In this document: positions 1-64,000 of the stretch, one piece after another
Layout: every line of letters begins with the position of its first letter
Numbering within the stretch: the stretch's first letter is position 1
From: an uncultured Acidobacteriaceae bacterium
GTDB lineage: Bacteria; Acidobacteriota; Terriglobia; Terriglobales; Acidobacteriaceae
Direction of reading: 5' to 3'
Assembly (NCBI GenBank): GCA_963752985.1
Contig: CAVWAN010000012.1
Location: 98,933 to 162,932, forward strand
DNA length: 64,000 bases
Program-made: the position numbers and the translations under genes
Notes under the pieces: generated by a model
What the model was told of the DNA's origin: nothing
The model's database searches: none
The model's input: only the letters and a program-made list of their open reading frames with translations

Positions 1-1
1 T

Positions 2-268
2 CCCGTTTGGTCGTTGATTAGATTCCTCGATGCCGACGGCAAAGATAGTCTTCTTGTGCGGAGTCTGTTCACGCAAGAATGCGTAAAACGTGGAGTGCTG
101 CTTCTGGCAACGCATAACATGACGGCGGCGCACGATCCGCTGGCGATTGAACAAACCCTACGAGTGTACGCGGAGGTGTGCAAAACAGTGTCGAAATGGC
201 TGAGCGAACTACGTCCGGAAGAGCACCTTGAAGGAGAGATGATTGAGCCGGTATTCCGAGTTCGCTGA
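2..268 (+). CDS. C-terminal fragment of a class-III (GSA-aminomutase-like) PLP aminotransferase; the 5' end lies outside the window
   Basis: The frame is open from the window edge to the stop at 266-268. The tail ...ATHNMTAAHDPLAIEQTLRVYAEV... resembles the C-termini of class-III aminotransferases. It is partial, so the call is weak. Confidence 0.4.
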   Translation, partial: PVWSLIRFLDADGKDSLLVRSLFTQECVKRGVLLLATHNMTAAHDPLAIEQTLRVYAEVCKTVSKWLSELRPEEHLEGEMIEPVFRVR

Positions 269-335
269 TACGCTCGCGGATGCGTTCAACCCGCGAAATT
301 CAAAACGGCGATTGATGTAACTTTCGGAGGAGTCG

Positions 336-1379
336 ATGAAACCAGGCGTACTTTTGATTCGAGCCGATGCCAGCCTTGCGATAGGAACGGGGCATGTGAT
401 GCGCTGTTTGGCGCTGGCGCAAGCTTGGCAGGATGCGGGAGGGAACGCTATTTTCGCGATGGCCGACGCCCCGCTCGCGGTGAAGGAACGGCTGCGAAAC
501 GAGGGGTTCGAGGTGGCGCGACTCGGTGTCCTGGTGGGTAGCGCCGCTGATGCGGAGGAAACGGCCCAGTTGGCGCAGAAGCATGACGCATCGTGGGTGG
601 TGGTCGACGGCTACGAATTTGGTGCGGAATATCAGGCGAGTCTGAAAAGGCGCGGCCGCAACGTTCTGTTCATCGACGACAATGGCCACGCTGGACGCTA
701 CTCCGCGGATCTCGTGCTGAATCAGAACGTCTATGCTGACGAAGTGTTGTATCGAAACCGCGAACTCTCAACCAAACTGCTGATTGGTCCGCAGTTTGCT
801 ATGTTACGGCGCGAATTTGCCGCGTGGCGGAATTGGAAGCGGGAGACTCCGGCGATCGTGCGGAAAGTACTGGTCACGATGGGTGGTAGCGACCCGCATA
901 ACATTACGGAGCGAGTTTTGCACGTGATTTTGGCGAAACGCGAATTGGAAGCAACCGTGGTTGTGGGCGGCAGCAATCCGCATCTGCACGAACTGCGGGA
1001 ACTCATAGAACGGCATCGTGGCACGGTCCATATGGTCGAGAACGCGACGAACATGCCAGAGCTGATCGCTTCAGCGGACGTCGCGGTTGCGGCCGCCGGT
1101 ACGACCAGCTTGGAGATGTGCTTTCTTGGGTTGCCGGCTTTGCTGATCGTACTGGCGGATAACCAGCGTGCAGCTGCGGAAGAGTTGGGTCGCCGGGGGA
1201 TAGCCATCCACTTGGGAGGGGACGCAACACCAGGCCTGCTTGCGGAACACTTGGCTAGCTTGCTTGCGTCGGCGGAAAGGCGGCAGGCGATGTCGGAGAT
1301 GGGAAGGAAGTTGGTGGACGATCGGGGCGCAGAACGGGTGGCGGCGAAACTGAATGGAAGCGGATGGGAGGCAGAATGA
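336..1379 (+). CDS. pseG: UDP-2,4-diacetamido-2,4,6-trideoxy-beta-L-altropyranose hydrolase (PseG, pseudaminic acid pathway)
   Basis: 347 aa. The N-terminus LLIRADASLAIGTGHVMRCLALAQAW and the GT28-like C-terminal half (VTMGGSDP ... AAAGTTSLE) are typical of PseG. It lies two genes upstream of pseI. Confidence 0.8.
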   Translation: MKPGVLLIRADASLAIGTGHVMRCLALAQAWQDAGGNAIFAMADAPLAVKERLRNEGFEVARLGVLVGSAADAEETAQLAQKHDASWVVVDGYEFGAEYQASLKRRGRNVLFIDDNGHAGRYSADLVLNQNVYADEVLYRNRELSTKLLIGPQFAMLRREFAAWRNWKRETPAIVRKVLVTMGGSDPHNITERVLHVILAKRELEATVVVGGSNPHLHELRELIERHRGTVHMVENATNMPELIASADVAVAAAGTTSLEMCFLGLPALLIVLADNQRAAAEELGRRGIAIHLGGDATPGLLAEHLASLLASAERRQAMSEMGRKLVDDRGAERVAAKLNGSGWEAE

Positions 1380-2158
1380 GTAGCGTGAAACAGGACGATA
1401 GCGTTCGCGCCTATTGGAACAGCCGTGCTGGCTTGGGGAGGTGGGCGGGCACCCGAGACATCATCGCCAAGGAACTGGAGCTCAAAACGATCGCCGAGTT
1501 TGTGCGACCCGGCATGAAGGTGCTCGACGTGGGCTGCGGCAACGGCGTCGCCGCCATCGAACTAGCGCGGCGCTTTCAGGTCGATATCACGGCCATCGAC
1601 TACGTGGCAGACATGGTCGGGGCAGCCTCCCAAACTGCTGCTACGGAGACTCTGGTCGGCACCATACAGTTCCGGGAAGGTGACGTGACGAACCTCCACG
1701 ATCTGCCCCGAGACTTCGACCTCATCTATACGGAGAGGGTCATTATCAATCTGCCTGATTGGGAAACTCAGAAGAGAGCAATCACCGAATTGACCGGTCT
1801 GCTCCGTGTGGGTGGTGTGTACGCGATGGTCGAAAATAGCCAGGATGGACTGGACAAGATAAACGCGCTCCGGCAACAAGTTGGTCTCCAACCCGTGGTG
1901 ACGCCGTGGCACAATCGCTACCTCAAGGATTCCGAGTTGCAGATCCTCAGCATCCCGGGCGTTACGCTTGAAAAGGTGATCTTTCATAGCTCCACCTATT
2001 ATTTTCTCAGCCGGGTGGTAAATGCCTGGCTCGCGGCGCGGGAGGGAAAGGAACCGGACTACGACTCCCCGGTGAACGAATTAGCACTGCAGCTTCCTGC
2101 CATCGGCGATCTGGGCCAGGGGAGGGTTTGGGTATGGAAACGACTTGCGTCGAATTGA
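1376..2158 (+). CDS. class I SAM-dependent methyltransferase
   Basis: Motif I VLDVGCGNGVAAIELA is present. I prefer the ATG at 1376 (ATGA overlap with the pseG stop) over the ORF-track start at 1364. Confidence 0.75.
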   Translation: MSSVKQDDSVRAYWNSRAGLGRWAGTRDIIAKELELKTIAEFVRPGMKVLDVGCGNGVAAIELARRFQVDITAIDYVADMVGAASQTAATETLVGTIQFREGDVTNLHDLPRDFDLIYTERVIINLPDWETQKRAITELTGLLRVGGVYAMVENSQDGLDKINALRQQVGLQPVVTPWHNRYLKDSELQILSIPGVTLEKVIFHSSTYYFLSRVVNAWLAAREGKEPDYDSPVNELALQLPAIGDLGQGRVWVWKRLASN

Positions 2159-3222
2159 CGATCGACGGCGCGGTTCCGAATCGGCTTGTCGGTCCCACCC
2201 ATCCCGTTTACATCGTTGCCGAGCTATCCGCCAATCATAATCGGAGTTTTGATCAGGCGGTCCGGATTGTTCGCGCCGCCAAGGACGCCGGTGCCGATGC
2301 GGTTAAACTCCAGACCTACACGGCCGATACGATCACGCTGCGCAGTGACAAAGAGTGTTTTCGGATTGCGGGGGGCACACTGTGGGATGGCCGCATTCTT
2401 CACGACCTCTACCAGGAGGCGTTTACGCCGTGGGAGTGGCAGCCGAAGCTGAAAGAGATCGCGGACGAACTGGGGATGCACCTGTTTTCGAGTGCGTTCG
2501 ACGATAGTGCGGTCGACTTTCTCGAACAGATGAATGTTCCGGCGCACAAGGTGGCGTCGTTTGAACTCGTGGACATCGGCCTGATCCAGAAGATGGCTCG
2601 AACCGGGAAGCCGCTGATTATGTCCACGGGCATGGCCAGCGAGGGTGAAATCTCCGAAGCGGTCGAGGCGGCCCGCGGAGCCGCGCCCGGGAATGGACCG
2701 GCGCAGATTGCGCTCTTGAAGTGTACGAGCGCTTATCCGGCGCCGCCGGAGGAGGCGAACCTGCTCACCATTCCGGAATTGGCGCGCCGCTTCGGCTGTC
2801 CCGTGGGACTTTCCGATCACACGATGGGAATCGCGGTCCCCGTCGCCGCCGTGGCGCTGGGAGCCTGCATCATTGAGAAACATCTCTGCTTGCGCCGGGC
2901 GGATGGCGGGCCGGACGGCGCGTTCTCGCTCGAACCCCAGGAATTCAAGGCAATGGTGGAGGCGGTACGCACTGCCGAGAAAGCTCTCGGCTCGGTGCAG
3001 TTTGGCTCCGGGCCGCGCGAGGCGAACAGCCGAAAGTTTCGACGCTCGCTGTTCGTGGTCGAAAATATGAAGAAGGGCGAGTTGTTTACCAAACAGAACG
3101 TGCGTTCGATTCGTCCAGCGGATGGATTGCATCCACGGCACCTCAACGAAGTTCTGGGAAAACGCGCGGCCTGCGATGTGGAGCGCGGAACGCCGCTCAG
3201 TTGGGCGGTCGTGACGCGCTGA
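2128..3222 (+). CDS. pseI: pseudaminic acid synthase (NeuB family, PseI)
   Basis: PVYIVAELSANHN, AVKLQTYTADT, LLKCTSAYPAPPEEANL, GLSDHTMG and a C-terminal SAF-like domain (FARSLF-type RRSLFVVENMKKGE) align along the whole length with PseI/NeuB as remembered. The start could be 2128 or 2134. Confidence 0.85.
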   Translation: MGMETTCVELTIDGAVPNRLVGPTHPVYIVAELSANHNRSFDQAVRIVRAAKDAGADAVKLQTYTADTITLRSDKECFRIAGGTLWDGRILHDLYQEAFTPWEWQPKLKEIADELGMHLFSSAFDDSAVDFLEQMNVPAHKVASFELVDIGLIQKMARTGKPLIMSTGMASEGEISEAVEAARGAAPGNGPAQIALLKCTSAYPAPPEEANLLTIPELARRFGCPVGLSDHTMGIAVPVAAVALGACIIEKHLCLRRADGGPDGAFSLEPQEFKAMVEAVRTAEKALGSVQFGSGPREANSRKFRRSLFVVENMKKGELFTKQNVRSIRPADGLHPRHLNEVLGKRAACDVERGTPLSWAVVTR

Positions 3223-3234
3223 AGAACCAGGGCC

Positions 3235-3323
3235 CAGGTGTCAGGACTTAGGTCTGAGGAAATTCGCCAACCCCTGAGACCTGGCACCTAAGACCTAGGA
3301 CCTAAGACCTGACACCTGTTTTT
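3235..3323 (+). terminator. long imperfect hairpin plus T5 run between pseI and the next CDS
   Basis: The arm caggtgtcaggacttaggtc (3235-3254) pairs with gacctaagacctgacacctg (3299-3318), about 20 bp with one mismatch. It is followed by ttttt (3319-3323). The loop carries repeated AGACCT/GGACCT units. Confidence 0.5.
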
Positions 3324-5075
3324 ATGCGAGTTCTCCTCTTACATCCCGACGACGACTTTCACGGTTCGTGGATGCGCCAGCACTGGGATTCGGTGATCGA
3401 CCTGGGTCGAGCGCCAAGATCTTTTTATGACGAACGGAGTGCTGCGCTGGGGTGCCCTGTCTTCAGCGTTTTCGACCTTGCAGTCGAAATTGAGGACATG
3501 CAGATTTGGCGTAATTTGCTTCAACCCGGCATGGGATGGGTGGTAGACGATTTTGGCATCGACTGGTGGGACGTGATTGGTTTGATGCTGCAGCCGGAAT
3601 TGCAGGATGTGAGGCTCGCACTCCGGCTGGCGGAGAAGCTCAGAGGATGTCGCACGCTGGCGGCGAGCCGGCCTTCGGTAACAGCAGACGTTTTGCGACT
3701 CCAATTGGGAATACCGCTGCAAGTGCTCCACCGGGGACTGCGGGAGCGTCTGGTGCCCGGCATTGTGCGTCGCAGCGCTACTGCGGCTGCGAACCTGACC
3801 TTTGTGCAATTCCGCCAGGTGGTATACGACAAGTACGATCCGCACTACCGCTGGCGGAGGAGGTTTGCGGGGTCACCGGCGCCATCGTCAAAAGGGAAAT
3901 CGGGATCGGAGCCGGTTCTGCTGCTTCCGACAGCCTATTCGAATGTCACGAAAACCGCGCTCGGTTATGCCGGAACGTTGCCCGACAAGAAATTCCTACT
4001 GGTTGTAGCGCGCGAGTCCGCAGCCGTGTCGCCGGTTCCGGCGAATGTGCAGACGGCGCTGCTGGCGAGTTTTGCAACCAAGAAGTGCGACCGGGAAGAA
4101 TTGCAGAAACTTGAAATCTGCTGGACGCAGATGGAGCAGTCGCTGCAAGCGCATCCGGCATTTAGGTTGCCAGTTCACCTCGAGATTTTGAAGCAGGGGC
4201 CGCATTGGTTGCGCTGGGGACTCGGGGTTCGTGATGCCTGGCTACAGGTCTTTGAGACGCATTCGGTAGTGGGGTGTCTGAGCGCCGACGATTCGAATCC
4301 CTACACACGGATTCCTCTGCTGCTGGCCGCGGAGCGGAAAATTCCGGCAGTAGCGTGCCATCATGGGGCGCTCGATTGCCGCATGGCGCACAAAAATCTG
4401 CGGTTTTCGAATTATCTGGCGAAAGGCGAGATGGAGCGTGACTATCTGGAACGCATCTGCGGAGTCGATGCCGACAGGATTCGGATCGGAGCGGCGTCTC
4501 CGCCGCGAGAGAATGGTTCAGTCTGGAGTGAGCAGGCTCCCTGGATTACGTTTTTCACAGAGCCGTATGAAGTGGATTTCTGGCGGGTGGAGCCGATTTA
4601 CCGCGAGTTGCTGCCCCGCCTCTGTGCGGCTGCCCGCAGGTCGGGAAAGACCGTGGTTTTGAAGCTGCATCCGTTTGAGACCGCCCGGCAGCGGCTCCGC
4701 TTGTTGGCACGGACCTTGAGCGAGGCCGACCGCAAATTGGTGAGCGTGATAGATGCGCCACTGTCTCACGAGATTCTGCAGAAGACATGGTGCGCAGTGA
4801 CGGTTGAATCGACAGTCGCTTGCGAATGTGCATCGGTTGGAATCCCTGTTTTTTTGTGCGGATGGTTGCGCCATGCCTACACTGGATATGCTCCTCAGTA
4901 TGTCCGCTTCGGTGTGGGGCGGATGCTGGAATCTCCGGATGAACTGCTGCGCATTCCAGAAATGTTGGGCGCGGTTATGCCCAGAGCGGATACGGCGCGC
5001 CGACTGGTGCAGGCGATTTCTCCGGAGGTCCTGTCGGAAGTTTTCGCATTGAACGCCGCTTGTTTGGATCGGTAG
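3324..5075 (+). CDS. hypothetical protein, possible GT-B-like CMP-sugar (nonulosonate/Kdo-type) transferase
   Basis: 583-aa ORF with coding-like composition. The C-terminal part GKTVVLKLHPFE...VTVESTVACECASVGIPVFLCG resembles the HP-motif region of KpsC/KpsS-type and sialyltransferase-type GT-B enzymes. Function is inferred from this and from adjacency to the pse genes. The start is uncertain because no room is left for an RBS after the hairpin. Confidence 0.5.
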   Translation: MRVLLLHPDDDFHGSWMRQHWDSVIDLGRAPRSFYDERSAALGCPVFSVFDLAVEIEDMQIWRNLLQPGMGWVVDDFGIDWWDVIGLMLQPELQDVRLALRLAEKLRGCRTLAASRPSVTADVLRLQLGIPLQVLHRGLRERLVPGIVRRSATAAANLTFVQFRQVVYDKYDPHYRWRRRFAGSPAPSSKGKSGSEPVLLLPTAYSNVTKTALGYAGTLPDKKFLLVVARESAAVSPVPANVQTALLASFATKKCDREELQKLEICWTQMEQSLQAHPAFRLPVHLEILKQGPHWLRWGLGVRDAWLQVFETHSVVGCLSADDSNPYTRIPLLLAAERKIPAVACHHGALDCRMAHKNLRFSNYLAKGEMERDYLERICGVDADRIRIGAASPPRENGSVWSEQAPWITFFTEPYEVDFWRVEPIYRELLPRLCAAARRSGKTVVLKLHPFETARQRLRLLARTLSEADRKLVSVIDAPLSHEILQKTWCAVTVESTVACECASVGIPVFLCGWLRHAYTGYAPQYVRFGVGRMLESPDELLRIPEMLGAVMPRADTARRLVQAISPEVLSEVFALNAACLDR

Positions 5076-5225
5076 TGATTGTCACGGCTAGAAGGGGCGA
5101 CTTCCCGCCTTTTTTTGATCCCAGGTACCGCTGAAATTCTCTCCCAACCGTGGGCGGGCGGTTTGAGATAATCTGGAACATCATTCGAAAAGACCGATTC
5201 GGCAGCAGGCGCGCACAGGCATATA

Positions 5226-6824
5226 TTGAACATCCCCGATACAGCTCTCGAGGCGTCGCAGTCGGCGCTCTCTGCCAGTCCTGAAGCGCGATTTCGTAGT
5301 GAGATGGGACAGATCTCGCGGCATTCGGCAGTCTTCTTCGCGGGAACTCTGTTTACCGCGGGTGCGGGATATCTCTTCAAAATCTACCTGGCGCGAGTGT
5401 TGGGCGCGGAGGCGCTCGGAATCTACGCGCTGGGAATGACGATCGTTGGCTTCTTCGGACTTTTCAGCGGACTAGGTCTACCGCAAGCGGCGGTGCGCTT
5501 TGTGGCGGCCTATTCGGCGACGGAACAATGGCAGCGCTTGTATAGCTTTCTTCGCCGGGCGTTCCTGTTGCTGGCGGTTGGGAATGTGCTGCTGGCGGCG
5601 GCAATGCTGGCCCTCGGGCCGTGGGTGGCGCGGAGCCTCTATCATGCGCCGGCTCTCGTACCCTTTCTTCACCTATTTGCTCTCCTTCTGGTGCTGGGCG
5701 TGTTCACAACTTTTTTGGGCCAGGTTCTGGCGGGATATAAAGACGTCGCGCTTCGAACCATCATTACCAACTTCATCGGAAGTCCGTTGAACATTGTTTT
5801 CGCGGTGGCGCTGCTCAGTTTGGGCTTCGGGCTTCGCGGATATTTGCTGGCTCAGGTAGCAAGTTCAGTTATTGTCCTCGTGTTGCTGTCGGTGGCGGGG
5901 TGGCGGCTGATGCCGAGGCAGGCAAGGCGGGCTCCGGACACCGCCGTTCCCCTGGAGCGTGAAGTGTTCTGGTTTTCCGCCGCCGTATTCGGCTTCAATT
6001 TCTTGGGTTTCATACTCAGCCAAACCGACATATTTCTGCTGGGAGTTTTTCTGGACGTCCGACAAGTGGGAATCTATGCCGTGGCGGCCACGCTGGTTGC
6101 GTTTGTGCCGGTGGCGCTGCAGTCGGTCAACCAGATCTTTTCTCCGACGATCGCCGATTTGCATGCCCGCGGAGAGCACGCTCTACTGGGCCGGCTTTTT
6201 CAGACTTTGACGAAATGGATATTGGGATCGACCGTGCCCTTGGCATTGGTCATGATCGTCTTCTCAAAGCCCCTGATGCGCTTGTTTGGCGCGGCATTTG
6301 AGGCAGGCTGGCTGGTGCTGATTCTGGGCACACTGGGGCAATTGGTGAATGCCGGAGTAGGTTCGGTCGGCTATCTGCTGCTTATGTCGGGGAACCAGGC
6401 CCGCCTGATTCGCGTGCAGGTGGTCATGGCAGTATTCATGGTCGCGGCCTCTCTGGGTTTAGTGCGGCCGTTTGGAATTGCCGGAGTGGCGCTGGCAGCG
6501 GCCCTGACCAACGCTTTGAGCAATTATCTGAATCTGCGTCAGGTCCGGGCGGCACTGCGATTATCGCCTTACAATCGGACGTATCTTCGCTTGCTCGGGC
6601 CTTGCTTTGCGAGCCTGGCAGTTACGGCGGGGTTGCGGCTGCTTTTCCGGTCGTCGTCTCTTCATCCGGAGTGGTTGGGGATTGGAATTGCATTGGTCGT
6701 GTCCTACGCATCGTTCTGTGGATTGGCGTTGCTGACCGGATTGGACGATGACGACAAGATGATCGTGGCCGCAATTCGCAACCGTGTTTTCGGCGCGGCG
6801 GGGAAGACGCCGTTTTCACGATGA
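5226..6824 (+). CDS. wzx: oligosaccharide/polysaccharide flippase (Wzx, MOP superfamily)
   Basis: About 500 aa and highly hydrophobic, with 12-14 predicted helices. It has the typical Wzx N-terminus ...FFAGTLFTAGAGYLFKIYLARVLGAEALGIY. An alternative ATG start is at 5304. Confidence 0.75.
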   Translation: MNIPDTALEASQSALSASPEARFRSEMGQISRHSAVFFAGTLFTAGAGYLFKIYLARVLGAEALGIYALGMTIVGFFGLFSGLGLPQAAVRFVAAYSATEQWQRLYSFLRRAFLLLAVGNVLLAAAMLALGPWVARSLYHAPALVPFLHLFALLLVLGVFTTFLGQVLAGYKDVALRTIITNFIGSPLNIVFAVALLSLGFGLRGYLLAQVASSVIVLVLLSVAGWRLMPRQARRAPDTAVPLEREVFWFSAAVFGFNFLGFILSQTDIFLLGVFLDVRQVGIYAVAATLVAFVPVALQSVNQIFSPTIADLHARGEHALLGRLFQTLTKWILGSTVPLALVMIVFSKPLMRLFGAAFEAGWLVLILGTLGQLVNAGVGSVGYLLLMSGNQARLIRVQVVMAVFMVAASLGLVRPFGIAGVALAAALTNALSNYLNLRQVRAALRLSPYNRTYLRLLGPCFASLAVTAGLRLLFRSSSLHPEWLGIGIALVVSYASFCGLALLTGLDDDDKMIVAAIRNRVFGAAGKTPFSR

Positions 6825-6839
6825 CCGGGTTGATCGATA

Positions 6840-7598
6840 ATGCCGATTCAAATCATTGTTAACGCGGATGACCTCGGTTTGAGCGCGGAGGTGAATGAGG
6901 CGATCTTTCGGGCCATGGAGGCCGGGGTCATTACGTCGGCGACCATGCTGTCAAACGGGTCCGCCGTTATCCCGGCCGCACGTATGCTGCACCGTTTTCC
7001 CAACTGTTCGTTCGGAGTGCACCTGAATCTAACCGAGTTCCAGCGTCTGGGCGCGGAGAATCCCACCGCTCTCTCCAGCATTCTCGACGAGCACAACTGC
7101 TTTAAAGGCAATGCCATCCGTGAGGTCAGGATCAGTGCGCCGATGCTAAGGGCCATTTACGAGGAATGGTGTGCACAGATTGACAATCTAATCCAGTTCG
7201 GGGTGCAACCGAGTCACTTGGACAGTCATCACCATGTTCATACCATTCCGCAGATGCTCCCGGTTCTGGCTGCCCTGCGTCGCCGCTACCGGATCAACAA
7301 AGCCAGAATCAGCCGGAATATGTATGACCCCGCGGCGTTCGCGAGCAGGGGCCTGCTTGCAAAGAAGTGGCTCTACAACCAGGCCTTAAGGTGTATTGGA
7401 TTCAAGACCACGGGAATATTTACGGACCTGGAGGTTTTTATCAGAGTTTGTGCTGCCCGGCCTCCGGCGGAGCCGCTGATCGAACTCATGGCTCACCCAG
7501 GCTCCGCATTTTCGAGCGAAGAGCCGAGTTTGCTGGCGAGCGATTGGACCAAGAGGCTTTCGTATCAGGTTGCCCTGGTGAGCTACAAAGCTTGGTAA
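6840..7598 (+). CDS. ChbG/YdjC-family carbohydrate deacetylase
   Basis: IIVNADDLGLSAEVNEAI at the N-terminus and HLDSHHHVH match the YdjC/ChbG/HpnK family. Confidence 0.8.
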   Translation: MPIQIIVNADDLGLSAEVNEAIFRAMEAGVITSATMLSNGSAVIPAARMLHRFPNCSFGVHLNLTEFQRLGAENPTALSSILDEHNCFKGNAIREVRISAPMLRAIYEEWCAQIDNLIQFGVQPSHLDSHHHVHTIPQMLPVLAALRRRYRINKARISRNMYDPAAFASRGLLAKKWLYNQALRCIGFKTTGIFTDLEVFIRVCAARPPAEPLIELMAHPGSAFSSEEPSLLASDWTKRLSYQVALVSYKAW

Positions 7599-7654
7599 AT
7601 AGGATCAGCGAACGTGGCAGGCCGACCGGGCTGACGCGAGGACTCTTTCCGCGG

Positions 7655-8725
7655 TCAAGCCGTCCGCGCCGCAGCAATTTCGAGGTAAGCATTCTGCCAC
7701 AGCCTGCTCACCAAGTCCCAATCGAACTGCAGCGCATGCCTGCGCGCTGCGAGTCCCATTTGCTCTCGCAGCGAACGATCGGAGATCAGCTGTCCCAGGC
7801 GCTGCATCATCTCGTCGGGAGTTGCGACCTGAAAGCCAGTGACTCCATCCACAACGGACGGAGTTTCGTAGTCGCGAAACACGATGCACGGCAAACCAAC
7901 GGCCGCCGCCTCGAGCGTGACCTTGGGTATTCCCTCTAACCGCGATGGCAGAATAAAAATGTCGCTGCTGCGCATGATTTCAAGTATCTGCGACTGGCTC
8001 TTGGAACCCTCTAACGTCACATTATTCAAGCCCAGGCGAGTGATTTTCTCTTGCAGGGCCGCTTCGAATCCCTCCCTCCCGGCTCCCACCAGCCGGAACT
8101 GCGTGTCACGGAAAGTGGCGGCGGCGTCGATCACGTACTGGGGGCCCTTGCGTTCCACCAACGTTCCTGCGAACAGCACGGTGGGGACAGATCTGGTTCG
8201 CTGCGAAGGAGGCGTGAACAAACTGGTATCAACGCCTACCGGAAGAATATAGGCGGTTTGCTTTCTTACCGAGTTGTAGATATCGCGGGCGACGAATTCC
8301 GTGATGGCAGTGTAAACGTCACAGTGGGGAAAGGTACCCTGATAGAGGAACAGCAGCCCACGCGAGGGATTCTCCATCTGGGCCTGGGGCGCTTCGGCGT
8401 GGAAGACCGATTTCGTGTGCCCGCGCACGGCGCGCGGCAGGTGAAGAAAGAAATAGCTCGCGAAGCTGTAGTCGATGTAGGCGACGATGTCGTAGCCAGC
8501 CAGGAGTTCCCTTGCGATGCGAAAGGTTTTACCGCGAGCCGGCAATTGCAGCAGCCGGATCCCGTCGCGGTTCCTTAACCGTGGGTCGGGTTCCTGTTCG
8601 TACCAGAGCGTGCTTTGGAGAAGCTCGGGATCGAGTCGCAACGCGAGCTCACGAACGTTCAGACTCTGGGCGTTGGTATTGTCTGCATCCACCCCGGGGA
8701 GAAACAGTATCCGAACCTTATCCAT
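7655..8725 (-). CDS. glycosyltransferase family 4 (GT-B)
   Basis: Carries the E-x7-E region SRLEGIPKVTLEAAAVGLPCIV. The N-terminus MDKVRILFLPG is typical of GT4. Confidence 0.85.
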   Translation of the reverse strand: MDKVRILFLPGVDADNTNAQSLNVRELALRLDPELLQSTLWYEQEPDPRLRNRDGIRLLQLPARGKTFRIARELLAGYDIVAYIDYSFASYFFLHLPRAVRGHTKSVFHAEAPQAQMENPSRGLLFLYQGTFPHCDVYTAITEFVARDIYNSVRKQTAYILPVGVDTSLFTPPSQRTRSVPTVLFAGTLVERKGPQYVIDAAATFRDTQFRLVGAGREGFEAALQEKITRLGLNNVTLEGSKSQSQILEIMRSSDIFILPSRLEGIPKVTLEAAAVGLPCIVFRDYETPSVVDGVTGFQVATPDEMMQRLGQLISDRSLREQMGLAARRHALQFDWDLVSRLWQNAYLEIAAARTA

Positions 8726-8737
8726 GTTGCCACAATC

Positions 8738-10240
8738 TCAAGGGTTTCCCTTCCCTGGCGCCTGAGTCATTCTGCGTTCTGCGATGCACTTTAACAAGTG
8801 GGCTCGAAGCTCGCGAAGGCAGGAGCGCAAACGCATGTTGGCCGTCCGGGCGCGACTGGTCTCTTGCAGATGTTTGTGAGCTACCTGCAGAAGTCGAGCG
8901 CGCACTGCGGGCAAATCGCCGGGAGGAAGAGCGGCGCGCTCCTCCGGATCATTTTTCAGGTCATACAGCCGCTCTGACTTTTCACCGAAATTGATTACCA
9001 ATTTGTAGGATTGGTCGCGAACCGCCATCAGGCGTGGCCGAATGCGGTCGCCACGCCGAAATGGGTTGGTGCAGGCTTCGACACATTCCACAACCGCTGG
9101 TTCGCTCGGTAGCTCTCCGCTGAGGAGTTGTGGCCAAATGCTCCGTCCCTGAAAATTTGTCGGAGTCGGCAGGCCGACAGCATCCAGCAGCGTGGGCGCG
9201 AGATGAAGCAGGCTGAACGGTGCTCGCACGCGCTGTTTTCTGGACAGTGCGGGCGCATGCAGCAGCAGAGGCACGTGAATCAGTTGCTCCGATAGGCTCA
9301 CCGGGGAGTGATAGCGGGCGCCATGTTCAAGAAATTCTTCCCCGTGATCGGCGGTGACGGCGAACACCAAGTCGTCCCAACGTTGCGATTGCGACAGCGC
9401 GCTTACCAGTCGGGAGACCTGCTTATCGACCCAGTAAATACCTGCGTCGTAGAGGGAAACAATTTCCTCACGGTATCGCTTCAGCCTGCGAACCGAAATA
9501 TTCTCCCGGTTCCAGAAAGAATTCAGAAAGCTTGCTCGACGCGCGCTGATCTTCGACTTGATGGCGGATAAGGCGTCCTCCGGAGGATAGTAGGGGTGGT
9601 GTGGATCCATCAGGTGCAGCCAGAGGAAGAAAGGTTCTCCCGCAAGTCCATTCAGCCAGGAGCAGGCTCGATCGACGACGACGTTGGCCGCGGGATAGCG
9701 CCGCAGCGCACCCATGGAGACGTTTTCGGCGGTCGAACGCCACTGGCAGTACCAGAAGTAGAGTTCTTCGTATGCGGCTGCGGTGAGACTATTGTGGCTC
9801 GCGGTCGACTGGACAAGTCGATTCAAGTTGGACTTGAAGCCGTTTCCCGGGGATGACGGCTCGCTGTCAGGGATCGAGTTCAGAAAATCATCGAAGGTAT
9901 CGAAGCCCTGGTTGTATCCGAAGCGCGAACTCAGATAAGGGTTGCCTGCCACAAAAGCCGCAGTTCGATACCCGGCATCTTTCAGCGCGCTGGCGATCGT
10001 CTGTTCGTGAGGAGCAATCCCCAGGATGTCGCGCCCGAACGCTAACGGGTAACGCGATGCGAGGATGGCAGGGAATGAGAAATAAGTAGGTACACCGGCT
10101 ACAATCGCATCGGCAAACACCGCACCGCTCTCGGCCAGTGAATCCAGGAACGGCGTGACGGGCCTGGAGTATCCCAGAAAACCGACATGATCGGCTCGCA
10201 GACAGTCTACTGTAACCAGAACAAGGGATCGTGGCTTCAT
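8738..10240 (-). CDS. sulfatase-like (alkaline-phosphatase superfamily) hydrolase/transferase, non-canonical
   Basis: Has the N-terminal metal-site block LVTVDCLRADHVGFLGY and later WLHLMDPHHPY and VTADHGEE. No C/S-x-P-x-R formylglycine motif sits at the expected position (VPTYFSFPAILASR). Confidence 0.75.
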   Translation of the reverse strand: MKPRSLVLVTVDCLRADHVGFLGYSRPVTPFLDSLAESGAVFADAIVAGVPTYFSFPAILASRYPLAFGRDILGIAPHEQTIASALKDAGYRTAAFVAGNPYLSSRFGYNQGFDTFDDFLNSIPDSEPSSPGNGFKSNLNRLVQSTASHNSLTAAAYEELYFWYCQWRSTAENVSMGALRRYPAANVVVDRACSWLNGLAGEPFFLWLHLMDPHHPYYPPEDALSAIKSKISARRASFLNSFWNRENISVRRLKRYREEIVSLYDAGIYWVDKQVSRLVSALSQSQRWDDLVFAVTADHGEEFLEHGARYHSPVSLSEQLIHVPLLLHAPALSRKQRVRAPFSLLHLAPTLLDAVGLPTPTNFQGRSIWPQLLSGELPSEPAVVECVEACTNPFRRGDRIRPRLMAVRDQSYKLVINFGEKSERLYDLKNDPEERAALPPGDLPAVRARLLQVAHKHLQETSRARTANMRLRSCLRELRAHLLKCIAERRMTQAPGKGNP

Positions 10241-10271
10241 TCGCTAGTGGCCGCCCGAGGTCGCAGGCGCT

Positions 10272-10469
10272 TCAAAGGTAGCCTAGGTCTTTCAGGCGCT
10301 GTTCGATGATCTTTTCTTCGGCCTGATCCAGAAGGCTGGCATCGACCTTGGTGATCTCCTGCAGTACAAATGCCAGCAGAGCTTCGAGGCTGTCAAAGTG
10401 GCCTCCAAACTGCCTTTCCGCTTCCACGCAAAGATCCTGCGGCAGGCTCACTGTTCGAAGTTGAGTCAT
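10272..10469 (-). CDS. small hypothetical protein (65 aa)
   Basis: Uses the internal ATG of the 118-aa ORF (MTQLRTVSLPQDL...EQRLKDLGYL). It has helical, charged composition. No family was recognised. Confidence 0.3.
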   Translation of the reverse strand: MTQLRTVSLPQDLCVEAERQFGGHFDSLEALLAFVLQEITKVDASLLDQAEEKIIEQRLKDLGYL

Positions 10470-10797
10470 CACGCTTGCTCCCTGTTTCCGAAAACGACGG
10501 AGGACCCATGTGGTAAAAATGTCCAAGCCGTACACGGCAGTGGTAACCCATGATATTACTATCCTCCTGTGGAGGCGGCGAGCGGGCCGGGAGACGGCCG
10601 CCGCTAGTGGTGTTGGGATGCCGGCCAAACGCGAACCTTGAGGAGGCGATCAGTATCTTTGCTGGAGTCGGACATCGAATTTTTGAATTAGGGATGAGAG
10701 GTCTGGTGGCGGTCACTAATCGAATCGAATCTCCGCAGGATTTGTTCGCATGTCCTGTGGAGCGCATGCCTGCGAGGAGAGTGCCCGGCCCATCGTT

Positions 10798-11949
10798 ATG
10801 ACTCGAAAGACTGTACTCCTTACCGAAATCATTGCCCCTTACCGTATCCCGGTGTTTAACGCTCTCGCAGCTCGCGCCGGGGTGGATCTGCAAGTCATTT
10901 TTCTGGCGGAGACCGACGAGGCGCTTCGACAGTGGCGCATTTATACCGACGAGATTCGTTTTTCCTATGAAGTTCTGCCCTCTTGGCGGTGGCGAGCAGG
11001 AAAGCGCAGTCTTCTTGTGAATCACGGGTTGCGGGCGGCATTAGCTGCGGCGCGCCCCCAGGCCATTCTTTGTGGCGGTTACAACTATCCCGCGTCTTGG
11101 GAATCGCTGTGGTGGGCTCGCCGGCACAGTGTACGGTTTGTCCTGTGGACAGAGAGTACCCAGCGAGACAAACGGTCCGAACGTGCCGCTGTGGAATGGC
11201 TGAAGCGATATTTTGTGAGCTCTTGTGCTGCTTTTGTCGTACCCGGAAAATCCTCGTTTGCCTATCTCCGAACTCTCGGAGCCAGCGAAGACGTCATATT
11301 CACAGCACCCAACGCGGTCGATAACCAGTTCTTTGCGGTCCGGGCGGCGAACACCAGGGCCCAGGCAACTGAACTTCGAGAGAAACTGAAATTGCCCTCG
11401 CGGTTTGTTCTTTTTGTGGGCCGTTTGGTGCCGGAAAAAGGTGTCTTTGATCTCCTCGAAGCCTATGCCAAACTAGAGAGCGGTCTGCGATCCCAGGTAG
11501 GCTTGGTGTTTGCCGGCGATGGAGTCTCCAGAGAGGATCTGGCGCAACAGGCCCAACGGATCAACGGCGGGACGGTTTGTTTCCCGGGATTCGCGCAGCG
11601 GGAAGATCTGGCTGGCCTATATGCGCTGGCGGAAGTCCTGGTTCTACCGACACACAGCGACACTTGGGGTTTGGTGGTGAATGAAGCGATGGCGTGCGGA
11701 CTGCCGATTATCGTGAGCAATGTCGCGGGATGTTCGGCCGATCTGGTCGAGGAGGGGTGGAATGGCTGTGTCGTGCCTCCCCGAGATTCGGAGAAACTCA
11801 GCCTGGCGATCGACTCTGTGGTGCGGGATGGGGAACTGAGACAGCGGATGAGCGCTCATAGCCTGGAACGAATTCGAAACTACTCGCCGGAAGCATGCGC
11901 CGATGGTCTGGCTGCAGCTGCGATCGGTACAGCGACGAGAGAACGATGA
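10798..11949 (+). CDS. glycosyltransferase family 4
   Basis: MTRKTVLLTEIIAPYRIPVFNAL; the E-x7-E region is SDTWGLVVNEAMACGLPIIVS. The start was moved to the ATG at 10798. Confidence 0.85.
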   Translation: MTRKTVLLTEIIAPYRIPVFNALAARAGVDLQVIFLAETDEALRQWRIYTDEIRFSYEVLPSWRWRAGKRSLLVNHGLRAALAAARPQAILCGGYNYPASWESLWWARRHSVRFVLWTESTQRDKRSERAAVEWLKRYFVSSCAAFVVPGKSSFAYLRTLGASEDVIFTAPNAVDNQFFAVRAANTRAQATELREKLKLPSRFVLFVGRLVPEKGVFDLLEAYAKLESGLRSQVGLVFAGDGVSREDLAQQAQRINGGTVCFPGFAQREDLAGLYALAEVLVLPTHSDTWGLVVNEAMACGLPIIVSNVAGCSADLVEEGWNGCVVPPRDSEKLSLAIDSVVRDGELRQRMSAHSLERIRNYSPEACADGLAAAAIGTATRER

Positions 11950-13367
11950 CCTTGAAACCGCTGCATTGGGTATCTATCGTGCTGGGCTTGAGCGCGGTGC
12001 TGTATCTTGTTTATTTCCACTTGCAATACTTCGGCAACGTTTCCTACCTGGGCGCGATCTTGGCGCTGGAGGTGATCGTCGCCTGCCTCTGGAGATATAA
12101 GGAGCGCTTTTTTGTTCTCCTGATCATCACCTTTGTTTGGGCTGGCCTGAAGGTCCCCCTGCAAGGTGCCGGGACCCAGGGGCGCTGGGTAGTGCTAGCG
12201 GTGGGTGCGGTGGCAGGCTTCATTGTCTGGACGAAGACACCTGACAGACCTTTCGGATCGATCCATCTGATCGCGTTCTCTTGCGCCTGCGCCGCGTTTG
12301 TGTCCGCCACTGTCTCTTCGTTTTTCCAAATGGCAGCCCTCAAGGCTTTGAGCCTGTTCCTGCTTTTTCTTTATTGCGCCTCGGGTGCCCGCTTGGCCGT
12401 TCTCGGTCGGGAGGACCGTTTCTTCCAAGGTATGCTCTTGGGGAGTGAGATAGCAGTCTATGCTTCGGCGGCCTGTACTTTTGGCCTGAGGCCAAATGTC
12501 TGGGGTAATCCCAATTCCCTCGGTGCGGCGATGAGTATCGGAGTGTTTCCCATCCTGTTGTGGGGATGGCTGACCAGCGATGGGCTCCAGGTAAAGGGCA
12601 GAAGGCTGGTCGCTCTGCTTCTTTGTGTCTACCTTGTTCATTTCAGCATGGCCCGCGCTGGAATGGCTTCGGTGATGTTCGTTACCGTTATCTTTTGTGT
12701 TTGTCTGCACCAATACAAATTGTTGGTGAAGATAGCGGCACTGGCACTCTTTGTGACTTCGGTCAGTGGGATGTTGGCGCCAGAAACCTTATACATGCAG
12801 CTTGATGACCTGAAGGACGCAGTTCTGTATAAAGGGCACAAGGAAAAAGGCGTGCTAGGTTCGCGGCAGGGACCTTGGGATGAGTCGATTGCCTCGATCA
12901 AAGAGCATCCCTGGTTTGGAACGGGATACGGCACGAGCCCGACAGGCGAGGATCCGGGAATGGGCCCCGGGAATTTCTCTTCAAACGCTGAAGAGAATCG
13001 TGAGCACGGCAGCAGCTACATCAGCATCGTCGAGTGGGTAGGTCTGGTGGGCGTGTTGCCCTTTGTTGCACTCATCGCCGTGACGGTGTCAAACGTGTGG
13101 AAGGTCTGCGCCTGGATGAGACGAACCTCTGACCCAACCCACTACTCGATTCCGCTGGCCATGGTCGTGTTGGCCGGTCTTATCCATGCCAGCTTTGAGG
13201 ATTGGCTCTTTGCTGTGGGTTCCTATCTCTGTTTATTGTTCTGGGCGTTTGCATTTGTGCTCGCAGATCTCATTCCTGACGCCGCCGTGGTTCCAGCAGT
13301 CGGCGCCGTTTCCCGCGCGTCCCGTCCGTTGCCAGCCGATTTCCGGGCTATCGTACCCAACCGATGA
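11946..13367 (+). CDS. O-antigen ligase / Wzy-like polymerase family membrane protein
   Basis: About 470 aa and polytopic. A large periplasmic loop (KGHKEKGVLGSRQGPWDESI...PWFGTGYGTSP...REHGSSYISIVEWVG) is typical of the Wzy_C/O-antigen-ligase domain. The ATG at 11946 overlaps the preceding stop (ATGA). Confidence 0.7.
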   Translation: MTLKPLHWVSIVLGLSAVLYLVYFHLQYFGNVSYLGAILALEVIVACLWRYKERFFVLLIITFVWAGLKVPLQGAGTQGRWVVLAVGAVAGFIVWTKTPDRPFGSIHLIAFSCACAAFVSATVSSFFQMAALKALSLFLLFLYCASGARLAVLGREDRFFQGMLLGSEIAVYASAACTFGLRPNVWGNPNSLGAAMSIGVFPILLWGWLTSDGLQVKGRRLVALLLCVYLVHFSMARAGMASVMFVTVIFCVCLHQYKLLVKIAALALFVTSVSGMLAPETLYMQLDDLKDAVLYKGHKEKGVLGSRQGPWDESIASIKEHPWFGTGYGTSPTGEDPGMGPGNFSSNAEENREHGSSYISIVEWVGLVGVLPFVALIAVTVSNVWKVCAWMRRTSDPTHYSIPLAMVVLAGLIHASFEDWLFAVGSYLCLLFWAFAFVLADLIPDAAVVPAVGAVSRASRPLPADFRAIVPNR

Positions 13368-14545
13368 TCAGATTGTTTATCAATGGCCTCTCCGCCAGCG
13401 CGGGAGGAGGCCTTACCTATCTGCGCAATGTGATTCCTCATCTCGCGCGGAGAGTGGATGCGGCAACCACGGTGTTGTTGAACCCAGCGATTCGCGCGGA
13501 GTTTGAAATGCTTCCCAACGTTTCCTTTGTCGAAATCTCTGCAAGCCCAGGGGCATTCCGGCGTTTTATCCAGGAGCAGACGGCGTTGCCGAAACTGATC
13601 CGGCAGAGCAAAGCGCAGGTGTTGATTTCGGCGGGTAACTTTGCGCTCTGGAACTGCCCGGTCCCGCAAATCCTCCTGTCTCGCAACTCGCTTTACACTT
13701 CTGGCGATTTCCTTCGGGACGTTCGTGCTCGCGGAGATTACGCTATCTGGACAGACACATTGCTCAAGGGCTGGTTGGCTCGGCGATCCATAAGCCGCGC
13801 CGATATTACCGTTGCCCCGAGTGCAGCGTTTGCCCGCGAATTGAGCGAGTGGAGTGGCAGAAAAGTACTGTCGGTGCACCACGGATTTGACCCAGACGCT
13901 TTCAGGAGCGATGCCACGCCTTTGCCGGAGACGGCTCAAGTCCAGCTCGAACAGGCGCAAGACGCTCTCCGCCTGCTTTTTGTGAGCCACTACAATTATT
14001 ACCGGAACTTTGAAACCTTATTTCGGGCAATGCCGATCTTGAGCAGCCGTTTGAAGGGAAAGAAAGTGAAACTCTTTCTCACCTGCCAACTGAAATCCGG
14101 CGAGAATCCAGGGACCTACCGAGCCGATTCTGCGGCGTTGCTCGCCAACACTCTTCGGGGAAGCGGGGAAATCGTCGAACTTGGAACGATCCCTTACCGC
14201 TCGCTGCATCACCTCTATCGCGCCTGCCACATTTATGTCGCACCGGCGTACGCCGAATCCTTCGCTCATCCGCTGATCGAAGCGATGTCGAGTGGCCTGC
14301 CGGTAGTGGCGTCGGATTTGCCGGTGCATCGCGAAATTTGTGAAGATGCGGGAATTTATTTTCCCCGCTTCTCTCCAGATGCCTTGGCACACCAAGTACT
14401 GCGAGTGCAGGAATCGCCGGAGTTGACCGAAAAACTGTCGAAAAACGGCCTCCGGCGTGCCCGCGACTTCAGTTGGAGCAAGCATGTTGAACGCCTGCTT
14501 GTTCTAGCCCAGGAATTGGCGCGGCCTCAAGGGGAGGGAAACTGA
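13364..14545 (+). CDS. glycosyltransferase family 4
   Basis: AESFAHPLIEAMSSGLPVVASD (E-x7-E). The start overlaps the upstream stop. Confidence 0.85.
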   Translation: MIRLFINGLSASAGGGLTYLRNVIPHLARRVDAATTVLLNPAIRAEFEMLPNVSFVEISASPGAFRRFIQEQTALPKLIRQSKAQVLISAGNFALWNCPVPQILLSRNSLYTSGDFLRDVRARGDYAIWTDTLLKGWLARRSISRADITVAPSAAFARELSEWSGRKVLSVHHGFDPDAFRSDATPLPETAQVQLEQAQDALRLLFVSHYNYYRNFETLFRAMPILSSRLKGKKVKLFLTCQLKSGENPGTYRADSAALLANTLRGSGEIVELGTIPYRSLHHLYRACHIYVAPAYAESFAHPLIEAMSSGLPVVASDLPVHREICEDAGIYFPRFSPDALAHQVLRVQESPELTEKLSKNGLRRARDFSWSKHVERLLVLAQELARPQGEGN

Positions 14546-15732
14546 TGTCCCCATCCGAGGACATAGCGGCGGCGCTGCACGTCTTGACACTGACCCCATT
14601 TTTTCCGTCGGACCAAAATGAGGTGTACGGTTGCTTCGTTGCCGAACCGATTCAGGAATTTAAGCAGTTTGGTGTCGACTCCAGTGTGATCGCGGTTTCG
14701 CCGATCTACCATCCACGAAGACACTCGAGTTCATCGGCTGCGGCTGATTGGGTGCGATACCCGCAAGTTCCCGGAACTTTGGGGCTTTCCAGCGCGGGCT
14801 ATCTGCTGTACGCCCGCCTTTTGGGACGAATACGCCAACTGCACAGCGTTAAGCCGATTGATGTTATCCACGCGCACGCGGCTCTGCCTTGCGGCCACGC
14901 GGCGGCGTTGCTCTCCAAGCGCTTGAATATTCCATTCGTGGTTACCGTGCATGGGCTGGATGTGTTCAACACCTGCTCTCTGGGTGGGCTTCCGGCGGCG
15001 TGGAGGCGGAAGGTCTCGGTGGACGTCTACCGTGCGGCGCGGACCGTAATTTGCGTCAGCGGCAGGGTGCAGCGGATCATGGAAAGTGGAATGCCGGACG
15101 GAATCCAGAGTGCCGTCGTGCACAACGGTGTGAATCCGAGTCTTTTTTCTCCGAATCCATCTGAGGCAGGGAAGTTAGCTCCGGAGATTCTCGTCGTCGG
15201 CGACTTGCTGCCGAGCAAAGGCCACGAACTCGTTTTAAGGGCGGTCGGAAGTCTCATGCCTTCCTGTCCCCAGCTTCGATGCCGCATCGTCGGAGAAGGG
15301 CCGCTCCGCGCCCGATTGGAAGGGCTGGTGCGCGACTTGGGTATTGGGCAGCAAGTTCAATTTGTCGGCCGATTGAGCCGGTCCGAAGTGGCGGAAGCCA
15401 TGCGACGTTGCTCTGTGTTCGTGTTGCCCAGTCGGAGCGAGGCCCTCGGATGCGTGTACCTGGAAGCCATGTCATGCGGCAAGCCAGTGATGGCCTGTCG
15501 CGGGCAGGGCATTGATGAAGTGATCGAGCATGGCAAGAATGGCTGGCTCATCCCTGCGGATGGACTCGAAGAGTTGGTGCAGGGGCTTTCGTCTTTGCTC
15601 GCTTCGCCTGAAATGCGCATGCGCATAGGGACCGCTGCGCGCCAGACGATCCTGGAAAAGCTGACGCTGTCGCACCAGGCACAACGCCTGGCCGCGGTTT
15701 ACCGCCAGACTATTGATCGAGTGGCATTCTGA
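14545..15732 (+). CDS. glycosyltransferase family 4
   Basis: HAHAALPCGHAA...VVTVHGLD and SEALGCVYLEAMSCGKPVMAC are present. There is a TGATG overlap with the upstream gene. Confidence 0.85.
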   Translation: MSPSEDIAAALHVLTLTPFFPSDQNEVYGCFVAEPIQEFKQFGVDSSVIAVSPIYHPRRHSSSSAAADWVRYPQVPGTLGLSSAGYLLYARLLGRIRQLHSVKPIDVIHAHAALPCGHAAALLSKRLNIPFVVTVHGLDVFNTCSLGGLPAAWRRKVSVDVYRAARTVICVSGRVQRIMESGMPDGIQSAVVHNGVNPSLFSPNPSEAGKLAPEILVVGDLLPSKGHELVLRAVGSLMPSCPQLRCRIVGEGPLRARLEGLVRDLGIGQQVQFVGRLSRSEVAEAMRRCSVFVLPSRSEALGCVYLEAMSCGKPVMACRGQGIDEVIEHGKNGWLIPADGLEELVQGLSSLLASPEMRMRIGTAARQTILEKLTLSHQAQRLAAVYRQTIDRVAF

Positions 15733-15832
15733 TTCTGCTCGGTTGGTGCGGAAGTCCATCGAATTCCAAATCCCACCAGGGTTGGCGGTTGTCGTTGTTT
15801 TCAGATTGACCCCTGAACCCTTTCTTGTTCAA

Positions 15833-17032
15833 ATGAGCCAGGCATCTTCAAGCAAATCTCAAGAACAGAAAGGCTTGGTCCGCGCGCTCTTTCGAACTAT
15901 CGCACTCTATTTACCGCACATGCTCGAGAAAACAGGGCTCACCATGAGGCGAACTGTCGGTTGGCGATTGATCGTGTCGACCGTGCTCTACCTTGCAGTT
16001 GCCGCAAGCATAGCTCTCCACTGCTATCGCACAAGCGGGTTCAGTATCGACTTGCTCGGGTATGCTGGCACCGTTGCTCTGGACGACACCCGCGATATTG
16101 TGAAGGCTCATGACCTCGTATACCGCGGGCCGCTGACTCCGCATCAGCGCGGTCTGGACGCAGACGTGAGAGATGACGCAGACGTAAAGCAGGCTGCTGA
16201 CATGAGACGCCGCGCAGTTGATCCCTACTACGCTGCGACTCTTTTGCCGTATTTCGCAATTAAACCGTTATATATTCTGGCGCTTGAAGCAGTTCATGCC
16301 GTGGGTTTCAGTGTGTTTGATTCCAGCCGTGCTGTCTCGACCCTCTTCTATTTTGGGATCGCGGTCATGCTATGGGTTTACACGCGATCATGGCTCTCCC
16401 TTTTGGTTTTGATACTCCCCGAAATAATGTTTCTCGGCCAAGCGAACGAGCCCGATGCGATGTCGTGTTTATTTCTGCTACTGGGACTGTGGCTGGTGTT
16501 TGTCAAGCGCCGTGATATGGGCCTGTTAGTGCTTGTCCTCGCGATCTGGGTTCGGCCCGAAAACGTCCTGCTCTGTCTCCTGGTCATTCTCGTGCTCCTG
16601 ATCGACGGCCGGCTGGACCTACCGAAGGCTGCCGTCCTCGCTTTGCTGTGCGTGGGCAGTGACCTGGTTATCACCCACTTCGGTTATCCCTCGCGGGAGC
16701 TCTACAACCATCTTGTGGGCGGAAGAATTGGGGATGCGAACTCGATTGTGCTCGCCGACTACGTCCGCTCGCTCGTGAAGGGCATGCGTGACATGCTACA
16801 CAGTCCTGCCCCGGTATTCGCACTCCTCTGGCTTGTGTGCTTCCCGCTGGTCAAGAAGGAATTCCGCCAGATTATGGGGATCACTCTCCTTTTCTCAGCC
16901 GGACGTTTTATACTGTTCCCGCCCTACGAACCTCGTTACTACCCGCTGTTCTTCGCTACGACGTCGATTGCCGCGGTGCTGTCTATCAGAAGCAGTGCTT
17001 TTCTTCAGGGCATCGTGGCAAAGCCGAACTGA
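15833..17032 (+). CDS. polytopic membrane protein of unknown function (possibly GT-C-like)
   Basis: About 400 aa with 8-10 hydrophobic helices. An acidic first loop follows helix 1 (ALDDTRDIV...DADVRDDADV). The start is taken at ATG 15833 (MSQASSS) rather than the overlapping 15713. Confidence 0.55.
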   Translation: MSQASSSKSQEQKGLVRALFRTIALYLPHMLEKTGLTMRRTVGWRLIVSTVLYLAVAASIALHCYRTSGFSIDLLGYAGTVALDDTRDIVKAHDLVYRGPLTPHQRGLDADVRDDADVKQAADMRRRAVDPYYAATLLPYFAIKPLYILALEAVHAVGFSVFDSSRAVSTLFYFGIAVMLWVYTRSWLSLLVLILPEIMFLGQANEPDAMSCLFLLLGLWLVFVKRRDMGLLVLVLAIWVRPENVLLCLLVILVLLIDGRLDLPKAAVLALLCVGSDLVITHFGYPSRELYNHLVGGRIGDANSIVLADYVRSLVKGMRDMLHSPAPVFALLWLVCFPLVKKEFRQIMGITLLFSAGRFILFPPYEPRYYPLFFATTSIAAVLSIRSSAFLQGIVAKPN

Positions 17033-17090
17033 GAGCAGGGAGGTTCGAGGCTGGGAACCGAAGCCTCCTGACCGCGGAATTGAAAGGGAG

Positions 17091-18647
17091 ATGCCCGGTA
17101 TAGCGAAGAATATGAGTAATCGTGGATTGTTCTTAGGCGTGCTGCTTGGCATTGGACTGTTTGCGACTGGATGTTGGGTCGATTGGGAACGGTTACCCAT
17201 TAATGGGTTGAACGCGAGCCTCAACGATCAGGTTGGGTATATCTCAGTGGCGCGGCACTGGCTCGACGAAGGGAGGCTGGACTCGTCGATCATTTATCCG
17301 TCGCTCCTGGGACAGAGGTACAGAAGGAACTCGCTGTACATGCCCGGCTTCTATGCGGAGTTGGCATCGACCTTTGCCATGTTTGGCTACTCGGCGCTGA
17401 CAGCGCGGCTACCGGCCCTCTTCAGTTTTCTGCTAGCGTGCGGGCTAATGCCTTGGATTGCGTGGCGGCTTTACGATCAGGAGGTCGCGATCTACAGCCT
17501 GGCGCTGTTCGCTTTTTTCCCTTTCAATCTCTTCTATGCTTTCACGGCAACGGCCGAGATGCCTTTGGTCGCAGCCGGCCTGGCAGCTTTTGCCGTATTC
17601 CTCCTGGCTCCGGAGAAGTTTCGGTGGTGGTTAGGTCCTCTGGCGCTAGCGCTGCCTATTCTCTTCCGTGAGACGGGCGTGGCGTTGGGCGTGGTGATGT
17701 GCGTAATGCTCTTCTTCAGCGGGGCGGAAAGATGCAGGTGGAAAGCCACGCTATGCTGGTTGTTGGTGTGTGTGGTTCTGGTGGCGCTGATCGTCTCACC
17801 AGCAGGCGCGGGGCGCCCATCAATGTGGAAGGCCACCATCCTCGTAGGCACGTTTGAAGCGCGGTACGCCGACGCCTTCGCACTGAGACAGGTTCCGGAC
17901 TCGGCGCGAGACTGGGCGATGGCGGTCGGGCATAAATTCCTTTCCAACCTGCGTTCGTTGGTGCCATGGCTAGGCTTCGCCGGCGAGCATTTGGAAGGCG
18001 CTTCAATGCTCTTTCTGCTGAGTGGGATTCCGCTGGGCGTGTGGTTGTGGCTGCAGAAGCGCGACGCGTTTGCTCTTGGAGTAGGCTTGGCCGTGGCCCT
18101 GTTGCTCATTGCGGATCTTTGCGTGTACATGGTGTGGATTTACCACGGGATTCGGTCTTTTCTGTTGATGGAGCCGTTTGTAGCCATGCTTTGGGGGATG
18201 ACTATAGGGTCTTGGACGCGAGAGCAAAGTCGGGCTGTACGCAATCTGCCGGTCTTGTTGTGTTTCCTAGTGGGTGTGGGTATGGCGGTGTCGACTTGGC
18301 GGATACAAAGGGACGCGGTGGTGCAAGCGACAGAAGACACATCGTTCCTGAACTCCGTGATCGGGGAGAGCAAGCAGATGGTGGTGAGTCCCTACCGGAT
18401 CTCGCTCGATTACGTGAACGAGCACTATCCTCAACGGTGGGCTTTCGTCCCGGCAAATTGTCCGACAATGCGGCTGCTGGACCAAAAGGAACGTATTGGA
18501 ACGTTGATTATGCCTGTTGAGTCGGAGCTCGAATCGGACCCTAATCCGTGCGGAATTGGACTTCGCTTCGATGGAGAGAAGGTTTGGCGAGGGATGCGCT
18601 ATCAGGTCTTTCGAAGAGAGAAAGACGAGCCGAAAGCAACGGAGTAA
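17091..18647 (+). CDS. GT-C fold glycosyltransferase (ArnT/PMT_2-like, GT39/GT83-type)
   Basis: The ATG at 17091 is preceded by gaaagggag. 518 aa and polytopic, with a first-loop block NDQVGYISVARHWLDEGRL...SLYMPGFYAELAS as in ArnT/PMT-like enzymes and a soluble C-terminal domain. Confidence 0.65.
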   Translation: MPGIAKNMSNRGLFLGVLLGIGLFATGCWVDWERLPINGLNASLNDQVGYISVARHWLDEGRLDSSIIYPSLLGQRYRRNSLYMPGFYAELASTFAMFGYSALTARLPALFSFLLACGLMPWIAWRLYDQEVAIYSLALFAFFPFNLFYAFTATAEMPLVAAGLAAFAVFLLAPEKFRWWLGPLALALPILFRETGVALGVVMCVMLFFSGAERCRWKATLCWLLVCVVLVALIVSPAGAGRPSMWKATILVGTFEARYADAFALRQVPDSARDWAMAVGHKFLSNLRSLVPWLGFAGEHLEGASMLFLLSGIPLGVWLWLQKRDAFALGVGLAVALLLIADLCVYMVWIYHGIRSFLLMEPFVAMLWGMTIGSWTREQSRAVRNLPVLLCFLVGVGMAVSTWRIQRDAVVQATEDTSFLNSVIGESKQMVVSPYRISLDYVNEHYPQRWAFVPANCPTMRLLDQKERIGTLIMPVESELESDPNPCGIGLRFDGEKVWRGMRYQVFRREKDEPKATE

Positions 18648-18660
18648 TCCGTGCCACGCT

Positions 18661-18797
18661 TGCCACCCTCAGCAACGCAAGTGTGGTAGTTTGAGTGAAT
18701 CTTTGCAATACTCTGGAAGTAAGGAGCGAGGTGCCGTGACCGCTGGGGGACTTGTGCTGTTGCTGCTTACTGCTCCTCGCATGGCAGTGGCAAACCT
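18661..18797 (+). repeat. 137-bp direct repeat, copy 1 (leader + RBS + first ~20 codons)
   Basis: About 90% identical by eye to 20036-20172: tgccRcc..cagcaacgcaagtgtggtagtttgaKtgaatctttgcaatactctggaagtaaggagcgagRtgccGTGaccgctggggg...gcatggcagtggcRaacct. Confidence 0.9.
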
Positions 18798-19995
18798 AAT
18801 TTCCAGACCTCGCACGTTCGCGGTGTGCATAGGCGCGGCCGTCCTCGCGACTCTCTCGTGTCTGCTGTACGTGCCAGTCACAATTCACTGTTTTCAAATC
18901 GGGGGCGATTACGCGAAACACCTCGAGTTTGCCGAGAAGATGTATCGGACCCACCAACTTGTCGTGCCACAGTTCCTCTTTCATTTCTTGACCATCGGAG
19001 TGGTTGAACTGGCAGGCACCAGTTTCCAGTCAGCTGCATTATTAGTGCTTGGAGCGTCTTACGGACTCACCGGATTGCTGGTATACCGCGAGACGGCCAG
19101 AGTGCTCATAGCAGCCCAGTCTTCAAAACAGGCTTTGTGGGGGGGAGCCATGGTCGCGCTGTTATTGGGGCTTGCTGTGTTGTTTATGCAGCCGATCCTA
19201 AGGCCCAATCAGTCCCATGTCTATCAAATCGGCTATTTGTGGGCTGAGCCGTACCGGAGTCCAACGTATTCGCTTATGAAGCCCTTGGCCTTGGCCTCAG
19301 CCGTCAGCGCTCTCGCGTTTCTCACATCAACTACCACCTCCCGGTTCGCGGTAATGACAGCAGCGATTGCGACTGCTGCGGGAGCCTTGGCCAAGCCAAG
19401 CTTTGTAATCTGCTTGATGCCTGCCGTGGTCATCCTCGGAGCACTGCGGTCAAAAGACCATCAAGCGGTTGATTGGAAAGCGATCACGCTGGGTCTCCTG
19501 GCGCCGGGAGCGCTCATCGTGCTGTTGCAGTACTACCTTTCCTACAGTGGGCTTGGTCCTGAAGGGATGTACCGAAACGCGGTCGTGTTCGCTCCGCTCA
19601 AGTTTTTCAGGGACCACGAGGTGAGCTATTTGCCCGCGAAGTTTGCGCTTTCCGTGGCATTCCCCGCCGCAGTCTATTTGCTTTATTGGAAATGTTCTCG
19701 GCGAGATCTTCCACTGAATTTCGCCTTTCTCCTGTTTGCATTTGGTGCGGGCTACGGCGTTTTCTTGGCAGAAGCGCAGAACTCAGGGCATGGGAATCTT
19801 ATTTGGGGCGCCTATATCACGCTTTTCATTCTCTACCTGTTCTCGGCGACATTCCTCGTCCGCCAGTTGAAGACGGCGTCATGGAAAGGCATGGAGGGAG
19901 TTCGTCATATCGCGGTGATTGCGCTACTGTTGGCCCACGTAGGCAGTGGGATCCTTACCCACGTTGCAACCCTGCACCAACAGCGCGGCCTTTAG
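18736..19995 (+). CDS. polytopic membrane protein (possible GT-C-like or acceptor-specific partner)
   Basis: The GTG at 18736 lies 9 nt after AAGGAG. About 419 aa with 10 or more helices. The first 20 codons lie inside repeat copy 1. An alternative start is the ATG at 18781. Confidence 0.6.
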   Translation: MTAGGLVLLLLTAPRMAVANLISRPRTFAVCIGAAVLATLSCLLYVPVTIHCFQIGGDYAKHLEFAEKMYRTHQLVVPQFLFHFLTIGVVELAGTSFQSAALLVLGASYGLTGLLVYRETARVLIAAQSSKQALWGGAMVALLLGLAVLFMQPILRPNQSHVYQIGYLWAEPYRSPTYSLMKPLALASAVSALAFLTSTTTSRFAVMTAAIATAAGALAKPSFVICLMPAVVILGALRSKDHQAVDWKAITLGLLAPGALIVLLQYYLSYSGLGPEGMYRNAVVFAPLKFFRDHEVSYLPAKFALSVAFPAAVYLLYWKCSRRDLPLNFAFLLFAFGAGYGVFLAEAQNSGHGNLIWGAYITLFILYLFSATFLVRQLKTASWKGMEGVRHIAVIALLLAHVGSGILTHVATLHQQRGL

Positions 19996-20035
19996 ATTGT
20001 CGAATCGAAAGCGGCTCCTAAGTCTTTCTCCCGCA

Positions 20036-20172
20036 TGCCGCCATCAGCAACGCAAGTGTGGTAGTTTGATTGAATCTTTGCAATACTCTGGAAGTAAGGA
20101 GCGAGATGCCGTGACCGCTGGGGGCTTTCTGCTGTTGCTGCTTACTGCTCTGTGCATGGCAGTGGCGAACCT
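20036..20172 (+). repeat. 137-bp direct repeat, copy 2
   Basis: See copy 1. It covers the leader, RBS and first ~20 codons of the ArnE/F-like gene. Confidence 0.9.
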
Positions 20173-20473
20173 GTTGATGAAAAATGGCATTACCGCGGCT
20201 GGGGGTTTTGCCCCGTCATTGGCGGCCCTGCTGCGGTTGGGTCAACAAGTGCAGTTCGTCAGTGGGTTTTTGCTTTCAGGCATCGCGGCTCTTATGTGGT
20301 TCCACATTCTGGCGACGCAGAAGCTTTCGACCTGCTATCCGCTTTTCGTGGGTCTCACCTATTCGTTAATCACTCTGGCGGCGTTCTGCTTCTTGCACGA
20401 AAGAATTTCGCTACAGAAGCTGGCGGGGCTGGTGGTGATCGTTGCCGGAATAACGGCGGTGGCCCGTGGGTGA
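20111..20473 (+). CDS. small EamA/SMR-like 4-TM protein, ArnE/ArnF-type lipid-linked sugar flippase subunit
   Basis: The GTG at 20111 follows AAGGAG. 120 aa with four helices (MTAGGFLLLLLTALCMAVANLLMKNG ... LAGLVVIVAGITAVARG). It sits directly upstream of an ArnC-like GT2. Confidence 0.7.
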   Translation: MTAGGFLLLLLTALCMAVANLLMKNGITAAGGFAPSLAALLRLGQQVQFVSGFLLSGIAALMWFHILATQKLSTCYPLFVGLTYSLITLAAFCFLHERISLQKLAGLVVIVAGITAVARG

Positions 20474-21514
20474 GTGCCGGTGAAAGGATCGCTAACCATT
20501 CCTGGTAGCCCGGGCGTCCCGCTTTCGCGGAGCCCCGGCCTCTCCGTCGTCATTCCCGTGTACCGCAGCCAGGCGATCCTTCCAGACTTGGTCCGCCGAT
20601 TGCAACCCGTGCTCGTCGCCCTTGCGCAGAATTTCGAGCTCATTCTGGTCAACGACTGCAGCCCCGACGACAGTTGGGATGTCATCTCCCATCTGGCTGC
20701 GCAGTGTTCCTGGATTCATCCCATCAACCTCATGCGCAATTATGGCCAGCACAACGCGTTGCTGTGCGGCATTCGAGCCGCCCGCCACGGTGTTATCGTC
20801 ACGATGGATGACGATCTGCAACATCCTCCGGAGGAGATTCCGAAGCTGCTCGCCAAGTTGGCCGAAGGTTTTGACGTCGTCTACGGTACGCCAGAGTACG
20901 AGCAGCACGGACTCGGTCGGGACTTCGCCTCCTGGATTACCAAAATCGCTCTGCAGAACGTCATGGGGGCGGAGATTGCCCGCAAAATAAGCGCCTTTCG
21001 GGCTTTTCGCCGGGAGGTGGTTAGCGCCTTCGCGCATTACAGCGGAGCCTTCGTTTCGATTGACGTCTTATTGACTTGGGGCACAAACCGCTTTTCTCTG
21101 GTGACGGTGCGTCACGAGCAGAGGAAAGCTGGGGTGTCCGGGTACACGATTCGAAAGCTCGTGACTCATGCTATGAACATGATGACCGGCTTCAGCGCGG
21201 TGCCGTTGCAGTTTGCCAGCGTCGTGGGTTTTCTTTTTACGCTGTTCGGCATCGCAGTTCTAGCGTATGTGGTCGGGAGGTTCCTGGTGCAGGGAGGGAG
21301 CGTGCCAGGCTTCCCATTCCTTGCATCGATCATTGCTTTATTTTCGGGAGCGCAGCTGTTTGCATTGGGAATCATCGGTGAGTATCTGGCGCGAATGCAC
21401 TTCCGCATGATGGAACGTCCGAGCTATGTTGTCCGCGAAAGCCTGGACGGGGAAAAAACGGCGAGTGCGACCTCGGAGAATGTAGATTCTGAGTGTCGCC
21501 GTGCGGCTATGTAA
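20474..21514 (+). CDS. polyprenyl-phosphate glycosyltransferase, GT2 (ArnC/GtrB-like)
   Basis: LSVVIPVYRSQ, ELILVNDCSPDDS, NLMRNYGQHNAL, VTMDDDLQHPPEEIPKL and two C-terminal helices with GAQLFALGIIGEYLARM align closely with ArnC as remembered. Confidence 0.85.
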   Translation: MPVKGSLTIPGSPGVPLSRSPGLSVVIPVYRSQAILPDLVRRLQPVLVALAQNFELILVNDCSPDDSWDVISHLAAQCSWIHPINLMRNYGQHNALLCGIRAARHGVIVTMDDDLQHPPEEIPKLLAKLAEGFDVVYGTPEYEQHGLGRDFASWITKIALQNVMGAEIARKISAFRAFRREVVSAFAHYSGAFVSIDVLLTWGTNRFSLVTVRHEQRKAGVSGYTIRKLVTHAMNMMTGFSAVPLQFASVVGFLFTLFGIAVLAYVVGRFLVQGGSVPGFPFLASIIALFSGAQLFALGIIGEYLARMHFRMMERPSYVVRESLDGEKTASATSENVDSECRRAAM

Positions 21515-21545
21515 GTTTGCGAATCGAGAAGTCGGAGTAGGATAG

Positions 21546-22292
21546 ATGGCAGGTATTACGGGAATGCAGGCCGCAGAATTTTCGCAGATTGACAGCGGCC
21601 GGTTCGGGATACGTGTCGCAAGAGCACAGATCGTCCCCGACAATCTGCCGCGCGTGTTGGATTTCTGTGCTGCCGAGAAGATAGACCTGATAATCGCGCG
21701 TTGCTCCACCAACGATCTCGCTACGGCTCAGAACATGGAGATGCATGGGTTCCTCCTAATGGATACCCTCGTCTACTACCGCTTCGATTTGCTAAAGCGG
21801 GCGATCCCCGAGGACAAGGGACAATTGCTCGTGCGCACGCTTCAACCGGAAGACAAAGATCAGGTTCGTAGTGTCGCGAAAGAGGCCTTTAAGGGTTACA
21901 TGGGCCACTACCATGCTGATCGCCGATTGGACAGGCGCAAATGCAACGAGACATACGCTTCTTGGGCGGAACGATCCTGCATCCCAAAGACTGCTGCTGA
22001 TCATGTTCTCGTTGCCGACCGCAACGGCAAAGTCGCTGGATTTGCAACCTTGCGCCTGAATTCCTCGCAGGAAGTTGAGGGACTTCTTTACGCGGTGGTT
22101 CCGGAATGCCAAAGGCACGGAGTGTGCGGGTCCTTGATGATTCACAGTTTGCGGTGGACTGCTTCTCAGGGTGCGCAGCGCATGATCATTTCAACGCAAG
22201 TGACGAACGTTTCCATGCAGAAGGTTTGGTGTCGCGTCGGTTTCGAACCCAGTCACTCGTACTATACCTTTCACAAATGGTTTGATCGATGA
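21546..22292 (+). CDS. GNAT N-acetyltransferase, WecD (dTDP-fucosamine acetyltransferase)-like
   Basis: Two-domain layout: an N-terminal FGIRVARAQ region followed by a GNAT core (GFATLRL...LLYAVVPECQRHGVCGSLM). It lies immediately upstream of, and overlaps, the WecE-like gene. Confidence 0.65.
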   Translation: MAGITGMQAAEFSQIDSGRFGIRVARAQIVPDNLPRVLDFCAAEKIDLIIARCSTNDLATAQNMEMHGFLLMDTLVYYRFDLLKRAIPEDKGQLLVRTLQPEDKDQVRSVAKEAFKGYMGHYHADRRLDRRKCNETYASWAERSCIPKTAADHVLVADRNGKVAGFATLRLNSSQEVEGLLYAVVPECQRHGVCGSLMIHSLRWTASQGAQRMIISTQVTNVSMQKVWCRVGFEPSHSYYTFHKWFDR

Positions 22293-23449
22293 CCTATCGC
22301 ATTCCATTTAACCGGCCCTGCCTCGCGGGCAATGAATACCAGTACATTGCGGAAGCCATTGCCAATGGGCACGCCTCCGGCGACGGGCCTTTTACCCGCA
22401 AGTGTCACCAACTTCTGGAAAGGGAACTAGGGGTTCCACGGGTCCTGCTGACAACGTCCTGTACCCATGCCCTGGAGATGGCAGCGCTCCTGCTCGACTG
22501 CGGTCCCGAGGACGAAGTCATCGTGCCGTCATTTACTTTTGTCTCGACGGCGAATGCTTTCGCGCTGCGAGGAACACGTCTGGTATTTGCCGACATTCGT
22601 CTCGACACACTGAATCTCGATGAGAGGCGTTTGGAGTCCTTGATCACACCGCGAACCAAGGCGATCGTTGTGGTTCACTATGCCGGAGTTGCCTGCGAGA
22701 TGGATTCGATTCTGGCGATCGCATCCCGCCACGGTGTCCGTGTCGTGGAGGACAATGCGCACGGCCTGTTCTCTCGCTATAAGGGCACCTATACGGGAAC
22801 ACTCGGCTGCCTCGCGACCCAGAGCTTCCACGAGACCAAGAACTTCACTTGCGGAGAAGGCGGAGCGCTGGTCATCAACGACGCCACGCTGCTGGAACGA
22901 GCACTCGTGATTCGCGAAAAAGGAACCAACCGCAGCCGCTTCTTTCGTGGCGAAGTGGACAAATACACGTGGGTCGACCTCGGCTCCAGCTATTTGCCCT
23001 CGGATCTGCTGGCCGCATTTCTCTACGCGCAGCTCGAGGCCCGAGAGACGATTCAGCAAAAACGACGGCGGGTCTGGAATCGATACCAGGAATCGTTGGC
23101 CGGATGGGCCGAGAGTAGCGACGTCAGACTGCCGGTGATTCCGCCGGAGTGCGAACAGTCCTATCACATGTTCTACATGCTTTTACCTTCGATTGAGCAC
23201 CGCGATTCGTTGATTTCACAATTGAAAGAGCAGAGCATTCTCGGCGTCTTCCACTACACTCCGCTTCATCTTTCGGAGGCGGGCCTGAAGTATGCAGCTG
23301 GTCCCTCGAACTGCCCGGTCACGGAAGAGGTCAGCGGGCGGCTGCTGCGTTTACCCTTCTACAACGATCTCAGCGAAAGCGAGCAGGACCAGGTTACCGG
23401 GGCGGTAACGAATTCGCGGTTTCGTTCGCTGAGCCGTCATGCCAGCTAG
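22289..23449 (+). CDS. wecE: dTDP-4-amino-4,6-dideoxy-hexose transaminase (DegT/DnrJ/EryC1 family, WecE-like)
   Basis: IPFNRPCLAGNEYQYIAEAI..GDGPFTRKC, SCTHALEMAALLL, PSFTFVSTANAF, VVHYAGVACEMD, SFHETKNFTCGEGGAL, REKGTNRSRFFRGEVDKYTWVDLGSSYLPSDL and VFHYTPLH are collinear with E. coli WecE as remembered. Confidence 0.85.
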   Translation: MTYRIPFNRPCLAGNEYQYIAEAIANGHASGDGPFTRKCHQLLERELGVPRVLLTTSCTHALEMAALLLDCGPEDEVIVPSFTFVSTANAFALRGTRLVFADIRLDTLNLDERRLESLITPRTKAIVVVHYAGVACEMDSILAIASRHGVRVVEDNAHGLFSRYKGTYTGTLGCLATQSFHETKNFTCGEGGALVINDATLLERALVIREKGTNRSRFFRGEVDKYTWVDLGSSYLPSDLLAAFLYAQLEARETIQQKRRRVWNRYQESLAGWAESSDVRLPVIPPECEQSYHMFYMLLPSIEHRDSLISQLKEQSILGVFHYTPLHLSEAGLKYAAGPSNCPVTEEVSGRLLRLPFYNDLSESEQDQVTGAVTNSRFRSLSRHAS

Positions 23450-23462
23450 CCCACTCGTGGAG

Positions 23463-23503
23463 GGACGGGCGTCCTCGCCCGTCCAAGCCGAGCGTAGCTC
23501 GGC
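23463..23503 (+). terminator. two tandem GC-rich hairpins downstream of wecE
   Basis: ggacgggcg-tcct-cgcccgtcc (23463-23484) and gccgagc-gta-gctcggc (23487-23503). There is no clear U-tract, so these may be REP-like rather than an intrinsic terminator. Confidence 0.4.
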
Positions 23504-23553
23504 AGTTGCCGGCCGTTGATGCGCGCGTAAGTTATGATGTCCCTTCCACCGTA

Positions 23554-25422
23554 ATGTGCGGAATCTTCGGCATCGTTTCTCGCGGCAGCGTCTCGCCCGA
23601 TCTTCTGGAAAAAGCGGCGCGCAGCCTTGCCCATCGCGGCCCGGACGATTCGGGCACCATCCACCTGAAGGCGGCTGACCGGGAGATCGGCTTCGCTCAC
23701 ACCCGCCTCTCCATCATTGATCTCTCGCCGCTCGGACATCAGCCCATGCAGGATCCGGTGACCGGTAACTGGATCGTCTACAACGGCGAGATCTACAACT
23801 TCCGTGAACTTCGCAAAGAACTTGAAGCCGCCGGCGCGGAGTTCAAAAGCCATTCCGACACGGAAGTGATTCTGGCTGCCTATCGTGTGTGGGGCGAGTC
23901 TTGCCTGACGCGGCTGGGCGGTATGTTCGCGTTTGCCCTTTGGGACGCGCCTCGAAAGCGGGTGCTGCTGGCGCGCGATCCCATGGGAATCAAGCCGCTC
24001 TATTACCACCAGTCAGATCAGAGTTTTATTTTTGCTTCGGAGGTGCGAACGCTTTTACGGACGGGACTGGTGCCGCGAAGGGCTGATCCCACCGGGATTC
24101 TGAGCTACCTGGCGTTCGGGTCCGTGTACGAGCCATGGACGATGGTGGAAGGAGTGATGGCCGTTCCGCCGGGACATGTGCTGACAGTAGAGAACGGAGC
24201 GGTGCGCAGCCGCGAATACTGGAATCCGCTGCAACCTTCTGGAAACACGGCGGCGGATAACCTACCCGCGATTCTGCGCGATGCCGTGTTGTCGCACCTG
24301 GTGAGTGACGTACCTGTCGGAGTGTTTCTTTCGGGCGGAATTGATTCCAGCGCTCTGGTCGCCGTCCTCAGCCGCAATGGGGTGCGCGCAAACACCTTCT
24401 CGCTGGTATTCCAGGAAGCGGAGTTCAACGAAGGGCAGTATTCGCGGGAGATTGCCCGTCGTTTCGGCAGCGAGCATCATGAGATTCCCGTCTCGCAACA
24501 AGACATGCTGGCGGTATTGCCCGCCGCTCTGTGCGCGATGGACCAGCCGACTATCGACGGCATCAATACGTATCTCGTATCCGCCAAAACGCGGGCGGCC
24601 GGAGTCAAGGTCGCGCTGACCGGCCTGGGCGCCGACGAGATGTTTGCCGGCTACTCGAATTTTCGCCGTGTGCCGAAGATGGAAGCCTTTTCCAGGCGAT
24701 TTGGCCGACTGCCGAGGCTGGTGCGCCGGCCACTTTCCGCCTCCCTGGCGCTGTTCGGCGGCAAGGGCGATCGCAGCCGCAAGCTGGCCGAGTTGGCCGC
24801 CGGCCATGATTCCACGCTTCGTCCGAACTTCGTCCATCCGTATTTCCTGGTGCGCACGCTGTTTGGAGCGGCGGAGCGCGAGGCGCTGGTGAACACGGGT
24901 CTTGAAGATTCGAAAAGCGCTCTCGAAAGCGTTTTGCGAGAATCCATTGCGCAGAGTTCAAATCTTGATCCGGTCAATCGCGTTTCTTACCTGGAATCGC
25001 ATTGGTATATGCGCAATACGCTGCTCCGGGATTCAGATTTCATGAGCATGGCGCATGGCCTCGAGCTGCGCGTTCCTTTTCTCGATCGGACGCTGGTCGA
25101 GGCCTGCTTTCGCATTCCGGGGGCTGAGAAGTTACAAGGGCACTCGCCCAAGGGACTGCTGCTGGCGAGCCTGGGTGTCGAGTTACCCAGGGAGATCGTG
25201 AACCGTCCCAAACGCGGATTCACTTTGCCGTTCGAGCGATGGCTGCGTGGTGAGATGAGGCCGGTGGTCGAAGACGCGCTGCTCAGGAGTAATTGGGATC
25301 AGACTCCCATCAGCGCCAGCGCCGTGGGAGACGTGTGGGAGCGCTTTGTTGCGGGGGAGACTTCATGGTCCCGCCCCTGGTCCCTTTTCGTGCTGAAGCG
25401 CTGGTGCGAGCAGAACCTGTGA
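23554..25422 (+). CDS. asnB: asparagine synthase (glutamine-hydrolysing) family amidotransferase (AsnB/WbpS-like)
   Basis: The MCGIFGIV N-terminal nucleophile Cys is at ATG 23554. HRGPDD and the SGGIDSS PP-loop are present. About 622 aa. Confidence 0.9.
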   Translation: MCGIFGIVSRGSVSPDLLEKAARSLAHRGPDDSGTIHLKAADREIGFAHTRLSIIDLSPLGHQPMQDPVTGNWIVYNGEIYNFRELRKELEAAGAEFKSHSDTEVILAAYRVWGESCLTRLGGMFAFALWDAPRKRVLLARDPMGIKPLYYHQSDQSFIFASEVRTLLRTGLVPRRADPTGILSYLAFGSVYEPWTMVEGVMAVPPGHVLTVENGAVRSREYWNPLQPSGNTAADNLPAILRDAVLSHLVSDVPVGVFLSGGIDSSALVAVLSRNGVRANTFSLVFQEAEFNEGQYSREIARRFGSEHHEIPVSQQDMLAVLPAALCAMDQPTIDGINTYLVSAKTRAAGVKVALTGLGADEMFAGYSNFRRVPKMEAFSRRFGRLPRLVRRPLSASLALFGGKGDRSRKLAELAAGHDSTLRPNFVHPYFLVRTLFGAAEREALVNTGLEDSKSALESVLRESIAQSSNLDPVNRVSYLESHWYMRNTLLRDSDFMSMAHGLELRVPFLDRTLVEACFRIPGAEKLQGHSPKGLLLASLGVELPREIVNRPKRGFTLPFERWLRGEMRPVVEDALLRSNWDQTPISASAVGDVWERFVAGETSWSRPWSLFVLKRWCEQNL

Positions 25423-25586
25423 AGGTCATTGCCCGCGCCCGTCTGGCGGCGGAACTCGGGCGGGACGGTCTTAAGTTAATAATCGAAAATCGATAATCGA
25501 AACGTCAACCATCAGCGTCGACCATCTTTCATTCTAGAATGCCCTCAGTTCAGCTAACATAGTGGAACCTTCTATCTGCCAACGGA

Positions 25587-26495
25587 ATGGACTTGATCGA
25601 AGCAAAATCAGAGGTTAAGGCGTCGAACTCGAGCGCTGCTGTACAGGTGCTCCCTGTAAGTGTGATCGTTCCGGTTCGCAATGAGGCCCGCAACCTGCCG
25701 CACTGCCTGGAGTCGCTTGCGGGGTTCGGCGAAGTGTATGTCATCGATTCGCAGAGCACGGACGACACGGTTGCTATCGCTCAGTCGAGTGGGGCGAAGG
25801 TGGTCCAATTTCGATATGCGGGAGGGTGGCCGAAGAAGCGCCAATGGGCCATGGACACACTTCCTCTGGCCTATGATTGGGTACTGCTCGTGGATGCCGA
25901 TGAAGCTCTCACTCCCGCGTTGGCGGCGGAAATAAGGCAGGCCATCCAGAATCCAGACTTTGATGGCTACTACATCGCGCTGCAGATGTATTTTCTTGGC
26001 CGGGTCTTGCGTCACGGCGGCGCGAACTTCTACAAGCTCTCGCTCTTCCGCCACCGCAAAGGCCGTTTCGAATGCCGCCTCAAGAACCAGGATACTTCGA
26101 TGGCTGACATGGAGGTGCATGAGCATGTCGTGGTCGAGGGGAAAACCGGGACGTTGAGAAACTCTCTTATCCATCACAATGTCGAGTCGCTTTCCCGCTA
26201 TATCCAGAAGCACGATGAGTACTCAAATTGGGAGGCGCGGGTCTGGTTGGAGGGAGAAGCGGGCTATGGCGATCTGCCGCCATCGTTGTTCGGAACCCAG
26301 GCCCAACGCCGGCGCTGGCTGAAAAAGAAGTTCTTGCCCGTTCCAGGTTCCCCGGTTCTTTTCTTTCTTTACCGCTATGTTTTCCGGTTGGGGTTTCTGG
26401 ACGGCACGCCGGGGCTAATTTATTGTGGTTTACAGGGTGCGCAACTCTTTAACGTGAAAGCCAAAATTTACGAATTGCATGCTAGGAAGGGCTGA
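25587..26495 (+). CDS. glycosyltransferase family 2
   Basis: VSVIVPVRNEARNLPHCLESL, VIDSQSTDDT, LLVDADE. Confidence 0.8.
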   Translation: MDLIEAKSEVKASNSSAAVQVLPVSVIVPVRNEARNLPHCLESLAGFGEVYVIDSQSTDDTVAIAQSSGAKVVQFRYAGGWPKKRQWAMDTLPLAYDWVLLVDADEALTPALAAEIRQAIQNPDFDGYYIALQMYFLGRVLRHGGANFYKLSLFRHRKGRFECRLKNQDTSMADMEVHEHVVVEGKTGTLRNSLIHHNVESLSRYIQKHDEYSNWEARVWLEGEAGYGDLPPSLFGTQAQRRRWLKKKFLPVPGSPVLFFLYRYVFRLGFLDGTPGLIYCGLQGAQLFNVKAKIYELHARKG

Positions 26496-26529
26496 CCCTG
26501 GCTCGCCATCAATTTCTGGAAGCGTCCAC

Positions 26530-27258
26530 ATGAATACCGAAGCTGAGGAATATGGACTTGAAGGAAAACCTCTGGAATCGGTTGCGTACCATAGGCAATT
26601 GGCGGGGGGTTGGGAGCAGCGTTACCGAAAGCGGTCTTTCCAAGCGCGCCGGGCCGTGCTGGTCGAGTGCCTGCAAGCGCGTGATCTGGCGGGCAGCAGT
26701 TGGCTCGATGCCGGCTGCGGCACGGGCACGCTTTCACGGTTGCTGGCGGAACGCGGATGCAGAGTCCTCGGTGTGGATGCTGCCATGGAGATGGTCGAAG
26801 CTGCGGGCCAACTGGCGCAGGGCGGGGATAGGTCCGCTCAACTCAAGTTTGAACGGGTGGAAACCATTGCCCGGCTGCCTCTGGTGAGCAATTCGTGCGA
26901 TGGGGTTCTGTGTTCCAGCGTTCTAGAATATGTCTCCGACGTGGACGCGTGCCTGAAGGAATTTGCCAGAGTGTTGCGGCCGGGCGGCCTCTTGCTGGTG
27001 TCCGTGCCCAATCGACATTCGATTGTTCGTTTGACAGAGGCCGGATGCCACCGCTTGGGCAAGTGGCTGGGACAGAGTTGGGTTGCGTTCCTGGATTATT
27101 CGCGCAACCAGTATTCTGCCCATCAGTTTGAGCGCAGACTGGCTGCTTGCGGTTTCTGCTCAGAAAAAGTCGTGGCCTTTGGCAGCCCACTGCCGAAGTG
27201 GGCGCAGCGTAGCCGGTATGGCGGATCCCTGCTGATGTTTGTAGCAAGAAGAACCTGA
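26530..27258 (+). CDS. class I SAM-dependent methyltransferase
   Basis: WLDAGCGTGTLSRLLAERG (motif I) and LRPGGLLLVSVPN. The ATG at 26530 is preferred over 26479. Confidence 0.75.
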   Translation: MNTEAEEYGLEGKPLESVAYHRQLAGGWEQRYRKRSFQARRAVLVECLQARDLAGSSWLDAGCGTGTLSRLLAERGCRVLGVDAAMEMVEAAGQLAQGGDRSAQLKFERVETIARLPLVSNSCDGVLCSSVLEYVSDVDACLKEFARVLRPGGLLLVSVPNRHSIVRLTEAGCHRLGKWLGQSWVAFLDYSRNQYSAHQFERRLAACGFCSEKVVAFGSPLPKWAQRSRYGGSLLMFVARRT

Positions 27259-27302
27259 GTGTCCACGATGCAACGGCTAATTCAAGCTCGGCAGCCAAGC
27301 AA

Positions 27303-27395
27303 ATGAAGCAACTCCTCCAAGACGCGCGTACGGGTGAGTTAACGGTCGCCGAGGTCCCGGCTCCGCGGCCGCCCTGTGGGAAAATCGTCCAATAG
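27303..27395 (+). pseudogene. 30-codon remnant resembling the N-terminus of a bi-domain (GroES-like ADH + Gfo/Idh/MocA) oxidoreductase
   Basis: ATG...MKQLLQDARTGELTVAEVPAPRPPCGKIVQ* ends at TAG 27393-27395. The MKQ.LQ..RTGEL.V.EVP.P opening is characteristic of those oxidoreductases in polysaccharide loci, recalled from memory. Confidence 0.35.
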
Positions 27396-27421
27396 AAGTA
27401 AATGATGAAAGTTGAATTCGC

Positions 27422-28396
27422 ATGAACCGGACGACGCGGTGGCATTACTACCGGCGTATCTTCAGCGCTTATCTTGGTTCCGGACAAAGCCAGCTGACGT
27501 TCTGGCACGAAACACCGGAGATCAATCCGCGCGCCACCGCCACACGGCTCGGCGAATACTACATGCTGTTTCGCGAGAAGGCCCACTACTCCGGGCATTA
27601 CGATGATGCCGGAATTCCGATGCTTCAGTACCACGGAGCGATTGGCCTGCAATACAACCCGATCGCAATCGCACAGTGGGGGCTCGCGAACTACAACTAT
27701 TTCTGCGAGACCGGGGAAGGCTGGGGCAAGACTCTCAGAGCAGCCGACTGGCTCGCTGCGAACCTCGAGCAGAATGCTCACGGGCTCTGGGTGTGGAACC
27801 ATCATTTTGACTGGGATTATCGCGATCCGCTGAGGGCGCCGTGGTATTCAGGGCTCGCTCAAGGACAGGGAGTTTCACTGCTTTTGCGGGCCCATGCGCA
27901 TGCCGGAGACGAGAAGTACCGGCAGGCGGCCGATAAAGCTTTTGTCTCGCTCACTCGCCCCATTGCCGAAGGTGGAGTGCTCTTTGAAGACGAGAAGAGG
28001 AACCTCTGGATCGAGGAATATCTGGTTGATCCGCCGACGCATATTTTGAACGGATTCATCTGGGCGCTGTGGGGAGTGTTCGATTTCTGGCTGGCGCACG
28101 CGGATGCTTCAGCGAAACAAGTTTTCGATCGCGGCGTAGAGACGCTAATCCACAACCTGGAACGATACGATACCGGATACTGGTCACTCTATGAGCAATC
28201 CGGAACTCGGCTCAAAATGTTGGCGAGTCCCTTCTATCATCGATTGCACATCGTACAGTTGCGCGTGCTGTCGGAGTTGACGGCAGAGGTTCATTTTGCG
28301 GACGTCGCCGAGCGCTGGGAAGGCTATGCGCGTCGTCGCAGCAACCGGACCCGTGCATTGGTCGGGAAAAGCGTTTTCAAATTACTGCACTACTGA
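27422..28396 (+). CDS. D-glucuronyl C5-epimerase C-terminal-domain family protein
   Basis: GIPMLQY...YNPIAIAQWGL, PWYSGLAQGQGVSLLLRAH, WIEEY, HILNGFIWALWGVFDF, YDTGYWSLY and FYHRLHIVQLRVL fit the C5-epimerase domain family as remembered. Confidence 0.7.
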   Translation: MNRTTRWHYYRRIFSAYLGSGQSQLTFWHETPEINPRATATRLGEYYMLFREKAHYSGHYDDAGIPMLQYHGAIGLQYNPIAIAQWGLANYNYFCETGEGWGKTLRAADWLAANLEQNAHGLWVWNHHFDWDYRDPLRAPWYSGLAQGQGVSLLLRAHAHAGDEKYRQAADKAFVSLTRPIAEGGVLFEDEKRNLWIEEYLVDPPTHILNGFIWALWGVFDFWLAHADASAKQVFDRGVETLIHNLERYDTGYWSLYEQSGTRLKMLASPFYHRLHIVQLRVLSELTAEVHFADVAERWEGYARRRSNRTRALVGKSVFKLLHY

Positions 28397-28427
28397 TTTT
28401 CGAAAACCAGTTGCTCTAAACCATATC

Positions 28428-29684
28428 GTGAAGATTCTCTACGTTTCGCAATATTTTCCGCCGGAAATGGGAGCGCCAGCGGCGCGCGCCGCAGAGTTGT
28501 CCCGCCACTGGGCACGGATGGGGCATGAAGTAACTGTCCTTACCGGGTTCCCGAATCATCCGACCGGCATCGTACCCAAGGAGTGGCGATCGCGGCTCCA
28601 CAGGCTTCACTACTCCGAAACCGTCAATGGGGTGCACGTTGTTCGCACTTGGCTGTGGCCGCTGCCGAATCGAAAGGCGCACGAAAGGATTCGCAATTAC
28701 ACCTCGTTTTGCGTCTCGGCTGCCGTCAGCGGATTGCCTCTGTGCAAGCCAGATTTCGTTATCGCGACTTCTCCACAATTGTTGTGCGCGCTTGCGGGCT
28801 GGTGGATCGCATTTTGGAAGCGCGTCCCCTTCATCTTTGAGGTGCGCGATCTGTGGCCGGAATCGCTCGCGGCGGTCGGCGCCGGCGGCGAAGGAACCTT
28901 GCTTCATCGCACTCTGGGCGCCATCGCCGGGTTTCTTTACCGTCATGCCGAAAGTATTGTTGTCGTGTCGCCGGCTTTCAAAGACCACCTGATGCGTTAC
29001 TGGAATGTGCCAGAGACCAAGATTTCCATCGTCGAGAATGGCGTGGAGACCGATCTCTTTCGCTTCGACCCGGCGGCAGCAGCGGAAGTTCGTAAGCAAC
29101 TGAAAGTCGAAGATCGTTTTCTGATCTGCTACATCGGCACCATGGGCAATGCGCATGGATTGGAAACGTTGATCGCCGCCGCCGAAGAGATGCAGACTGC
29201 TCTGCCGGGCGCGATGTTCCTGCTGATTGGGGAAGGGGCGGAAAAAGAACGGATCGTGGAACTCGCCGCTGGGCGCGGATTGAGCAACATTCAGTTTCTT
29301 GGACAGCAGCCTCGGGAGCGGATTCCGGCATATGTTTCGGCTGCTGATCTCTGCCTGGTCATGCTGAAAAAGACCGAACTGTTCAAGACGGTGATTCCCA
29401 CCAAACTCCTCGAATACATGGCGTGCGAGCGTCCGGTCATCGTTGCCGTTGACGGGCAGGCTCGGCGGATTGTGGAAGAAGCCGGCGCGGGCGTTTTTGT
29501 GGAACCCGAAAACAGTGGAGCGCTGGTGCAGGCGATCCACGACCTGGCGGAAGATCCCGCGCGCCGACGGCAAATGGGAACCAGCGGGCGGCAATACATC
29601 GTCAACAGCTTTTCTCGCAAGAAAACGGCATGGGACTACATCGCTGTGCTTGAAACTCTCCGGGGATTGCACGGGAATCACTAA
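28428..29684 (+). CDS. glycosyltransferase family 4, WbuB-like
   Basis: The GTG at 28428 gives VKILYVSQYFPPEMGAPAARAAEL, typical of WbuB-type GT4. The C-terminal block is VIPTKLLEYMACERPVIVAV. Confidence 0.85.
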   Translation: MKILYVSQYFPPEMGAPAARAAELSRHWARMGHEVTVLTGFPNHPTGIVPKEWRSRLHRLHYSETVNGVHVVRTWLWPLPNRKAHERIRNYTSFCVSAAVSGLPLCKPDFVIATSPQLLCALAGWWIAFWKRVPFIFEVRDLWPESLAAVGAGGEGTLLHRTLGAIAGFLYRHAESIVVVSPAFKDHLMRYWNVPETKISIVENGVETDLFRFDPAAAAEVRKQLKVEDRFLICYIGTMGNAHGLETLIAAAEEMQTALPGAMFLLIGEGAEKERIVELAAGRGLSNIQFLGQQPRERIPAYVSAADLCLVMLKKTELFKTVIPTKLLEYMACERPVIVAVDGQARRIVEEAGAGVFVEPENSGALVQAIHDLAEDPARRRQMGTSGRQYIVNSFSRKKTAWDYIAVLETLRGLHGNH

Positions 29685-29789
29685 GGCAAGAACACAGGGA
29701 AGATGCAACGGGCCGCGCGGACATAGCCTGCCCGGTCTTCGGAAGCCCCCAAGCAAAGCCGGCGAGAATCCGAAGGCAGTGCCCGCGAC

Positions 29790-30782
29790 CTAAAAAGTCT
29801 GGACCCCAATGACTGCCAAGGTGGTGGACATCGCCACGGCTGCGTCCGCAGTGCGATAGGCCGCAGCCTTGGCCCCGCTTCCGGGTACGAACAATATGTC
29901 GCCTTTCGCCAGGGCCACATCGGGTGCCTTGGCATAAAATATTTTCTTGAGGTGGATAGGTATTTCCTGAATCCCGTTCGGCGTCTGGCGGATGATCCGG
30001 CTTTTGTTCAAGGCAGCGGTGCGGGTACCGCCGCCGGCCAGGGCCAGGGCTTTGAGAACACTGAGGGCGGTGTCTTCTGAAACTAGAAAGCCGCTGGGAC
30101 GCAGTACCTCGCCCACGACATAAACGATGCCCGCGCGCGAAACAATGATCAAGTCTCCCGGATAGATTTCCACGTTGTCTTGGGTATCCTCGGCCAAATT
30201 GTTAGACGACAGCTGAAGATCAACCTTCTTGCCGGGATCTCCGTGATGCTCGATGGTGACCATGCGGCCCGCTTTCTCGGTCAATCCTCCCGCGGCCGAG
30301 ATCAAGTCGAAAAGGCGGCGCTCGCCAATTGCAGGGTAGATTCCGGGGCGGATAACCTCTCCCATCACGTTGACGCCCTGCGAGCTGGATTCGTCCACAA
30401 AAATGGAAACGTGCGGGCCACGGACAAAGCCTCCATCCTCCAGGCGCTTCTGGATCAACTCCTGGGCTTCATCGGTAGTAAGGTCGGCAACGTGAACATA
30501 GTCAATCAGGGGAAGATAAACATCTCCCGAGCCACTGATCCGCGTCTTGGTCGAGAGATCGGGGACGCCGAACACCGTGATCTCGATCAGATCACCGATG
30601 CCAAGCTTCACATTGGAATTCGCAAGTGGACGAGGCGATTCAGGCGAAGCGGCCTGCTGGGCAGGCGCAGGCTGCGGTGTTTCCCCCGGAACCGGCGTCT
30701 GGGCCACAAGATTGAGGCTGCACAACCCAATCAGAAACACGTAGACGCTTCGCAAAATGAAGCGGCGATTCCACCCTGACAT
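29790..30782 (-). CDS. wza: polysaccharide export protein (Wza/OPX family, Poly_export + SLBB domains)
   Basis: Signal-like N-terminus. VKLGIGDLIEITVFGVPDLS (Poly_export) and two SLBB-like blocks (GVNVMGEVIRPGIY; IVYVVGEVLRPSGF). Confidence 0.8.
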   Translation of the reverse strand: MSGWNRRFILRSVYVFLIGLCSLNLVAQTPVPGETPQPAPAQQAASPESPRPLANSNVKLGIGDLIEITVFGVPDLSTKTRISGSGDVYLPLIDYVHVADLTTDEAQELIQKRLEDGGFVRGPHVSIFVDESSSQGVNVMGEVIRPGIYPAIGERRLFDLISAAGGLTEKAGRMVTIEHHGDPGKKVDLQLSSNNLAEDTQDNVEIYPGDLIIVSRAGIVYVVGEVLRPSGFLVSEDTALSVLKALALAGGGTRTAALNKSRIIRQTPNGIQEIPIHLKKIFYAKAPDVALAKGDILFVPGSGAKAAAYRTADAAVAMSTTLAVIGVQTF

Positions 30783-30978
30783 ACCAAGACTCCTGGATTT
30801 ACGCGTGAGTCGAGTTTAGCACACGCCGCCCAGTGAAATCGGAGCAGAAGGCTCTGTTTCCGAGGTCTCCCGGGTGGTCGCACGGGAGCGAGCGGGAGAG
30901 GGATTGGTCTTTTCGGCTAAACTTCTGCTTGGCTGCTTAATATCTCAAGTGTTTTGATATTGTTTCTCGTGGAATCTT

Positions 30979-31692
30979 ATGATGATTCGCAGAATGGTGG
31001 AGCATTTGAGTAGAGGCGTGGTCTTGCGCCGCCGTCTTCCCGCAAGATTTGGGCGCCTCCCGATATATGTGACGCCGGAGGCAGGTCTTCGATATTGGTC
31101 GGCCATGTCGCGAGTTGACCCGGTGCTTTATAGCATGGCAGAAGAGCTGGTGAAGCCAAACTCTGTCGTTTGGGACGTGGGCGCGAACGTGGGGCTCTTC
31201 AGCTTTTGTGCAGCCGCCGCCTCAGGTCCGCCCGGCTTCGTTTTGGCAATTGAGCCAGATTCCTGGCTCGCACACCTAATCACACGGTCCTGCCAAGAAA
31301 TTGCCCAATATGCATGTTCGAAGGTGCAAGTCTTGTGTGCGTCAATTTCAGATTCAAACCGCATCTCAAGTCTTGAAATAGCTGAAAGGGCGAGGGCGTC
31401 GAATCACTTGGTCGGAACGACCGGGTCGACTCAGGCAAGCGGCTTGCGATTTGTTCAGCCCACGGTCTCGCTGACTTTGGACTTCCTGCTGGATTATTTC
31501 CCTATTCCGTCAGTGTTGAAGATCGACGTGGAATCCCACGAGGTTAGTGTTTTGAAAGGAGCGGCACGGCTATTGAAAGAAATCCGGCCAACAATTTGGT
31601 GTGAGGTCCTGCACGAAAACTCGACAGAAGTCACGGAATTGTTGCACGCTGCGGGATGCATGGAGCGGAAGTTCAACCTCATCCGCCTATAG
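30979..31692 (+). CDS. FkbM-family methyltransferase
   Basis: VWDVGANVGLFS and KIDVESHEVSVLKGA are hallmark FkbM-family blocks. Confidence 0.8.
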   Translation: MMIRRMVEHLSRGVVLRRRLPARFGRLPIYVTPEAGLRYWSAMSRVDPVLYSMAEELVKPNSVVWDVGANVGLFSFCAAAASGPPGFVLAIEPDSWLAHLITRSCQEIAQYACSKVQVLCASISDSNRISSLEIAERARASNHLVGTTGSTQASGLRFVQPTVSLTLDFLLDYFPIPSVLKIDVESHEVSVLKGAARLLKEIRPTIWCEVLHENSTEVTELLHAAGCMERKFNLIRL

Positions 31693-31854
31693 AGCGGGCG
31701 TGGTTCCACACACTGGCAGTCCCGCTGCGAGACCATCCCCATTGTGAGCGTGGTTCCTGAACAGCTTTGGAATCGTTCCAGCTGTGCTGGCGATGTGGGA
31801 TATACTTTCTTGGCGGCAGGCGTGGATCGTTCCCTGTCAGGCCTTCCAAGATTG

Positions 31855-33609
31855 ATGACCATGAAGCTGGCAGAAGCCCTGAAGGTTGTTCAGTCAGCCC
31901 CCACCGATGCTCCTCCTCTGCCCATAGCTCTGTTGTGTGGTTTCACTCCCTTACATCTGGAAACATTCCTCCGGGCACAGCTGTGCGAATTGTTTCCCGG
32001 ACATTTTCCCGACGTGCAAACCGGTTTGTACGGTGACTTGATTGGCAACCTGCAGCGCGTGGCAGACGTTTCTGCGGCGGTAGTGGTAATCGAATGGGCT
32101 GATCTCGATCCCCGCCTGGGCCTGCGCCGGCTGGGTGGCTGGGAACCTTCCCAGTTGCAGGATATTCTCGCCGAAGTGAAGCGCAGCTGCGATCTTCTGC
32201 AGAAGGGCATGGCAGCGGCCGCGCGAAATATTCCGCTGGTGGTTAGTTTTCCGACTCTTCCGCTGGTTCCGGTTTCTGTTACCCCGCTGGCACGGGCGAG
32301 CGAGTTCACCCTTGAACTTCGCAGCTGTGTCGCCTCGCTTTGCGCTGCGCTGTCGCAGATTCCCGGCGTCAGAATCGTTGACGCTCAGCGACTGGATGCG
32401 CTGTCGTCCTCCCGGCGTCTGGATGTCAATGCCGATCTCTCGGCTGGCTTCCCCTATACCTTGACTCATGCTTCGGCGCTTGCCGAGGTGCTGGCTCGGT
32501 TAGTACTGAATCCGCAGCCCAAGAAGGGCCTGATCACGGATCTCGACGACACGCTCTGGAGTGGGATTCTGGGCGAGGTGGGAGTACAAGGAATCTCGTG
32601 GGACTTGGACAATCACAGCCAGATTCACGCGCTGTACCAGCAGTTGCTGCACTCCCTGGCGGCATCGGGGACGCTGATTGCCGTTGCCAGCAAAAACGAC
32701 CGCTCGCTGGTGGAAGAGGCGTTTGCCGCCCGAGAGCCTATCCTGCGCGCGACTGATGTTTTTCCCTTCGAGGTGCATTGGGGCGCGAAGTCTGAATCGG
32801 TGGCGCGCATCCTCGGCGCATGGAATATTTCGGCCAGCGATGTGGTGTATGTCGACGACAGCCCCATGGATCTTGCGGAGATCAAAGCGGCACATCCCGA
32901 AGCGGAATGTCTGCTGTTCCCACGCGAGAATCCGCAAGCCGCCTATGAGCTGTTGGAACGGCTGCGCGATTTGTTTGGCAAGGACAAGATCTCTCAGGAA
33001 GATGGCCTCCGCGCTGCCAGCCTGCGGGCCAACGCCCGCTTGCATCGTGATGTAGCGCAGGCTACGCCGGGTGCTGCGGGAGATTTTGTTCGCCAGATCG
33101 ACGGCCATCTGACTTTCACCTCGCAGAAACAGCCGCTCGATTCCCGGTCTCTGGAGTTGGTGAACAAGACCAACCAGTTCAACCTGAATGGCCGGCGCTT
33201 TCAAGAAGCCGAATGGCGAAATTGGCTGAATACGCCGGATGCCGTCCTGGTGGCAACCAGCTATCGCGACAAATACGGTCCTCTGGGAAAGATCGCTGTC
33301 ATTGCGGGCGATCTCTTGCATAGCGCCTCGACGGGGAAACGCAAGTTGTGCATCCGCACCTGGGTTATGAGTTGCCGCGCCTTTTCCCGCCTGATTGAAT
33401 ATGAGTGCGTGCGGTGGCTGTTTGCCAAGCTGGATGTAGAAGAACTTGAGTTTGACTTCGTGCCCACTGCGCGCAACACGCCCATACAGAACTTTTTGCA
33501 ACAGGTTCGTAATGCACCCGCGGAGCCGCACTGTCGTCTGTCCCGCGATCAATTCATGCTGAACTGCCCGGTATCAAGTCACCACGTCGAGGAATCGCCG
33601 AATGGCTGA
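31855..33609 (+). CDS. FkbH-like HAD-IIIC family protein (glyceryl-ACP forming type)
   Basis: GLITDLDDTLWSGILGEVG (HAD motif I, DxDxT), VASKND and VYVDDSP. The C-terminal domain is NKTNQFNLNGRR...WVMSCRAFSR. The start could be 31855 or 31861. Confidence 0.8.
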   Translation: MTMKLAEALKVVQSAPTDAPPLPIALLCGFTPLHLETFLRAQLCELFPGHFPDVQTGLYGDLIGNLQRVADVSAAVVVIEWADLDPRLGLRRLGGWEPSQLQDILAEVKRSCDLLQKGMAAAARNIPLVVSFPTLPLVPVSVTPLARASEFTLELRSCVASLCAALSQIPGVRIVDAQRLDALSSSRRLDVNADLSAGFPYTLTHASALAEVLARLVLNPQPKKGLITDLDDTLWSGILGEVGVQGISWDLDNHSQIHALYQQLLHSLAASGTLIAVASKNDRSLVEEAFAAREPILRATDVFPFEVHWGAKSESVARILGAWNISASDVVYVDDSPMDLAEIKAAHPEAECLLFPRENPQAAYELLERLRDLFGKDKISQEDGLRAASLRANARLHRDVAQATPGAAGDFVRQIDGHLTFTSQKQPLDSRSLELVNKTNQFNLNGRRFQEAEWRNWLNTPDAVLVATSYRDKYGPLGKIAVIAGDLLHSASTGKRKLCIRTWVMSCRAFSRLIEYECVRWLFAKLDVEELEFDFVPTARNTPIQNFLQQVRNAPAEPHCRLSRDQFMLNCPVSSHHVEESPNG

Positions 33610-33880
33610 GCTCGAGAGCCGTCTGGCTGAATGTTTTGCCATCGCTTTTCCGGAGCTTGATCCGCAGGAGATTCCTGCGGTGGCCATGGGTTCGCTGGCC
33701 AGCTGGGATTCACTGGCCGGCATCACCTTGCTTTCTCTGATTGAGGAGGAATTCGGCCTCAGCATATCGCCGGATGATGTTGCCGATCTGGTTTCTTTTG
33801 AGCTGATCTTGGATTATCTAAAGAAGGATTATCTAAGGAAGGATGATCTGCGAAGATTATCTCCGGAGGAGGCAGAGTGA
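33602..33880 (+). CDS. acyl carrier protein
   Basis: 92 aa with the phosphopantetheine site LASWDSLAGITLLSLIEEEFG (DSL). It overlaps both neighbouring genes. Confidence 0.8.
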   Translation: MAELESRLAECFAIAFPELDPQEIPAVAMGSLASWDSLAGITLLSLIEEEFGLSISPDDVADLVSFELILDYLKKDYLRKDDLRRLSPEEAE

Positions 33881-35076
33881 CGCTTGCGCCTAAGATCTTT
33901 TCTGCGGCTGACCTCAGGGTGGGACTCACGGCCGAGTACGAGCGCGAAATTGAAGAGTCGGATGTGCTCGGCTTCGCCGCAAACTCGGGGGACTTCAATC
34001 CTTTGCATGTGGATTCCGCCTTCGCCCAGCACAGCCGGTACTCGCAGCGCATTGTTCACGGTGCTTTTCAGATTGGCTTAGCCTCGGCTTTAATCGGCAT
34101 GCATTTGCCCGGCCGCGACGTGCTTTTGGGATCAGTCAATGCGCGTTTTCTCTCGCCTCTCTACTTTCCGTCTCGAGTTCGGGTGAGCGGGGAAGTCACG
34201 GCGTGGAACCCTGCATCTCTTGCCGGCAGCGTCCGGGTTACGGTGAGCGAACTTGCATCCCTTGCGCCAGCAGCAGAGATCACCATGGCTTTCACGCTGC
34301 AGACCGTGAAACCGGGGCAGCCCGCTAGCGTTCCGCAGCAATCGAGGCCGGCGGAAACGGCATTTTCCACGGACCGGAGAGTCGTGTTGCTCACGGGAGC
34401 ATCTGGAGGAATTGGCGCTGCCTTGCTGAAGGCCCTGGCGGAAGAATTTTCGGTGCTGGCGTTGGTTCACCGCCATCCCCTGCAGGAAAGGCCTCCCGAC
34501 ACCATGGAGGTGCAGGCCGATATCAGCGCTCCGGGTTGGGAACAAATTGTCACCGAGCGCCTTGGCGCCCATCCGCTGTATGGCATCGTCCATTGTGCGT
34601 GGGCCGGCATGCCTAAAGGCGGGCTGCTGCACAGCGATCCCCGGCTCATCGAGCAACAGCTTGCCTTCGGAACTTCCCACGTGGTGCGCCTGGCGCGTTT
34701 ACTTTTCAGTCTGGTTGGTTCTGATGGCGGGCGAATGGTGGCACTCGGGTCAGCTGCGGGTCACTACAAGCCTGCCTTGGGCCTGGGAGCTTATTCTCTC
34801 GCCAAGTCTGCTTTGGAAGACACGCTCCGGCTTCTCGCTCCAGAAATGGCTCGCAAGAAAATCAGCATCAATGCCGTGTGCCCAACTTTCGTGGCCGCCG
34901 GCATGAACGTGCAAGCCCAATCCGATGACTTGCAGATCAAGCGCGAACGAGCTTTGATTCCCATGGGTCGCCTTTGTGAGACCGGAGATGTCGTCGGTGC
35001 GGTCCGCTATCTTCTGTCACCGGCCGCCTCGTTCATTTCCGGGCAATCGATCGTGCTTGCCGGGGCGCAGCTGTAG
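33877..35076 (+). CDS. fusion of a MaoC-like (R)-hydratase/dehydratase hot-dog domain and a short-chain dehydrogenase/reductase
   Basis: The N-terminal part has the hydratase motif NSGDFNPLHVDSAFA. The C-terminal part has VLLTGASGGIGAAL (TGxxxGxG) and YSLAKSAL (YxxxK). Confidence 0.8.
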   Translation: MTLAPKIFSAADLRVGLTAEYEREIEESDVLGFAANSGDFNPLHVDSAFAQHSRYSQRIVHGAFQIGLASALIGMHLPGRDVLLGSVNARFLSPLYFPSRVRVSGEVTAWNPASLAGSVRVTVSELASLAPAAEITMAFTLQTVKPGQPASVPQQSRPAETAFSTDRRVVLLTGASGGIGAALLKALAEEFSVLALVHRHPLQERPPDTMEVQADISAPGWEQIVTERLGAHPLYGIVHCAWAGMPKGGLLHSDPRLIEQQLAFGTSHVVRLARLLFSLVGSDGGRMVALGSAAGHYKPALGLGAYSLAKSALEDTLRLLAPEMARKKISINAVCPTFVAAGMNVQAQSDDLQIKRERALIPMGRLCETGDVVGAVRYLLSPAASFISGQSIVLAGAQL

Positions 35077-35079
35077 GTC

Positions 35080-36186
35080 ATGGGTCCGCGCGCAAACAAG
35101 ATGCCAGAAGACGGGATCAAGAAAGGACTTCAGCTGCACGAGATAGCTCCTACAGACCTGGAGGACGTGGCTCGATTCCTCAGCCGCGAGTCGGGATCGG
35201 GCACGTCCCTTCCTCGCGTCCTGGAGCGGCTCTCTTGGATACTGCTGGAAAACCCTGCGCGCGAACCGGACGATCCTTTGGGGTGGTTTCTCCGTACACC
35301 GTCCGGCGAAGTCGCCGGCTGCATGTGCTGCACTCCCCAGAAGTTCTGCTTTGGTCAGACGGCGTTTACGCTGATGGTGGCCAATTCGTTTTACGTGGAT
35401 AACCAATATCGCGGAAGTGGCACATCGATTTTCCTGAAGTATTTGCAACTGGGCCGCCGCTACCCTTTGTTCGTCACTTCTGCCAATGCGACCGTGGCAG
35501 AAATGTGGCAGAAGCTTGGCGGGTATCCCTTGGGGAATTCGGACTGCGAAGTCATTGGCATAGTGCGCTGGCCGCCGTTGCTGGCAGAAAGCGTTTACCG
35601 CAAGACGGGAAGCGATGGCATGGCCCGATTCGCGGCCGCTCTGGCATCTCCCTGGTTTCGTGCGCGGCGCCGGCTAGCTCTGGACGCCGACGAAGGAACC
35701 CTCCTGCCGCTCGGTAGCCCTGAGGATGCGGCTCGCGTCTGCGCGGAGCAGCGCAGCGACAAGATCACGAGTTGCCGGGATATCCCGTTTCTCAAATGGC
35801 GCTACTTCTCGCGGGTTGGCCCCATGACTCGCCTGTTTGCGTTTCGCCCGCGTGACGGCGACAAAAAACAATTCATGGTCGCGGTTTGCTTACAGAATCG
35901 CGGATACAAACAACAGATAAGAGCCTTGCACATACTGGATATCTGGGGAGAGTCGGATTCGAACTGCTATCTCGCAATCGCTGCCGGTTTGTGGCGCGAG
36001 TATCGTGCGCAGATTGATATGCTGGTATTCCGCTGCCTCAATCCTGAGCAGCAGCAAGCTCTAGCGGCCCACGGCTTCAAGGTTCGTTCGTTTGCAGCGC
36101 CCATTGCCTGGTGCATGGACAAGTATGGGCTGCTTCCATCGAAGACTTGGTATGTTGTGCCAGCCGATGGCGACATGTTTCTGTGA
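35080..36186 (+). CDS. hypothetical protein with a GNAT-like acyltransferase fold (two-lobed, FemAB/CelD-like?)
   Basis: FYVDNQYRGSGTSIFLKYL resembles the GNAT Q/RxxGxG/A cofactor loop. At 368 aa it could hold two GNAT-like lobes. Function is inferred from context. Confidence 0.5.
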   Translation: MGPRANKMPEDGIKKGLQLHEIAPTDLEDVARFLSRESGSGTSLPRVLERLSWILLENPAREPDDPLGWFLRTPSGEVAGCMCCTPQKFCFGQTAFTLMVANSFYVDNQYRGSGTSIFLKYLQLGRRYPLFVTSANATVAEMWQKLGGYPLGNSDCEVIGIVRWPPLLAESVYRKTGSDGMARFAAALASPWFRARRRLALDADEGTLLPLGSPEDAARVCAEQRSDKITSCRDIPFLKWRYFSRVGPMTRLFAFRPRDGDKKQFMVAVCLQNRGYKQQIRALHILDIWGESDSNCYLAIAAGLWREYRAQIDMLVFRCLNPEQQQALAAHGFKVRSFAAPIAWCMDKYGLLPSKTWYVVPADGDMFL

Positions 36187-36195
36187 GGCTACAGT

Positions 36196-37101
36196 TTGAG
36201 TGCTAAGACCTTCTTGCGTTCAGCATTGATAGGAACTGCGGCAGCGCTTCGCGTGGATGAATTGGCCCTCGGCTTGCGGCGCTGGCTTGTCCACCGAGGT
36301 CAATCTCCCAGCATGCTGGTGATTGAAATGCACGAGACCCCGGAGCAGGACGAATCCCGCCTCCGCCAGCAGTTAGAGTGGGCAGCGCGTCATTTTATGC
36401 TGGTCGACCTTCCCACTTTTGCCCGTTTGTGGCAAGTGTATCGCACCAACCCGCGAGCATTCCGCGAGAGCAACTCTAAGCCGCCCTTGCTGTTTACTTT
36501 TGATGATGGCCGGCTGAATAACTACACCGTCGCGGCGCCGGTGCTGGAGTCTTTCGGAACGCGCGGGGTTTTCTTTGTGGTTCCGCAGTTTGTGCAATGC
36601 AATCCACAGGAAGCGCGCCAGTTCTACTATTCACGCATCGATACGCGGCAGCTTCCGCCCAATCTCCCCAAAGAAGAAACGCGCTCCATGACGCCCCAGC
36701 AAATCGCGGATCTAGCGCGCCGCGGGCACTCCATTGGCAACCACACGTTCTCGCATGTGAATCTCCGCACCTTGCCCGAAAGTCAGTTGCATCACGAGAT
36801 CGTGGAGAGCGCCGCACAAATCGCCGCTTGGGCGGGGCAGCCCGCGGATGCCTTTGCCTGGACGTTTTCGTGGGACTCGATCACTCCTTTTGCCTGGAAG
36901 CTGATCCAGCAGCATCACCGCTTCTGCTTTGCGCCTTGCCCCGGTTCCGTGGATTGCCGCGCTGACTCGCAGAGTCTGATCTGGCGCACGGAAGTGGAGG
37001 TAGCTTATCCGCCGTCGGATTTCCGCTTCATGTACGCTGGGCTGGCCGACCCCCTGTGGCGGAGCAAGCGAGTGCGCCTGCGAGCTGCGCTGGAAGAATA
37101 A
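36196..37101 (+). CDS. polysaccharide deacetylase (NodB homology, CE4) family protein
   Basis: LLFTFDDGRLNNY (TFDDG motif), RGVFFV and GHSIGNHTFSH. Confidence 0.8.
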   Translation: MSAKTFLRSALIGTAAALRVDELALGLRRWLVHRGQSPSMLVIEMHETPEQDESRLRQQLEWAARHFMLVDLPTFARLWQVYRTNPRAFRESNSKPPLLFTFDDGRLNNYTVAAPVLESFGTRGVFFVVPQFVQCNPQEARQFYYSRIDTRQLPPNLPKEETRSMTPQQIADLARRGHSIGNHTFSHVNLRTLPESQLHHEIVESAAQIAAWAGQPADAFAWTFSWDSITPFAWKLIQQHHRFCFAPCPGSVDCRADSQSLIWRTEVEVAYPPSDFRFMYAGLADPLWRSKRVRLRAALEE

Positions 37102-37278
37102 AGTTCATCAATGAAAGCCCCGAAACAGTTGCTCCGCACCGCCCACGAGTTGTATAGTTCCTACCAATCAACATTTCATCACACGGCGCGGGAAACCCTG
37201 TCTGAAGAAATAGAGTGAAACGTCCGCGCGCACGTGATCTAAAGTGCCGGGTGTTTCAGCCGGAAGGGAACTGTAATT

Positions 37279-38823
37279 TTGACGCTCCTGTTCTTTGGGC
37301 TTTTTGCGTTTTCGCTGGTTGTGTCCTTTGTCGCAACCCGCGAAGTACGGGACCTGGCAACCCGCCGAGGCTGGGTTTCGCTGCCGCAAGACGGGCGGCA
37401 CGTTCACCAGACCCCGCTTCCCCGGCTGGGGGGCGTGGCGATTTTCCTGGCTTTTTCGGTCAGCTTGGGCGTGTGGCTGGGACTCTCGCTGGTCTTTCCG
37501 CGGCTGGTCGATGGCCTTGCTCCCACCACAATTCTTCAAATCTATGTTCCGGCCTGCCTGATTTTTTGTCTTGGTATCTACGACGACCTCCGCGGCGCAG
37601 GTCCATATTTGAAGTTTGCCGTGCAAGCGATCGCCGCTGCGATGCTGTTCGCCGGCGGAATGCGCGTTCTCAATCTTCCACTGATCTTCGGTTCCCATTC
37701 GCTGCCCTGGTTCGTCGGGTTACCCCTTACGGTGTTGTGGGTGGTTGCGGTTACCAATGCCTTCAATCTCATTGACGGCTTGGACGGCCTAGCCGCTGGA
37801 TCGGCCTTATTTTCGACCATGGTGGTCTTTGTCGTCTCGCTGGTCACCCATTCCTGGCTGGGCTCCCTGATGAGCGTGACACTGGCCGGCGCCATTTTGG
37901 GATTCCTGCGCTTCAACTTCAATCCGGCCACGATTTTTCTGGGTGACTCGGGGAGCCTGTTCATTGGGTTCATGCTCAGCGCGCTGGCTCTGGCGGGAGC
38001 GGAGAAAGCGCCAACCTTCGTGGCTGTGGCCATCCCTGTGGTCTCGTTCGGTTTGCCGATTCTGGAAACCATGCTATCCATTATCCGCCGGTTGATCAGC
38101 GGGCGGCCGATCTTCACCGCCGATCGCGAGCATATCCACCACAAATTGTTGCAGATGGGTTTCTCGCATCGCCAGGTGGTCATCGTTCTCTACGCCGTTT
38201 CCGCCGTCTTTGCCATGCTCAGCCTGTTCCTGCTTTGGCCCACGGGCAGCACTCTGGGACTGGTGCTGGCGGTGGTGGGGACCGGCGTCTGGCTGGGGGT
38301 CCAGCACCTGAACTACCTCGAGTTTGGCGAACTGCGGCGCGTGGCCCAGCGCACCATCGAGCAGCGGCACATCGTGATCAACAATCTTTCCGTTCGCCGC
38401 GCCGTCGAGGAACTCAAAGCGGCTGGCAATTTCGATCAGGTACGCAGAGTCCTGGTCGCGGCCTTCGATAGCAACGATTTCGATGCCTTCGAACTGCACC
38501 TCAAGTCCATGCCCGATGATCGGACAGTGCCCGGCGAAACCGGCCGCCACTTTCACTGGAGCAAGTTGCCTCACATGGCGGCAATTTCCAGCCAGCCTTC
38601 ATGGAAACTGACGCTGGACTTGGTGACCACTGCGAACCGCTCCCGCGGCTCGCTCGTCGTATACCGCATCTACAGCCAGCGCGATCTGCAATTGGATGTC
38701 AACCTCCTGACGTCCGAGTTTCCCGTTACCCTGGCGGACGCGCTCGATCGAGTATTGACCACGCCTGAGGTTCTCGTCCCAGCTGAGCAAGGTGATACGC
38801 CGGTCCTGGCCGCCAACCTGTAA
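37279..38823 (+). CDS. undecaprenyl-phosphate HexNAc-1-phosphate transferase (WecA/MraY family) with a ~170-aa C-terminal extension
   Basis: PRLGGVAIFLAF, YDDLRG, VTNAFNLIDGLDGLAAG, FLGDSGSLFIGF and HIHHKLL. The region after about residue 345 (38310-38823) is soluble and matches no family I recognise. Confidence 0.85.
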   Translation: MTLLFFGLFAFSLVVSFVATREVRDLATRRGWVSLPQDGRHVHQTPLPRLGGVAIFLAFSVSLGVWLGLSLVFPRLVDGLAPTTILQIYVPACLIFCLGIYDDLRGAGPYLKFAVQAIAAAMLFAGGMRVLNLPLIFGSHSLPWFVGLPLTVLWVVAVTNAFNLIDGLDGLAAGSALFSTMVVFVVSLVTHSWLGSLMSVTLAGAILGFLRFNFNPATIFLGDSGSLFIGFMLSALALAGAEKAPTFVAVAIPVVSFGLPILETMLSIIRRLISGRPIFTADREHIHHKLLQMGFSHRQVVIVLYAVSAVFAMLSLFLLWPTGSTLGLVLAVVGTGVWLGVQHLNYLEFGELRRVAQRTIEQRHIVINNLSVRRAVEELKAAGNFDQVRRVLVAAFDSNDFDAFELHLKSMPDDRTVPGETGRHFHWSKLPHMAAISSQPSWKLTLDLVTTANRSRGSLVVYRIYSQRDLQLDVNLLTSEFPVTLADALDRVLTTPEVLVPAEQGDTPVLAANL

Positions 38824-38908
38824 CGTAGGGACAGCCGCCCTCGGCTGTCCGACGGAAAACCCGCTCTACGCCGGATATTGCTCCCTTCCTTGCCATCCCT
38901 GAGTTAAT

Positions 38909-40729
38909 ATGGAGGCAATTATGGATCAGAGCACTCTCCGATTGCCGGATCCAGTCGCGGGTTTCCCCAACCGAGAGCGGCGCCGTTCGGTTCGTCAAAA
39001 ACTCCACACTCCGGTTTACGCCAGTTTCAATGGCCCGCAGACCGGCATGGTAGTGGACCTGAGCGAGTTACTGGACCTGCACGAAGAGGGCTTCGCCGTC
39101 CGAACCAGTGAGCGGCTGGAAACGAACCACGCCGTAACCCTTTGCCTCGATCTGTCGGAAACCAAAAGTTACATTCACAGCAGTGGTCAAGTGGTCTGGA
39201 GCGATGACACTGGCCGCGGAGGCATCCGCTTCTCCGGGCTTTCGGAGAGTTCACGCCAAGTATTGCGACAATGGCTCTTTGCCAACCTGCTGGTAGCCTG
39301 CTCCAATCACGCTGCCCGCACCGAACAACTCACGCGGCGCAAGAATGACGAAGAGAAATTAGCGCAGCCCGTGTTGGTGAGTGAAGCTCCCAACGTCGTC
39401 CCGATCGTCTCTCGTGTAGAGACGGGGCTTGCCCCGTCTCAGACGCGGCAAGCCGCGTCTCTACAGGTGGAGGCGGTTCGCCGCGAGGTCCGTGAGATCG
39501 GTGACGACGTCGAAGCCGTCTTGCTGCTTGTCACCGAGCGTGCCTTGTCGCTTACCGGAGCCAGCGGCGCGGCCCTGGCGTTGCTCACCGACGGCAAGAT
39601 GGTCTGCCGGGCGCGGGCCGGTGAACCCGCTCCGCCACTGGGAGCCCCCGTGGACGCAAAACAAGGGCTGTCTGGAGAATGCGTTCGCAATGGCCTCCTC
39701 GTCTCGTGCGAGGACACGGGCAACGATCCGCGCATCGATCCCGAAGTCTGTCGCGCACTGGGTATTGGCTCGCTCATGGCCACTCCCATCGTGTCCGATT
39801 TCCGGGTGGTGGGTCTGCTGGAGATTTTCTCTCCGCACTCCCGAAATTTCACGAAGGTCCATGAGACGGTTTTGGAGCGGCTCGTCGAAATGATTCCCAA
39901 AACCCATCGTGAAAAAAGACAGCCTGAAAGCATCCAGCCCGAGGCAACTCAGCCGGAAACGCCTATTGGCTCAGAAGCTGTGCCGCAGCCTCCCGTTTCG
40001 GGGGCAAGCTCGACGGAGCCAGAAGCGACCGAGGCCACTTCGATGCACGCGACTCCCGAGGCCTTGTGGGAACAGAAGCCTGAAGTCAGCGAGCAAGCCT
40101 CGCAGACGGTCGCCGAATCCGCATCTGGAGTTCGGCCTCACTTGCTGCACTGGACGCTGCTCGGGCTGGCCATCCTGGCGGTGGCGATGGCTCTTGGCTA
40201 TTTAGTCGGGTCCACGATGCCGAGCCGTTGGACGCCCTCGCCGCAAGCATCGCAGCAGTCCGTGGTCAACGGGGCCGAGGCGGCATCGAGGGGTTCGGGG
40301 CAAAGTGCTACCGATCGTAGCTCACCCGAGCAACACGCACCAGTGAAGTCCCTGGCAGACTTGCGCAAGCTCGCCGAACGGGGAGACCCGGAAGCGCAGT
40401 GGCAAATGGGCGTGCGCTACTACGATGGAGACGGCGTTACGCACGATGACGTGCAGGCCATGAAGTGGTTCGAGTTAGCCGCCGAGCAGGGGCATATCAA
40501 TGCTCAGTCTCGTCTTGGCGCCTACTACTGGGCGGGGCGTGGAGTTCCTGTAGATTTGTTCAAATCCTATTTCTGGTCGGCAATCGCGATGCACCAAGGC
40601 GACGAAATCAGCAAGGGTCGGCTCGAAGGTTTATCTCTCCAAATGACCCGGGCGCAGGTCGCCGCCGCAAGCCAGCAAGCCGACGACTGGCTCCGCCAGC
40701 ACAATTCCGCAAAGTCCGCAAAGAACTGA
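38909..40729 (+). CDS. multidomain protein: PilZ - GAF - TM helix - Sel1/TPR-like repeats
   Basis: PilZ motifs RERRRSVRQ and DLHEEGFAV. GAF-like block ALALLTDGKMVCRARAG...SLMATPIVSDFRVVGLLEIFS. TM helix LLHWTLLGLAILAVAMALGYLV. Sel1 repeats GDPEAQWQMGVRYYDGDGV, AAEQGHINAQSRLGAYYWAGRGV. Confidence 0.75.
   Translation: MEAIMDQSTLRLPDPVAGFPNRERRRSVRQKLHTPVYASFNGPQTGMVVDLSELLDLHEEGFAVRTSERLETNHAVTLCLDLSETKSYIHSSGQVVWSDDTGRGGIRFSGLSESSRQVLRQWLFANLLVACSNHAARTEQLTRRKNDEEKLAQPVLVSEAPNVVPIVSRVETGLAPSQTRQAASLQVEAVRREVREIGDDVEAVLLLVTERALSLTGASGAALALLTDGKMVCRARAGEPAPPLGAPVDAKQGLSGECVRNGLLVSCEDTGNDPRIDPEVCRALGIGSLMATPIVSDFRVVGLLEIFSPHSRNFTKVHETVLERLVEMIPKTHREKRQPESIQPEATQPETPIGSEAVPQPPVSGASSTEPEATEATSMHATPEALWEQKPEVSEQASQTVAESASGVRPHLLHWTLLGLAILAVAMALGYLVGSTMPSRWTPSPQASQQSVVNGAEAASRGSGQSATDRSSPEQHAPVKSLADLRKLAERGDPEAQWQMGVRYYDGDGVTHDDVQAMKWFELAAEQGHINAQSRLGAYYWAGRGVPVDLFKSYFWSAIAMHQGDEISKGRLEGLSLQMTRAQVAAASQQADDWLRQHNSAKSAKN
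39416..39464. repeat. compound palindromic (REP-like) element embedded in frame inside the CDS
   Basis: gtagagac-ggggcttgcccc-gtctc|agac-gcggcaagccgc-gtctctac. It contains two adjacent perfect palindromes (39419-39440 and 39441-39460) plus outer gtagagac/gtctctac arms. Confidence 0.85.
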
Positions 40730-40825
40730 AGGAGACGTTGGTTTCCCCTGTGTCCTCCGTGTTCCCTGTGGTAAAGAACTCGCCTCTTGTAACCTGCTAG
40801 CCTCAAACAGCCGTAAAATAGGGTC

Positions 40826-41941
40826 GTGGCCACGCTGCGCGACATTCTGATGGCCGACGATCGCGTTCGCGAGGGCGATCCCGCTCTTTGGGAAAAGCTG
40901 GATCGCAATCGAGTGCGCTGCTATGCCTGCGGCCACTGCTGCCCGATTCCCGAGGGGCAACCCGGCGTCTGCAAGGTTCGCTTCAACCACGAAGGCACGC
41001 TTTACGTGCCCTGGGGCTACGTCGCCGGAGTGCAATGTGACCCGGTCGAGAAGAAGCCGTTTTTCCACGCTCACCCCGGGGCCCTCGCCTACAGTTTCGG
41101 AATGCTGGGCTGCGATCTGCACTGCGCCTACTGTCAGAACTGGGTCACGTCGCAGGCGCTGCGCGACCCGAATGCGGTGTCAGCGCCGCTGCTGGCCGAT
41201 CCGGCGCTGCTGATCAAAGATGCGGTTAACCAAGGCGCAAAAGTCGTGGTCAGCACCTATAACGAGCCGCTGATCACCAGCGAATGGGCGGTTGCGGTTT
41301 TCCGCCAGGCGCGCCAGGCGGGCTTGCTGACCGGGTTCGTTTCGAATGGCAACGGAACGCCGCAGGTGCTCGAGTATCTCCATCCCTGGATCGATCTCTA
41401 CAAAGTGGATCTCAAGAGCTTCGACGATCGCCACTATCGCCAGCTTGGCGGACGCCTGCAGCCGATCCTCGACACCATCCGCAGTTTGCACAAGATGGGC
41501 GTATGGCTGGAGATCGTTACCCTACTCATTCCCGGCTTCAACGACAGCGACGACGAACTGCGGAATATGACTGCATTTCTGGCCGGCATTTCACCAGACA
41601 TTCCCTGGCACATAACCGCTTTTCACCAGGACTACAAGATGACTTCGCCGGCCGATACGCGTCCGGAGGACTTGCTGCGCGCCGCCGCCATCGGCCGTGA
41701 AGCCGGATTGCGTTACACCTACGCGGGCAACCTTCCCGGGCAGGTGGAGGGACTGGAAGATACTCATTGTCATCAGTGTGGGGAAATGCTGATCCAGCGC
41801 TGTGGATATTCGATCAAGAAGTACAGGTTGACTCCGCAGGGCGGTTGCCCAGTGTGCCACGCGCCGCTCCCTGGCCGCTGGTCGAAGAAATTTGACGGCC
41901 AGATTGCGTCCTCGCCTTTTCTGCCCCGCAGACGTGCTTGA
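40826..41941 (+). CDS. amrS: AmmeMemoRadiSam-system radical SAM enzyme
   Basis: VRCYACGHCCPIPEGQPGVCKVR, QCDPVEKKPFFH and GCDLHCAYCQNW (CX3CX2C) are typical of AmrS/PflA-like activases. Confidence 0.8.
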   Translation: MATLRDILMADDRVREGDPALWEKLDRNRVRCYACGHCCPIPEGQPGVCKVRFNHEGTLYVPWGYVAGVQCDPVEKKPFFHAHPGALAYSFGMLGCDLHCAYCQNWVTSQALRDPNAVSAPLLADPALLIKDAVNQGAKVVVSTYNEPLITSEWAVAVFRQARQAGLLTGFVSNGNGTPQVLEYLHPWIDLYKVDLKSFDDRHYRQLGGRLQPILDTIRSLHKMGVWLEIVTLLIPGFNDSDDELRNMTAFLAGISPDIPWHITAFHQDYKMTSPADTRPEDLLRAAAIGREAGLRYTYAGNLPGQVEGLEDTHCHQCGEMLIQRCGYSIKKYRLTPQGGCPVCHAPLPGRWSKKFDGQIASSPFLPRRRA

Positions 41942-41951
41942 TTTTGGGTGG

Positions 41952-42146
41952 CGCAGCGCTTCAGCGCTGCGATCACTGCATTGTTCTGGATGCGGCTTTA
42001 GCCGCTGAGGTCGGGGACTGGAATTCACCACGGCCTGTTAAAATCCTCTCGCAACCATAGCAGGGTGTGGTGCAAGTGGGATTCGTATGAGGGCACGCCT
42101 TTAGGCGTGCCGAAAGCGCTCCTAGAATGATTACGCCTTCAGGCGC
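41952..42146. repeat. cluster of short GC-rich hairpins (REP-like) in the intergenic region
   Basis: cgcagcgct-tc-agcgctgcg (41952-41971), gcggc-ttta-gccgc (41992-42005), ggcacgcc-ttt-aggcgtgcc (42092-42111) and cgcc-ttca-ggcg (about 42134-42146). Confidence 0.7.
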
Positions 42147-42192
42147 TGGATCTCGGAGTTCGACTTCCACGACAGGCTCATAGCCAACATTC

Positions 42193-42804
42193 ATGCTCAC
42201 GACAAAAACATTGCGGCTGACGGTCCTATTGTCTCTGATGTCATTTGTTCTGGGCTGTTCTCCGCGCGATTTTCTGACGCGCCGCCTGGCCGCAGATTTG
42301 ATCTCGGCTTCCGAGACTTTCAAAGCGCCGCAAGTGTTCTGGCTCAGGACCGGTGTCGTTTCCAACAAGGATTTCAGTTCTCCCGACTTCCTGGTGCTCC
42401 AGCGCCGCGGATGGATCATCGGCACCGAGCAGAAGTGTCCCGCCGGAGTCGAGCCTCCACCCTGCTGGGACGTACTGCTGAGCCCGCTCGGAGTGGACAC
42501 CATCCGTCCTCTGATCTCGAATGCATTGCCCGACAATGGCCCGATGGCGATCCAAGTCGCGCGCCGGGAACTGCTGAGCATTTCTGGAATCAGCAAGGCC
42601 GGCAACGTCGCCGACGTCGAATTCACCTGGCGTTGGGTATCGATGAATCAAGTAGGCGCAGCGCTCTACGACAGCGGAGTGCACTACCGGTCAACGGTGG
42701 GCTTTCGCGGTTATGACGACGGCTGGCGCATCGTGGAACAAAACGTACCCAGCAACCGGCCGCTGGATGAGGCGTTGCGCGACGCTCATCCCACAGCACC
42801 TTGA
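42193..42804 (+). CDS. putative lipoprotein, unknown function
   Basis: Signal peptide with lipobox LSLMSFVLGC-S. Preferred over the overlapping minus-strand ORF 41973-42626. Confidence 0.6.
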   Translation: MLTTKTLRLTVLLSLMSFVLGCSPRDFLTRRLAADLISASETFKAPQVFWLRTGVVSNKDFSSPDFLVLQRRGWIIGTEQKCPAGVEPPPCWDVLLSPLGVDTIRPLISNALPDNGPMAIQVARRELLSISGISKAGNVADVEFTWRWVSMNQVGAALYDSGVHYRSTVGFRGYDDGWRIVEQNVPSNRPLDEALRDAHPTAP

Positions 42805-42814
42805 AAGCAGGATC

Positions 42815-42893
42815 TTGTCATCCTGAGCGAAGCGAAGGACCTGCTGTTCGCCGCGAGATGCAGAGGTCCGTCGTTTCGCTCAGGACGACACAA
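42815..42893 (+). repeat. 79-nt extended hairpin element (ctgagcgaa...tcgctcagg family)
   Basis: gtcatcctgagcgaagcga pairs with tcgtttcgctcaggacgac, and inner ggacctgc pairs with gcagaggtcc. It lies just after the lipoprotein stop and is related to the elements at 55149 and 56118. Confidence 0.7.
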
Positions 42894-42971
42894 CTGACGG
42901 CCAGGCGTTTGCCACCAACCGCGTGCGCAGTGTATACCACTTAGTTCTTCAAAACTGGTGTCGAAAAGTTT

Positions 42972-45152
42972 ATGGACCCATCTTCTATGCGACGAAAATT
43001 ATTGCTTGTTTCTCTTCTGTCTTTGACTTTCACTTCGATCTTTACCCATTCAATCCTGGCCTATGCGCAAACGGCAAAGCCCAAGCTCACCTTCGATGAA
43101 TTCTTCAACTCGGTCAGCTTCACCGCGGTGAAAGTTTCGCCCGATGGAAACTCGGTGGTCATCGAAACCGAGAGGGCCGATTGGGATGAGCAGATCTACC
43201 GGAAGGAACTCTGGCTCTACCGGGCCGCGGGCGGCGGCGGGAATCTGGTGCAATTGACGGTATCCGGGCATGACGGCTCGCCGCAATGGTCGCCCGACAG
43301 CCAGTGGATCGCCTTTCTCTCCACCCGCAAAGTCGGCGAAGGCAAAGGTGGAGAGGCGGGCGACTCCAATGACAATGACAAAGAAAAAGACAAAGACTTA
43401 CCCCAGCTATTCTTGATCTCCCCGAACGGCGGTGAGGCCTTCGCCGTCACTTCGGAAGGGGAAGCAGTCCATGCCTTTGCCTGGTCCAGCGATTCGAAGG
43501 CAATCATTTTCGCTACCCGCCAACCCTGGACCAAGCAACAAGACGACGATCACAAGAAAGAATGGAAGGACGTGATCCGCTACCGCGGCGACGAGCGCGG
43601 CGACCAGCTTTTCCGGATCAATCTCGCGGATGCCCTGGCCCGCCACGCCGCCCTCAGTTCCAAAGAAGTCCCCGATGCAGAGAAGGATTCCCATGTCACA
43701 CCCGGCGCAGTTCCAGTTACAAGCACGCCTCTGCATGTGCAGCAACTCATCGTCTCGCACGACGGCCGCCGGTTGGCTTTTGTGACTTCGTCGGTGTCCG
43801 AGCGCCAGGAGAAGGTCGAAGACATCGAACTCTACCTCGTCAACCTGGTTAGCAATACAGCCGAAGCCACGCCCATCCGACTAACCCGCAACGAAGCGGT
43901 GGAGCTGAACCTGGAATGGGCTCCGGATAATCGCCATTTGTTTTTTCAGGTGAACCTGGGATCGCTGGAACGAAAGTATGAGGATCCGCAGCCGCGCCTG
44001 TACTGGGTGGACTCGGACACTCGGGATGTCCAGCGCTGGTTCACAGACTTTCGCGGCGAAGTCGTGCATTACACGCTGCTGCCCGACGGCTCGGTGCTAT
44101 GCGCCTGCCGCATCGGAACCGAGGTGCAGTTGGTATCGCAGGCGGATCCGAAAGCCGCCACCGTGAAGCATGAAGGATGGGCTGGCACGTATGAAGCCCC
44201 TGCGTCTGCGTCACAATCTCAAAACACGCGCATAGCGTTTGCTTACTCGGCGACCGAGAGGCCTACGGAAGTTTATATAGCCGACGGCCCCGATAAACTG
44301 GCGCAAGCGCGGCCCATCACTTCTTTCAACAAGCTGTTCACCGAGCGGGAACTGCCGAAGGCCAAGCCTTATCGCTGGATTTCCGACGACGGTACGGCGG
44401 TGGAAGGTATGCTGATGTATCCGCCGGGAAAGTTTGAGGCGAAGAACCTGCCCATGTTCGTGTTCATCCACGGCGGACCGCAGGATGCCGACGGCAACCA
44501 CTTCGAGGCTGACTGGTATCAGTGGGATCGCTTGGCCGCCACCGCGGGCTGGCTGGTGTTCGAGCCGAACTATCGCGGATCCACCGGCTACGGAGACAAG
44601 TTCGCGCTTGCGATCGTGCCGATGCTTTTTTCCAGCCCGGGCCGAGATATTCTGGCGGGCATAGACGCGCTGGTGAAGGACGGAATTGCGAATGCCAATC
44701 AGCTCACCATTGGCGGCTACAGCTATGGCGGTTATTTGACCAACTGGTTGATCACGCAGACCACTCGTTTCAAGGCTGCCGTGACGGGAGCGGGAGGCGT
44801 GGAGAACGTCGCCGACTGGGGCAACGACGACTCTACTTCAGACGATGCTTATTTTCTAGGTGGCAAGCCCTGGGAAATGCCGGATCGTTATAACAGCGAG
44901 GCTGCGATTTTCCAGATCAATAAAGTGCGCACGCCCACGCACATGGTCGCCGGCGGCGACGATATTCGTGTCCCGGTGCTTGAGGACTACCTGCTCGATC
45001 GCGCCCTGCACGAACTGAATGTCCCAAGTGACCTGCTGATTTTTCCCGGTGAGGGACACTCGCTTGAGCAGAATCCCTGGCATGGGAAGGTCAAAGTGCG
45101 CGAAGAGCTGAAGTGGCTGGCAAAGTATGGCGGCGTGACGGGTACGAACTAA
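42972..45152 (+). CDS. S9-family serine peptidase (prolyl oligopeptidase / acylaminoacyl-peptidase type) with an N-terminal beta-propeller
   Basis: Signal peptide, propeller-like repeats (SPDG.., WSPDSQWIAF), the nucleophile elbow IGGYSYGGYL, and late GDDD and EGHS. Confidence 0.85.
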   Translation: MDPSSMRRKLLLVSLLSLTFTSIFTHSILAYAQTAKPKLTFDEFFNSVSFTAVKVSPDGNSVVIETERADWDEQIYRKELWLYRAAGGGGNLVQLTVSGHDGSPQWSPDSQWIAFLSTRKVGEGKGGEAGDSNDNDKEKDKDLPQLFLISPNGGEAFAVTSEGEAVHAFAWSSDSKAIIFATRQPWTKQQDDDHKKEWKDVIRYRGDERGDQLFRINLADALARHAALSSKEVPDAEKDSHVTPGAVPVTSTPLHVQQLIVSHDGRRLAFVTSSVSERQEKVEDIELYLVNLVSNTAEATPIRLTRNEAVELNLEWAPDNRHLFFQVNLGSLERKYEDPQPRLYWVDSDTRDVQRWFTDFRGEVVHYTLLPDGSVLCACRIGTEVQLVSQADPKAATVKHEGWAGTYEAPASASQSQNTRIAFAYSATERPTEVYIADGPDKLAQARPITSFNKLFTERELPKAKPYRWISDDGTAVEGMLMYPPGKFEAKNLPMFVFIHGGPQDADGNHFEADWYQWDRLAATAGWLVFEPNYRGSTGYGDKFALAIVPMLFSSPGRDILAGIDALVKDGIANANQLTIGGYSYGGYLTNWLITQTTRFKAAVTGAGGVENVADWGNDDSTSDDAYFLGGKPWEMPDRYNSEAAIFQINKVRTPTHMVAGGDDIRVPVLEDYLLDRALHELNVPSDLLIFPGEGHSLEQNPWHGKVKVREELKWLAKYGGVTGTN

Positions 45153-45192
45153 GGCTCTTCCCATCAGCTTTGGTTGGGAAGGTTTCGGGAAG

Positions 45193-45246
45193 GGCACGGC
45201 TTCAGCCGTGCCGCTCTCAGCGCCGCCAAAATACGGGCTTTAGCCC
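45193..45246. terminator. hairpins between convergent genes (peptidase and amidase)
   Basis: ggcacggc-ttca-gccgtgcc (45193-45212) and gggc-ttta-gccc (45235-45246). No strong U-tract, so REP-like. Confidence 0.4.
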
Positions 45247-45269
45247 CTGAGGGCCTCGCCCCGCCGCCC

Positions 45270-47759
45270 TTACTGGCGCGCTGTCGGCTTTTGCAACTGG
45301 GCAATTTTCGCGCGCGGGGAAGCTTGCTGATAGCGGGCGATGCCCTGGTAAAGCGCTTCGGCAATTTGCTGCCGGTACGTCGCGCTCTGCAGGTTGCGTT
45401 CGTCGGTGGGGCTGCTTACAAAAGAAATTTCGGTCAGAATGGAAGGCATGGTCGTACCGGTCAATACGGCGAAAGCCGAGTCCTTGATGCCCCGGTTGCG
45501 AATGTCTGGGCTGCTTGCGGCCAGCGTGGCGTAGAGAGAACGCTGCACGCTTGCCGCCAGCCGGCGCGACTCCTCGATTTTTTCGTGCAACCCTCCCGCC
45601 GATAACGATACCGGCGTCAGCTTGGGGGAAATTCCATCGTCGGGCTTTTCGACTTCCTTGGACCCCGGAGCCGAAAACAGATTCGTGTAGTAGGTTTCAA
45701 CCCCGCGCGCCGTTGCCGACCGGCTGTAGTTGGCGTGAACTGAGACGAACAGATCCGCTTGGCTCTGGTTGGCGAAGTCGGCGCGCTGGTCGAGCGGCAG
45801 GTAGCTGTCGCCGGTCCTGGTGAACATCACTTCCGACCCCAATCGCGCTCGCAGCAACTTGCCCAGGCGCTGGGTCACGTCGAGCACCAGATCCTTCTCC
45901 AGCAATCCTTCCCGGCCCACCGTTCCCAGGTCCCAGCCGCCGTGTCCGGCGTCGAGCACGATGCGAAATTTCCCAGTTCTTGCCGGTAGAGGTTGGCCAG
46001 GTGTCTGCACCGCCAAGGCCGCCACTGGAGCCGCTTTCGCCGGCGTCTGGTTGGGAGCCATGTGGTTGGTGGCCAATGTCTTCTCGCTGCTGCGCAACTC
46101 CACCACCAGTCGATAAGGGCTCGACTCCATGCTGACGGAGAAGTTCGATCCGTTCGTGGTGTCGAGCACGATTCGCGTTACGCCCGCGACCGGTTGGGCC
46201 ACGCGCACGCGAGTCAGCGAAGCGTCGCCGACATCCATGGTTTTTCCGTCCAGATCGGAAGACAGAACCGTGTCGTGCAGATCGAAGTAAATCCGCTCCG
46301 GCGACATTAAACGATGCACCTCGTAGGGAACGTTGTCTTCCATGTCAATGACCACCGTGCTTCCCATGGACGAAGACCAGTGCCGCACTCCCGTGATCTT
46401 TGGCAGCGCCGCCAGCTTGTCTGCCGCCACTGCGGCGAGGGGCGCGGCGTCGGAAGCGAGCTTCGACGGATTCATCAAATTGTCAGAGACTGCGGGAGAC
46501 AGACCGTCTGCCGGAGGTGGTGGCGTTGTCGTTATCGCCTCGCCTTCCATCCTGGTGATCCCCGTCTTACCGTGAAACTGCATGCCCCACCACGCTCCGG
46601 CTGAAAACAGCGCGGCCACGGCCACCAGACCCAGCACTGCCCTCAATCCCGGCCGTGAACTGCCGGGAAGGGAAAGTTGGCTCGGAAACGACAGGACCTG
46701 AGCCGGTTGTGCAGGAGGTGTCGGCTCCTCGATCGCAGATGGAGCTTCAAAGGTCTCGTCCGCAACGCTAAGCTCAGGCAACTCGACCAAGTCCGCGGGA
46801 ATCGCCACCGGCTCCTGCGCCAGCACCGTTGGTTCTGGAACCACGGCTGGAACGATTTCAGGAACCACGCCTGGAACCATGTCCGAAACCATGTCCGAAA
46901 CTATGTCCGGTACCGGGAAGGCTGGTTGTGGAGCTTGCAGCGTCGCGGGAGACGGGGCAGGCCCCGTTTCTACAGCGGATCGAGTCTCGATGGCCGCCAC
47001 ATCGGCAACCACTGGCGCTGCCGCAGGCGGCTTTGGCCGCAGGACATCGTTCGCCACATCCGACAGCCAGTGAATGCGCCGGTCCTGATCCGCAGGTTTG
47101 AGGGCGGAAAGAACCAGTTCCGAAAACAGATCGAGACAACGAACGTCGTAATCCGTGAACGCCCGCGTGGAGGTTGAAAACGCCTGCAGCACGCCGATTG
47201 CCTGGTTGCGGCCACCGAGCGGGACCAGCACCGTAGAACGAGCTCCGATGGCGCGCGCGAAATCCATTTCGACTCGAGCGTCGTCTTCGCAGTCATCGCA
47301 ACGAAGAATGCGTCCCGATTCCAGGCAGTCCTGCAGAAAGGCGGATTCGCACATCAAAGGAACGCCGCGGGCGAAGGCAAGCGGTCCGGCGGCAGCGCGG
47401 CATACCATCTGCGATCCTTCCGCTAGTGCGATCACGATGCCGCCGGCGTCGGTGATGGTTTGGGCGCGGTCCGAGATCAATTGCAGAACTTCGTCCAGGA
47501 TGAAGCGTTCGGTCTCAAACAAGTCGCGATCGGAGTCGCATCCCGTAGCCGCGCGCCGGTTTCGGATCTGCTCGTGGAGATCGGAGAAGGCGAGCAGCGC
47601 GCGCAGGGCTTCCTGACGCGCAATCGATTCGAGAACGCGGTTGCCTTGCTGCAGTGGAGAGCCGGGGTCCCCAGCACGCCCGCTTTTGGCGTGATGGGGT
47701 GAAGAGCCGGGTTCGACCGGCGCCGCTTCCCAGTCAACGCGAGTTGGATTGGCACTCAT
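45270..47759 (-). CDS. N-acetylmuramoyl-L-alanine amidase (Amidase_3, AmiC-like) with N-terminal GAF domain, TM helix and AMIN domain
   Basis: The C-terminus has FRIVLDAGHGGWDLGTVG, SVHANY and ILTEISFVS. The AMIN-like block is KITGVRHWSSSMGSTVVIDMEDNVPYEVHRL..PERIYFDL. The TM helix is GLRAVLGLVAVAALFSAGAWW. The N-terminal GAF-like block is GGIVIALAEGSQMVCRAAAG...STVLVPLGGRNQAIGVLQAFS. Confidence 0.85.
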   Translation of the reverse strand: MSANPTRVDWEAAPVEPGSSPHHAKSGRAGDPGSPLQQGNRVLESIARQEALRALLAFSDLHEQIRNRRAATGCDSDRDLFETERFILDEVLQLISDRAQTITDAGGIVIALAEGSQMVCRAAAGPLAFARGVPLMCESAFLQDCLESGRILRCDDCEDDARVEMDFARAIGARSTVLVPLGGRNQAIGVLQAFSTSTRAFTDYDVRCLDLFSELVLSALKPADQDRRIHWLSDVANDVLRPKPPAAAPVVADVAAIETRSAVETGPAPSPATLQAPQPAFPVPDIVSDMVSDMVPGVVPEIVPAVVPEPTVLAQEPVAIPADLVELPELSVADETFEAPSAIEEPTPPAQPAQVLSFPSQLSLPGSSRPGLRAVLGLVAVAALFSAGAWWGMQFHGKTGITRMEGEAITTTPPPPADGLSPAVSDNLMNPSKLASDAAPLAAVAADKLAALPKITGVRHWSSSMGSTVVIDMEDNVPYEVHRLMSPERIYFDLHDTVLSSDLDGKTMDVGDASLTRVRVAQPVAGVTRIVLDTTNGSNFSVSMESSPYRLVVELRSSEKTLATNHMAPNQTPAKAAPVAALAVQTPGQPLPARTGKFRIVLDAGHGGWDLGTVGREGLLEKDLVLDVTQRLGKLLRARLGSEVMFTRTGDSYLPLDQRADFANQSQADLFVSVHANYSRSATARGVETYYTNLFSAPGSKEVEKPDDGISPKLTPVSLSAGGLHEKIEESRRLAASVQRSLYATLAASSPDIRNRGIKDSAFAVLTGTTMPSILTEISFVSSPTDERNLQSATYRQQIAEALYQGIARYQQASPRAKIAQLQKPTARQ
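46837..46920. repeat. seven tandem 12-nt units inside the amidase linker
   Basis: ggaaccacggct ggaacgatttca ggaaccacgcct ggaaccatgtcc gaaaccatgtcc gaaactatgtcc ggtaccgggaag. On the minus strand this encodes PVPDIVSDMVSDMVPGVVPEIVPAVVPEP. Confidence 0.8.
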
Positions 47760-47992
47760 GCTTGCGCGGTCCGGACCCCAAAAAGTCAGTATTTTATCGT
47801 ATCCGTAACTGGTGGAATGTTCATTGCCGCTCTTGGTTCAAACACTCCAAACCGCGGGTGCGCGCAACGGTGCTTTCACCCAGCGACGGCAGCACAACTC
47901 CAGATTCCAGCGTAATAGTCTTTGGGAGGGTACAGCAATGTCCGTTAGTACACGTCCCTTTGCGGCATTGGGAACTCTCCACTAGGTGCGTT

Positions 47993-48961
47993 TTACGGAC
48001 GGCTGACGGCTGCTAGCTGACAGCTCTTGTACCACTCCACCGTACGGCGCAGGCCGTCTTCAAAGTTCACCAGAACCTTGTATCCCAAATGCTTTTGTGC
48101 CTGCGTGATGTCCGCCAGCGAATGTTTGATGTCCCCACCCCGCTCCGGACCGTACTTGACGTTGCCCTTGTATCCGGTCAATGGTTTCAAGGCGGCGAAG
48201 GTTTCATTCAGCGTAATCCGCCGGCCAGTGGCGCAGTTAAAAACGCGCCCGGAACACTCTGCCGCCGGGGCCGAGCAAGCCAGCAGATTCGCTGAGACCG
48301 CGTTGTCAATGTAGGTGAAATCGCGGCTGGTTTCGCCATCGCCGAAAATCTTAGGCTGTTCCCCGCGCAGCATCTGCATGCTGAATCTGGCGAGAACGCC
48401 GGAGTATGCCGAAGAAGGGTCCTGCCGCGGCCCGAAAATATTGAAGTAGCGCAGGCAGACGGTTTCCAGTCCATAGCAACGGTAGAACGACACCATGTAA
48501 AGCTCGCTGGCCAGCTTGGCCACGGCGTAGGGCGAGATCGGGTTGGGCGTCATGGCTTCGTGCTTGGGAAGTGTCGGTGTGTCTCCATACGCCGAGGATG
48601 AGGCAGCATAGACGACCCGCTTAACTTTCGCGTCGCGCGCCGCCACCAGAACATTGACCGTGCCGTCGACATTGACGCGGTTGCTGCCCAGAGGGTCGAG
48701 CACCGACTTGGGGACCGACGGAATGGCCGCCTGGTGCAGCACGTAATCGACGCCTGTGCACGCCTTGTGCATGGCGTCCAGATCAAGAATGTCAGCTTCG
48801 CGGAAATCGAACTCTGCCCGGCTCAGCACTTCGGTCAGGTTTTCGCGCTTGCCAGTGGAAAAGTTGTCGATGCCCCTAACCTCGGCGCCGCGCTCCAAAA
48901 GAGTGCGCACCAACGAAGATCCGATGAAGCCGGCGGCGCCGGTCACCAAATACTTGGCCAT
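47993..48961 (-). CDS. NAD-dependent nucleotide-sugar epimerase/dehydratase (WbpP/TviC-like 4-epimerase type SDR)
   Basis: MAKYLVTGAAGFIGSSL, DNFSTGKRENL, SSSAYG and YAVAKLASE (YxxxK). Confidence 0.85.
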   Translation of the reverse strand: MAKYLVTGAAGFIGSSLVRTLLERGAEVRGIDNFSTGKRENLTEVLSRAEFDFREADILDLDAMHKACTGVDYVLHQAAIPSVPKSVLDPLGSNRVNVDGTVNVLVAARDAKVKRVVYAASSSAYGDTPTLPKHEAMTPNPISPYAVAKLASELYMVSFYRCYGLETVCLRYFNIFGPRQDPSSAYSGVLARFSMQMLRGEQPKIFGDGETSRDFTYIDNAVSANLLACSAPAAECSGRVFNCATGRRITLNETFAALKPLTGYKGNVKYGPERGGDIKHSLADITQAQKHLGYKVLVNFEDGLRRTVEWYKSCQLAAVSRP

Positions 48962-49079
48962 AGACTTTTAATGATAACGGATGGATTGGCCAGCAGGTAC
49001 AGGGGCCCCATCACGGGAGTAACTTCGCACCGGAGCCCGCCAAACGGACCGCCAGCCCGAATATCCCTGGAGGAAGGAC

Positions 49080-49745
49080 TCAGGACCGGCGCACCCGTTT
49101 GGCGATCTGGTAGAACTCGGCGCGGGAAAGCAGTTGGTTGTTTTGAAAGAACCCCGCAATTTCACCGACAATAGTTTTCGGGTCGTCCGAGCCCAGGATT
49201 TCCTTTGTGGCAGGCTCCTCCGCCGGTTTGCCAACGTAGATCGTGCTGCGTCCAGAAAGTGCAGCGAGAAGTTGCCGCAGTTGCAGCTGTTCTAAGCGGT
49301 CGATGTCCGCAAAGCAGATGCCCATGCCCAGGGAAGGGTAGGTGGCGCGAACCGTGCCCGCAGTATGAATCCGGATACCGAACGACTTGAGTACAAGGTC
49401 CACTTTCGTGTCCACCGGAAACGTGGCGTTCATTTCCACATAACATCCGTGCAGGCTGACGTCAGTAAGAGTTCCCCACATGCGCACGTCGCTGCCTTGG
49501 ATTCGAAACTCCACGCTGCCGGAACAACGAAGTCTGGGGCTTTGCCGCCGATCTCTGAACCCGAGACCCGTGGTTGCGGCCCCAATTTTGCTGGTGCCGT
49601 CTGCCGCCGCAGCGGTGGGCACACCTTCCGCCAGCGGTGTTTTTAGCCGACGGAGATAGTTCACCCCGTCTCCACCCTTACTGGAGTCTGGCGACAACCC
49701 AGCTTGTTCGGGATGGATATTCGGGTCCACGAGCGCCTCCGACAC
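49080..49745 (-). CDS. PilZ domain protein
   Basis: RRQSPRLR (RxxxR) followed by TLTDVSLHGCYV (DxSxxG). Confidence 0.7.
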   Translation of the reverse strand: MSEALVDPNIHPEQAGLSPDSSKGGDGVNYLRRLKTPLAEGVPTAAAADGTSKIGAATTGLGFRDRRQSPRLRCSGSVEFRIQGSDVRMWGTLTDVSLHGCYVEMNATFPVDTKVDLVLKSFGIRIHTAGTVRATYPSLGMGICFADIDRLEQLQLRQLLAALSGRSTIYVGKPAEEPATKEILGSDDPKTIVGEIAGFFQNNQLLSRAEFYQIAKRVRRS

Positions 49746-49785
49746 AATACTGCTCTTAGTTGCATCGGAAGACTGCGGGAAAACT

Positions 49786-50388
49786 TTAGAATGCCGGCGA
49801 TGGCGGCAAAGCCGCGCGAATCTGGTTCCACAGTTCGTCTTTTCCGGCTCCGGTTTTGGCCGAAAACGCCACTATGGGCGCTCCGCCATAGGCTTGCCCG
49901 AGGGCGCGCATGGCCTGCTGCAACTGGTTGCCAGACATCCGGTCACACTTGGTGGCCACAATCGCGTGCGGCCGTCCTCTGGACGACAGGAACTCCAGCA
50001 ACTGGCCGTCGCTTTCCTGAGGAGGAATGTTCGGATCGACCAGCGCCAGGCACAGCACCAGGCTTGGGCGTTGGTGGAGGTAGGGATCGACAAACCGGGC
50101 CCAGTCGGCGGAAATTTCGCGCGAAACCTTGGCGTAGCCGTATCCCGGCAGATCGGTGAACAGCAGCTCGGGCTTCGGTTGTCCCGCCCGGCGGACTTCA
50201 TAAAAATTGATGCTGCGCGTGCGCCCCGGAGTATTGCTGGTACGGGCCAGCTTCTTGCCCACCAGCGTATTGATCACGCTCGATTTCCCGACGTTCGACC
50301 GTCCCAGAAAAGCGATCTCCGGCACACCGGGGGGAGGGAAGTGCGCCAAGTCGCTCGCCGACAGCATGAAATTCGCCAGAATCCGCAT
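49786..50388 (-). CDS. yihA: ribosome-biogenesis GTPase YihA/YsxC (EngB)
   Basis: GRSNVGKSSVINTL (G1), DLPGYGYA (G3) and TKCD (G4). The ATG at 50388 is preferred over the extended ORF to 50547. Confidence 0.85.
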   Translation of the reverse strand: MRILANFMLSASDLAHFPPPGVPEIAFLGRSNVGKSSVINTLVGKKLARTSNTPGRTRSINFYEVRRAGQPKPELLFTDLPGYGYAKVSREISADWARFVDPYLHQRPSLVLCLALVDPNIPPQESDGQLLEFLSSRGRPHAIVATKCDRMSGNQLQQAMRALGQAYGGAPIVAFSAKTGAGKDELWNQIRAALPPSPAF

Positions 50389-50565
50389 ACAGACAGTTTC
50401 CAGTGTATGGGTTGCGCAGGCAAACGCTTCAAAAAAAATAGTTCGCGGTGAGAGGGTCCAGCCGCGAAGCGGCGGAACAGGAAAGCCCGGCACGACAGTG
50501 CCGGGTAGGCGGGAGGGGGGAAGCCCGAGTCCCGTAAGGGACGGCACTGATTGCTTATGCGCACC

Positions 50566-50796
50566 CTAAAGCCCGAGCGGACGCTTCGGTTCCACGTCCT
50601 CTTCCTCAATCGGATGCAGTCTATGCCAGAGCGCGAGTCCGCCTGCGATGACCAGTCCAATGAGAACGCTGATCAGGAAAAATAGGCGATAAGCAGGCAG
50701 CGCGATCAGCAGAATCGCTACGACTGCAACCGCGACGATAAGACCCGCCGATCCCCTAAGGCTGAATCCAGACCGGCTGCCAGATTCCGGTTCCAT
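50566..50796 (-). CDS. small two-helix membrane protein, hypothetical
   Basis: 76 aa with two hydrophobic stretches (GLIVAVAVVAILLIALPAY; FFLISVLIGLVIAGGLALW). Confidence 0.4.
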   Translation of the reverse strand: MEPESGSRSGFSLRGSAGLIVAVAVVAILLIALPAYRLFFLISVLIGLVIAGGLALWHRLHPIEEEDVEPKRPLGL

Positions 50797-50837
50797 GAAA
50801 CTATTCTAGCGCCGCTCCAGTGGCCGCGGATCAGCCT

Positions 50838-51875
50838 TCAGGCCATCATCTCGGGAATTTCCATCAGCCCCAGGCGGAAGCAGTTGGAGAAAGCTTCCAC
50901 CACCGTGGGGTCGAAGTCCGAACCGCCGGCTTTGACGATGGTTTCTTTGGCTTCGAACGGGGACATGGCTTTGCGGTAGGGACGGTCGCTGGTCAGCGAA
51001 TCGTAAACGTCGGCCACGGAGAGAACACGCGCCTCAAGGGGAATATCTTCGCCGTGGGTTTTGTGGTATCCGGTGCCATCGAACTTGTCGTGGTGCGCCA
51101 GCACGATCGGGATCACGCGCGACAACGGGCCGGCGACGGGCTGCATCATCTGTACTCCCAAATCCACATGCTGCTTCATCTCATCGTATTCGTCGTCGGT
51201 CAGGCGCGCGGCCTTGTGCAGAATTTCACGGCTGACCTCCAGCTTTCCCAAATCGTGAATCAGGGCGGCGGCGCGAATGTCCTCAATGGTATCGGCGGGC
51301 AATCCCATTTGCGCCGCGATCTTGGCGGCGTAGACCGAAACCCGGTAAGAATGGTTCTGGGTGTATTTGTCTTTCGAAATAAACTGGCTGAGGATGATCA
51401 GCACGCCGTGGTAAGTACTGCGCAACTCGCGAAAGTGTTTCTGTTTATGCTCGTACAAAGTGCCCATGGCGTAGGCGTTGACCAGCAGAATCCCGCCCCA
51501 CACGATAATCTCAAACCATTTCTCCGCGATCGGCAGCGGAGCCACCTGATGGCCGAACAACACGGGATTGAAGTAGGTAATCAGCACCACCAGCAGCACA
51601 CTGCTCAGGGCAGTCAGGGTAGCGTGTCGTCGTCCATACACATAAGCCGAAAACAGCGTGGGCAGGGTGTACAAGCCGAGCAGCATGTGATGGGCGTCCA
51701 ACAGGGTGTTCAGCAGAGCCGTCACAACGAAGATCGAGAGCACCAGCCAGAGTTCGCGGTTCACTTCGCTGATGCGGCGCAGCCCATTAGACCGCAGACG
51801 TTGCAGCCAGGGCGCGGAATGCGCCGTGGTGAGATGGGCAGTTGCCTGCCCGGATTCGACCGAATCGATTTCCAT
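50838..51875 (-). CDS. membrane-anchored HD-GYP domain phosphohydrolase (c-di-GMP phosphodiesterase type)
   Basis: Five N-terminal helices, then HSYRVSVYA, LIHDLGKLEV and HHDKFDGTGYH (a variant of HHExxDGxGYP). Confidence 0.8.
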   Translation of the reverse strand: MEIDSVESGQATAHLTTAHSAPWLQRLRSNGLRRISEVNRELWLVLSIFVVTALLNTLLDAHHMLLGLYTLPTLFSAYVYGRRHATLTALSSVLLVVLITYFNPVLFGHQVAPLPIAEKWFEIIVWGGILLVNAYAMGTLYEHKQKHFRELRSTYHGVLIILSQFISKDKYTQNHSYRVSVYAAKIAAQMGLPADTIEDIRAAALIHDLGKLEVSREILHKAARLTDDEYDEMKQHVDLGVQMMQPVAGPLSRVIPIVLAHHDKFDGTGYHKTHGEDIPLEARVLSVADVYDSLTSDRPYRKAMSPFEAKETIVKAGGSDFDPTVVEAFSNCFRLGLMEIPEMMA

Positions 51876-52158
51876 AACTACCTACTGCTTACCGGGTGGC
51901 TTGATGATGCTGATGTTAGGTATCTACTTGGAAGATCGCAAGTTACGGCTGTAATCGGGAGTCATGGTTGCTGGATTGCGTGGCATGTTTACTCGGATGG
52001 TATTAACCCGTGTTTACTACTACCCCCCTCCCCCCGGTCTCTTGGAATCATGGGGTTAGGGTTGGGATTCCCGCCAGATCTTTGAGTTTAAAGGAGTTGC
52101 GGGTAAAATATTTATAAATCAACAACATACGTTGTCAAAGAGCGCTGAAAATGGGTTT

Positions 52159-52207
52159 GGGGCAGTTTCGAGGTCCGTCTTGGTGGGACGGGCTTCGAAA
52201 CTGCCCC
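52159..52207 (-). terminator. very stable ~22-bp hairpin downstream of the DUF5131 gene
   Basis: ggggcagtttcgaggtccgtc...gacgggcttcgaaactgcccc has 13 perfect pairs plus 8-9 more. Only a weak, displaced T-run follows on the minus strand (aaacccatttt). Confidence 0.45.
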
Positions 52208-52288
52208 AATCAGATAATTAATCGTCACGCGCGACGGGTCTTAAGTCAACCTATTTCGATCACGGATGGTTGTAATCTCCGGCCAGGT

Positions 52289-53119
52289 CTATGCGGTGAG
52301 TTGCACCAAGGGCCCCGGGGACGCGATTCCGAACGACTCGAGGAAATCCGCGGCAAATTTCATGCAGTTGGCCCGATCGGGGACCTCGCTAACGATGCGG
52401 CGCGGATACTCGTCGTAAGTGCGGCCATCGAGCAATCTTCCGTTTTTCGCCTTTCTCACGCCGCCCCATTGCTTGAAGAAAAAAGGCACGCGTTGTGCCC
52501 GGCACTGCTTCCGAATGGAGAGGACCCACTCCCGTTTCATCGGACGCGCGCCCGGCCCGCTCTCGCCGCCGACAATCACCCAGGTGATGCCTGACAGGTC
52601 GATTTCGCCGAGGTCTTCCAGCAGCGGCTCAATCGACAGGAAGCGGACTTTCGCAGGAGCCCGCCGTAGATGGTCCACTCGGGGCAAACCATGTTTCCGG
52701 TCTTCAACACTGACGCCCCACCAGATGTTTTCCCGCTCTGCCGCATAACGTAGCTTGCCGCTGAGCAATTGCAGCAATCTCTCCGACCTCTTCGTCAGAA
52801 CCTGATAGGTGTGCCAATCCGCCGTCGCCATCACGCGCGAGACAGCCTCCGCGTAGTCGTCCGGCACTCCCGCTTGGAAGAGGTCGCTCATCGAGTTCAC
52901 GAACACCAGTTTGGGCGAGCGCCAGGCAAATGGCTCTGTCAGCTTCTCCGGTACCAGACGCAGATCAAACCCCTGTTCGTAAGGATGTCCCTTGACCCCG
53001 CGAAAGCGTTCGGCAAACGTTTCGGCATAGCAATGCTTGCAGCCGGGGCTGATCTTGACGCAGCCGCGGACGGGGTTCCACGTCGCGTCGGTCCATTCGA
53101 TGTGAGAATTCAATGACAT
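52289..53119 (-). CDS. three-Cys-motif protein, phage Gp37/Gp68 (DUF5131) family
   Basis: IEWTDATWNPVRGCVKISPGCKHCYAE opening. The later blocks VFVNSMSDLF, WHTYQVLTKR, FLSIEPLL, WVIVGGESG and FFFKQWGG match the family as remembered. Confidence 0.8.
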   Translation of the reverse strand: MSLNSHIEWTDATWNPVRGCVKISPGCKHCYAETFAERFRGVKGHPYEQGFDLRLVPEKLTEPFAWRSPKLVFVNSMSDLFQAGVPDDYAEAVSRVMATADWHTYQVLTKRSERLLQLLSGKLRYAAERENIWWGVSVEDRKHGLPRVDHLRRAPAKVRFLSIEPLLEDLGEIDLSGITWVIVGGESGPGARPMKREWVLSIRKQCRAQRVPFFFKQWGGVRKAKNGRLLDGRTYDEYPRRIVSEVPDRANCMKFAADFLESFGIASPGPLVQLTA

Positions 53120-53124
53120 AGTCT

Positions 53125-53976
53125 TTAGAATAATCCGAGTTGATCGTCGCTGCCTTTGAGCGCCTTATCCCAAAGCTGGTAGGCGAGCGGGTGACGTGAA
53201 AACAATCCGACCGCATAGAGAGGAAAGTTCTTTTCATAAAAAAAGATTTTACGCATTGAATAAAATGGTGGAGGAATATATTTCATCGTCGCCATGCTGG
53301 CGGCGAACTCCTCGGCTAGGAAGCGCGGGAATTCTGCGCCTTTCTGTTTCGCGGCCATCCACCGATCGTGCCAAGACGTCGTTCCTAGCAACTCATCGAT
53401 CTTTGAAGGGTTCTTGATGTAGTGCTGCTCGGCGCGGAGTGCGTCCATGTACAACGCTAGCAACACAATAAAATCGACATATTTCAGCGCGAGGGTCTGG
53501 AGCGTGGAGAACCTGATGCCGATATCATTGGGATCGACGAAGCAGAGACTAAGGACTTTGTGGTTTTTGGAATACTGGGGAATAGCGGCGGAGATCTTAT
53601 CTACATTAGCGTCGCAATCTTCTGGAATGAAAGCGACGTCCGCGGAAGGAGCGTGACGCCTAACCCGAACTCGCAGGGCCTCCAATTTTTCGGGATCCTG
53701 TTCGCAAAATATGTACTTGTCAAAGGGAACCTTAAGCGTAAGAGCCTGAATAGGGGACCCGGCGATAACTCTCTCCGTATCGCGAATGCGGCTGTAGCCA
53801 GCCCCGGCGTACAACTCGATATAAATTCGTTTCTCCCATTTGTCCTTCATTCCAGCCGAAAAGAGAGCTGCATAATATGCGACCAACCTGTGCTTCTCTT
53901 CAGTCCACAGCCCTACGTCGTTGCAACTTAAGCCGTCGGCTTCGACATTGACCGTTTTGTCGGCTGGCACGTTCAC
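53125..53976 (-). CDS. tcmP: three-Cys-motif partner protein (TcmP-like), Rossmann/methyltransferase-like fold
   Basis: Its stop lies 5 nt upstream of the DUF5131 start. WTEEKHRLVAYY, IELYAGAGY, FCEQD and CFVDPND. The start is GTG 53976, or the better-spaced GTG at 53970. Confidence 0.7.
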   Translation of the reverse strand: MNVPADKTVNVEADGLSCNDVGLWTEEKHRLVAYYAALFSAGMKDKWEKRIYIELYAGAGYSRIRDTERVIAGSPIQALTLKVPFDKYIFCEQDPEKLEALRVRVRRHAPSADVAFIPEDCDANVDKISAAIPQYSKNHKVLSLCFVDPNDIGIRFSTLQTLALKYVDFIVLLALYMDALRAEQHYIKNPSKIDELLGTTSWHDRWMAAKQKGAEFPRFLAEEFAASMATMKYIPPPFYSMRKIFFYEKNFPLYAVGLFSRHPLAYQLWDKALKGSDDQLGLF

Positions 53977-54087
53977 TCCAAGATTCTATGAGCCTTGTTC
54001 ATACAAACTTCGGAAAGTATCGCCCCGGGTACCAGTGAAGTAACTGCGCATAGTGATCACGCGCTGCAGCGGTATGTTCACCCACTC

Positions 54088-54125
54088 CCACCCTTCGCGA
54101 AGCGTGCGAATGATGGGGCACCCCC
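54088..54125. repeat. CCCACCCT-hairpin-GATGGGGCACC element, copy 1
   Basis: cccacccttcgcgaagcgtgcgaatgatggggcaccccc. Related to 55324-55361 and 60137-60183. Confidence 0.7.
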
Positions 54126-54233
54126 TGCGTTCGTCCTGAGCGAGATCAAAAGCCTGGGCACCCGCCAGAGTTGAGAGGCGTTCTTGCGGTTATACTCCTC
54201 GTATCTCGCGGACAGAATGGCAGGGATATAACA

Positions 54234-55073
54234 ATGAATGATTTTAGCCTTGAAGCCATGTTGAAAGCCTCCGGAAAACGAATGAGGGACGACCTCGCCG
54301 GACGCTTAATACCTCATCCAGCCGAGCTAGGAACGGACAGGGAGGAGATCATACGTCAGTTTCTGCGTGTTTATTTGCCAAAACGCTTCGAGGTCTCAAG
54401 CGGATTCGTTTTTGACTCGGCGGGCAACGCTAGTAAACAGCTCGATATTGTAATTTCCAATTCTTTGATTTGTCCCCGCTTCGAGACAGCCGGAGGTAAG
54501 AGATTTTTCCCTTGTGAGTCTGTGGTTGCGATCGGCCAGGTGAAATCGTCGCTAACAGCATCTACTGAATTCCAAAAGGCCTTGGCAAACCTAGAATCTG
54601 CGAAATCGCTAGACCGTTCAGCGAAGGGCATGGCCATCGACGATGAGTCCGGCGAGGAGATCGATCCTATTCACAATCACCTGGACCAGATCTTTACCTT
54701 TATGTTCATAACCGGGAAGGCGTTGGCGGGTAGGACAATCGTCGCGGAATTGATAGACCTTGTTCACAGAAAGCCTCCTCACGTTTGGCCCAACATCATA
54801 TTCGCAATGGATAAATATCTCGTTACCTTCTGCTGCGACCGAGGAGTCTGCCCTAATCCGATGGACGCTCGCGGAATAGCTCTGCAGTCGGTCTCCGGGC
54901 AAGACGAGATCCTCATGAGATTCTATCTATTGCTTGGGCGTGCCGTTGAAGTCACCCGAGTGAGCACGCTCCCACACTGGGAATACCTCTCTAAGTTCAC
55001 GCAATGGGAGGCGGAAACTTGGTATTCGTCTACTGACAGCCCCCCACCTTACCTGCACACGCTTCGGATTTAA
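54234..55073 (+). CDS. hypothetical protein with a PD-(D/E)xK-nuclease-like core (DUF6602-like by memory)
   Basis: The ATG is at 54234 (MNDFSLE). GTDREEIIRQFLRVYLPKRFEVSSGFVFDSAGNASKQLDIVISN...ESVVAIGQVKSSL has E...D...(E/Q)xK spacing reminiscent of restriction-endonuclease-like folds. Confidence 0.55.
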   Translation: MNDFSLEAMLKASGKRMRDDLAGRLIPHPAELGTDREEIIRQFLRVYLPKRFEVSSGFVFDSAGNASKQLDIVISNSLICPRFETAGGKRFFPCESVVAIGQVKSSLTASTEFQKALANLESAKSLDRSAKGMAIDDESGEEIDPIHNHLDQIFTFMFITGKALAGRTIVAELIDLVHRKPPHVWPNIIFAMDKYLVTFCCDRGVCPNPMDARGIALQSVSGQDEILMRFYLLLGRAVEVTRVSTLPHWEYLSKFTQWEAETWYSSTDSPPPYLHTLRI

Positions 55074-55148
55074 ACGAAGAGGCACTTATGCGAAGCCGCG
55101 CGAAAGGAAGAAAGACTCTTGAATCGCTGAGTACTGGCGCGTCCGATC

Positions 55149-55230
55149 GAGCGAAAAGGTGCAGGGGTCCTTCGACTCCGCAGAGACTTCACTTCGTGAA
55201 GTCCCTCCTTCGCTCAGGATGACAACTTGG
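55149..55230 (+). repeat. 82-bp direct repeat, copy 1 (upstream of the toxin-antitoxin pair)
   Basis: gagcgaaaaggtgcaggggtccttcgactccgcagagacttcacttcgtgaagtccctccttcgctcaggatgacaacttgg. 78/82 identical to 56118-56199. It contains the internal hairpin gacttcac-ttc-gtgaagtc. Confidence 0.9.
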
Positions 55231-55323
55231 AAATACGGGGACAGACGGAACGTTCCCGGTAACTAGTTTGAATCACACCCCAAAGAGAAGCGCAGGGCAG
55301 CACACACTTCATTCATCCGTGCG

Positions 55324-55361
55324 CCACCCTTCGCAAAAAAGGCGAAGGATGGGGCACCCCC
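55324..55361. repeat. CCCACCCT-hairpin-GATGGGGCACC element, copy 2
   Basis: ccacccttcgcaaaaaaggcgaaggatggggcaccccc, with the inner hairpin ccttcgc-aaaaaag-gcgaagg. Confidence 0.7.
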
Positions 55362-55436
55362 GGTCGTGGTAGTTCCGGCGACTTCCCCCCGTGTCGAGCA
55401 TGATATAAGATGCGAATAAGATGCTATAATCGCATC

Positions 55437-55715
55437 ATGATCGATGTCACCCAAGACATTCATTCCCTGACCACCTTCAAGCGCAACTCCTCGGGCCTGA
55501 TGAAGCACATGAAGAAAACCGGGCGTCCGCTGGTTCTCACCGTGAAAGGCAAGGCCGAGGTTGTCGTTCTCGATGCCAAGGTCTATCAGGAGGTAGCCAG
55601 TCAACTGGACGCCGTGGCGAGCATCCGTCGCGGTCTAGCACAAGCCCGAAAAGGAATGGGTCGGCCGGCAGGCGACGTGTTTGACGACTTGGAGCGCGAG
55701 GATGCGAACGGATAG
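55437..55715 (+). CDS. type II antitoxin, Phd/YefM family
   Basis: 92 aa. The opening IHSLTTFKRNSSGLMKHMKKTGRPLVLTVKGKAEVVVLDAKVY is the typical Phd/YefM fold signature. Its stop abuts the toxin start. Confidence 0.85.
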   Translation: MIDVTQDIHSLTTFKRNSSGLMKHMKKTGRPLVLTVKGKAEVVVLDAKVYQEVASQLDAVASIRRGLAQARKGMGRPAGDVFDDLEREDANG

Positions 55716-56027
55716 ATGACTTACCGCGTCATCGTCACACCCGCAGCCGAGAGCGATCTTAGAACGGCCTATCGCTACATCCGCAGCCAGGCGCCCCGCG
55801 CGGCGCGCGACTGGATCCGGCGTGCGCGCCACACCGCGAAGAGTCTTGCGCACCACCCCGAGCGGTGCCCCATGGCTCCCGAGAGCGCATCATTTGATCA
55901 AACCATTCGCGAACTGCTGTTTGGGTCTGGCAATCGCGGTACCTATCGTTTTCTCTTTGTGGTGTTTGAGGAAGAGAAATCAGTTTACATACTGCACGTA
56001 CGGCATGGATCCATGCTCCCGCTCTGA
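55716..56027 (+). CDS. type II toxin, ParE/RelE superfamily
   Basis: 103 aa. MTYRVIVTPAAESDLRTAYRYI... and YRFLFVV..EKSVYILHVRHG are typical of ParE-like toxins. Confidence 0.85.
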   Translation: MTYRVIVTPAAESDLRTAYRYIRSQAPRAARDWIRRARHTAKSLAHHPERCPMAPESASFDQTIRELLFGSGNRGTYRFLFVVFEEEKSVYILHVRHGSMLPL

Positions 56028-56117
56028 CCTACGGCGGAATATTTCGTCGGGTGAGGGCTTACGCGGTCCTGAAGGGCCGCTCTTCCACGGTAGTTCACAC
56101 CTTCGTGTACTCCTGCT

Positions 56118-56199
56118 GAGCGAAAAGATGCAGGGGTCCTTCGACTCCGCAGAGACTTCACTTCGTGAAGTCCCTGCTCCGCTCAGGATGACAACTTGG
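56118..56199 (+). repeat. 82-bp direct repeat, copy 2 (downstream of the toxin-antitoxin pair)
   Basis: See copy 1. Differences: aaggtg versus aagatg and ccctccttcgctc versus ccctgctccgctc. Confidence 0.9.
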
Positions 56200-56231
56200 G
56201 TAGGGTGGCTAAAAGAGCCGAAAGCAGTGGG

Positions 56232-58643
56232 CTACTGTCTCGCCGTGGGAATCTCTCCGGCTGGCGGGGTCACGATGGGAGCCATTGTTGTCTCGGCCTC
56301 CGAGGGCATCTGCGGCAGCGGGCCTTCGAGGGCTACGGCCAGCACCTGGTCCATATTGTCGACGAAGTGCAGTTTCATGGCGGTGCGCAGATTCTCCGGA
56401 ACCTCGGCTACATCTTTTTCGTTTTCCTGCGGCAGAATCACTTCGAACAATCCGGCGCGATGCGCGGCCAGAAGCTTTTCCTTCAATCCGCCGATGGGAA
56501 GTACTTTGCCGCGCAGCGTGATCTCTCCAGTCATGGCGATATCGCGACGCACCGGAATCCGGCTCAACGCGCTGGCCAGAGCGGTGGCGATGGTGATTCC
56601 GGCCGAAGGTCCATCTTTCGGAATCGCTCCTTCGGGCACGTGTACGTGAATATCCAAGGTGCGGTAGAAATCGCGAGGCAGCCCCAGGCGCGCCGCGCGC
56701 GAACGAATGTAGGACATGGCAGCTTGCGCCGATTCCTGCATCACGTCGCCCAGTTGGCCGGTTAACGTTAGCTTGCCCTTGCCGTCCACCGCCATGGCTT
56801 CGGTGCTCAGAATTGACCCTCCCACCTCGGTCCAGGCGAGGCCAGTTACCAGGCCGATTTCGCTCTTCTCGTGGGCCAGAGTGTCGCGGAATTTCAGCAC
56901 GCCTAGCCAGTCGCCGAGCTTTTCCGGTTCGACCGCGGCCGTGAAATTCGCGCCTTCTTTTACCACCTTGCGCGCAATTTTGCGGCAGATGTTGCCAATT
57001 TCCCGCTCCAGGTTTCGGACGCCTGCTTCGCGGGTATAGCCGCGAATGATCTTGCGGATGGATTCGTCGGAGAACTGCACGTTCTTTTCCGTCAATCCCG
57101 CCTGCAGCATCTGCTTCTTCACCAGAAACTGTTTCGCGATCTCGACCTTTTCCGGTTCGGTGTAGCCGTGCAGGCGCAGCACTTCCATGCGGTCTTGCAA
57201 GGCGGGCGGAACGGTGTGAATTACGTTCGCGGTGGCGATGAAGAAAACCTGGGACAAGTCATACTCGACGTCGAGGTAATGGTCGACAAACATGAAGTTC
57301 TGTTCCGGATCGAGCACCTCGAGCAGAGCCGCCGAGGGATCGCCGCGGAAGTCCATCGACATTTTGTCGACTTCGTCGAGCATGAAGACCGGGTTCTTGG
57401 TGCCGGCCTTCTTCATCATCTGGATGATCTGGCCGGGCAGGGCTCCGATGTAGGTGCGGCGATGGCCGCGGATTTCCGCTTCATCGCGCACGCCGCCGAG
57501 CGACATGCGAACGAACTTGCGGCCGGTCGCTTTGGCGATCGACATTCCCAGCGAGGTCTTGCCCACGCCCGGAGGTCCGACGAAGCACAGAATCGAGCCT
57601 TTGGGATTTTTCACCAACTGGCGGACAGCTAGAAATTCGAGGATGCGCTCCTTGATTTTCTCCAGGCCATAGTGATCTTCGTTCAGAGTTTTTTCAGCAC
57701 GCGTTATGTTGCGGATTTCTTTCGACCGCTTCTTCCACGGCACTGCCAGCAGCCAGTCCAGATAGTTGCGCGAGACGGTGGACTCCGCCGACATGGGCGG
57801 CATGGCTTCCAGCTTTTTCAATTCCTGGATGGCCTTGTCGCGAACCTCCTTGGACATGCCCGCGGATTCGATCTTTTTCTTCAGTTCGTCGAACTCGCTC
57901 TTTTCGCCGCGCCCCAGTTCCTTCTGGATGGCCTTGATTTTCTCGTTGAGGTAATACTCTTTCTGCGCCTTCTCCATCTGCCGCTTGACGCGCGACTGGA
58001 TGGTGCGGTCCATGTTGAGCTTTTCGATTTCCACGTCGAGCACATCGCCGATCCGGTTCAATCTTTCGGCGGGATCGAAGATTTCGAGCAGTCCCTGCTT
58101 TTCTTCGATGGCGAGCTGCAGGTTGGCGGCGATGGTGTCGGTCAGCTTGGCCGGGTCTTCCATGCGCACGGCGGCGATCATGGTTTCGTAGTTCAGCGAC
58201 TGGCACAGCTTCACGTATTGCTCGAACAAGCCGGTGACGCGCTGCATGCCGGCTTCAATCGGCGCCGTGGTTTCGGTGGCATAACGGGCGACTCGCACGG
58301 TGGCTTGCAGATAGCCTTCGGTCTCGACGACCTGCAGGATTTTGCCGCGTTCGATACCTTCAACCAATACTTTAATATTTCCGTCGGGCAGCTTGAGGCT
58401 CTGCACGATATTGACGATGGTGCCAACCTGGAAAATGTCCCCGGCTTTGGGCTCGTCGATCGAGGCATCGTGCTGGGTGGCAAGAAATATCTTCTTATCG
58501 CTGGCCAGAGCTTCTTCGAGCGCACGCACGCTCGACTCCCGGCCCACCACGAACGGAGTCATCATGTAGGGGAAGATGACCACGTCCCGAATGGGCATCA
58601 TCGGCAGTTTCTTGCTCTCAAACTTTTCCTTGGGGTTCGACAA
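56232..58643 (-). CDS. lon: ATP-dependent Lon protease
   Basis: [39 protein letters not shown] and [10 protein letters not shown]. The start is proposed at TTG 58643 (RBS gggaga upstream), with ATG 58601 as an alternative. The track ORF extends to 58760. Confidence 0.95.
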
Positions 58644-58812
58644 CTCGATCTCCCGTCTCTGGTCCCGTTTTTCCTTGACAGCCTGTGTGAAAACCCAGCG
58701 CCTAAAGGCGCATTCATGACGCAGCGCTTGCGGTATGCCTAAAGGCATACCCTGATACAAATCCTACCTGATACAAATCCTATCTGCGCCACGGCGAGTT
58801 ACCTTGCCGCAG

Positions 58813-60090
<1,278 letters not shown>

Positions 60091-60136
60091 TCGGCCTTAC
60101 TCCTTGTTTGGTACTGCGGTCGCCGTATCGCCTGAC

Positions 60137-60183
60137 CCACCCTAACGTCGCAAAAACCGCGACGTTAGGATGGGGCACCTGCC
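60137..60183. repeat. CCCACCCT-hairpin-GATGGGGCACC element, copy 3 (clpP-clpX spacer)
   Basis: cccaccctaacgtcgcaaaaaccgcgacgttaggatggggcacctgcc, with the inner hairpin cctaacgtcgc/gcgacgttagg. Confidence 0.7.
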
Positions 60184-60217
60184 GCGTCTCTACACTACGA
60201 ACTGGCGATCATACCCT

Positions 60218-60802
60218 CTATCGTGTCTTATAGATGATATCGTCGATGATTCCGTATTCCTTCGCCTGCTGCGAATTCATGATGAAGTCGCGCTCCACGT
60301 CTTTCTCCACTTTATCCAGCTTTTGGCCGCTGTGCTTAGCCAGTAACTGATTAGTAATCTCGCGCATGCGCAGAATTTCGCGGGCGTGGATGTCAATATC
60401 GGTTGCCTGGCCGGAGAGTCCGCCCATGGAAGGCTGGTGGATGAGGATGCGCGAATTGGGCAGCGCCAGGCGTTTCTTGGCCTGGCCGGCAGAAAGCAGC
60501 AGCGCCGCCATGGAAGCCGCCTGACCGATGCAGATGGTGGTCACGTCGTTCTTCACATACTGCATGGTGTCGTAGATCGCCATGCCGGCCGTGATCGACC
60601 CGCCCGGCGAGTTGATGTAGAGCTGAATGTCTTTCTCCGGGTCTTCCTGCGCCAGGAACAGCATCTGGGCGATGACCAGGTTGGCGATATTGTCATCGAT
60701 CGGCGTGCCAATAAAGATGATGTTGTCGCGCAGCAGCCGGGAATAAATGTCATAGGCCCGCTCGCCTCGGCCCGTTGACTCGATTACCATCGGTACCAGC
60801 AT
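60218..60802 (-). CDS. clpP: ATP-dependent Clp protease proteolytic subunit ClpP
   Basis: [22 protein letters not shown] (Ser), IHQP (His) and DRDFIM-type [15 protein letters not shown]. Confidence 0.97.
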
Positions 60803-60888
60803 TATTCAGCCTTTCCACACCCCTGTCCGGAGGTCGGTCTCGTCGGCTCTGGGGAGGATTGAAATGGTCCGCATCATCATTATTGTTA

Positions 60889-62190
60889 TTACGCGGACTG
60901 GTGGTACAAAAATTCGAGGGTCTTTTCGTTGCGGATTCTTGTTCGTATCCTATCGAGGCCCCCATCCCGTGTCAAACGAGCGCGTACAGCTTCAGACGTC
61001 TGTTTAGATTGTCTGGCCAGCGCCTCCAGTTCCCGATCCATTTCTTCATCGCTGACCTGGATATTCTCTTCCTCCGCCACTCTTTCGAGCAGCAACGCGG
61101 CTTTCACATCGTGAACCGCCTGCTCGCGCTGGCCCGCGCGCAGACGTTGCAAATCCATTTTCTTCATCTGCTCGGCGGTCAGGCCCTGCGCCGCCAGCGC
61201 CCTGAGTCCACGCTCGATCCGGATGTCGATCTGTTGTTCGATCAGCGAATCGGGAACTTCAAAATCGTTGCGTTGAATCAGCTCTCCGACCAGCTTTTCC
61301 TTGGCGGCATGTTCGGCTTCATGCTTGCGCTCGGATTCGATTTGCTCGCGCACCGCCTTCCGCAGGTCGTCCACCGTTTGAAATTGGCCGAACTGCTTGG
61401 CGAACTCGTCGTTCAATTCCGGCAGACTCTTCTGTTTGATCGAACCCACCTTGACGGTATAGCTGAACGTCTTTCCCGCCAGGCGCTTGTCCTGCGTATC
61501 TTCGGGATAGTTCACATCGAACGTGCGCTCGTCCCCGGCGTTCGTGCCGCGCAGGTGTTCGGTGAATTCCGGCATGGTGTTCTGGCCCGCAATTTCGACC
61601 AGCACTTCATCCATGTGCACGGGCTGGCCTTCGCCGGACTTGGAATCGCCGGCTTTCGGATTGCCGTCGAGCGAGACCTGGGCGAAATCGCCATCGGCGA
61701 GGGCGCGGCCCTCCACTGGATTGAAGCTGGCATGACGCTCGCGCAGATCGGCCAGCGCCTGTTCCACATCGGCCTCGGAAACCGCGATCTCCGGCTTATC
61801 GGCGCGCAGTTCCTTATAGCCTTCCAGCTTGATTTCCGGTAGTACTTCGAAGGCAGCTTTAAACCGCAGCGGCTCGCCATCGTGCAAGTGCAGGTCGGTC
61901 ACCCGGGGCTGCGATACCGGGTGCAGGCTCAGTCTCTCGGCCTCCTGGCGGAAGAAGCGCGGGATCAGAGCTTCGACCATGTCGGTCTTGATCTCTTCGG
62001 AAAAACGCTGGCGAATAATCGATGCCGGAACATGGCCGCGCCGGAAGCCGGGAATGCGCGCCACCTTCTGATACTTCTGGATCAGCGTGTCGGTCTGCCG
62101 GGCGACATCCGCTACCGGAATCTCGACCACGATCTCGCGTTTGGTGGCGCTTTCTTTGGTCGCGTTTTCGTTGATATCAGTGGGGCTCAC
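60889..62190 (-). CDS. tig: trigger factor
   Basis: IPGFRRGHVP, a central FKBP-like domain and a C-terminal helical arm. The start is proposed at GTG 62190 (ggaaagg RBS 5 nt upstream). The track ORF extends to 62298. Confidence 0.9.
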   Translation of the reverse strand: MSPTDINENATKESATKREIVVEIPVADVARQTDTLIQKYQKVARIPGFRRGHVPASIIRQRFSEEIKTDMVEALIPRFFRQEAERLSLHPVSQPRVTDLHLHDGEPLRFKAAFEVLPEIKLEGYKELRADKPEIAVSEADVEQALADLRERHASFNPVEGRALADGDFAQVSLDGNPKAGDSKSGEGQPVHMDEVLVEIAGQNTMPEFTEHLRGTNAGDERTFDVNYPEDTQDKRLAGKTFSYTVKVGSIKQKSLPELNDEFAKQFGQFQTVDDLRKAVREQIESERKHEAEHAAKEKLVGELIQRNDFEVPDSLIEQQIDIRIERGLRALAAQGLTAEQMKKMDLQRLRAGQREQAVHDVKAALLLERVAEEENIQVSDEEMDRELEALARQSKQTSEAVRARLTRDGGLDRIRTRIRNEKTLEFLYHQSA

Positions 62191-62342
62191 AATTACCTTT
62201 CCAAAGCGGCAGCGGCAGCAGAGTCGGAAGGAAATTGCTCGGCTGCGACGCTTTATGCCGCAGGCTTGAGTGTAAAGACTCCCTAAGAGCAACGTCAAAC
62301 GGCGGAGGGGGATGCCCTAGCCACCAAAGTAACGAGGGTTCT

Positions 62343-62459
62343 GTGTAGCGCGGACGCCCTCGTCCGCGAAAGCGTGCAGCGAATACAATTCCGTGGGGCG
62401 AGAGTTCCCCACCCCAAAAGCAACAGCAACAGCCGCGGACGAGGGCGTCCGCGCCACAC
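62343..62459 (+). repeat. 117-bp element with 25/26-bp terminal inverted repeats, copy A (upstream of udg)
   Basis: gtgtagcgcggacgccctcgtccgcg ... (caacag)n ... cgcggacgagggcgtccgcgccacac. It shares its ends and flanking internal blocks with copy B. Confidence 0.9.
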
Positions 62460-62480
62460 GAACACATACAATTAAGGCTC

Positions 62481-63194
62481 ATGCCCCTTCCCAACTGGCT
62501 CAAAGTCCTGAACGCTGAAGTCGTCGTTTGCACCCGCTGTCCACGCCTAGTCGAATATCGCGAGCAGATCGCCCGCGAGAAGCGCCGTGCTTATCGCGAC
62601 TGCGAATACTGGGGCAAGCCCGTCCCCGGCTTCGGCGATCCCCACGCCCGCGTTCTCGTGCTTGGACTCGCTCCCGGCGCCCACGGTTCCAATCGCACCG
62701 GACGCCCTTTCACTGGAGATGCTTCGGGAAACTTCATGTATCCAGTGCTGCACGAGACGGGCTTTGCTAATCAGCCCATGGCCAAGGACCGGAACGACGG
62801 GCTGGCGCTCATTGATCTCTACATCACAGCAGCGGGGCGCTGCGCGCCCCCGGATAACAAGCCTCTGCCCGAGGAACTGGCCAACTGCGCTCCGTTTCTG
62901 GAGCGTGAACTGGAAGGACTAAAGGACCTGCGCGTGGTCGTTGCCCTGGGAAGGATCGGCTTCGAAGCCTATCTCAACTATCTGAAGCGAAGAGAGTTCA
63001 TCGCCAGCAAGCGGGAGTATGAATTCCGCCACGGCGCGGAATACTTGCTGCCCGATGGACGCGTCCTTCTGGCGTCCTACCATCCCTCCAACCAGAACAC
63101 GCAGACGGGGAAACTGACCAAGGAGATGTTCGGAAAGATCTTCAAGCGAGCGCGTGAACTGGCCGACGAATCCATGCAGCGGATCCCGTGGTAG
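62481..63194 (+). CDS. uracil-DNA glycosylase, family 5 (UdgB-type, Fe-S)
   Basis: CTRCPRL near the N-terminus. VLVLGLAPGAHGSNRTGRPFTGD corresponds to the family-5 GLAPA(A)HGxNRTG motif rather than family-4 GEAPG. Late SYHPSNQN. Confidence 0.75.
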   Translation: MPLPNWLKVLNAEVVVCTRCPRLVEYREQIAREKRRAYRDCEYWGKPVPGFGDPHARVLVLGLAPGAHGSNRTGRPFTGDASGNFMYPVLHETGFANQPMAKDRNDGLALIDLYITAAGRCAPPDNKPLPEELANCAPFLERELEGLKDLRVVVALGRIGFEAYLNYLKRREFIASKREYEFRHGAEYLLPDGRVLLASYHPSNQNTQTGKLTKEMFGKIFKRARELADESMQRIPW

Positions 63195-63269
63195 GCGGAA
63201 ACCTCTGGGCCGGCATGGAGGACCCGTCTGCTCCGGGGTACGCCGCCCTTTTGTAAGGACACTTTGGTC

Positions 63270-63396
63270 GTGTGGCGCGGACATTCTTGTCCGCGAATGC
63301 GTGCAGCGAATAAAACGTCTGAGGATGGACGCTGGGAAGCCCTAGAAAAAGCAACAGCAACAGCAACGGCCGCGGACAAGAATGTCCGCGCCACAC
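63270..63396 (+). repeat. 127-bp element with perfect 26-bp terminal inverted repeats, copy B (downstream of udg)
   Basis: gtgtggcgcggacattcttgtccgcg ... (caacag)n ... cgcggacaagaatgtccgcgccacac. Confidence 0.9.
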
Positions 63397-63404
63397 AATC
63401 GCGC

Positions 63405-64000
63405 TCAAAATCCTACAAACACCGGTTCGGGTTCCAGCCTCAACGCCCATGTTTCCTGCACGCCCTGCTGGATCTTGTCTTTCAGTTCGACAATGTCGCT
63501 GGCGTGCGCGTCTCCACGGTTGATCAGCGCCAGCGCATGTTTGTGAGAGATCCCGGCTGCTCCTGCCGCATATCCCTTAGAGAACCCTGAGTGTTCCACC
63601 AGCCACGCGGCGGAAACTTTACGTTGCTTGTCGAGGGCAGGATAGCTGGGAATCTCGAGCCCTTTGGATAGCGCGCGCGCCATCAGATCTTTGAACTGCT
63701 CTTCGCTGAGCACGGGGTTCTTGAAGAACGATCCGGCGCTGCGGCAATCTTCGTCTCCGGGGACAATCAGCATGCCTTTGGCTTGCCGTATGGCGCGCAC
63801 CGCCTCGCGTACTTCGGCTAACGATGGCGGTGTTTTCCTTTCGGCAAAGTGCTTTTGCAAGTCGGCATAGTGCAAACTCGGAGCGCCACCGCGCTTCAAA
63901 CGGTAGTTGACTCGCAGGATAATGTAGCGCCCACGTTCGGTGCTGTTAAAGATGCTGGTGCGATAGCGGAATCCACAGGCCGGTTTGGGTAGCACTACAA
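63405..64000 (-). CDS. murB: UDP-N-acetylenolpyruvoylglucosamine reductase (MurB), C-terminal part; the 5' end lies beyond the window
   Basis: CGFRYRTSIF, AGSFFKNP and the C-terminal ...LRLEPEPVFVGF. The frame is open to the window end. Confidence 0.85.
   Translation of the reverse strand, partial: VVLPKPACGFRYRTSIFNSTERGRYIILRVNYRLKRGGAPSLHYADLQKHFAERKTPPSLAEVREAVRAIRQAKGMLIVPGDEDCRSAGSFFKNPVLSEEQFKDLMARALSKGLEIPSYPALDKQRKVSAAWLVEHSGFSKGYAAGAAGISHKHALALINRGDAHASDIVELKDKIQQGVQETWALRLEPEPVFVGF

Follow-up and report, generated by a model that had tools for sequence, protein, structure and literature searches.

Structure of the locus

The window (the whole stretch of DNA that was analysed, 64 kb) comes from the Terriglobales genome of a soil acidobacterium and carries a Wzx/Wzy polysaccharide locus; the initial annotation had also placed the cassette in a polysaccharide locus. 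ORF analysis recovered six cassette genes, all on the plus strand and at the coordinates of that annotation, and a profile search found both flanking genes that it had named, a Wza export gene and a WecA-type transferase gene. The genes are as follows:

29790..30782, minus strand: Wza-type outer-membrane polysaccharide export protein; left flank, divergent (Poly_export, 73.1 bits, and two SLBB domains)
30979..31692, plus strand: FkbM-family SAM methyltransferase (TIGR01444, PF05050)
31855..33609 (ORF 31744-33609), plus strand: long-form FkbH / HAD-IIIC protein (TIGR01686, TIGR01681)
33602..33880, plus strand: acyl carrier protein (ACP), 92 aa, WDSL serine site (PP-binding)
33877..35076, plus strand: MaoC + SDR fusion (PF01575 MaoC_dehydratas, PF13561 adh_short_C2)
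35080..36186, plus strand: tandem-GNAT protein, 368 aa (predicted fold; no Pfam or NCBIfam match)
36196..37101, plus strand: cytoplasmic CE4 (NodB-type) deacetylase (PF01522 Polysacc_deac_1)
37279..38823, plus strand: WecA/MraY-family polyprenyl-phosphate HexNAc-1-phosphate transferase; right flank (Glycos_transf_4, 135.8 bits)

The coordinates and junction spacing bore out the description of six co-directional genes that are tightly packed or overlapping. The ACP start lies over the FkbH stop codon, the ACP and MaoC genes also overlap, and only 3 nt and 9 nt separate MaoC from GNAT and GNAT from CE4, respectively. All the way from FkbH to CE4, each start codon overlaps or comes close to the preceding stop codon, and soluble products were predicted for all genes in this stretch. 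The spacing of 162 nt between FkbM and FkbH was the sole gap in the cassette. Judged by these junctions, the cassette genes are translationally coupled.

The Wza-type gene, whose position was retained across related loci, matched the EpsE model TIGR03028 with 143.7 bits, under the model cut-off. The WecA/MraY-type transferase was extended at its C-terminus by about 190 aa and scored 117.4 bits against TIGR02380, also under the cut-off. Its gene comes after CE4 in nearly all class-A loci, the type to which FkbH-ACP-MaoC/SDR belongs. The same locus also encoded PseG and PseI, both over curated cut-offs, as well as a WecE-type transaminase and a WecD-like GNAT; these WecE-type and PseG/PseI amino-sugar routes give amines without the need for a deacetylase. 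The 64-kb window contained neither a ketosynthase, PKS or NRPS gene nor a tetronate partner gene.

Properties of the cassette proteins

All modelled families scored over curated cut-offs in the Pfam/NCBIfam search, and the family initially assigned to every gene was upheld. The FkbH protein reached 193.9 bits with TIGR01686 (cut-off 146.65) and 46.6 bits with the HAD-IIIC model TIGR01681 (cut-off 35.75). Its ORF opens at GTG 31744; the true start is likely ATG 31855 ('MTMKLAEALK', 584 aa), because the alignment with relatives begins at residue 38 and the L001/L014 remnant also starts there. The protein was compared with the FkbH of a Streptomyces operon of tetronate type (FabH-FkbH-ACP-E2-hydrolase) and with the FkbH domain of a PKS from Burkholderia FERM BP-3421. 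Identity to these PKS/tetronate-type proteins was just 24-26%, and the invariant motifs were common to all three: D229/D231/T233 (DxDxT), SKN 279-281, K312, DD 334-335, TNQFN and S506-C507-R508 (SCR). The catalytic Asp and Cys residues, on which the initial annotation had made this assignment depend, were thus kept. The AlphaFold2 model (pLDDT 80.9) was made up of three domains: N-terminal, HAD and, bearing the Cys, GNAT-like. The first two together matched 3slr (E 6.8e-18, TMt 0.76), and the C-terminal one matched single-domain GNATs. Long-form HAD-IIIC proteins were very abundant, with 4795 matches at E<=1e-20. The FkbH protein is predicted to be a glyceryl-ACP loader.

The ACP scored 24.7 bits with PP-binding (cut-off 20.8), and its serine aligned with the serine of small carrier proteins from five other cassette types. 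In the fusion protein, a MaoC-type (R)-hydratase/dehydratase hot-dog domain (about aa 1-150; PF01575, 65.2 bits, cut-off 27) with HTD2 and PhaJ as nearest solved relatives was followed by a FabG-like SDR (about aa 160-399; PF13561, 82.9 bits, cut-off 27) closest to solved FabG enzymes. The motifs SGDFNPLH (MaoC D/H), TGASGGIG (SDR TGxxxGxG) and Ser...YxxxK were present. The fusion, which is missing from the cassette versions of L097 and L103, is predicted to edit the ACP-bound unit.

The 368-aa protein had no match among Pfam or NCBIfam models, and the earlier term 'GNAT-like' proved right at the fold level. Its AlphaFold2 model (pLDDT 80.7, pTM 0.80) matched tandem-GNAT enzymes in Foldseek, namely N-myristoyltransferases and 2hv2 (E about 1e-11). 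The family comprised 317 representatives at 50% identity. In the first lobe, strand 4 leads into a motif-A-like loop (R111-G-S-G114), in which R111 was conserved in at least 90%. The protein is predicted to be an acyl-ACP:amino-sugar N-acyltransferase of an uncharacterised family. The CE4 protein (PF01522, 69.1 bits, cut-off 23.1) had no hydrophobic segment in its sequence, and its metal/base residues FDDG, H183, S186 and H187 were invariant in partners from seven cassette types.

The FkbM protein scored 69.5 bits with TIGR01444 (cut-off 37.7) and 48.4 bits with PF05050. The only class-A loci with FkbM were the window, L009 and L028, and an Acyl_transf_3 gene filled its slot in most relatives. 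Judging by this distribution, FkbM is a variable accessory gene outside the conserved cassette in the window lineage. O-methylation of the acyl unit, which the initial annotation had considered, is therefore unsupported in this lineage. FkbM probably serves as a separate O-methyltransferase for a sugar or acyl group and is dispensable for the pathway. FkbM-family genes also reappear close to the tandem-GNAT gene in two remote lineages.

Conserved core and exchangeable modules

The same gene set occurred in 25 related loci, and partly in very distant lineages, a recurrence that goes beyond chance. FkbH, ACP, tandem-GNAT and CE4 were found together again in two further very distant lineages (L097 and L103). 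Identities of these lineages to the window were 21-28% for the transferase and 26-51% for FkbH. The independent recurrence of the four families side by side backs a connection of FkbH, via ACP, to the GNAT-like transferase with CE4 alongside. On the whole, the initial idea is largely supported in silico; the acyl group and the acceptor proposed with it are a matter of interpretation. Six architectures were found in which a carrier protein and acyl-forming enzymes neighbour the tandem-GNAT gene:

Class A: FkbH-ACP-MaoC/SDR
L089/L007: ACP-AMP ligase-SDR
About 22 loci: HMGL-AMP ligase-cyclase-ACP-GT1
L098: ACP-SDR-FabH
L099/L100: ACP-SDR-AMP ligase-LuxE-FkbM-LuxC
L097 and L103: FkbH-ACP

The GC content across these loci was 47-69%, and they therefore stem from different taxa. 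The glycan context was present in all of them (GTs, Wzx, Wzy, Wza and a WecA-type gene). All cassette genes were under purifying selection, with dN/dS of 0.08-0.31.

Of the 67 loci that extended at least 1 kb downstream, 66 had a CE4 gene adjoining the tandem-GNAT gene. The two genes are the conserved core, with CE4 as obligate neighbour, and this core swap pair recurs in unrelated bacteria with differing acid-making modules. The FkbH-ACP-MaoC/SDR block behaved as a 3.4-kb presence/absence cartridge. It was missing from five close relatives (L001, L009, L014, L041 and L042), and L050 retained FkbH without ACP and MaoC/SDR. In the relatives lacking the trio, the GNAT genes were intact, their dN/dS was the same (about 0.2) in the four of these relatives that were tested, and GNAT and CE4 were under the same purifying selection. 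Therefore, the transferase cannot strictly need an FkbH-derived donor. At least five acyl-ACP supply modules are interchangeable, FkbH-ACP-MaoC/SDR being one of them. Of the discrete six-gene cassette described initially, the GNAT-CE4 pair stands as conserved, while FkbM is not conserved and the trio is exchangeable.

Proposed pathway and alternatives

On balance, the block probably provides a surface polysaccharide with a cytoplasmic 'N-acyl swap' system that exchanges acetyl for a C3 hydroxy-acid on an amino sugar. As a member of its family, FkbH would take a glyceryl unit from 1,3-bisphosphoglycerate, remove the phosphate with its HAD domain, hold the unit on Cys507 of the GNAT-like C-terminal domain and pass it to the dedicated ACP. 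The MaoC-SDR fusion would most likely dehydrate it to enol-pyruvoyl/pyruvoyl-ACP and reduce this to lactyl-ACP, by analogy with DH-KR-FkbH-ACP loading modules of PKS, which are themselves mostly predictions. CE4 would remove N-acetyl from a hexosamine, probably on a nucleotide- or undecaprenyl-diphosphate-linked precursor made beside the WecA-type transferase, and the tandem-GNAT protein would move the acyl group from ACP to the freed amine. We infer both the acyl identity (lactyl or glyceroyl) and the acceptor sugar: an N-lactyl group or a close C3 relative would be expected in the window lineage, and N-glyceroyl in the cartridges without MaoC/SDR (L097 and L103). Counting against this reading, the usual donors of most GNAT enzymes are CoA thioesters, not ACP. 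The low identity of the FkbH homologue to PKS/tetronate-type proteins, the intact GNAT genes of the relatives that lack the trio, the incomplete trio of L050 and the amino sugars of the locus whose amines require no deacetylase also weigh against it.

It appears unlikely that the cassette holds two independent units, in which tandem-GNAT/CE4 would use an ordinary donor (acyl-CoA or housekeeping acyl-ACP) and the trio would serve another step, such as O-acylation through membrane Acyl_transf_3, or a lipid anchor. Such a division would agree with the persistence of GNAT and CE4 in loci without the trio, with the position of Acyl_transf_3 immediately upstream of FkbH in most class-A loci, and with a Paludibaculum plasmid that has an FkbH homologue in an MBOAT-containing locus. 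However, the six architectures with carrier and acyl-building enzymes next to the tandem-GNAT gene are unrelated, FkbH-ACP directly abuts that gene in L097 and L103 without Acyl_transf_3, and the window has no Acyl_transf_3. Still less likely, FkbH would load another unit and the acyl group would not be C3-glycerate-derived. The low identity to characterised-type FkbH proteins and the great number of long-form HAD-IIIC proteins, of which to our knowledge almost none has been experimentally tested, leave some room for this, but every phosphatase and Cys motif is invariant, the score is over the curated cut-off and the three-domain build is identical.

The adjacency of GNAT and CE4 in nearly all loci also argues against the same pathway with an acceptor amine from an aminotransferase (4-amino-4,6-dideoxyhexose branch or pseudaminic acid) and CE4 acting on something else. 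We hold this variant to be improbable, even though PseG, PseI and the WecE-type transaminase are encoded in the locus and N-glyceroyl and di-O-methylglyceroyl pseudaminic acids exist (PMC5378307, PMC3068675). The NeuB/PseI family was absent from L097, L098 and L103 over the 8-9 kb covered on each side of the queried gene, where the sole transaminase-type match was a WecE-like gene. FkbH, ACP, MaoC and SDR are typical of polyketide/fatty-acid pathways, but it is highly improbable that the cassette serves lipid or secondary-metabolite synthesis and lies in a glycan locus by chance, given the missing ketosynthase, PKS, NRPS and tetronate partner in the window, the Wza and WecA flanks, and the glycan loci in every examined lineage.

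Comparison with known systems

In Nod factor synthesis, NodB (CE4) deacetylates one GlcNAc, NodA N-acylates it, and NodF/NodE are a dedicated ACP and ketosynthase. The window would share the removal of N-acetyl by CE4 and the addition of acyl by a transferase from a dedicated ACP charged via neighbouring genes. In contrast, its transferase is a tandem GNAT without the NodA signature (no Pfam match whatever), the predicted acyl is a short C3 hydroxy-acid made via FkbH instead of a fatty acid, and the target would be a Wzx/Wzy polysaccharide instead of a chito-oligosaccharide signal. In the LpxC/LpxD route, deacetylation of a lipid A amino sugar is followed by N-acylation from hydroxyacyl-ACP in the cytoplasm, as proposed for the window. 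However, LpxC is not a CE4 enzyme, LpxD is a left-handed beta-helix, and the donor is a long-chain acyl on housekeeping ACP.

PKS DH-KR-FkbH-ACP modules are a proposed source of lactyl starters and, like the window, have a dehydratase and a reductase beside FkbH. FkbH/ACP glyceryl loaders are known from methoxymalonyl-ACP, tetronate and PKS/NRPS loading modules, such as OzmB, Mad7/Mad14, BslA and the DH-MT-FkbH-ACP protein OocJ (PMC9057759, PMC7489565, PMC13122637, PMC4552970). The same invariant FkbH motifs and an adjacent ACP are found in the window, but its product would feed a glycan and not a polyketide. The window lacks FkbK/FkbI-type dehydrogenases, an FkbG-type methyltransferase, a FabH-like tetronate synthase and PKS; its enzymes are free-standing, and its dehydratase is of the MaoC hot-dog type and forms a fusion with a FabG-like SDR.

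The Flavobacterium psychrophilum O-antigen genes wfpC-wfpG encode ACP and fatty-acid-type enzymes whose predicted product is an N-acyl group (3,5-dihydroxyhexanoyl) for an amino sugar, and thus resemble the window in a polysaccharide-locus ACP with predicted ACP-dependent amino-sugar N-acylation (PMC6519341). That system, which is predicted only, differs in a PglD-like transferase, an amine from an aminotransferase and the lack of FkbH (PMC6519341). The Campylobacter jejuni flagellar glycan locus (cj1295-cj1302) contains the FkbH-domain gene cj1302 (PMC7099621), the same strain produces a di-O-methylglyceroyl sugar (PMC3068675), and a step that removes acetyl and then adds methylglyceroyl has been hypothesised (PMC3068675, PMC7099621). 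Pse5Am7Gra of Tannerella forsythia also carries a glycerate-derived N-acyl on a surface sugar (PMC5378307). Both resemble the proposed window product in this type of acyl group, but the tandem-GNAT/CE4 pair has not been reported from them, and in C. jejuni the proposed deacetylating enzyme is aminopeptidase-like (Cj1295) and flagellin carries the sugar, a nonulosonic acid. The initial annotation, which was aware of no characterised pathway of exactly this composition, thus needs qualifying, as the concept has precedent (PMC6519341, PMC7099621, PMC3068675; Nod and Lpx). A more fitting description of the cassette is that of one cartridge in a modular N-acyl-swap system, parallel to NodB/NodA/NodF and LpxC/LpxD.

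Organization of the Cassette and of the Surrounding Polysaccharide Locus

The window carries a large Wzx/Wzy-type locus encoding a Wzx flippase, a Wzy polymerase, many GT1 and GT2 transferases, Wza and a WecA/MraY-family initiating transferase, in agreement with the polysaccharide setting assigned in the initial annotation. An AsnB-like amidotransferase, methyltransferases and a glucuronyl C5-epimerase-like protein are also encoded in the locus. Close relatives all came from metagenome-assembled genomes of Terriglobales/Acidobacteriaceae. The features referred to below are as follows.

336-3222: PseG, class-I methyltransferase and PseI (TIGR03590, 242.6 bits vs. cut-off 153.55; TIGR03586, 486.3 bits vs. 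cut-off 340.25)
8738-10240, minus strand: sulfatase-family protein (169.8 bits)
21546-23449: WecD-like GNAT (below cut-offs), then WecE-type dTDP-4-amino-4,6-dideoxyhexose transaminase (561.2 bits vs. cut-off 375)
27422-28396, minus strand: D-glucuronyl C5-epimerase-like protein (162.9 bits)
30979-37101, plus strand: FkbM, FkbH, ACP, MaoC-SDR fusion, 368-aa protein and CE4 deacetylase
37279-38823: WecA-type transferase, 514 aa (GT4 Pfam match at residues 88-240; TIGR02380 match at 11-316)
38909-41941, after the WecA-type gene: PilZ-GAF-Sel1 protein (606 aa) and radical-SAM protein

All six open reading frames of the cassette were recovered on the plus strand, and profile scoring placed five of the six products (FkbM, FkbH, ACP, MaoC-SDR and CE4) above curated cut-offs. 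The FkbH stop codon overlaps the start of the adjoining, dedicated ACP gene, and the ACP stop codon overlaps the start of the MaoC-SDR gene. Only 3 nt separate the latter from the 368-aa gene, which is followed after 9 nt by the CE4 gene. These junctions indicate that the genes are probably translationally coupled. FkbM alone is set apart, by a gap of 162 nt. Hydropathy analysis showed that the cassette products are cytoplasmic, since a membrane-scale hydrophobic segment was absent from all six, unlike the WecA-type neighbour. Scanning for promoters and terminators was uninformative, with counts at or below shuffle expectation.

Further features of the locus concern sugar supply and regulation. 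As PseG and PseI scored above their cut-offs, a pseudaminic-acid pathway is also partly encoded in the locus, and its remaining genes may lie upstream of the window; N-glyceroyl-type groups have been documented on pseudaminic acids (PMC5378307, PMC3068675). The WecE-type transaminase and the WecD-like GNAT form a further amino-sugar branch, equipped with an acetyltransferase of its own. The pairing of a C5-epimerase-like protein and a sulfatase within one locus is unusual for a bacterial exopolysaccharide. The order PilZ-GAF-Sel1 and radical-SAM protein after the WecA-type gene was kept in nearly all class A loci (the collected loci closest to the window), which may point to control of the locus by c-di-GMP. 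No family match was found for the C-terminal extension of the WecA-type protein, about 190 residues beyond the GT4 domain.

Sequence and Structural Features of FkbH, the ACP and the MaoC-SDR Fusion

FkbH scored 193.9 bits with TIGR01686 (cut-off 146.65) and 46.6 bits with the HAD-IIIC model TIGR01681 (cut-off 35.75). Its start is most likely the ATG at 31855 instead of the GTG at 31744, and residues are numbered from the former. The protein was aligned with a homologue from Paludibaculum, an FkbH encoded in a Streptomyces operon of the classical tetronate "glycerate utilisation" type (FabH-FkbH-ACP-E2-hydrolase) and the polyketide synthase FkbH domain of Burkholderia sp. FERM BP-3421. The HAD motifs D229-x-D231-x-T233, S279-K280-N281, K312 and D334-D335 were invariant, as were TNQFN 439-443 and S506-C507-R508. 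C507 is the invariant cysteine that we take, from work on OzmB, to be the catalytic one. The Asp and Cys residues, on which the initial annotation had made its reading of FkbH depend, are thus retained.

The AlphaFold2 model of FkbH (pLDDT 80.9) comprises an N-terminal domain, the HAD domain and a C-terminal domain. The first two matched the B. fragilis BF1531 crystal structure, 3slr (E 6.8e-18, TMt 0.76). The C-terminal domain is similar to single-domain GNATs, and the invariant cysteine follows directly after strand 496-505. Pfam FkbH_N was detected in the homologue of L097, a remote cassette locus, and not in the window protein.

The 92-aa ACP matched the PP-binding family (PF00550, 24.7 bits vs. 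cut-off 20.8), and the serine of its WDSL motif aligns with the phosphopantetheine serine of five other cassette carrier proteins, the modification itself being predicted. In the fusion protein, the MaoC half, a hydratase-2-type hot-dog domain (PF01575, 65.2 bits vs. cut-off 27), carries SGDFNPLH, which corresponds to the catalytic Asp...His motif G-D-x-N-P-x-H, and among solved structures HTD2 and PhaJ are nearest to it. The SDR half (PF13561, 82.9 bits) contains the cofactor motif TGASGGIG and the Ser-Tyr-Lys residues in GSAAG...YSLAK; its best solved relatives are FabG enzymes, and it reached no NCBIfam equivalog cut-off. On the question of whether classes A and B converge on one reductase, the 34% identity of their SDRs is uninformative, being ordinary among FabG-like proteins.

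The Tandem-GNAT Protein and the CE4 Deacetylase

The 368-aa protein had been labelled GNAT-like in the initial annotation. It had no Pfam match (E ≤ 0.01) and no NCBIfam match, a profile search against PDB sequences gave a best E value of only 0.0098, and against GNAT models only sub-threshold matches of remote family members were obtained (best 18.8 bits vs. 20.7). The AlphaFold2 model (pLDDT 80.7, pTM 0.80) is nevertheless a tandem GNAT, so the label holds for the two lobes and the motif-A-like loop of the model but finds no counterpart in a GNAT sequence match. The best Foldseek matches were N-myristoyltransferases and the Eis-like protein 2hv2, with E values of about 1e-11 over approximately 350-390 columns; as the TM-scores were moderate (0.5-0.57), details of the model are uncertain. 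The loop, R111-G-S-G114-T-S, follows strand 94-106 (strand 4 of the first lobe), where GNATs have their pantetheine/pyrophosphate-binding loop (R/Q-x-x-G-x-G/A), and R111 was at least 90% conserved among 40 diverse family members. The family is of modest size (317 representatives at 50% identity, E ≤ 1e-3) and, to our knowledge, undescribed. A tblastn search against plasmids gave no match, and a homologue search from the remote member P0167 returned P0167 itself only.

The CE4 protein scored 69.1 bits with PF01522 (cut-off 23.1). In CE4 partners from seven cassette types, the metal and base residues in FDDG 102-105 and H183/H187 were invariant. In the region of motifs 3-5, only W222, R264 and E268 were invariant, and the canonical R-x-P-Y, D-x-x-D-W/Y and L-x-H were not recognisable. 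No NCBIfam equivalog cut-off was reached, the best being HfsH (40.8 bits vs. 400).

A Conserved Core with Varying Putative Supply Modules

About 100 loci were collected, and their neighbouring genes were mapped by tblastn and Pfam; the metagenome scan was run with 12 sequences. A CE4 gene adjoined the tandem-GNAT gene in 66 of the 67 loci extending at least 1 kb beyond the latter, and this held down to 33% identity. The genes upstream of this core pair, which would supply acyl-ACP, varied by lineage.

Table. Gene order in cassette architectures; identities are to the tandem GNAT of the window unless stated otherwise.
Class A (25 loci with enough upstream sequence); 62-86%; Acyl_transf_3 - FkbH - ACP - MaoC/SDR - GNAT - CE4 - WecA
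L089, L007; about 40%; ACP - AMP-ligase - SDR - GNAT - CE4
About 22 loci; 38-43%; HMGL-like - AMP-ligase - cyclase - ACP - GT1 - GNAT - CE4
L092; 33%; LuxC - GNAT - CE4
L098; 29%; ACP - SDR - FabH - GNAT - CE4 - Wzy
L099, L100; 27%; CE4 - small WDS-type carrier - SDR - AMP-ligase - LuxE - FkbM - LuxC - GNAT
L097 (47% GC); GNAT 28%, FkbH 26%; CE4 - glyoxalase-family - FkbH - ACP - GNAT - GT - FkbM
L103 (51.5% GC); FkbH 51%; GNAT - FkbH - ACP - CE4

FkbH, ACP, tandem GNAT and CE4 were found together in two further lineages, represented by L097 and L103, and MaoC/SDR was absent from both cassettes. Profile comparison assigned the 406-aa GNAT of L103 to the family (98.4% probability, E 4.4e-15, 339 columns). 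When the small proteins of these cassettes are aligned, the phosphopantetheine serine coincides in all of them, and the loci range from 47 to 69% GC and come from several taxa. Carrier-protein genes are few per genome, and in our judgement, made without a computed statistic, the presence of one beside the tandem-GNAT gene in six architectures and several taxa would be hard to ascribe to chance.

Individual modules showed features of their own. The module preceding GNAT-CE4 in L069 (4229-9962) and some 20 loci like it (L063-L088) consists of a 628-aa aldolase-type protein (HMGL-like/DmpG-like), an AMP-ligase, a PF04199 "cyclase", an ACP and a GT1. In L098 (5926-9932), a FabH (NF006829, 282 bits vs. 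249) accompanies an ACP, a FabG-like SDR, the tandem GNAT, CE4 and Wzy, and this set resembles the one that synthesis and transfer of a 3-hydroxybutyryl group would call for. L099 (1433-8456) and L100 (2042-9065) have a short CE4 gene and a 79-aa WDS-type carrier in the module before the tandem-GNAT gene, a module that presumably resembles the tetronate genes of Vibrio cholerae O1. In L097, a glyoxalase/VOC-family gene (5602-5985) lies between CE4 and FkbH in the cassette without MaoC/SDR; as glyoxalase I chemistry yields lactoyl thioesters, its product could, speculatively, edit the C3 unit in another way. L091 (29011-38205) is part of plasmid pPfer1 of the cultured acidobacterium Paludibaculum fermentans and encodes a long-form FkbH homologue with 45% identity; this gene belongs to a glycan locus and has as neighbours a divergent 281-aa GNAT, CE4, several glycosyltransferases, an MBOAT and an O-antigen-ligase-family gene.

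FkbM, which had been counted as a member of the discrete cassette, is only weakly linked to it in this lineage. The protein itself is a family member (TIGR01444, 69.5 bits vs. cut-off 37.7). Among class A loci, only the window and L009, a close relative, have FkbM in the slot that holds Acyl_transf_3 elsewhere, which places it outside the conserved unit in this lineage. L097 and L099/L100 have FkbM-family genes close to the transferase, with low similarity to one another. Because conservation of FkbM alongside the cassette is lacking in the window lineage, its role as acyl O-methylase stays a candidate only.

Presence and Absence of the FkbH Block

Over window positions 30774-31762 and 35122-36300, L009 runs collinear at about 90% nucleotide identity, and the 3.36 kb between (window 31762-35122 vs. 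L009 9992-10022), which is exactly FkbH-ACP-MaoC/SDR, is missing from it. Of the FkbH start, L001 and L014 retain 32 nt only (window 31854-31885), L042 and L041 are also without the block, and L050 has FkbH and lacks ACP and MaoC/SDR. In L003 (6553-8414) and L004 (6757-8529), tblastn recovered FkbH as two or three overlapping pieces; the frameshifts behind this come from pseudogenes or assembly errors, and the dN/dS of L003 is meaningless owing to the split.

Where present, FkbH and MaoC/SDR are constrained, with dN/dS of 0.09-0.18 and 0.08-0.14, respectively. For the tandem GNAT, dN/dS was 0.13-0.31 in every comparison. A strict one-to-one pathway, with decay of the transferase wherever the FkbH block is missing, was weighed against a modular one. 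Decay was rejected, as tandem-GNAT dN/dS was about 0.2 both with and without the block. The core pair is thus still useful without an FkbH-derived donor, and this is our main argument against the one-to-one pathway and for the modular one.

Proposed Pathway and Comparison with Known Systems

The family memberships and conserved catalytic residues, the operon structure, the cytoplasmic location by hydropathy and the conserved neighbourhoods were observed here, and the steps of the pathway proposed for the window are inferred. By analogy, FkbH would load glyceryl from 1,3-bisphosphoglycerate onto the ACP, a reaction established for OzmB-type enzymes (PMC9057759, PMC7489565). MaoC would remove the 3-hydroxyl to give enol-pyruvoyl/pyruvoyl-ACP, which the SDR would reduce to lactyl-ACP. 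DH-KR-FkbH-ACP loading modules are the analogy behind this route, and a related DH-MT-FkbH-ACP module has been described (PMC4552970). CE4 would free the amine of a HexNAc precursor, and the tandem GNAT would move the acyl group from the ACP onto it. The initial annotation, which had proposed a glyceryl-ACP, its editing and GNAT-like transfer onto an amino sugar, is partly supported and sharpened, and the gene block it described is confirmed. We lean towards the general scheme of FkbH/ACP loading, MaoC-SDR editing, CE4 deacetylation and N-acyl transfer by the tandem GNAT. Lactyl as the specific acyl group in the window, suggested by analogy, is possible and somewhat doubtful. Where MaoC/SDR is missing, as in L097 and L103, the product would be N-glyceroyl.

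A broader reading, which we put forward tentatively, is that a widespread and hitherto uncharacterised cytoplasmic core of CE4 de-N-acetylase and tandem-GNAT acyl-ACP:amino-sugar N-acyltransferase, with plug-in acyl-ACP cartridges, may be a general source of non-acetyl N-acyl groups on bacterial surface polysaccharides, with close relatives differing by gain and loss of cartridges in the manner of serotype determinants. The cartridges would be FkbH with or without MaoC/SDR, AMP-ligase/SDR, HMGL/ligase/cyclase, FabH/FabG and LuxC/LuxE, and the resulting groups glyceroyl, lactyl and 3-hydroxybutyryl, among others. Drawn entirely in silico from uncultured organisms, the proposal as a whole is offered as a testable, sequence-readable hypothesis for N-acyl diversification on surface glycans.

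Unusual N-acyl groups such as glyceroyl, lactyl and hydroxybutyryl influence antigenicity, recognition by phages and the matrix in its physical properties. The genetic basis of such groups on surface sugars is mostly unknown, and for N-glyceroyl it has been called "a major challenge" (PMC5378307). If the tandem GNAT and CE4 are the transferase core and the carrier modules set the acyl group, the decoration could be read from sequence, and the tandem-GNAT family could serve as a handle for finding acyl decorations in genomes. FkbH glycerate-loading chemistry, known from polyketides, would then also feed glycans, and the scheme would bear on the chemistry of the abundant exopolysaccharides of soil Acidobacteria. 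The cartridge layout suggests a route for glyco-engineering by swapping N-acyl groups, and the cultured Paludibaculum fermentans could serve for experiments.

Related N-acylations are found in other bacteria. In Flavobacterium psychrophilum, a PglD-like transferase has been predicted to N-acylate an amino sugar of the O-antigen in an ACP-dependent manner (PMC6519341). Glycerate-derived N-acyl groups occur on pseudaminic acids in Tannerella forsythia and Campylobacter jejuni (PMC5378307, PMC3068675), and cj1302 is an FkbH-domain gene in the C. jejuni locus (PMC7099621). The routes in these three species are predicted or proposed, none being biochemically established. Beyond the mention in C. 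jejuni, the searched literature contained no link between HAD-IIIC/FkbH-like proteins and polysaccharide synthesis. We know of no description of the cartridge architecture.

Two FkbH pathways were considered for the window and excluded because their partner genes are absent. A methoxymalonyl-ACP pathway of the FkbG-K type would involve 3-hydroxyacyl-CoA/acyl-CoA dehydrogenase-type oxidases and an FkbG-type O-methyltransferase, none of which was found in the window. The FabH-like tetronate synthase, E2-like acyltransferase and hydrolase of the tetronate "glycerate utilisation" operon, present in the Streptomyces locus, are likewise absent. A NodA-type N-acyltransferase identity of the 368-aa protein was also rejected, given the lack of any Pfam match. 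NodB/NodA/NodF-E and LpxC/LpxD deacetylate and then N-acylate from acyl-ACP. The cassette shares this pathway logic, and its resemblance to the Nod system is one of logic only, as its transferase belongs to neither family.
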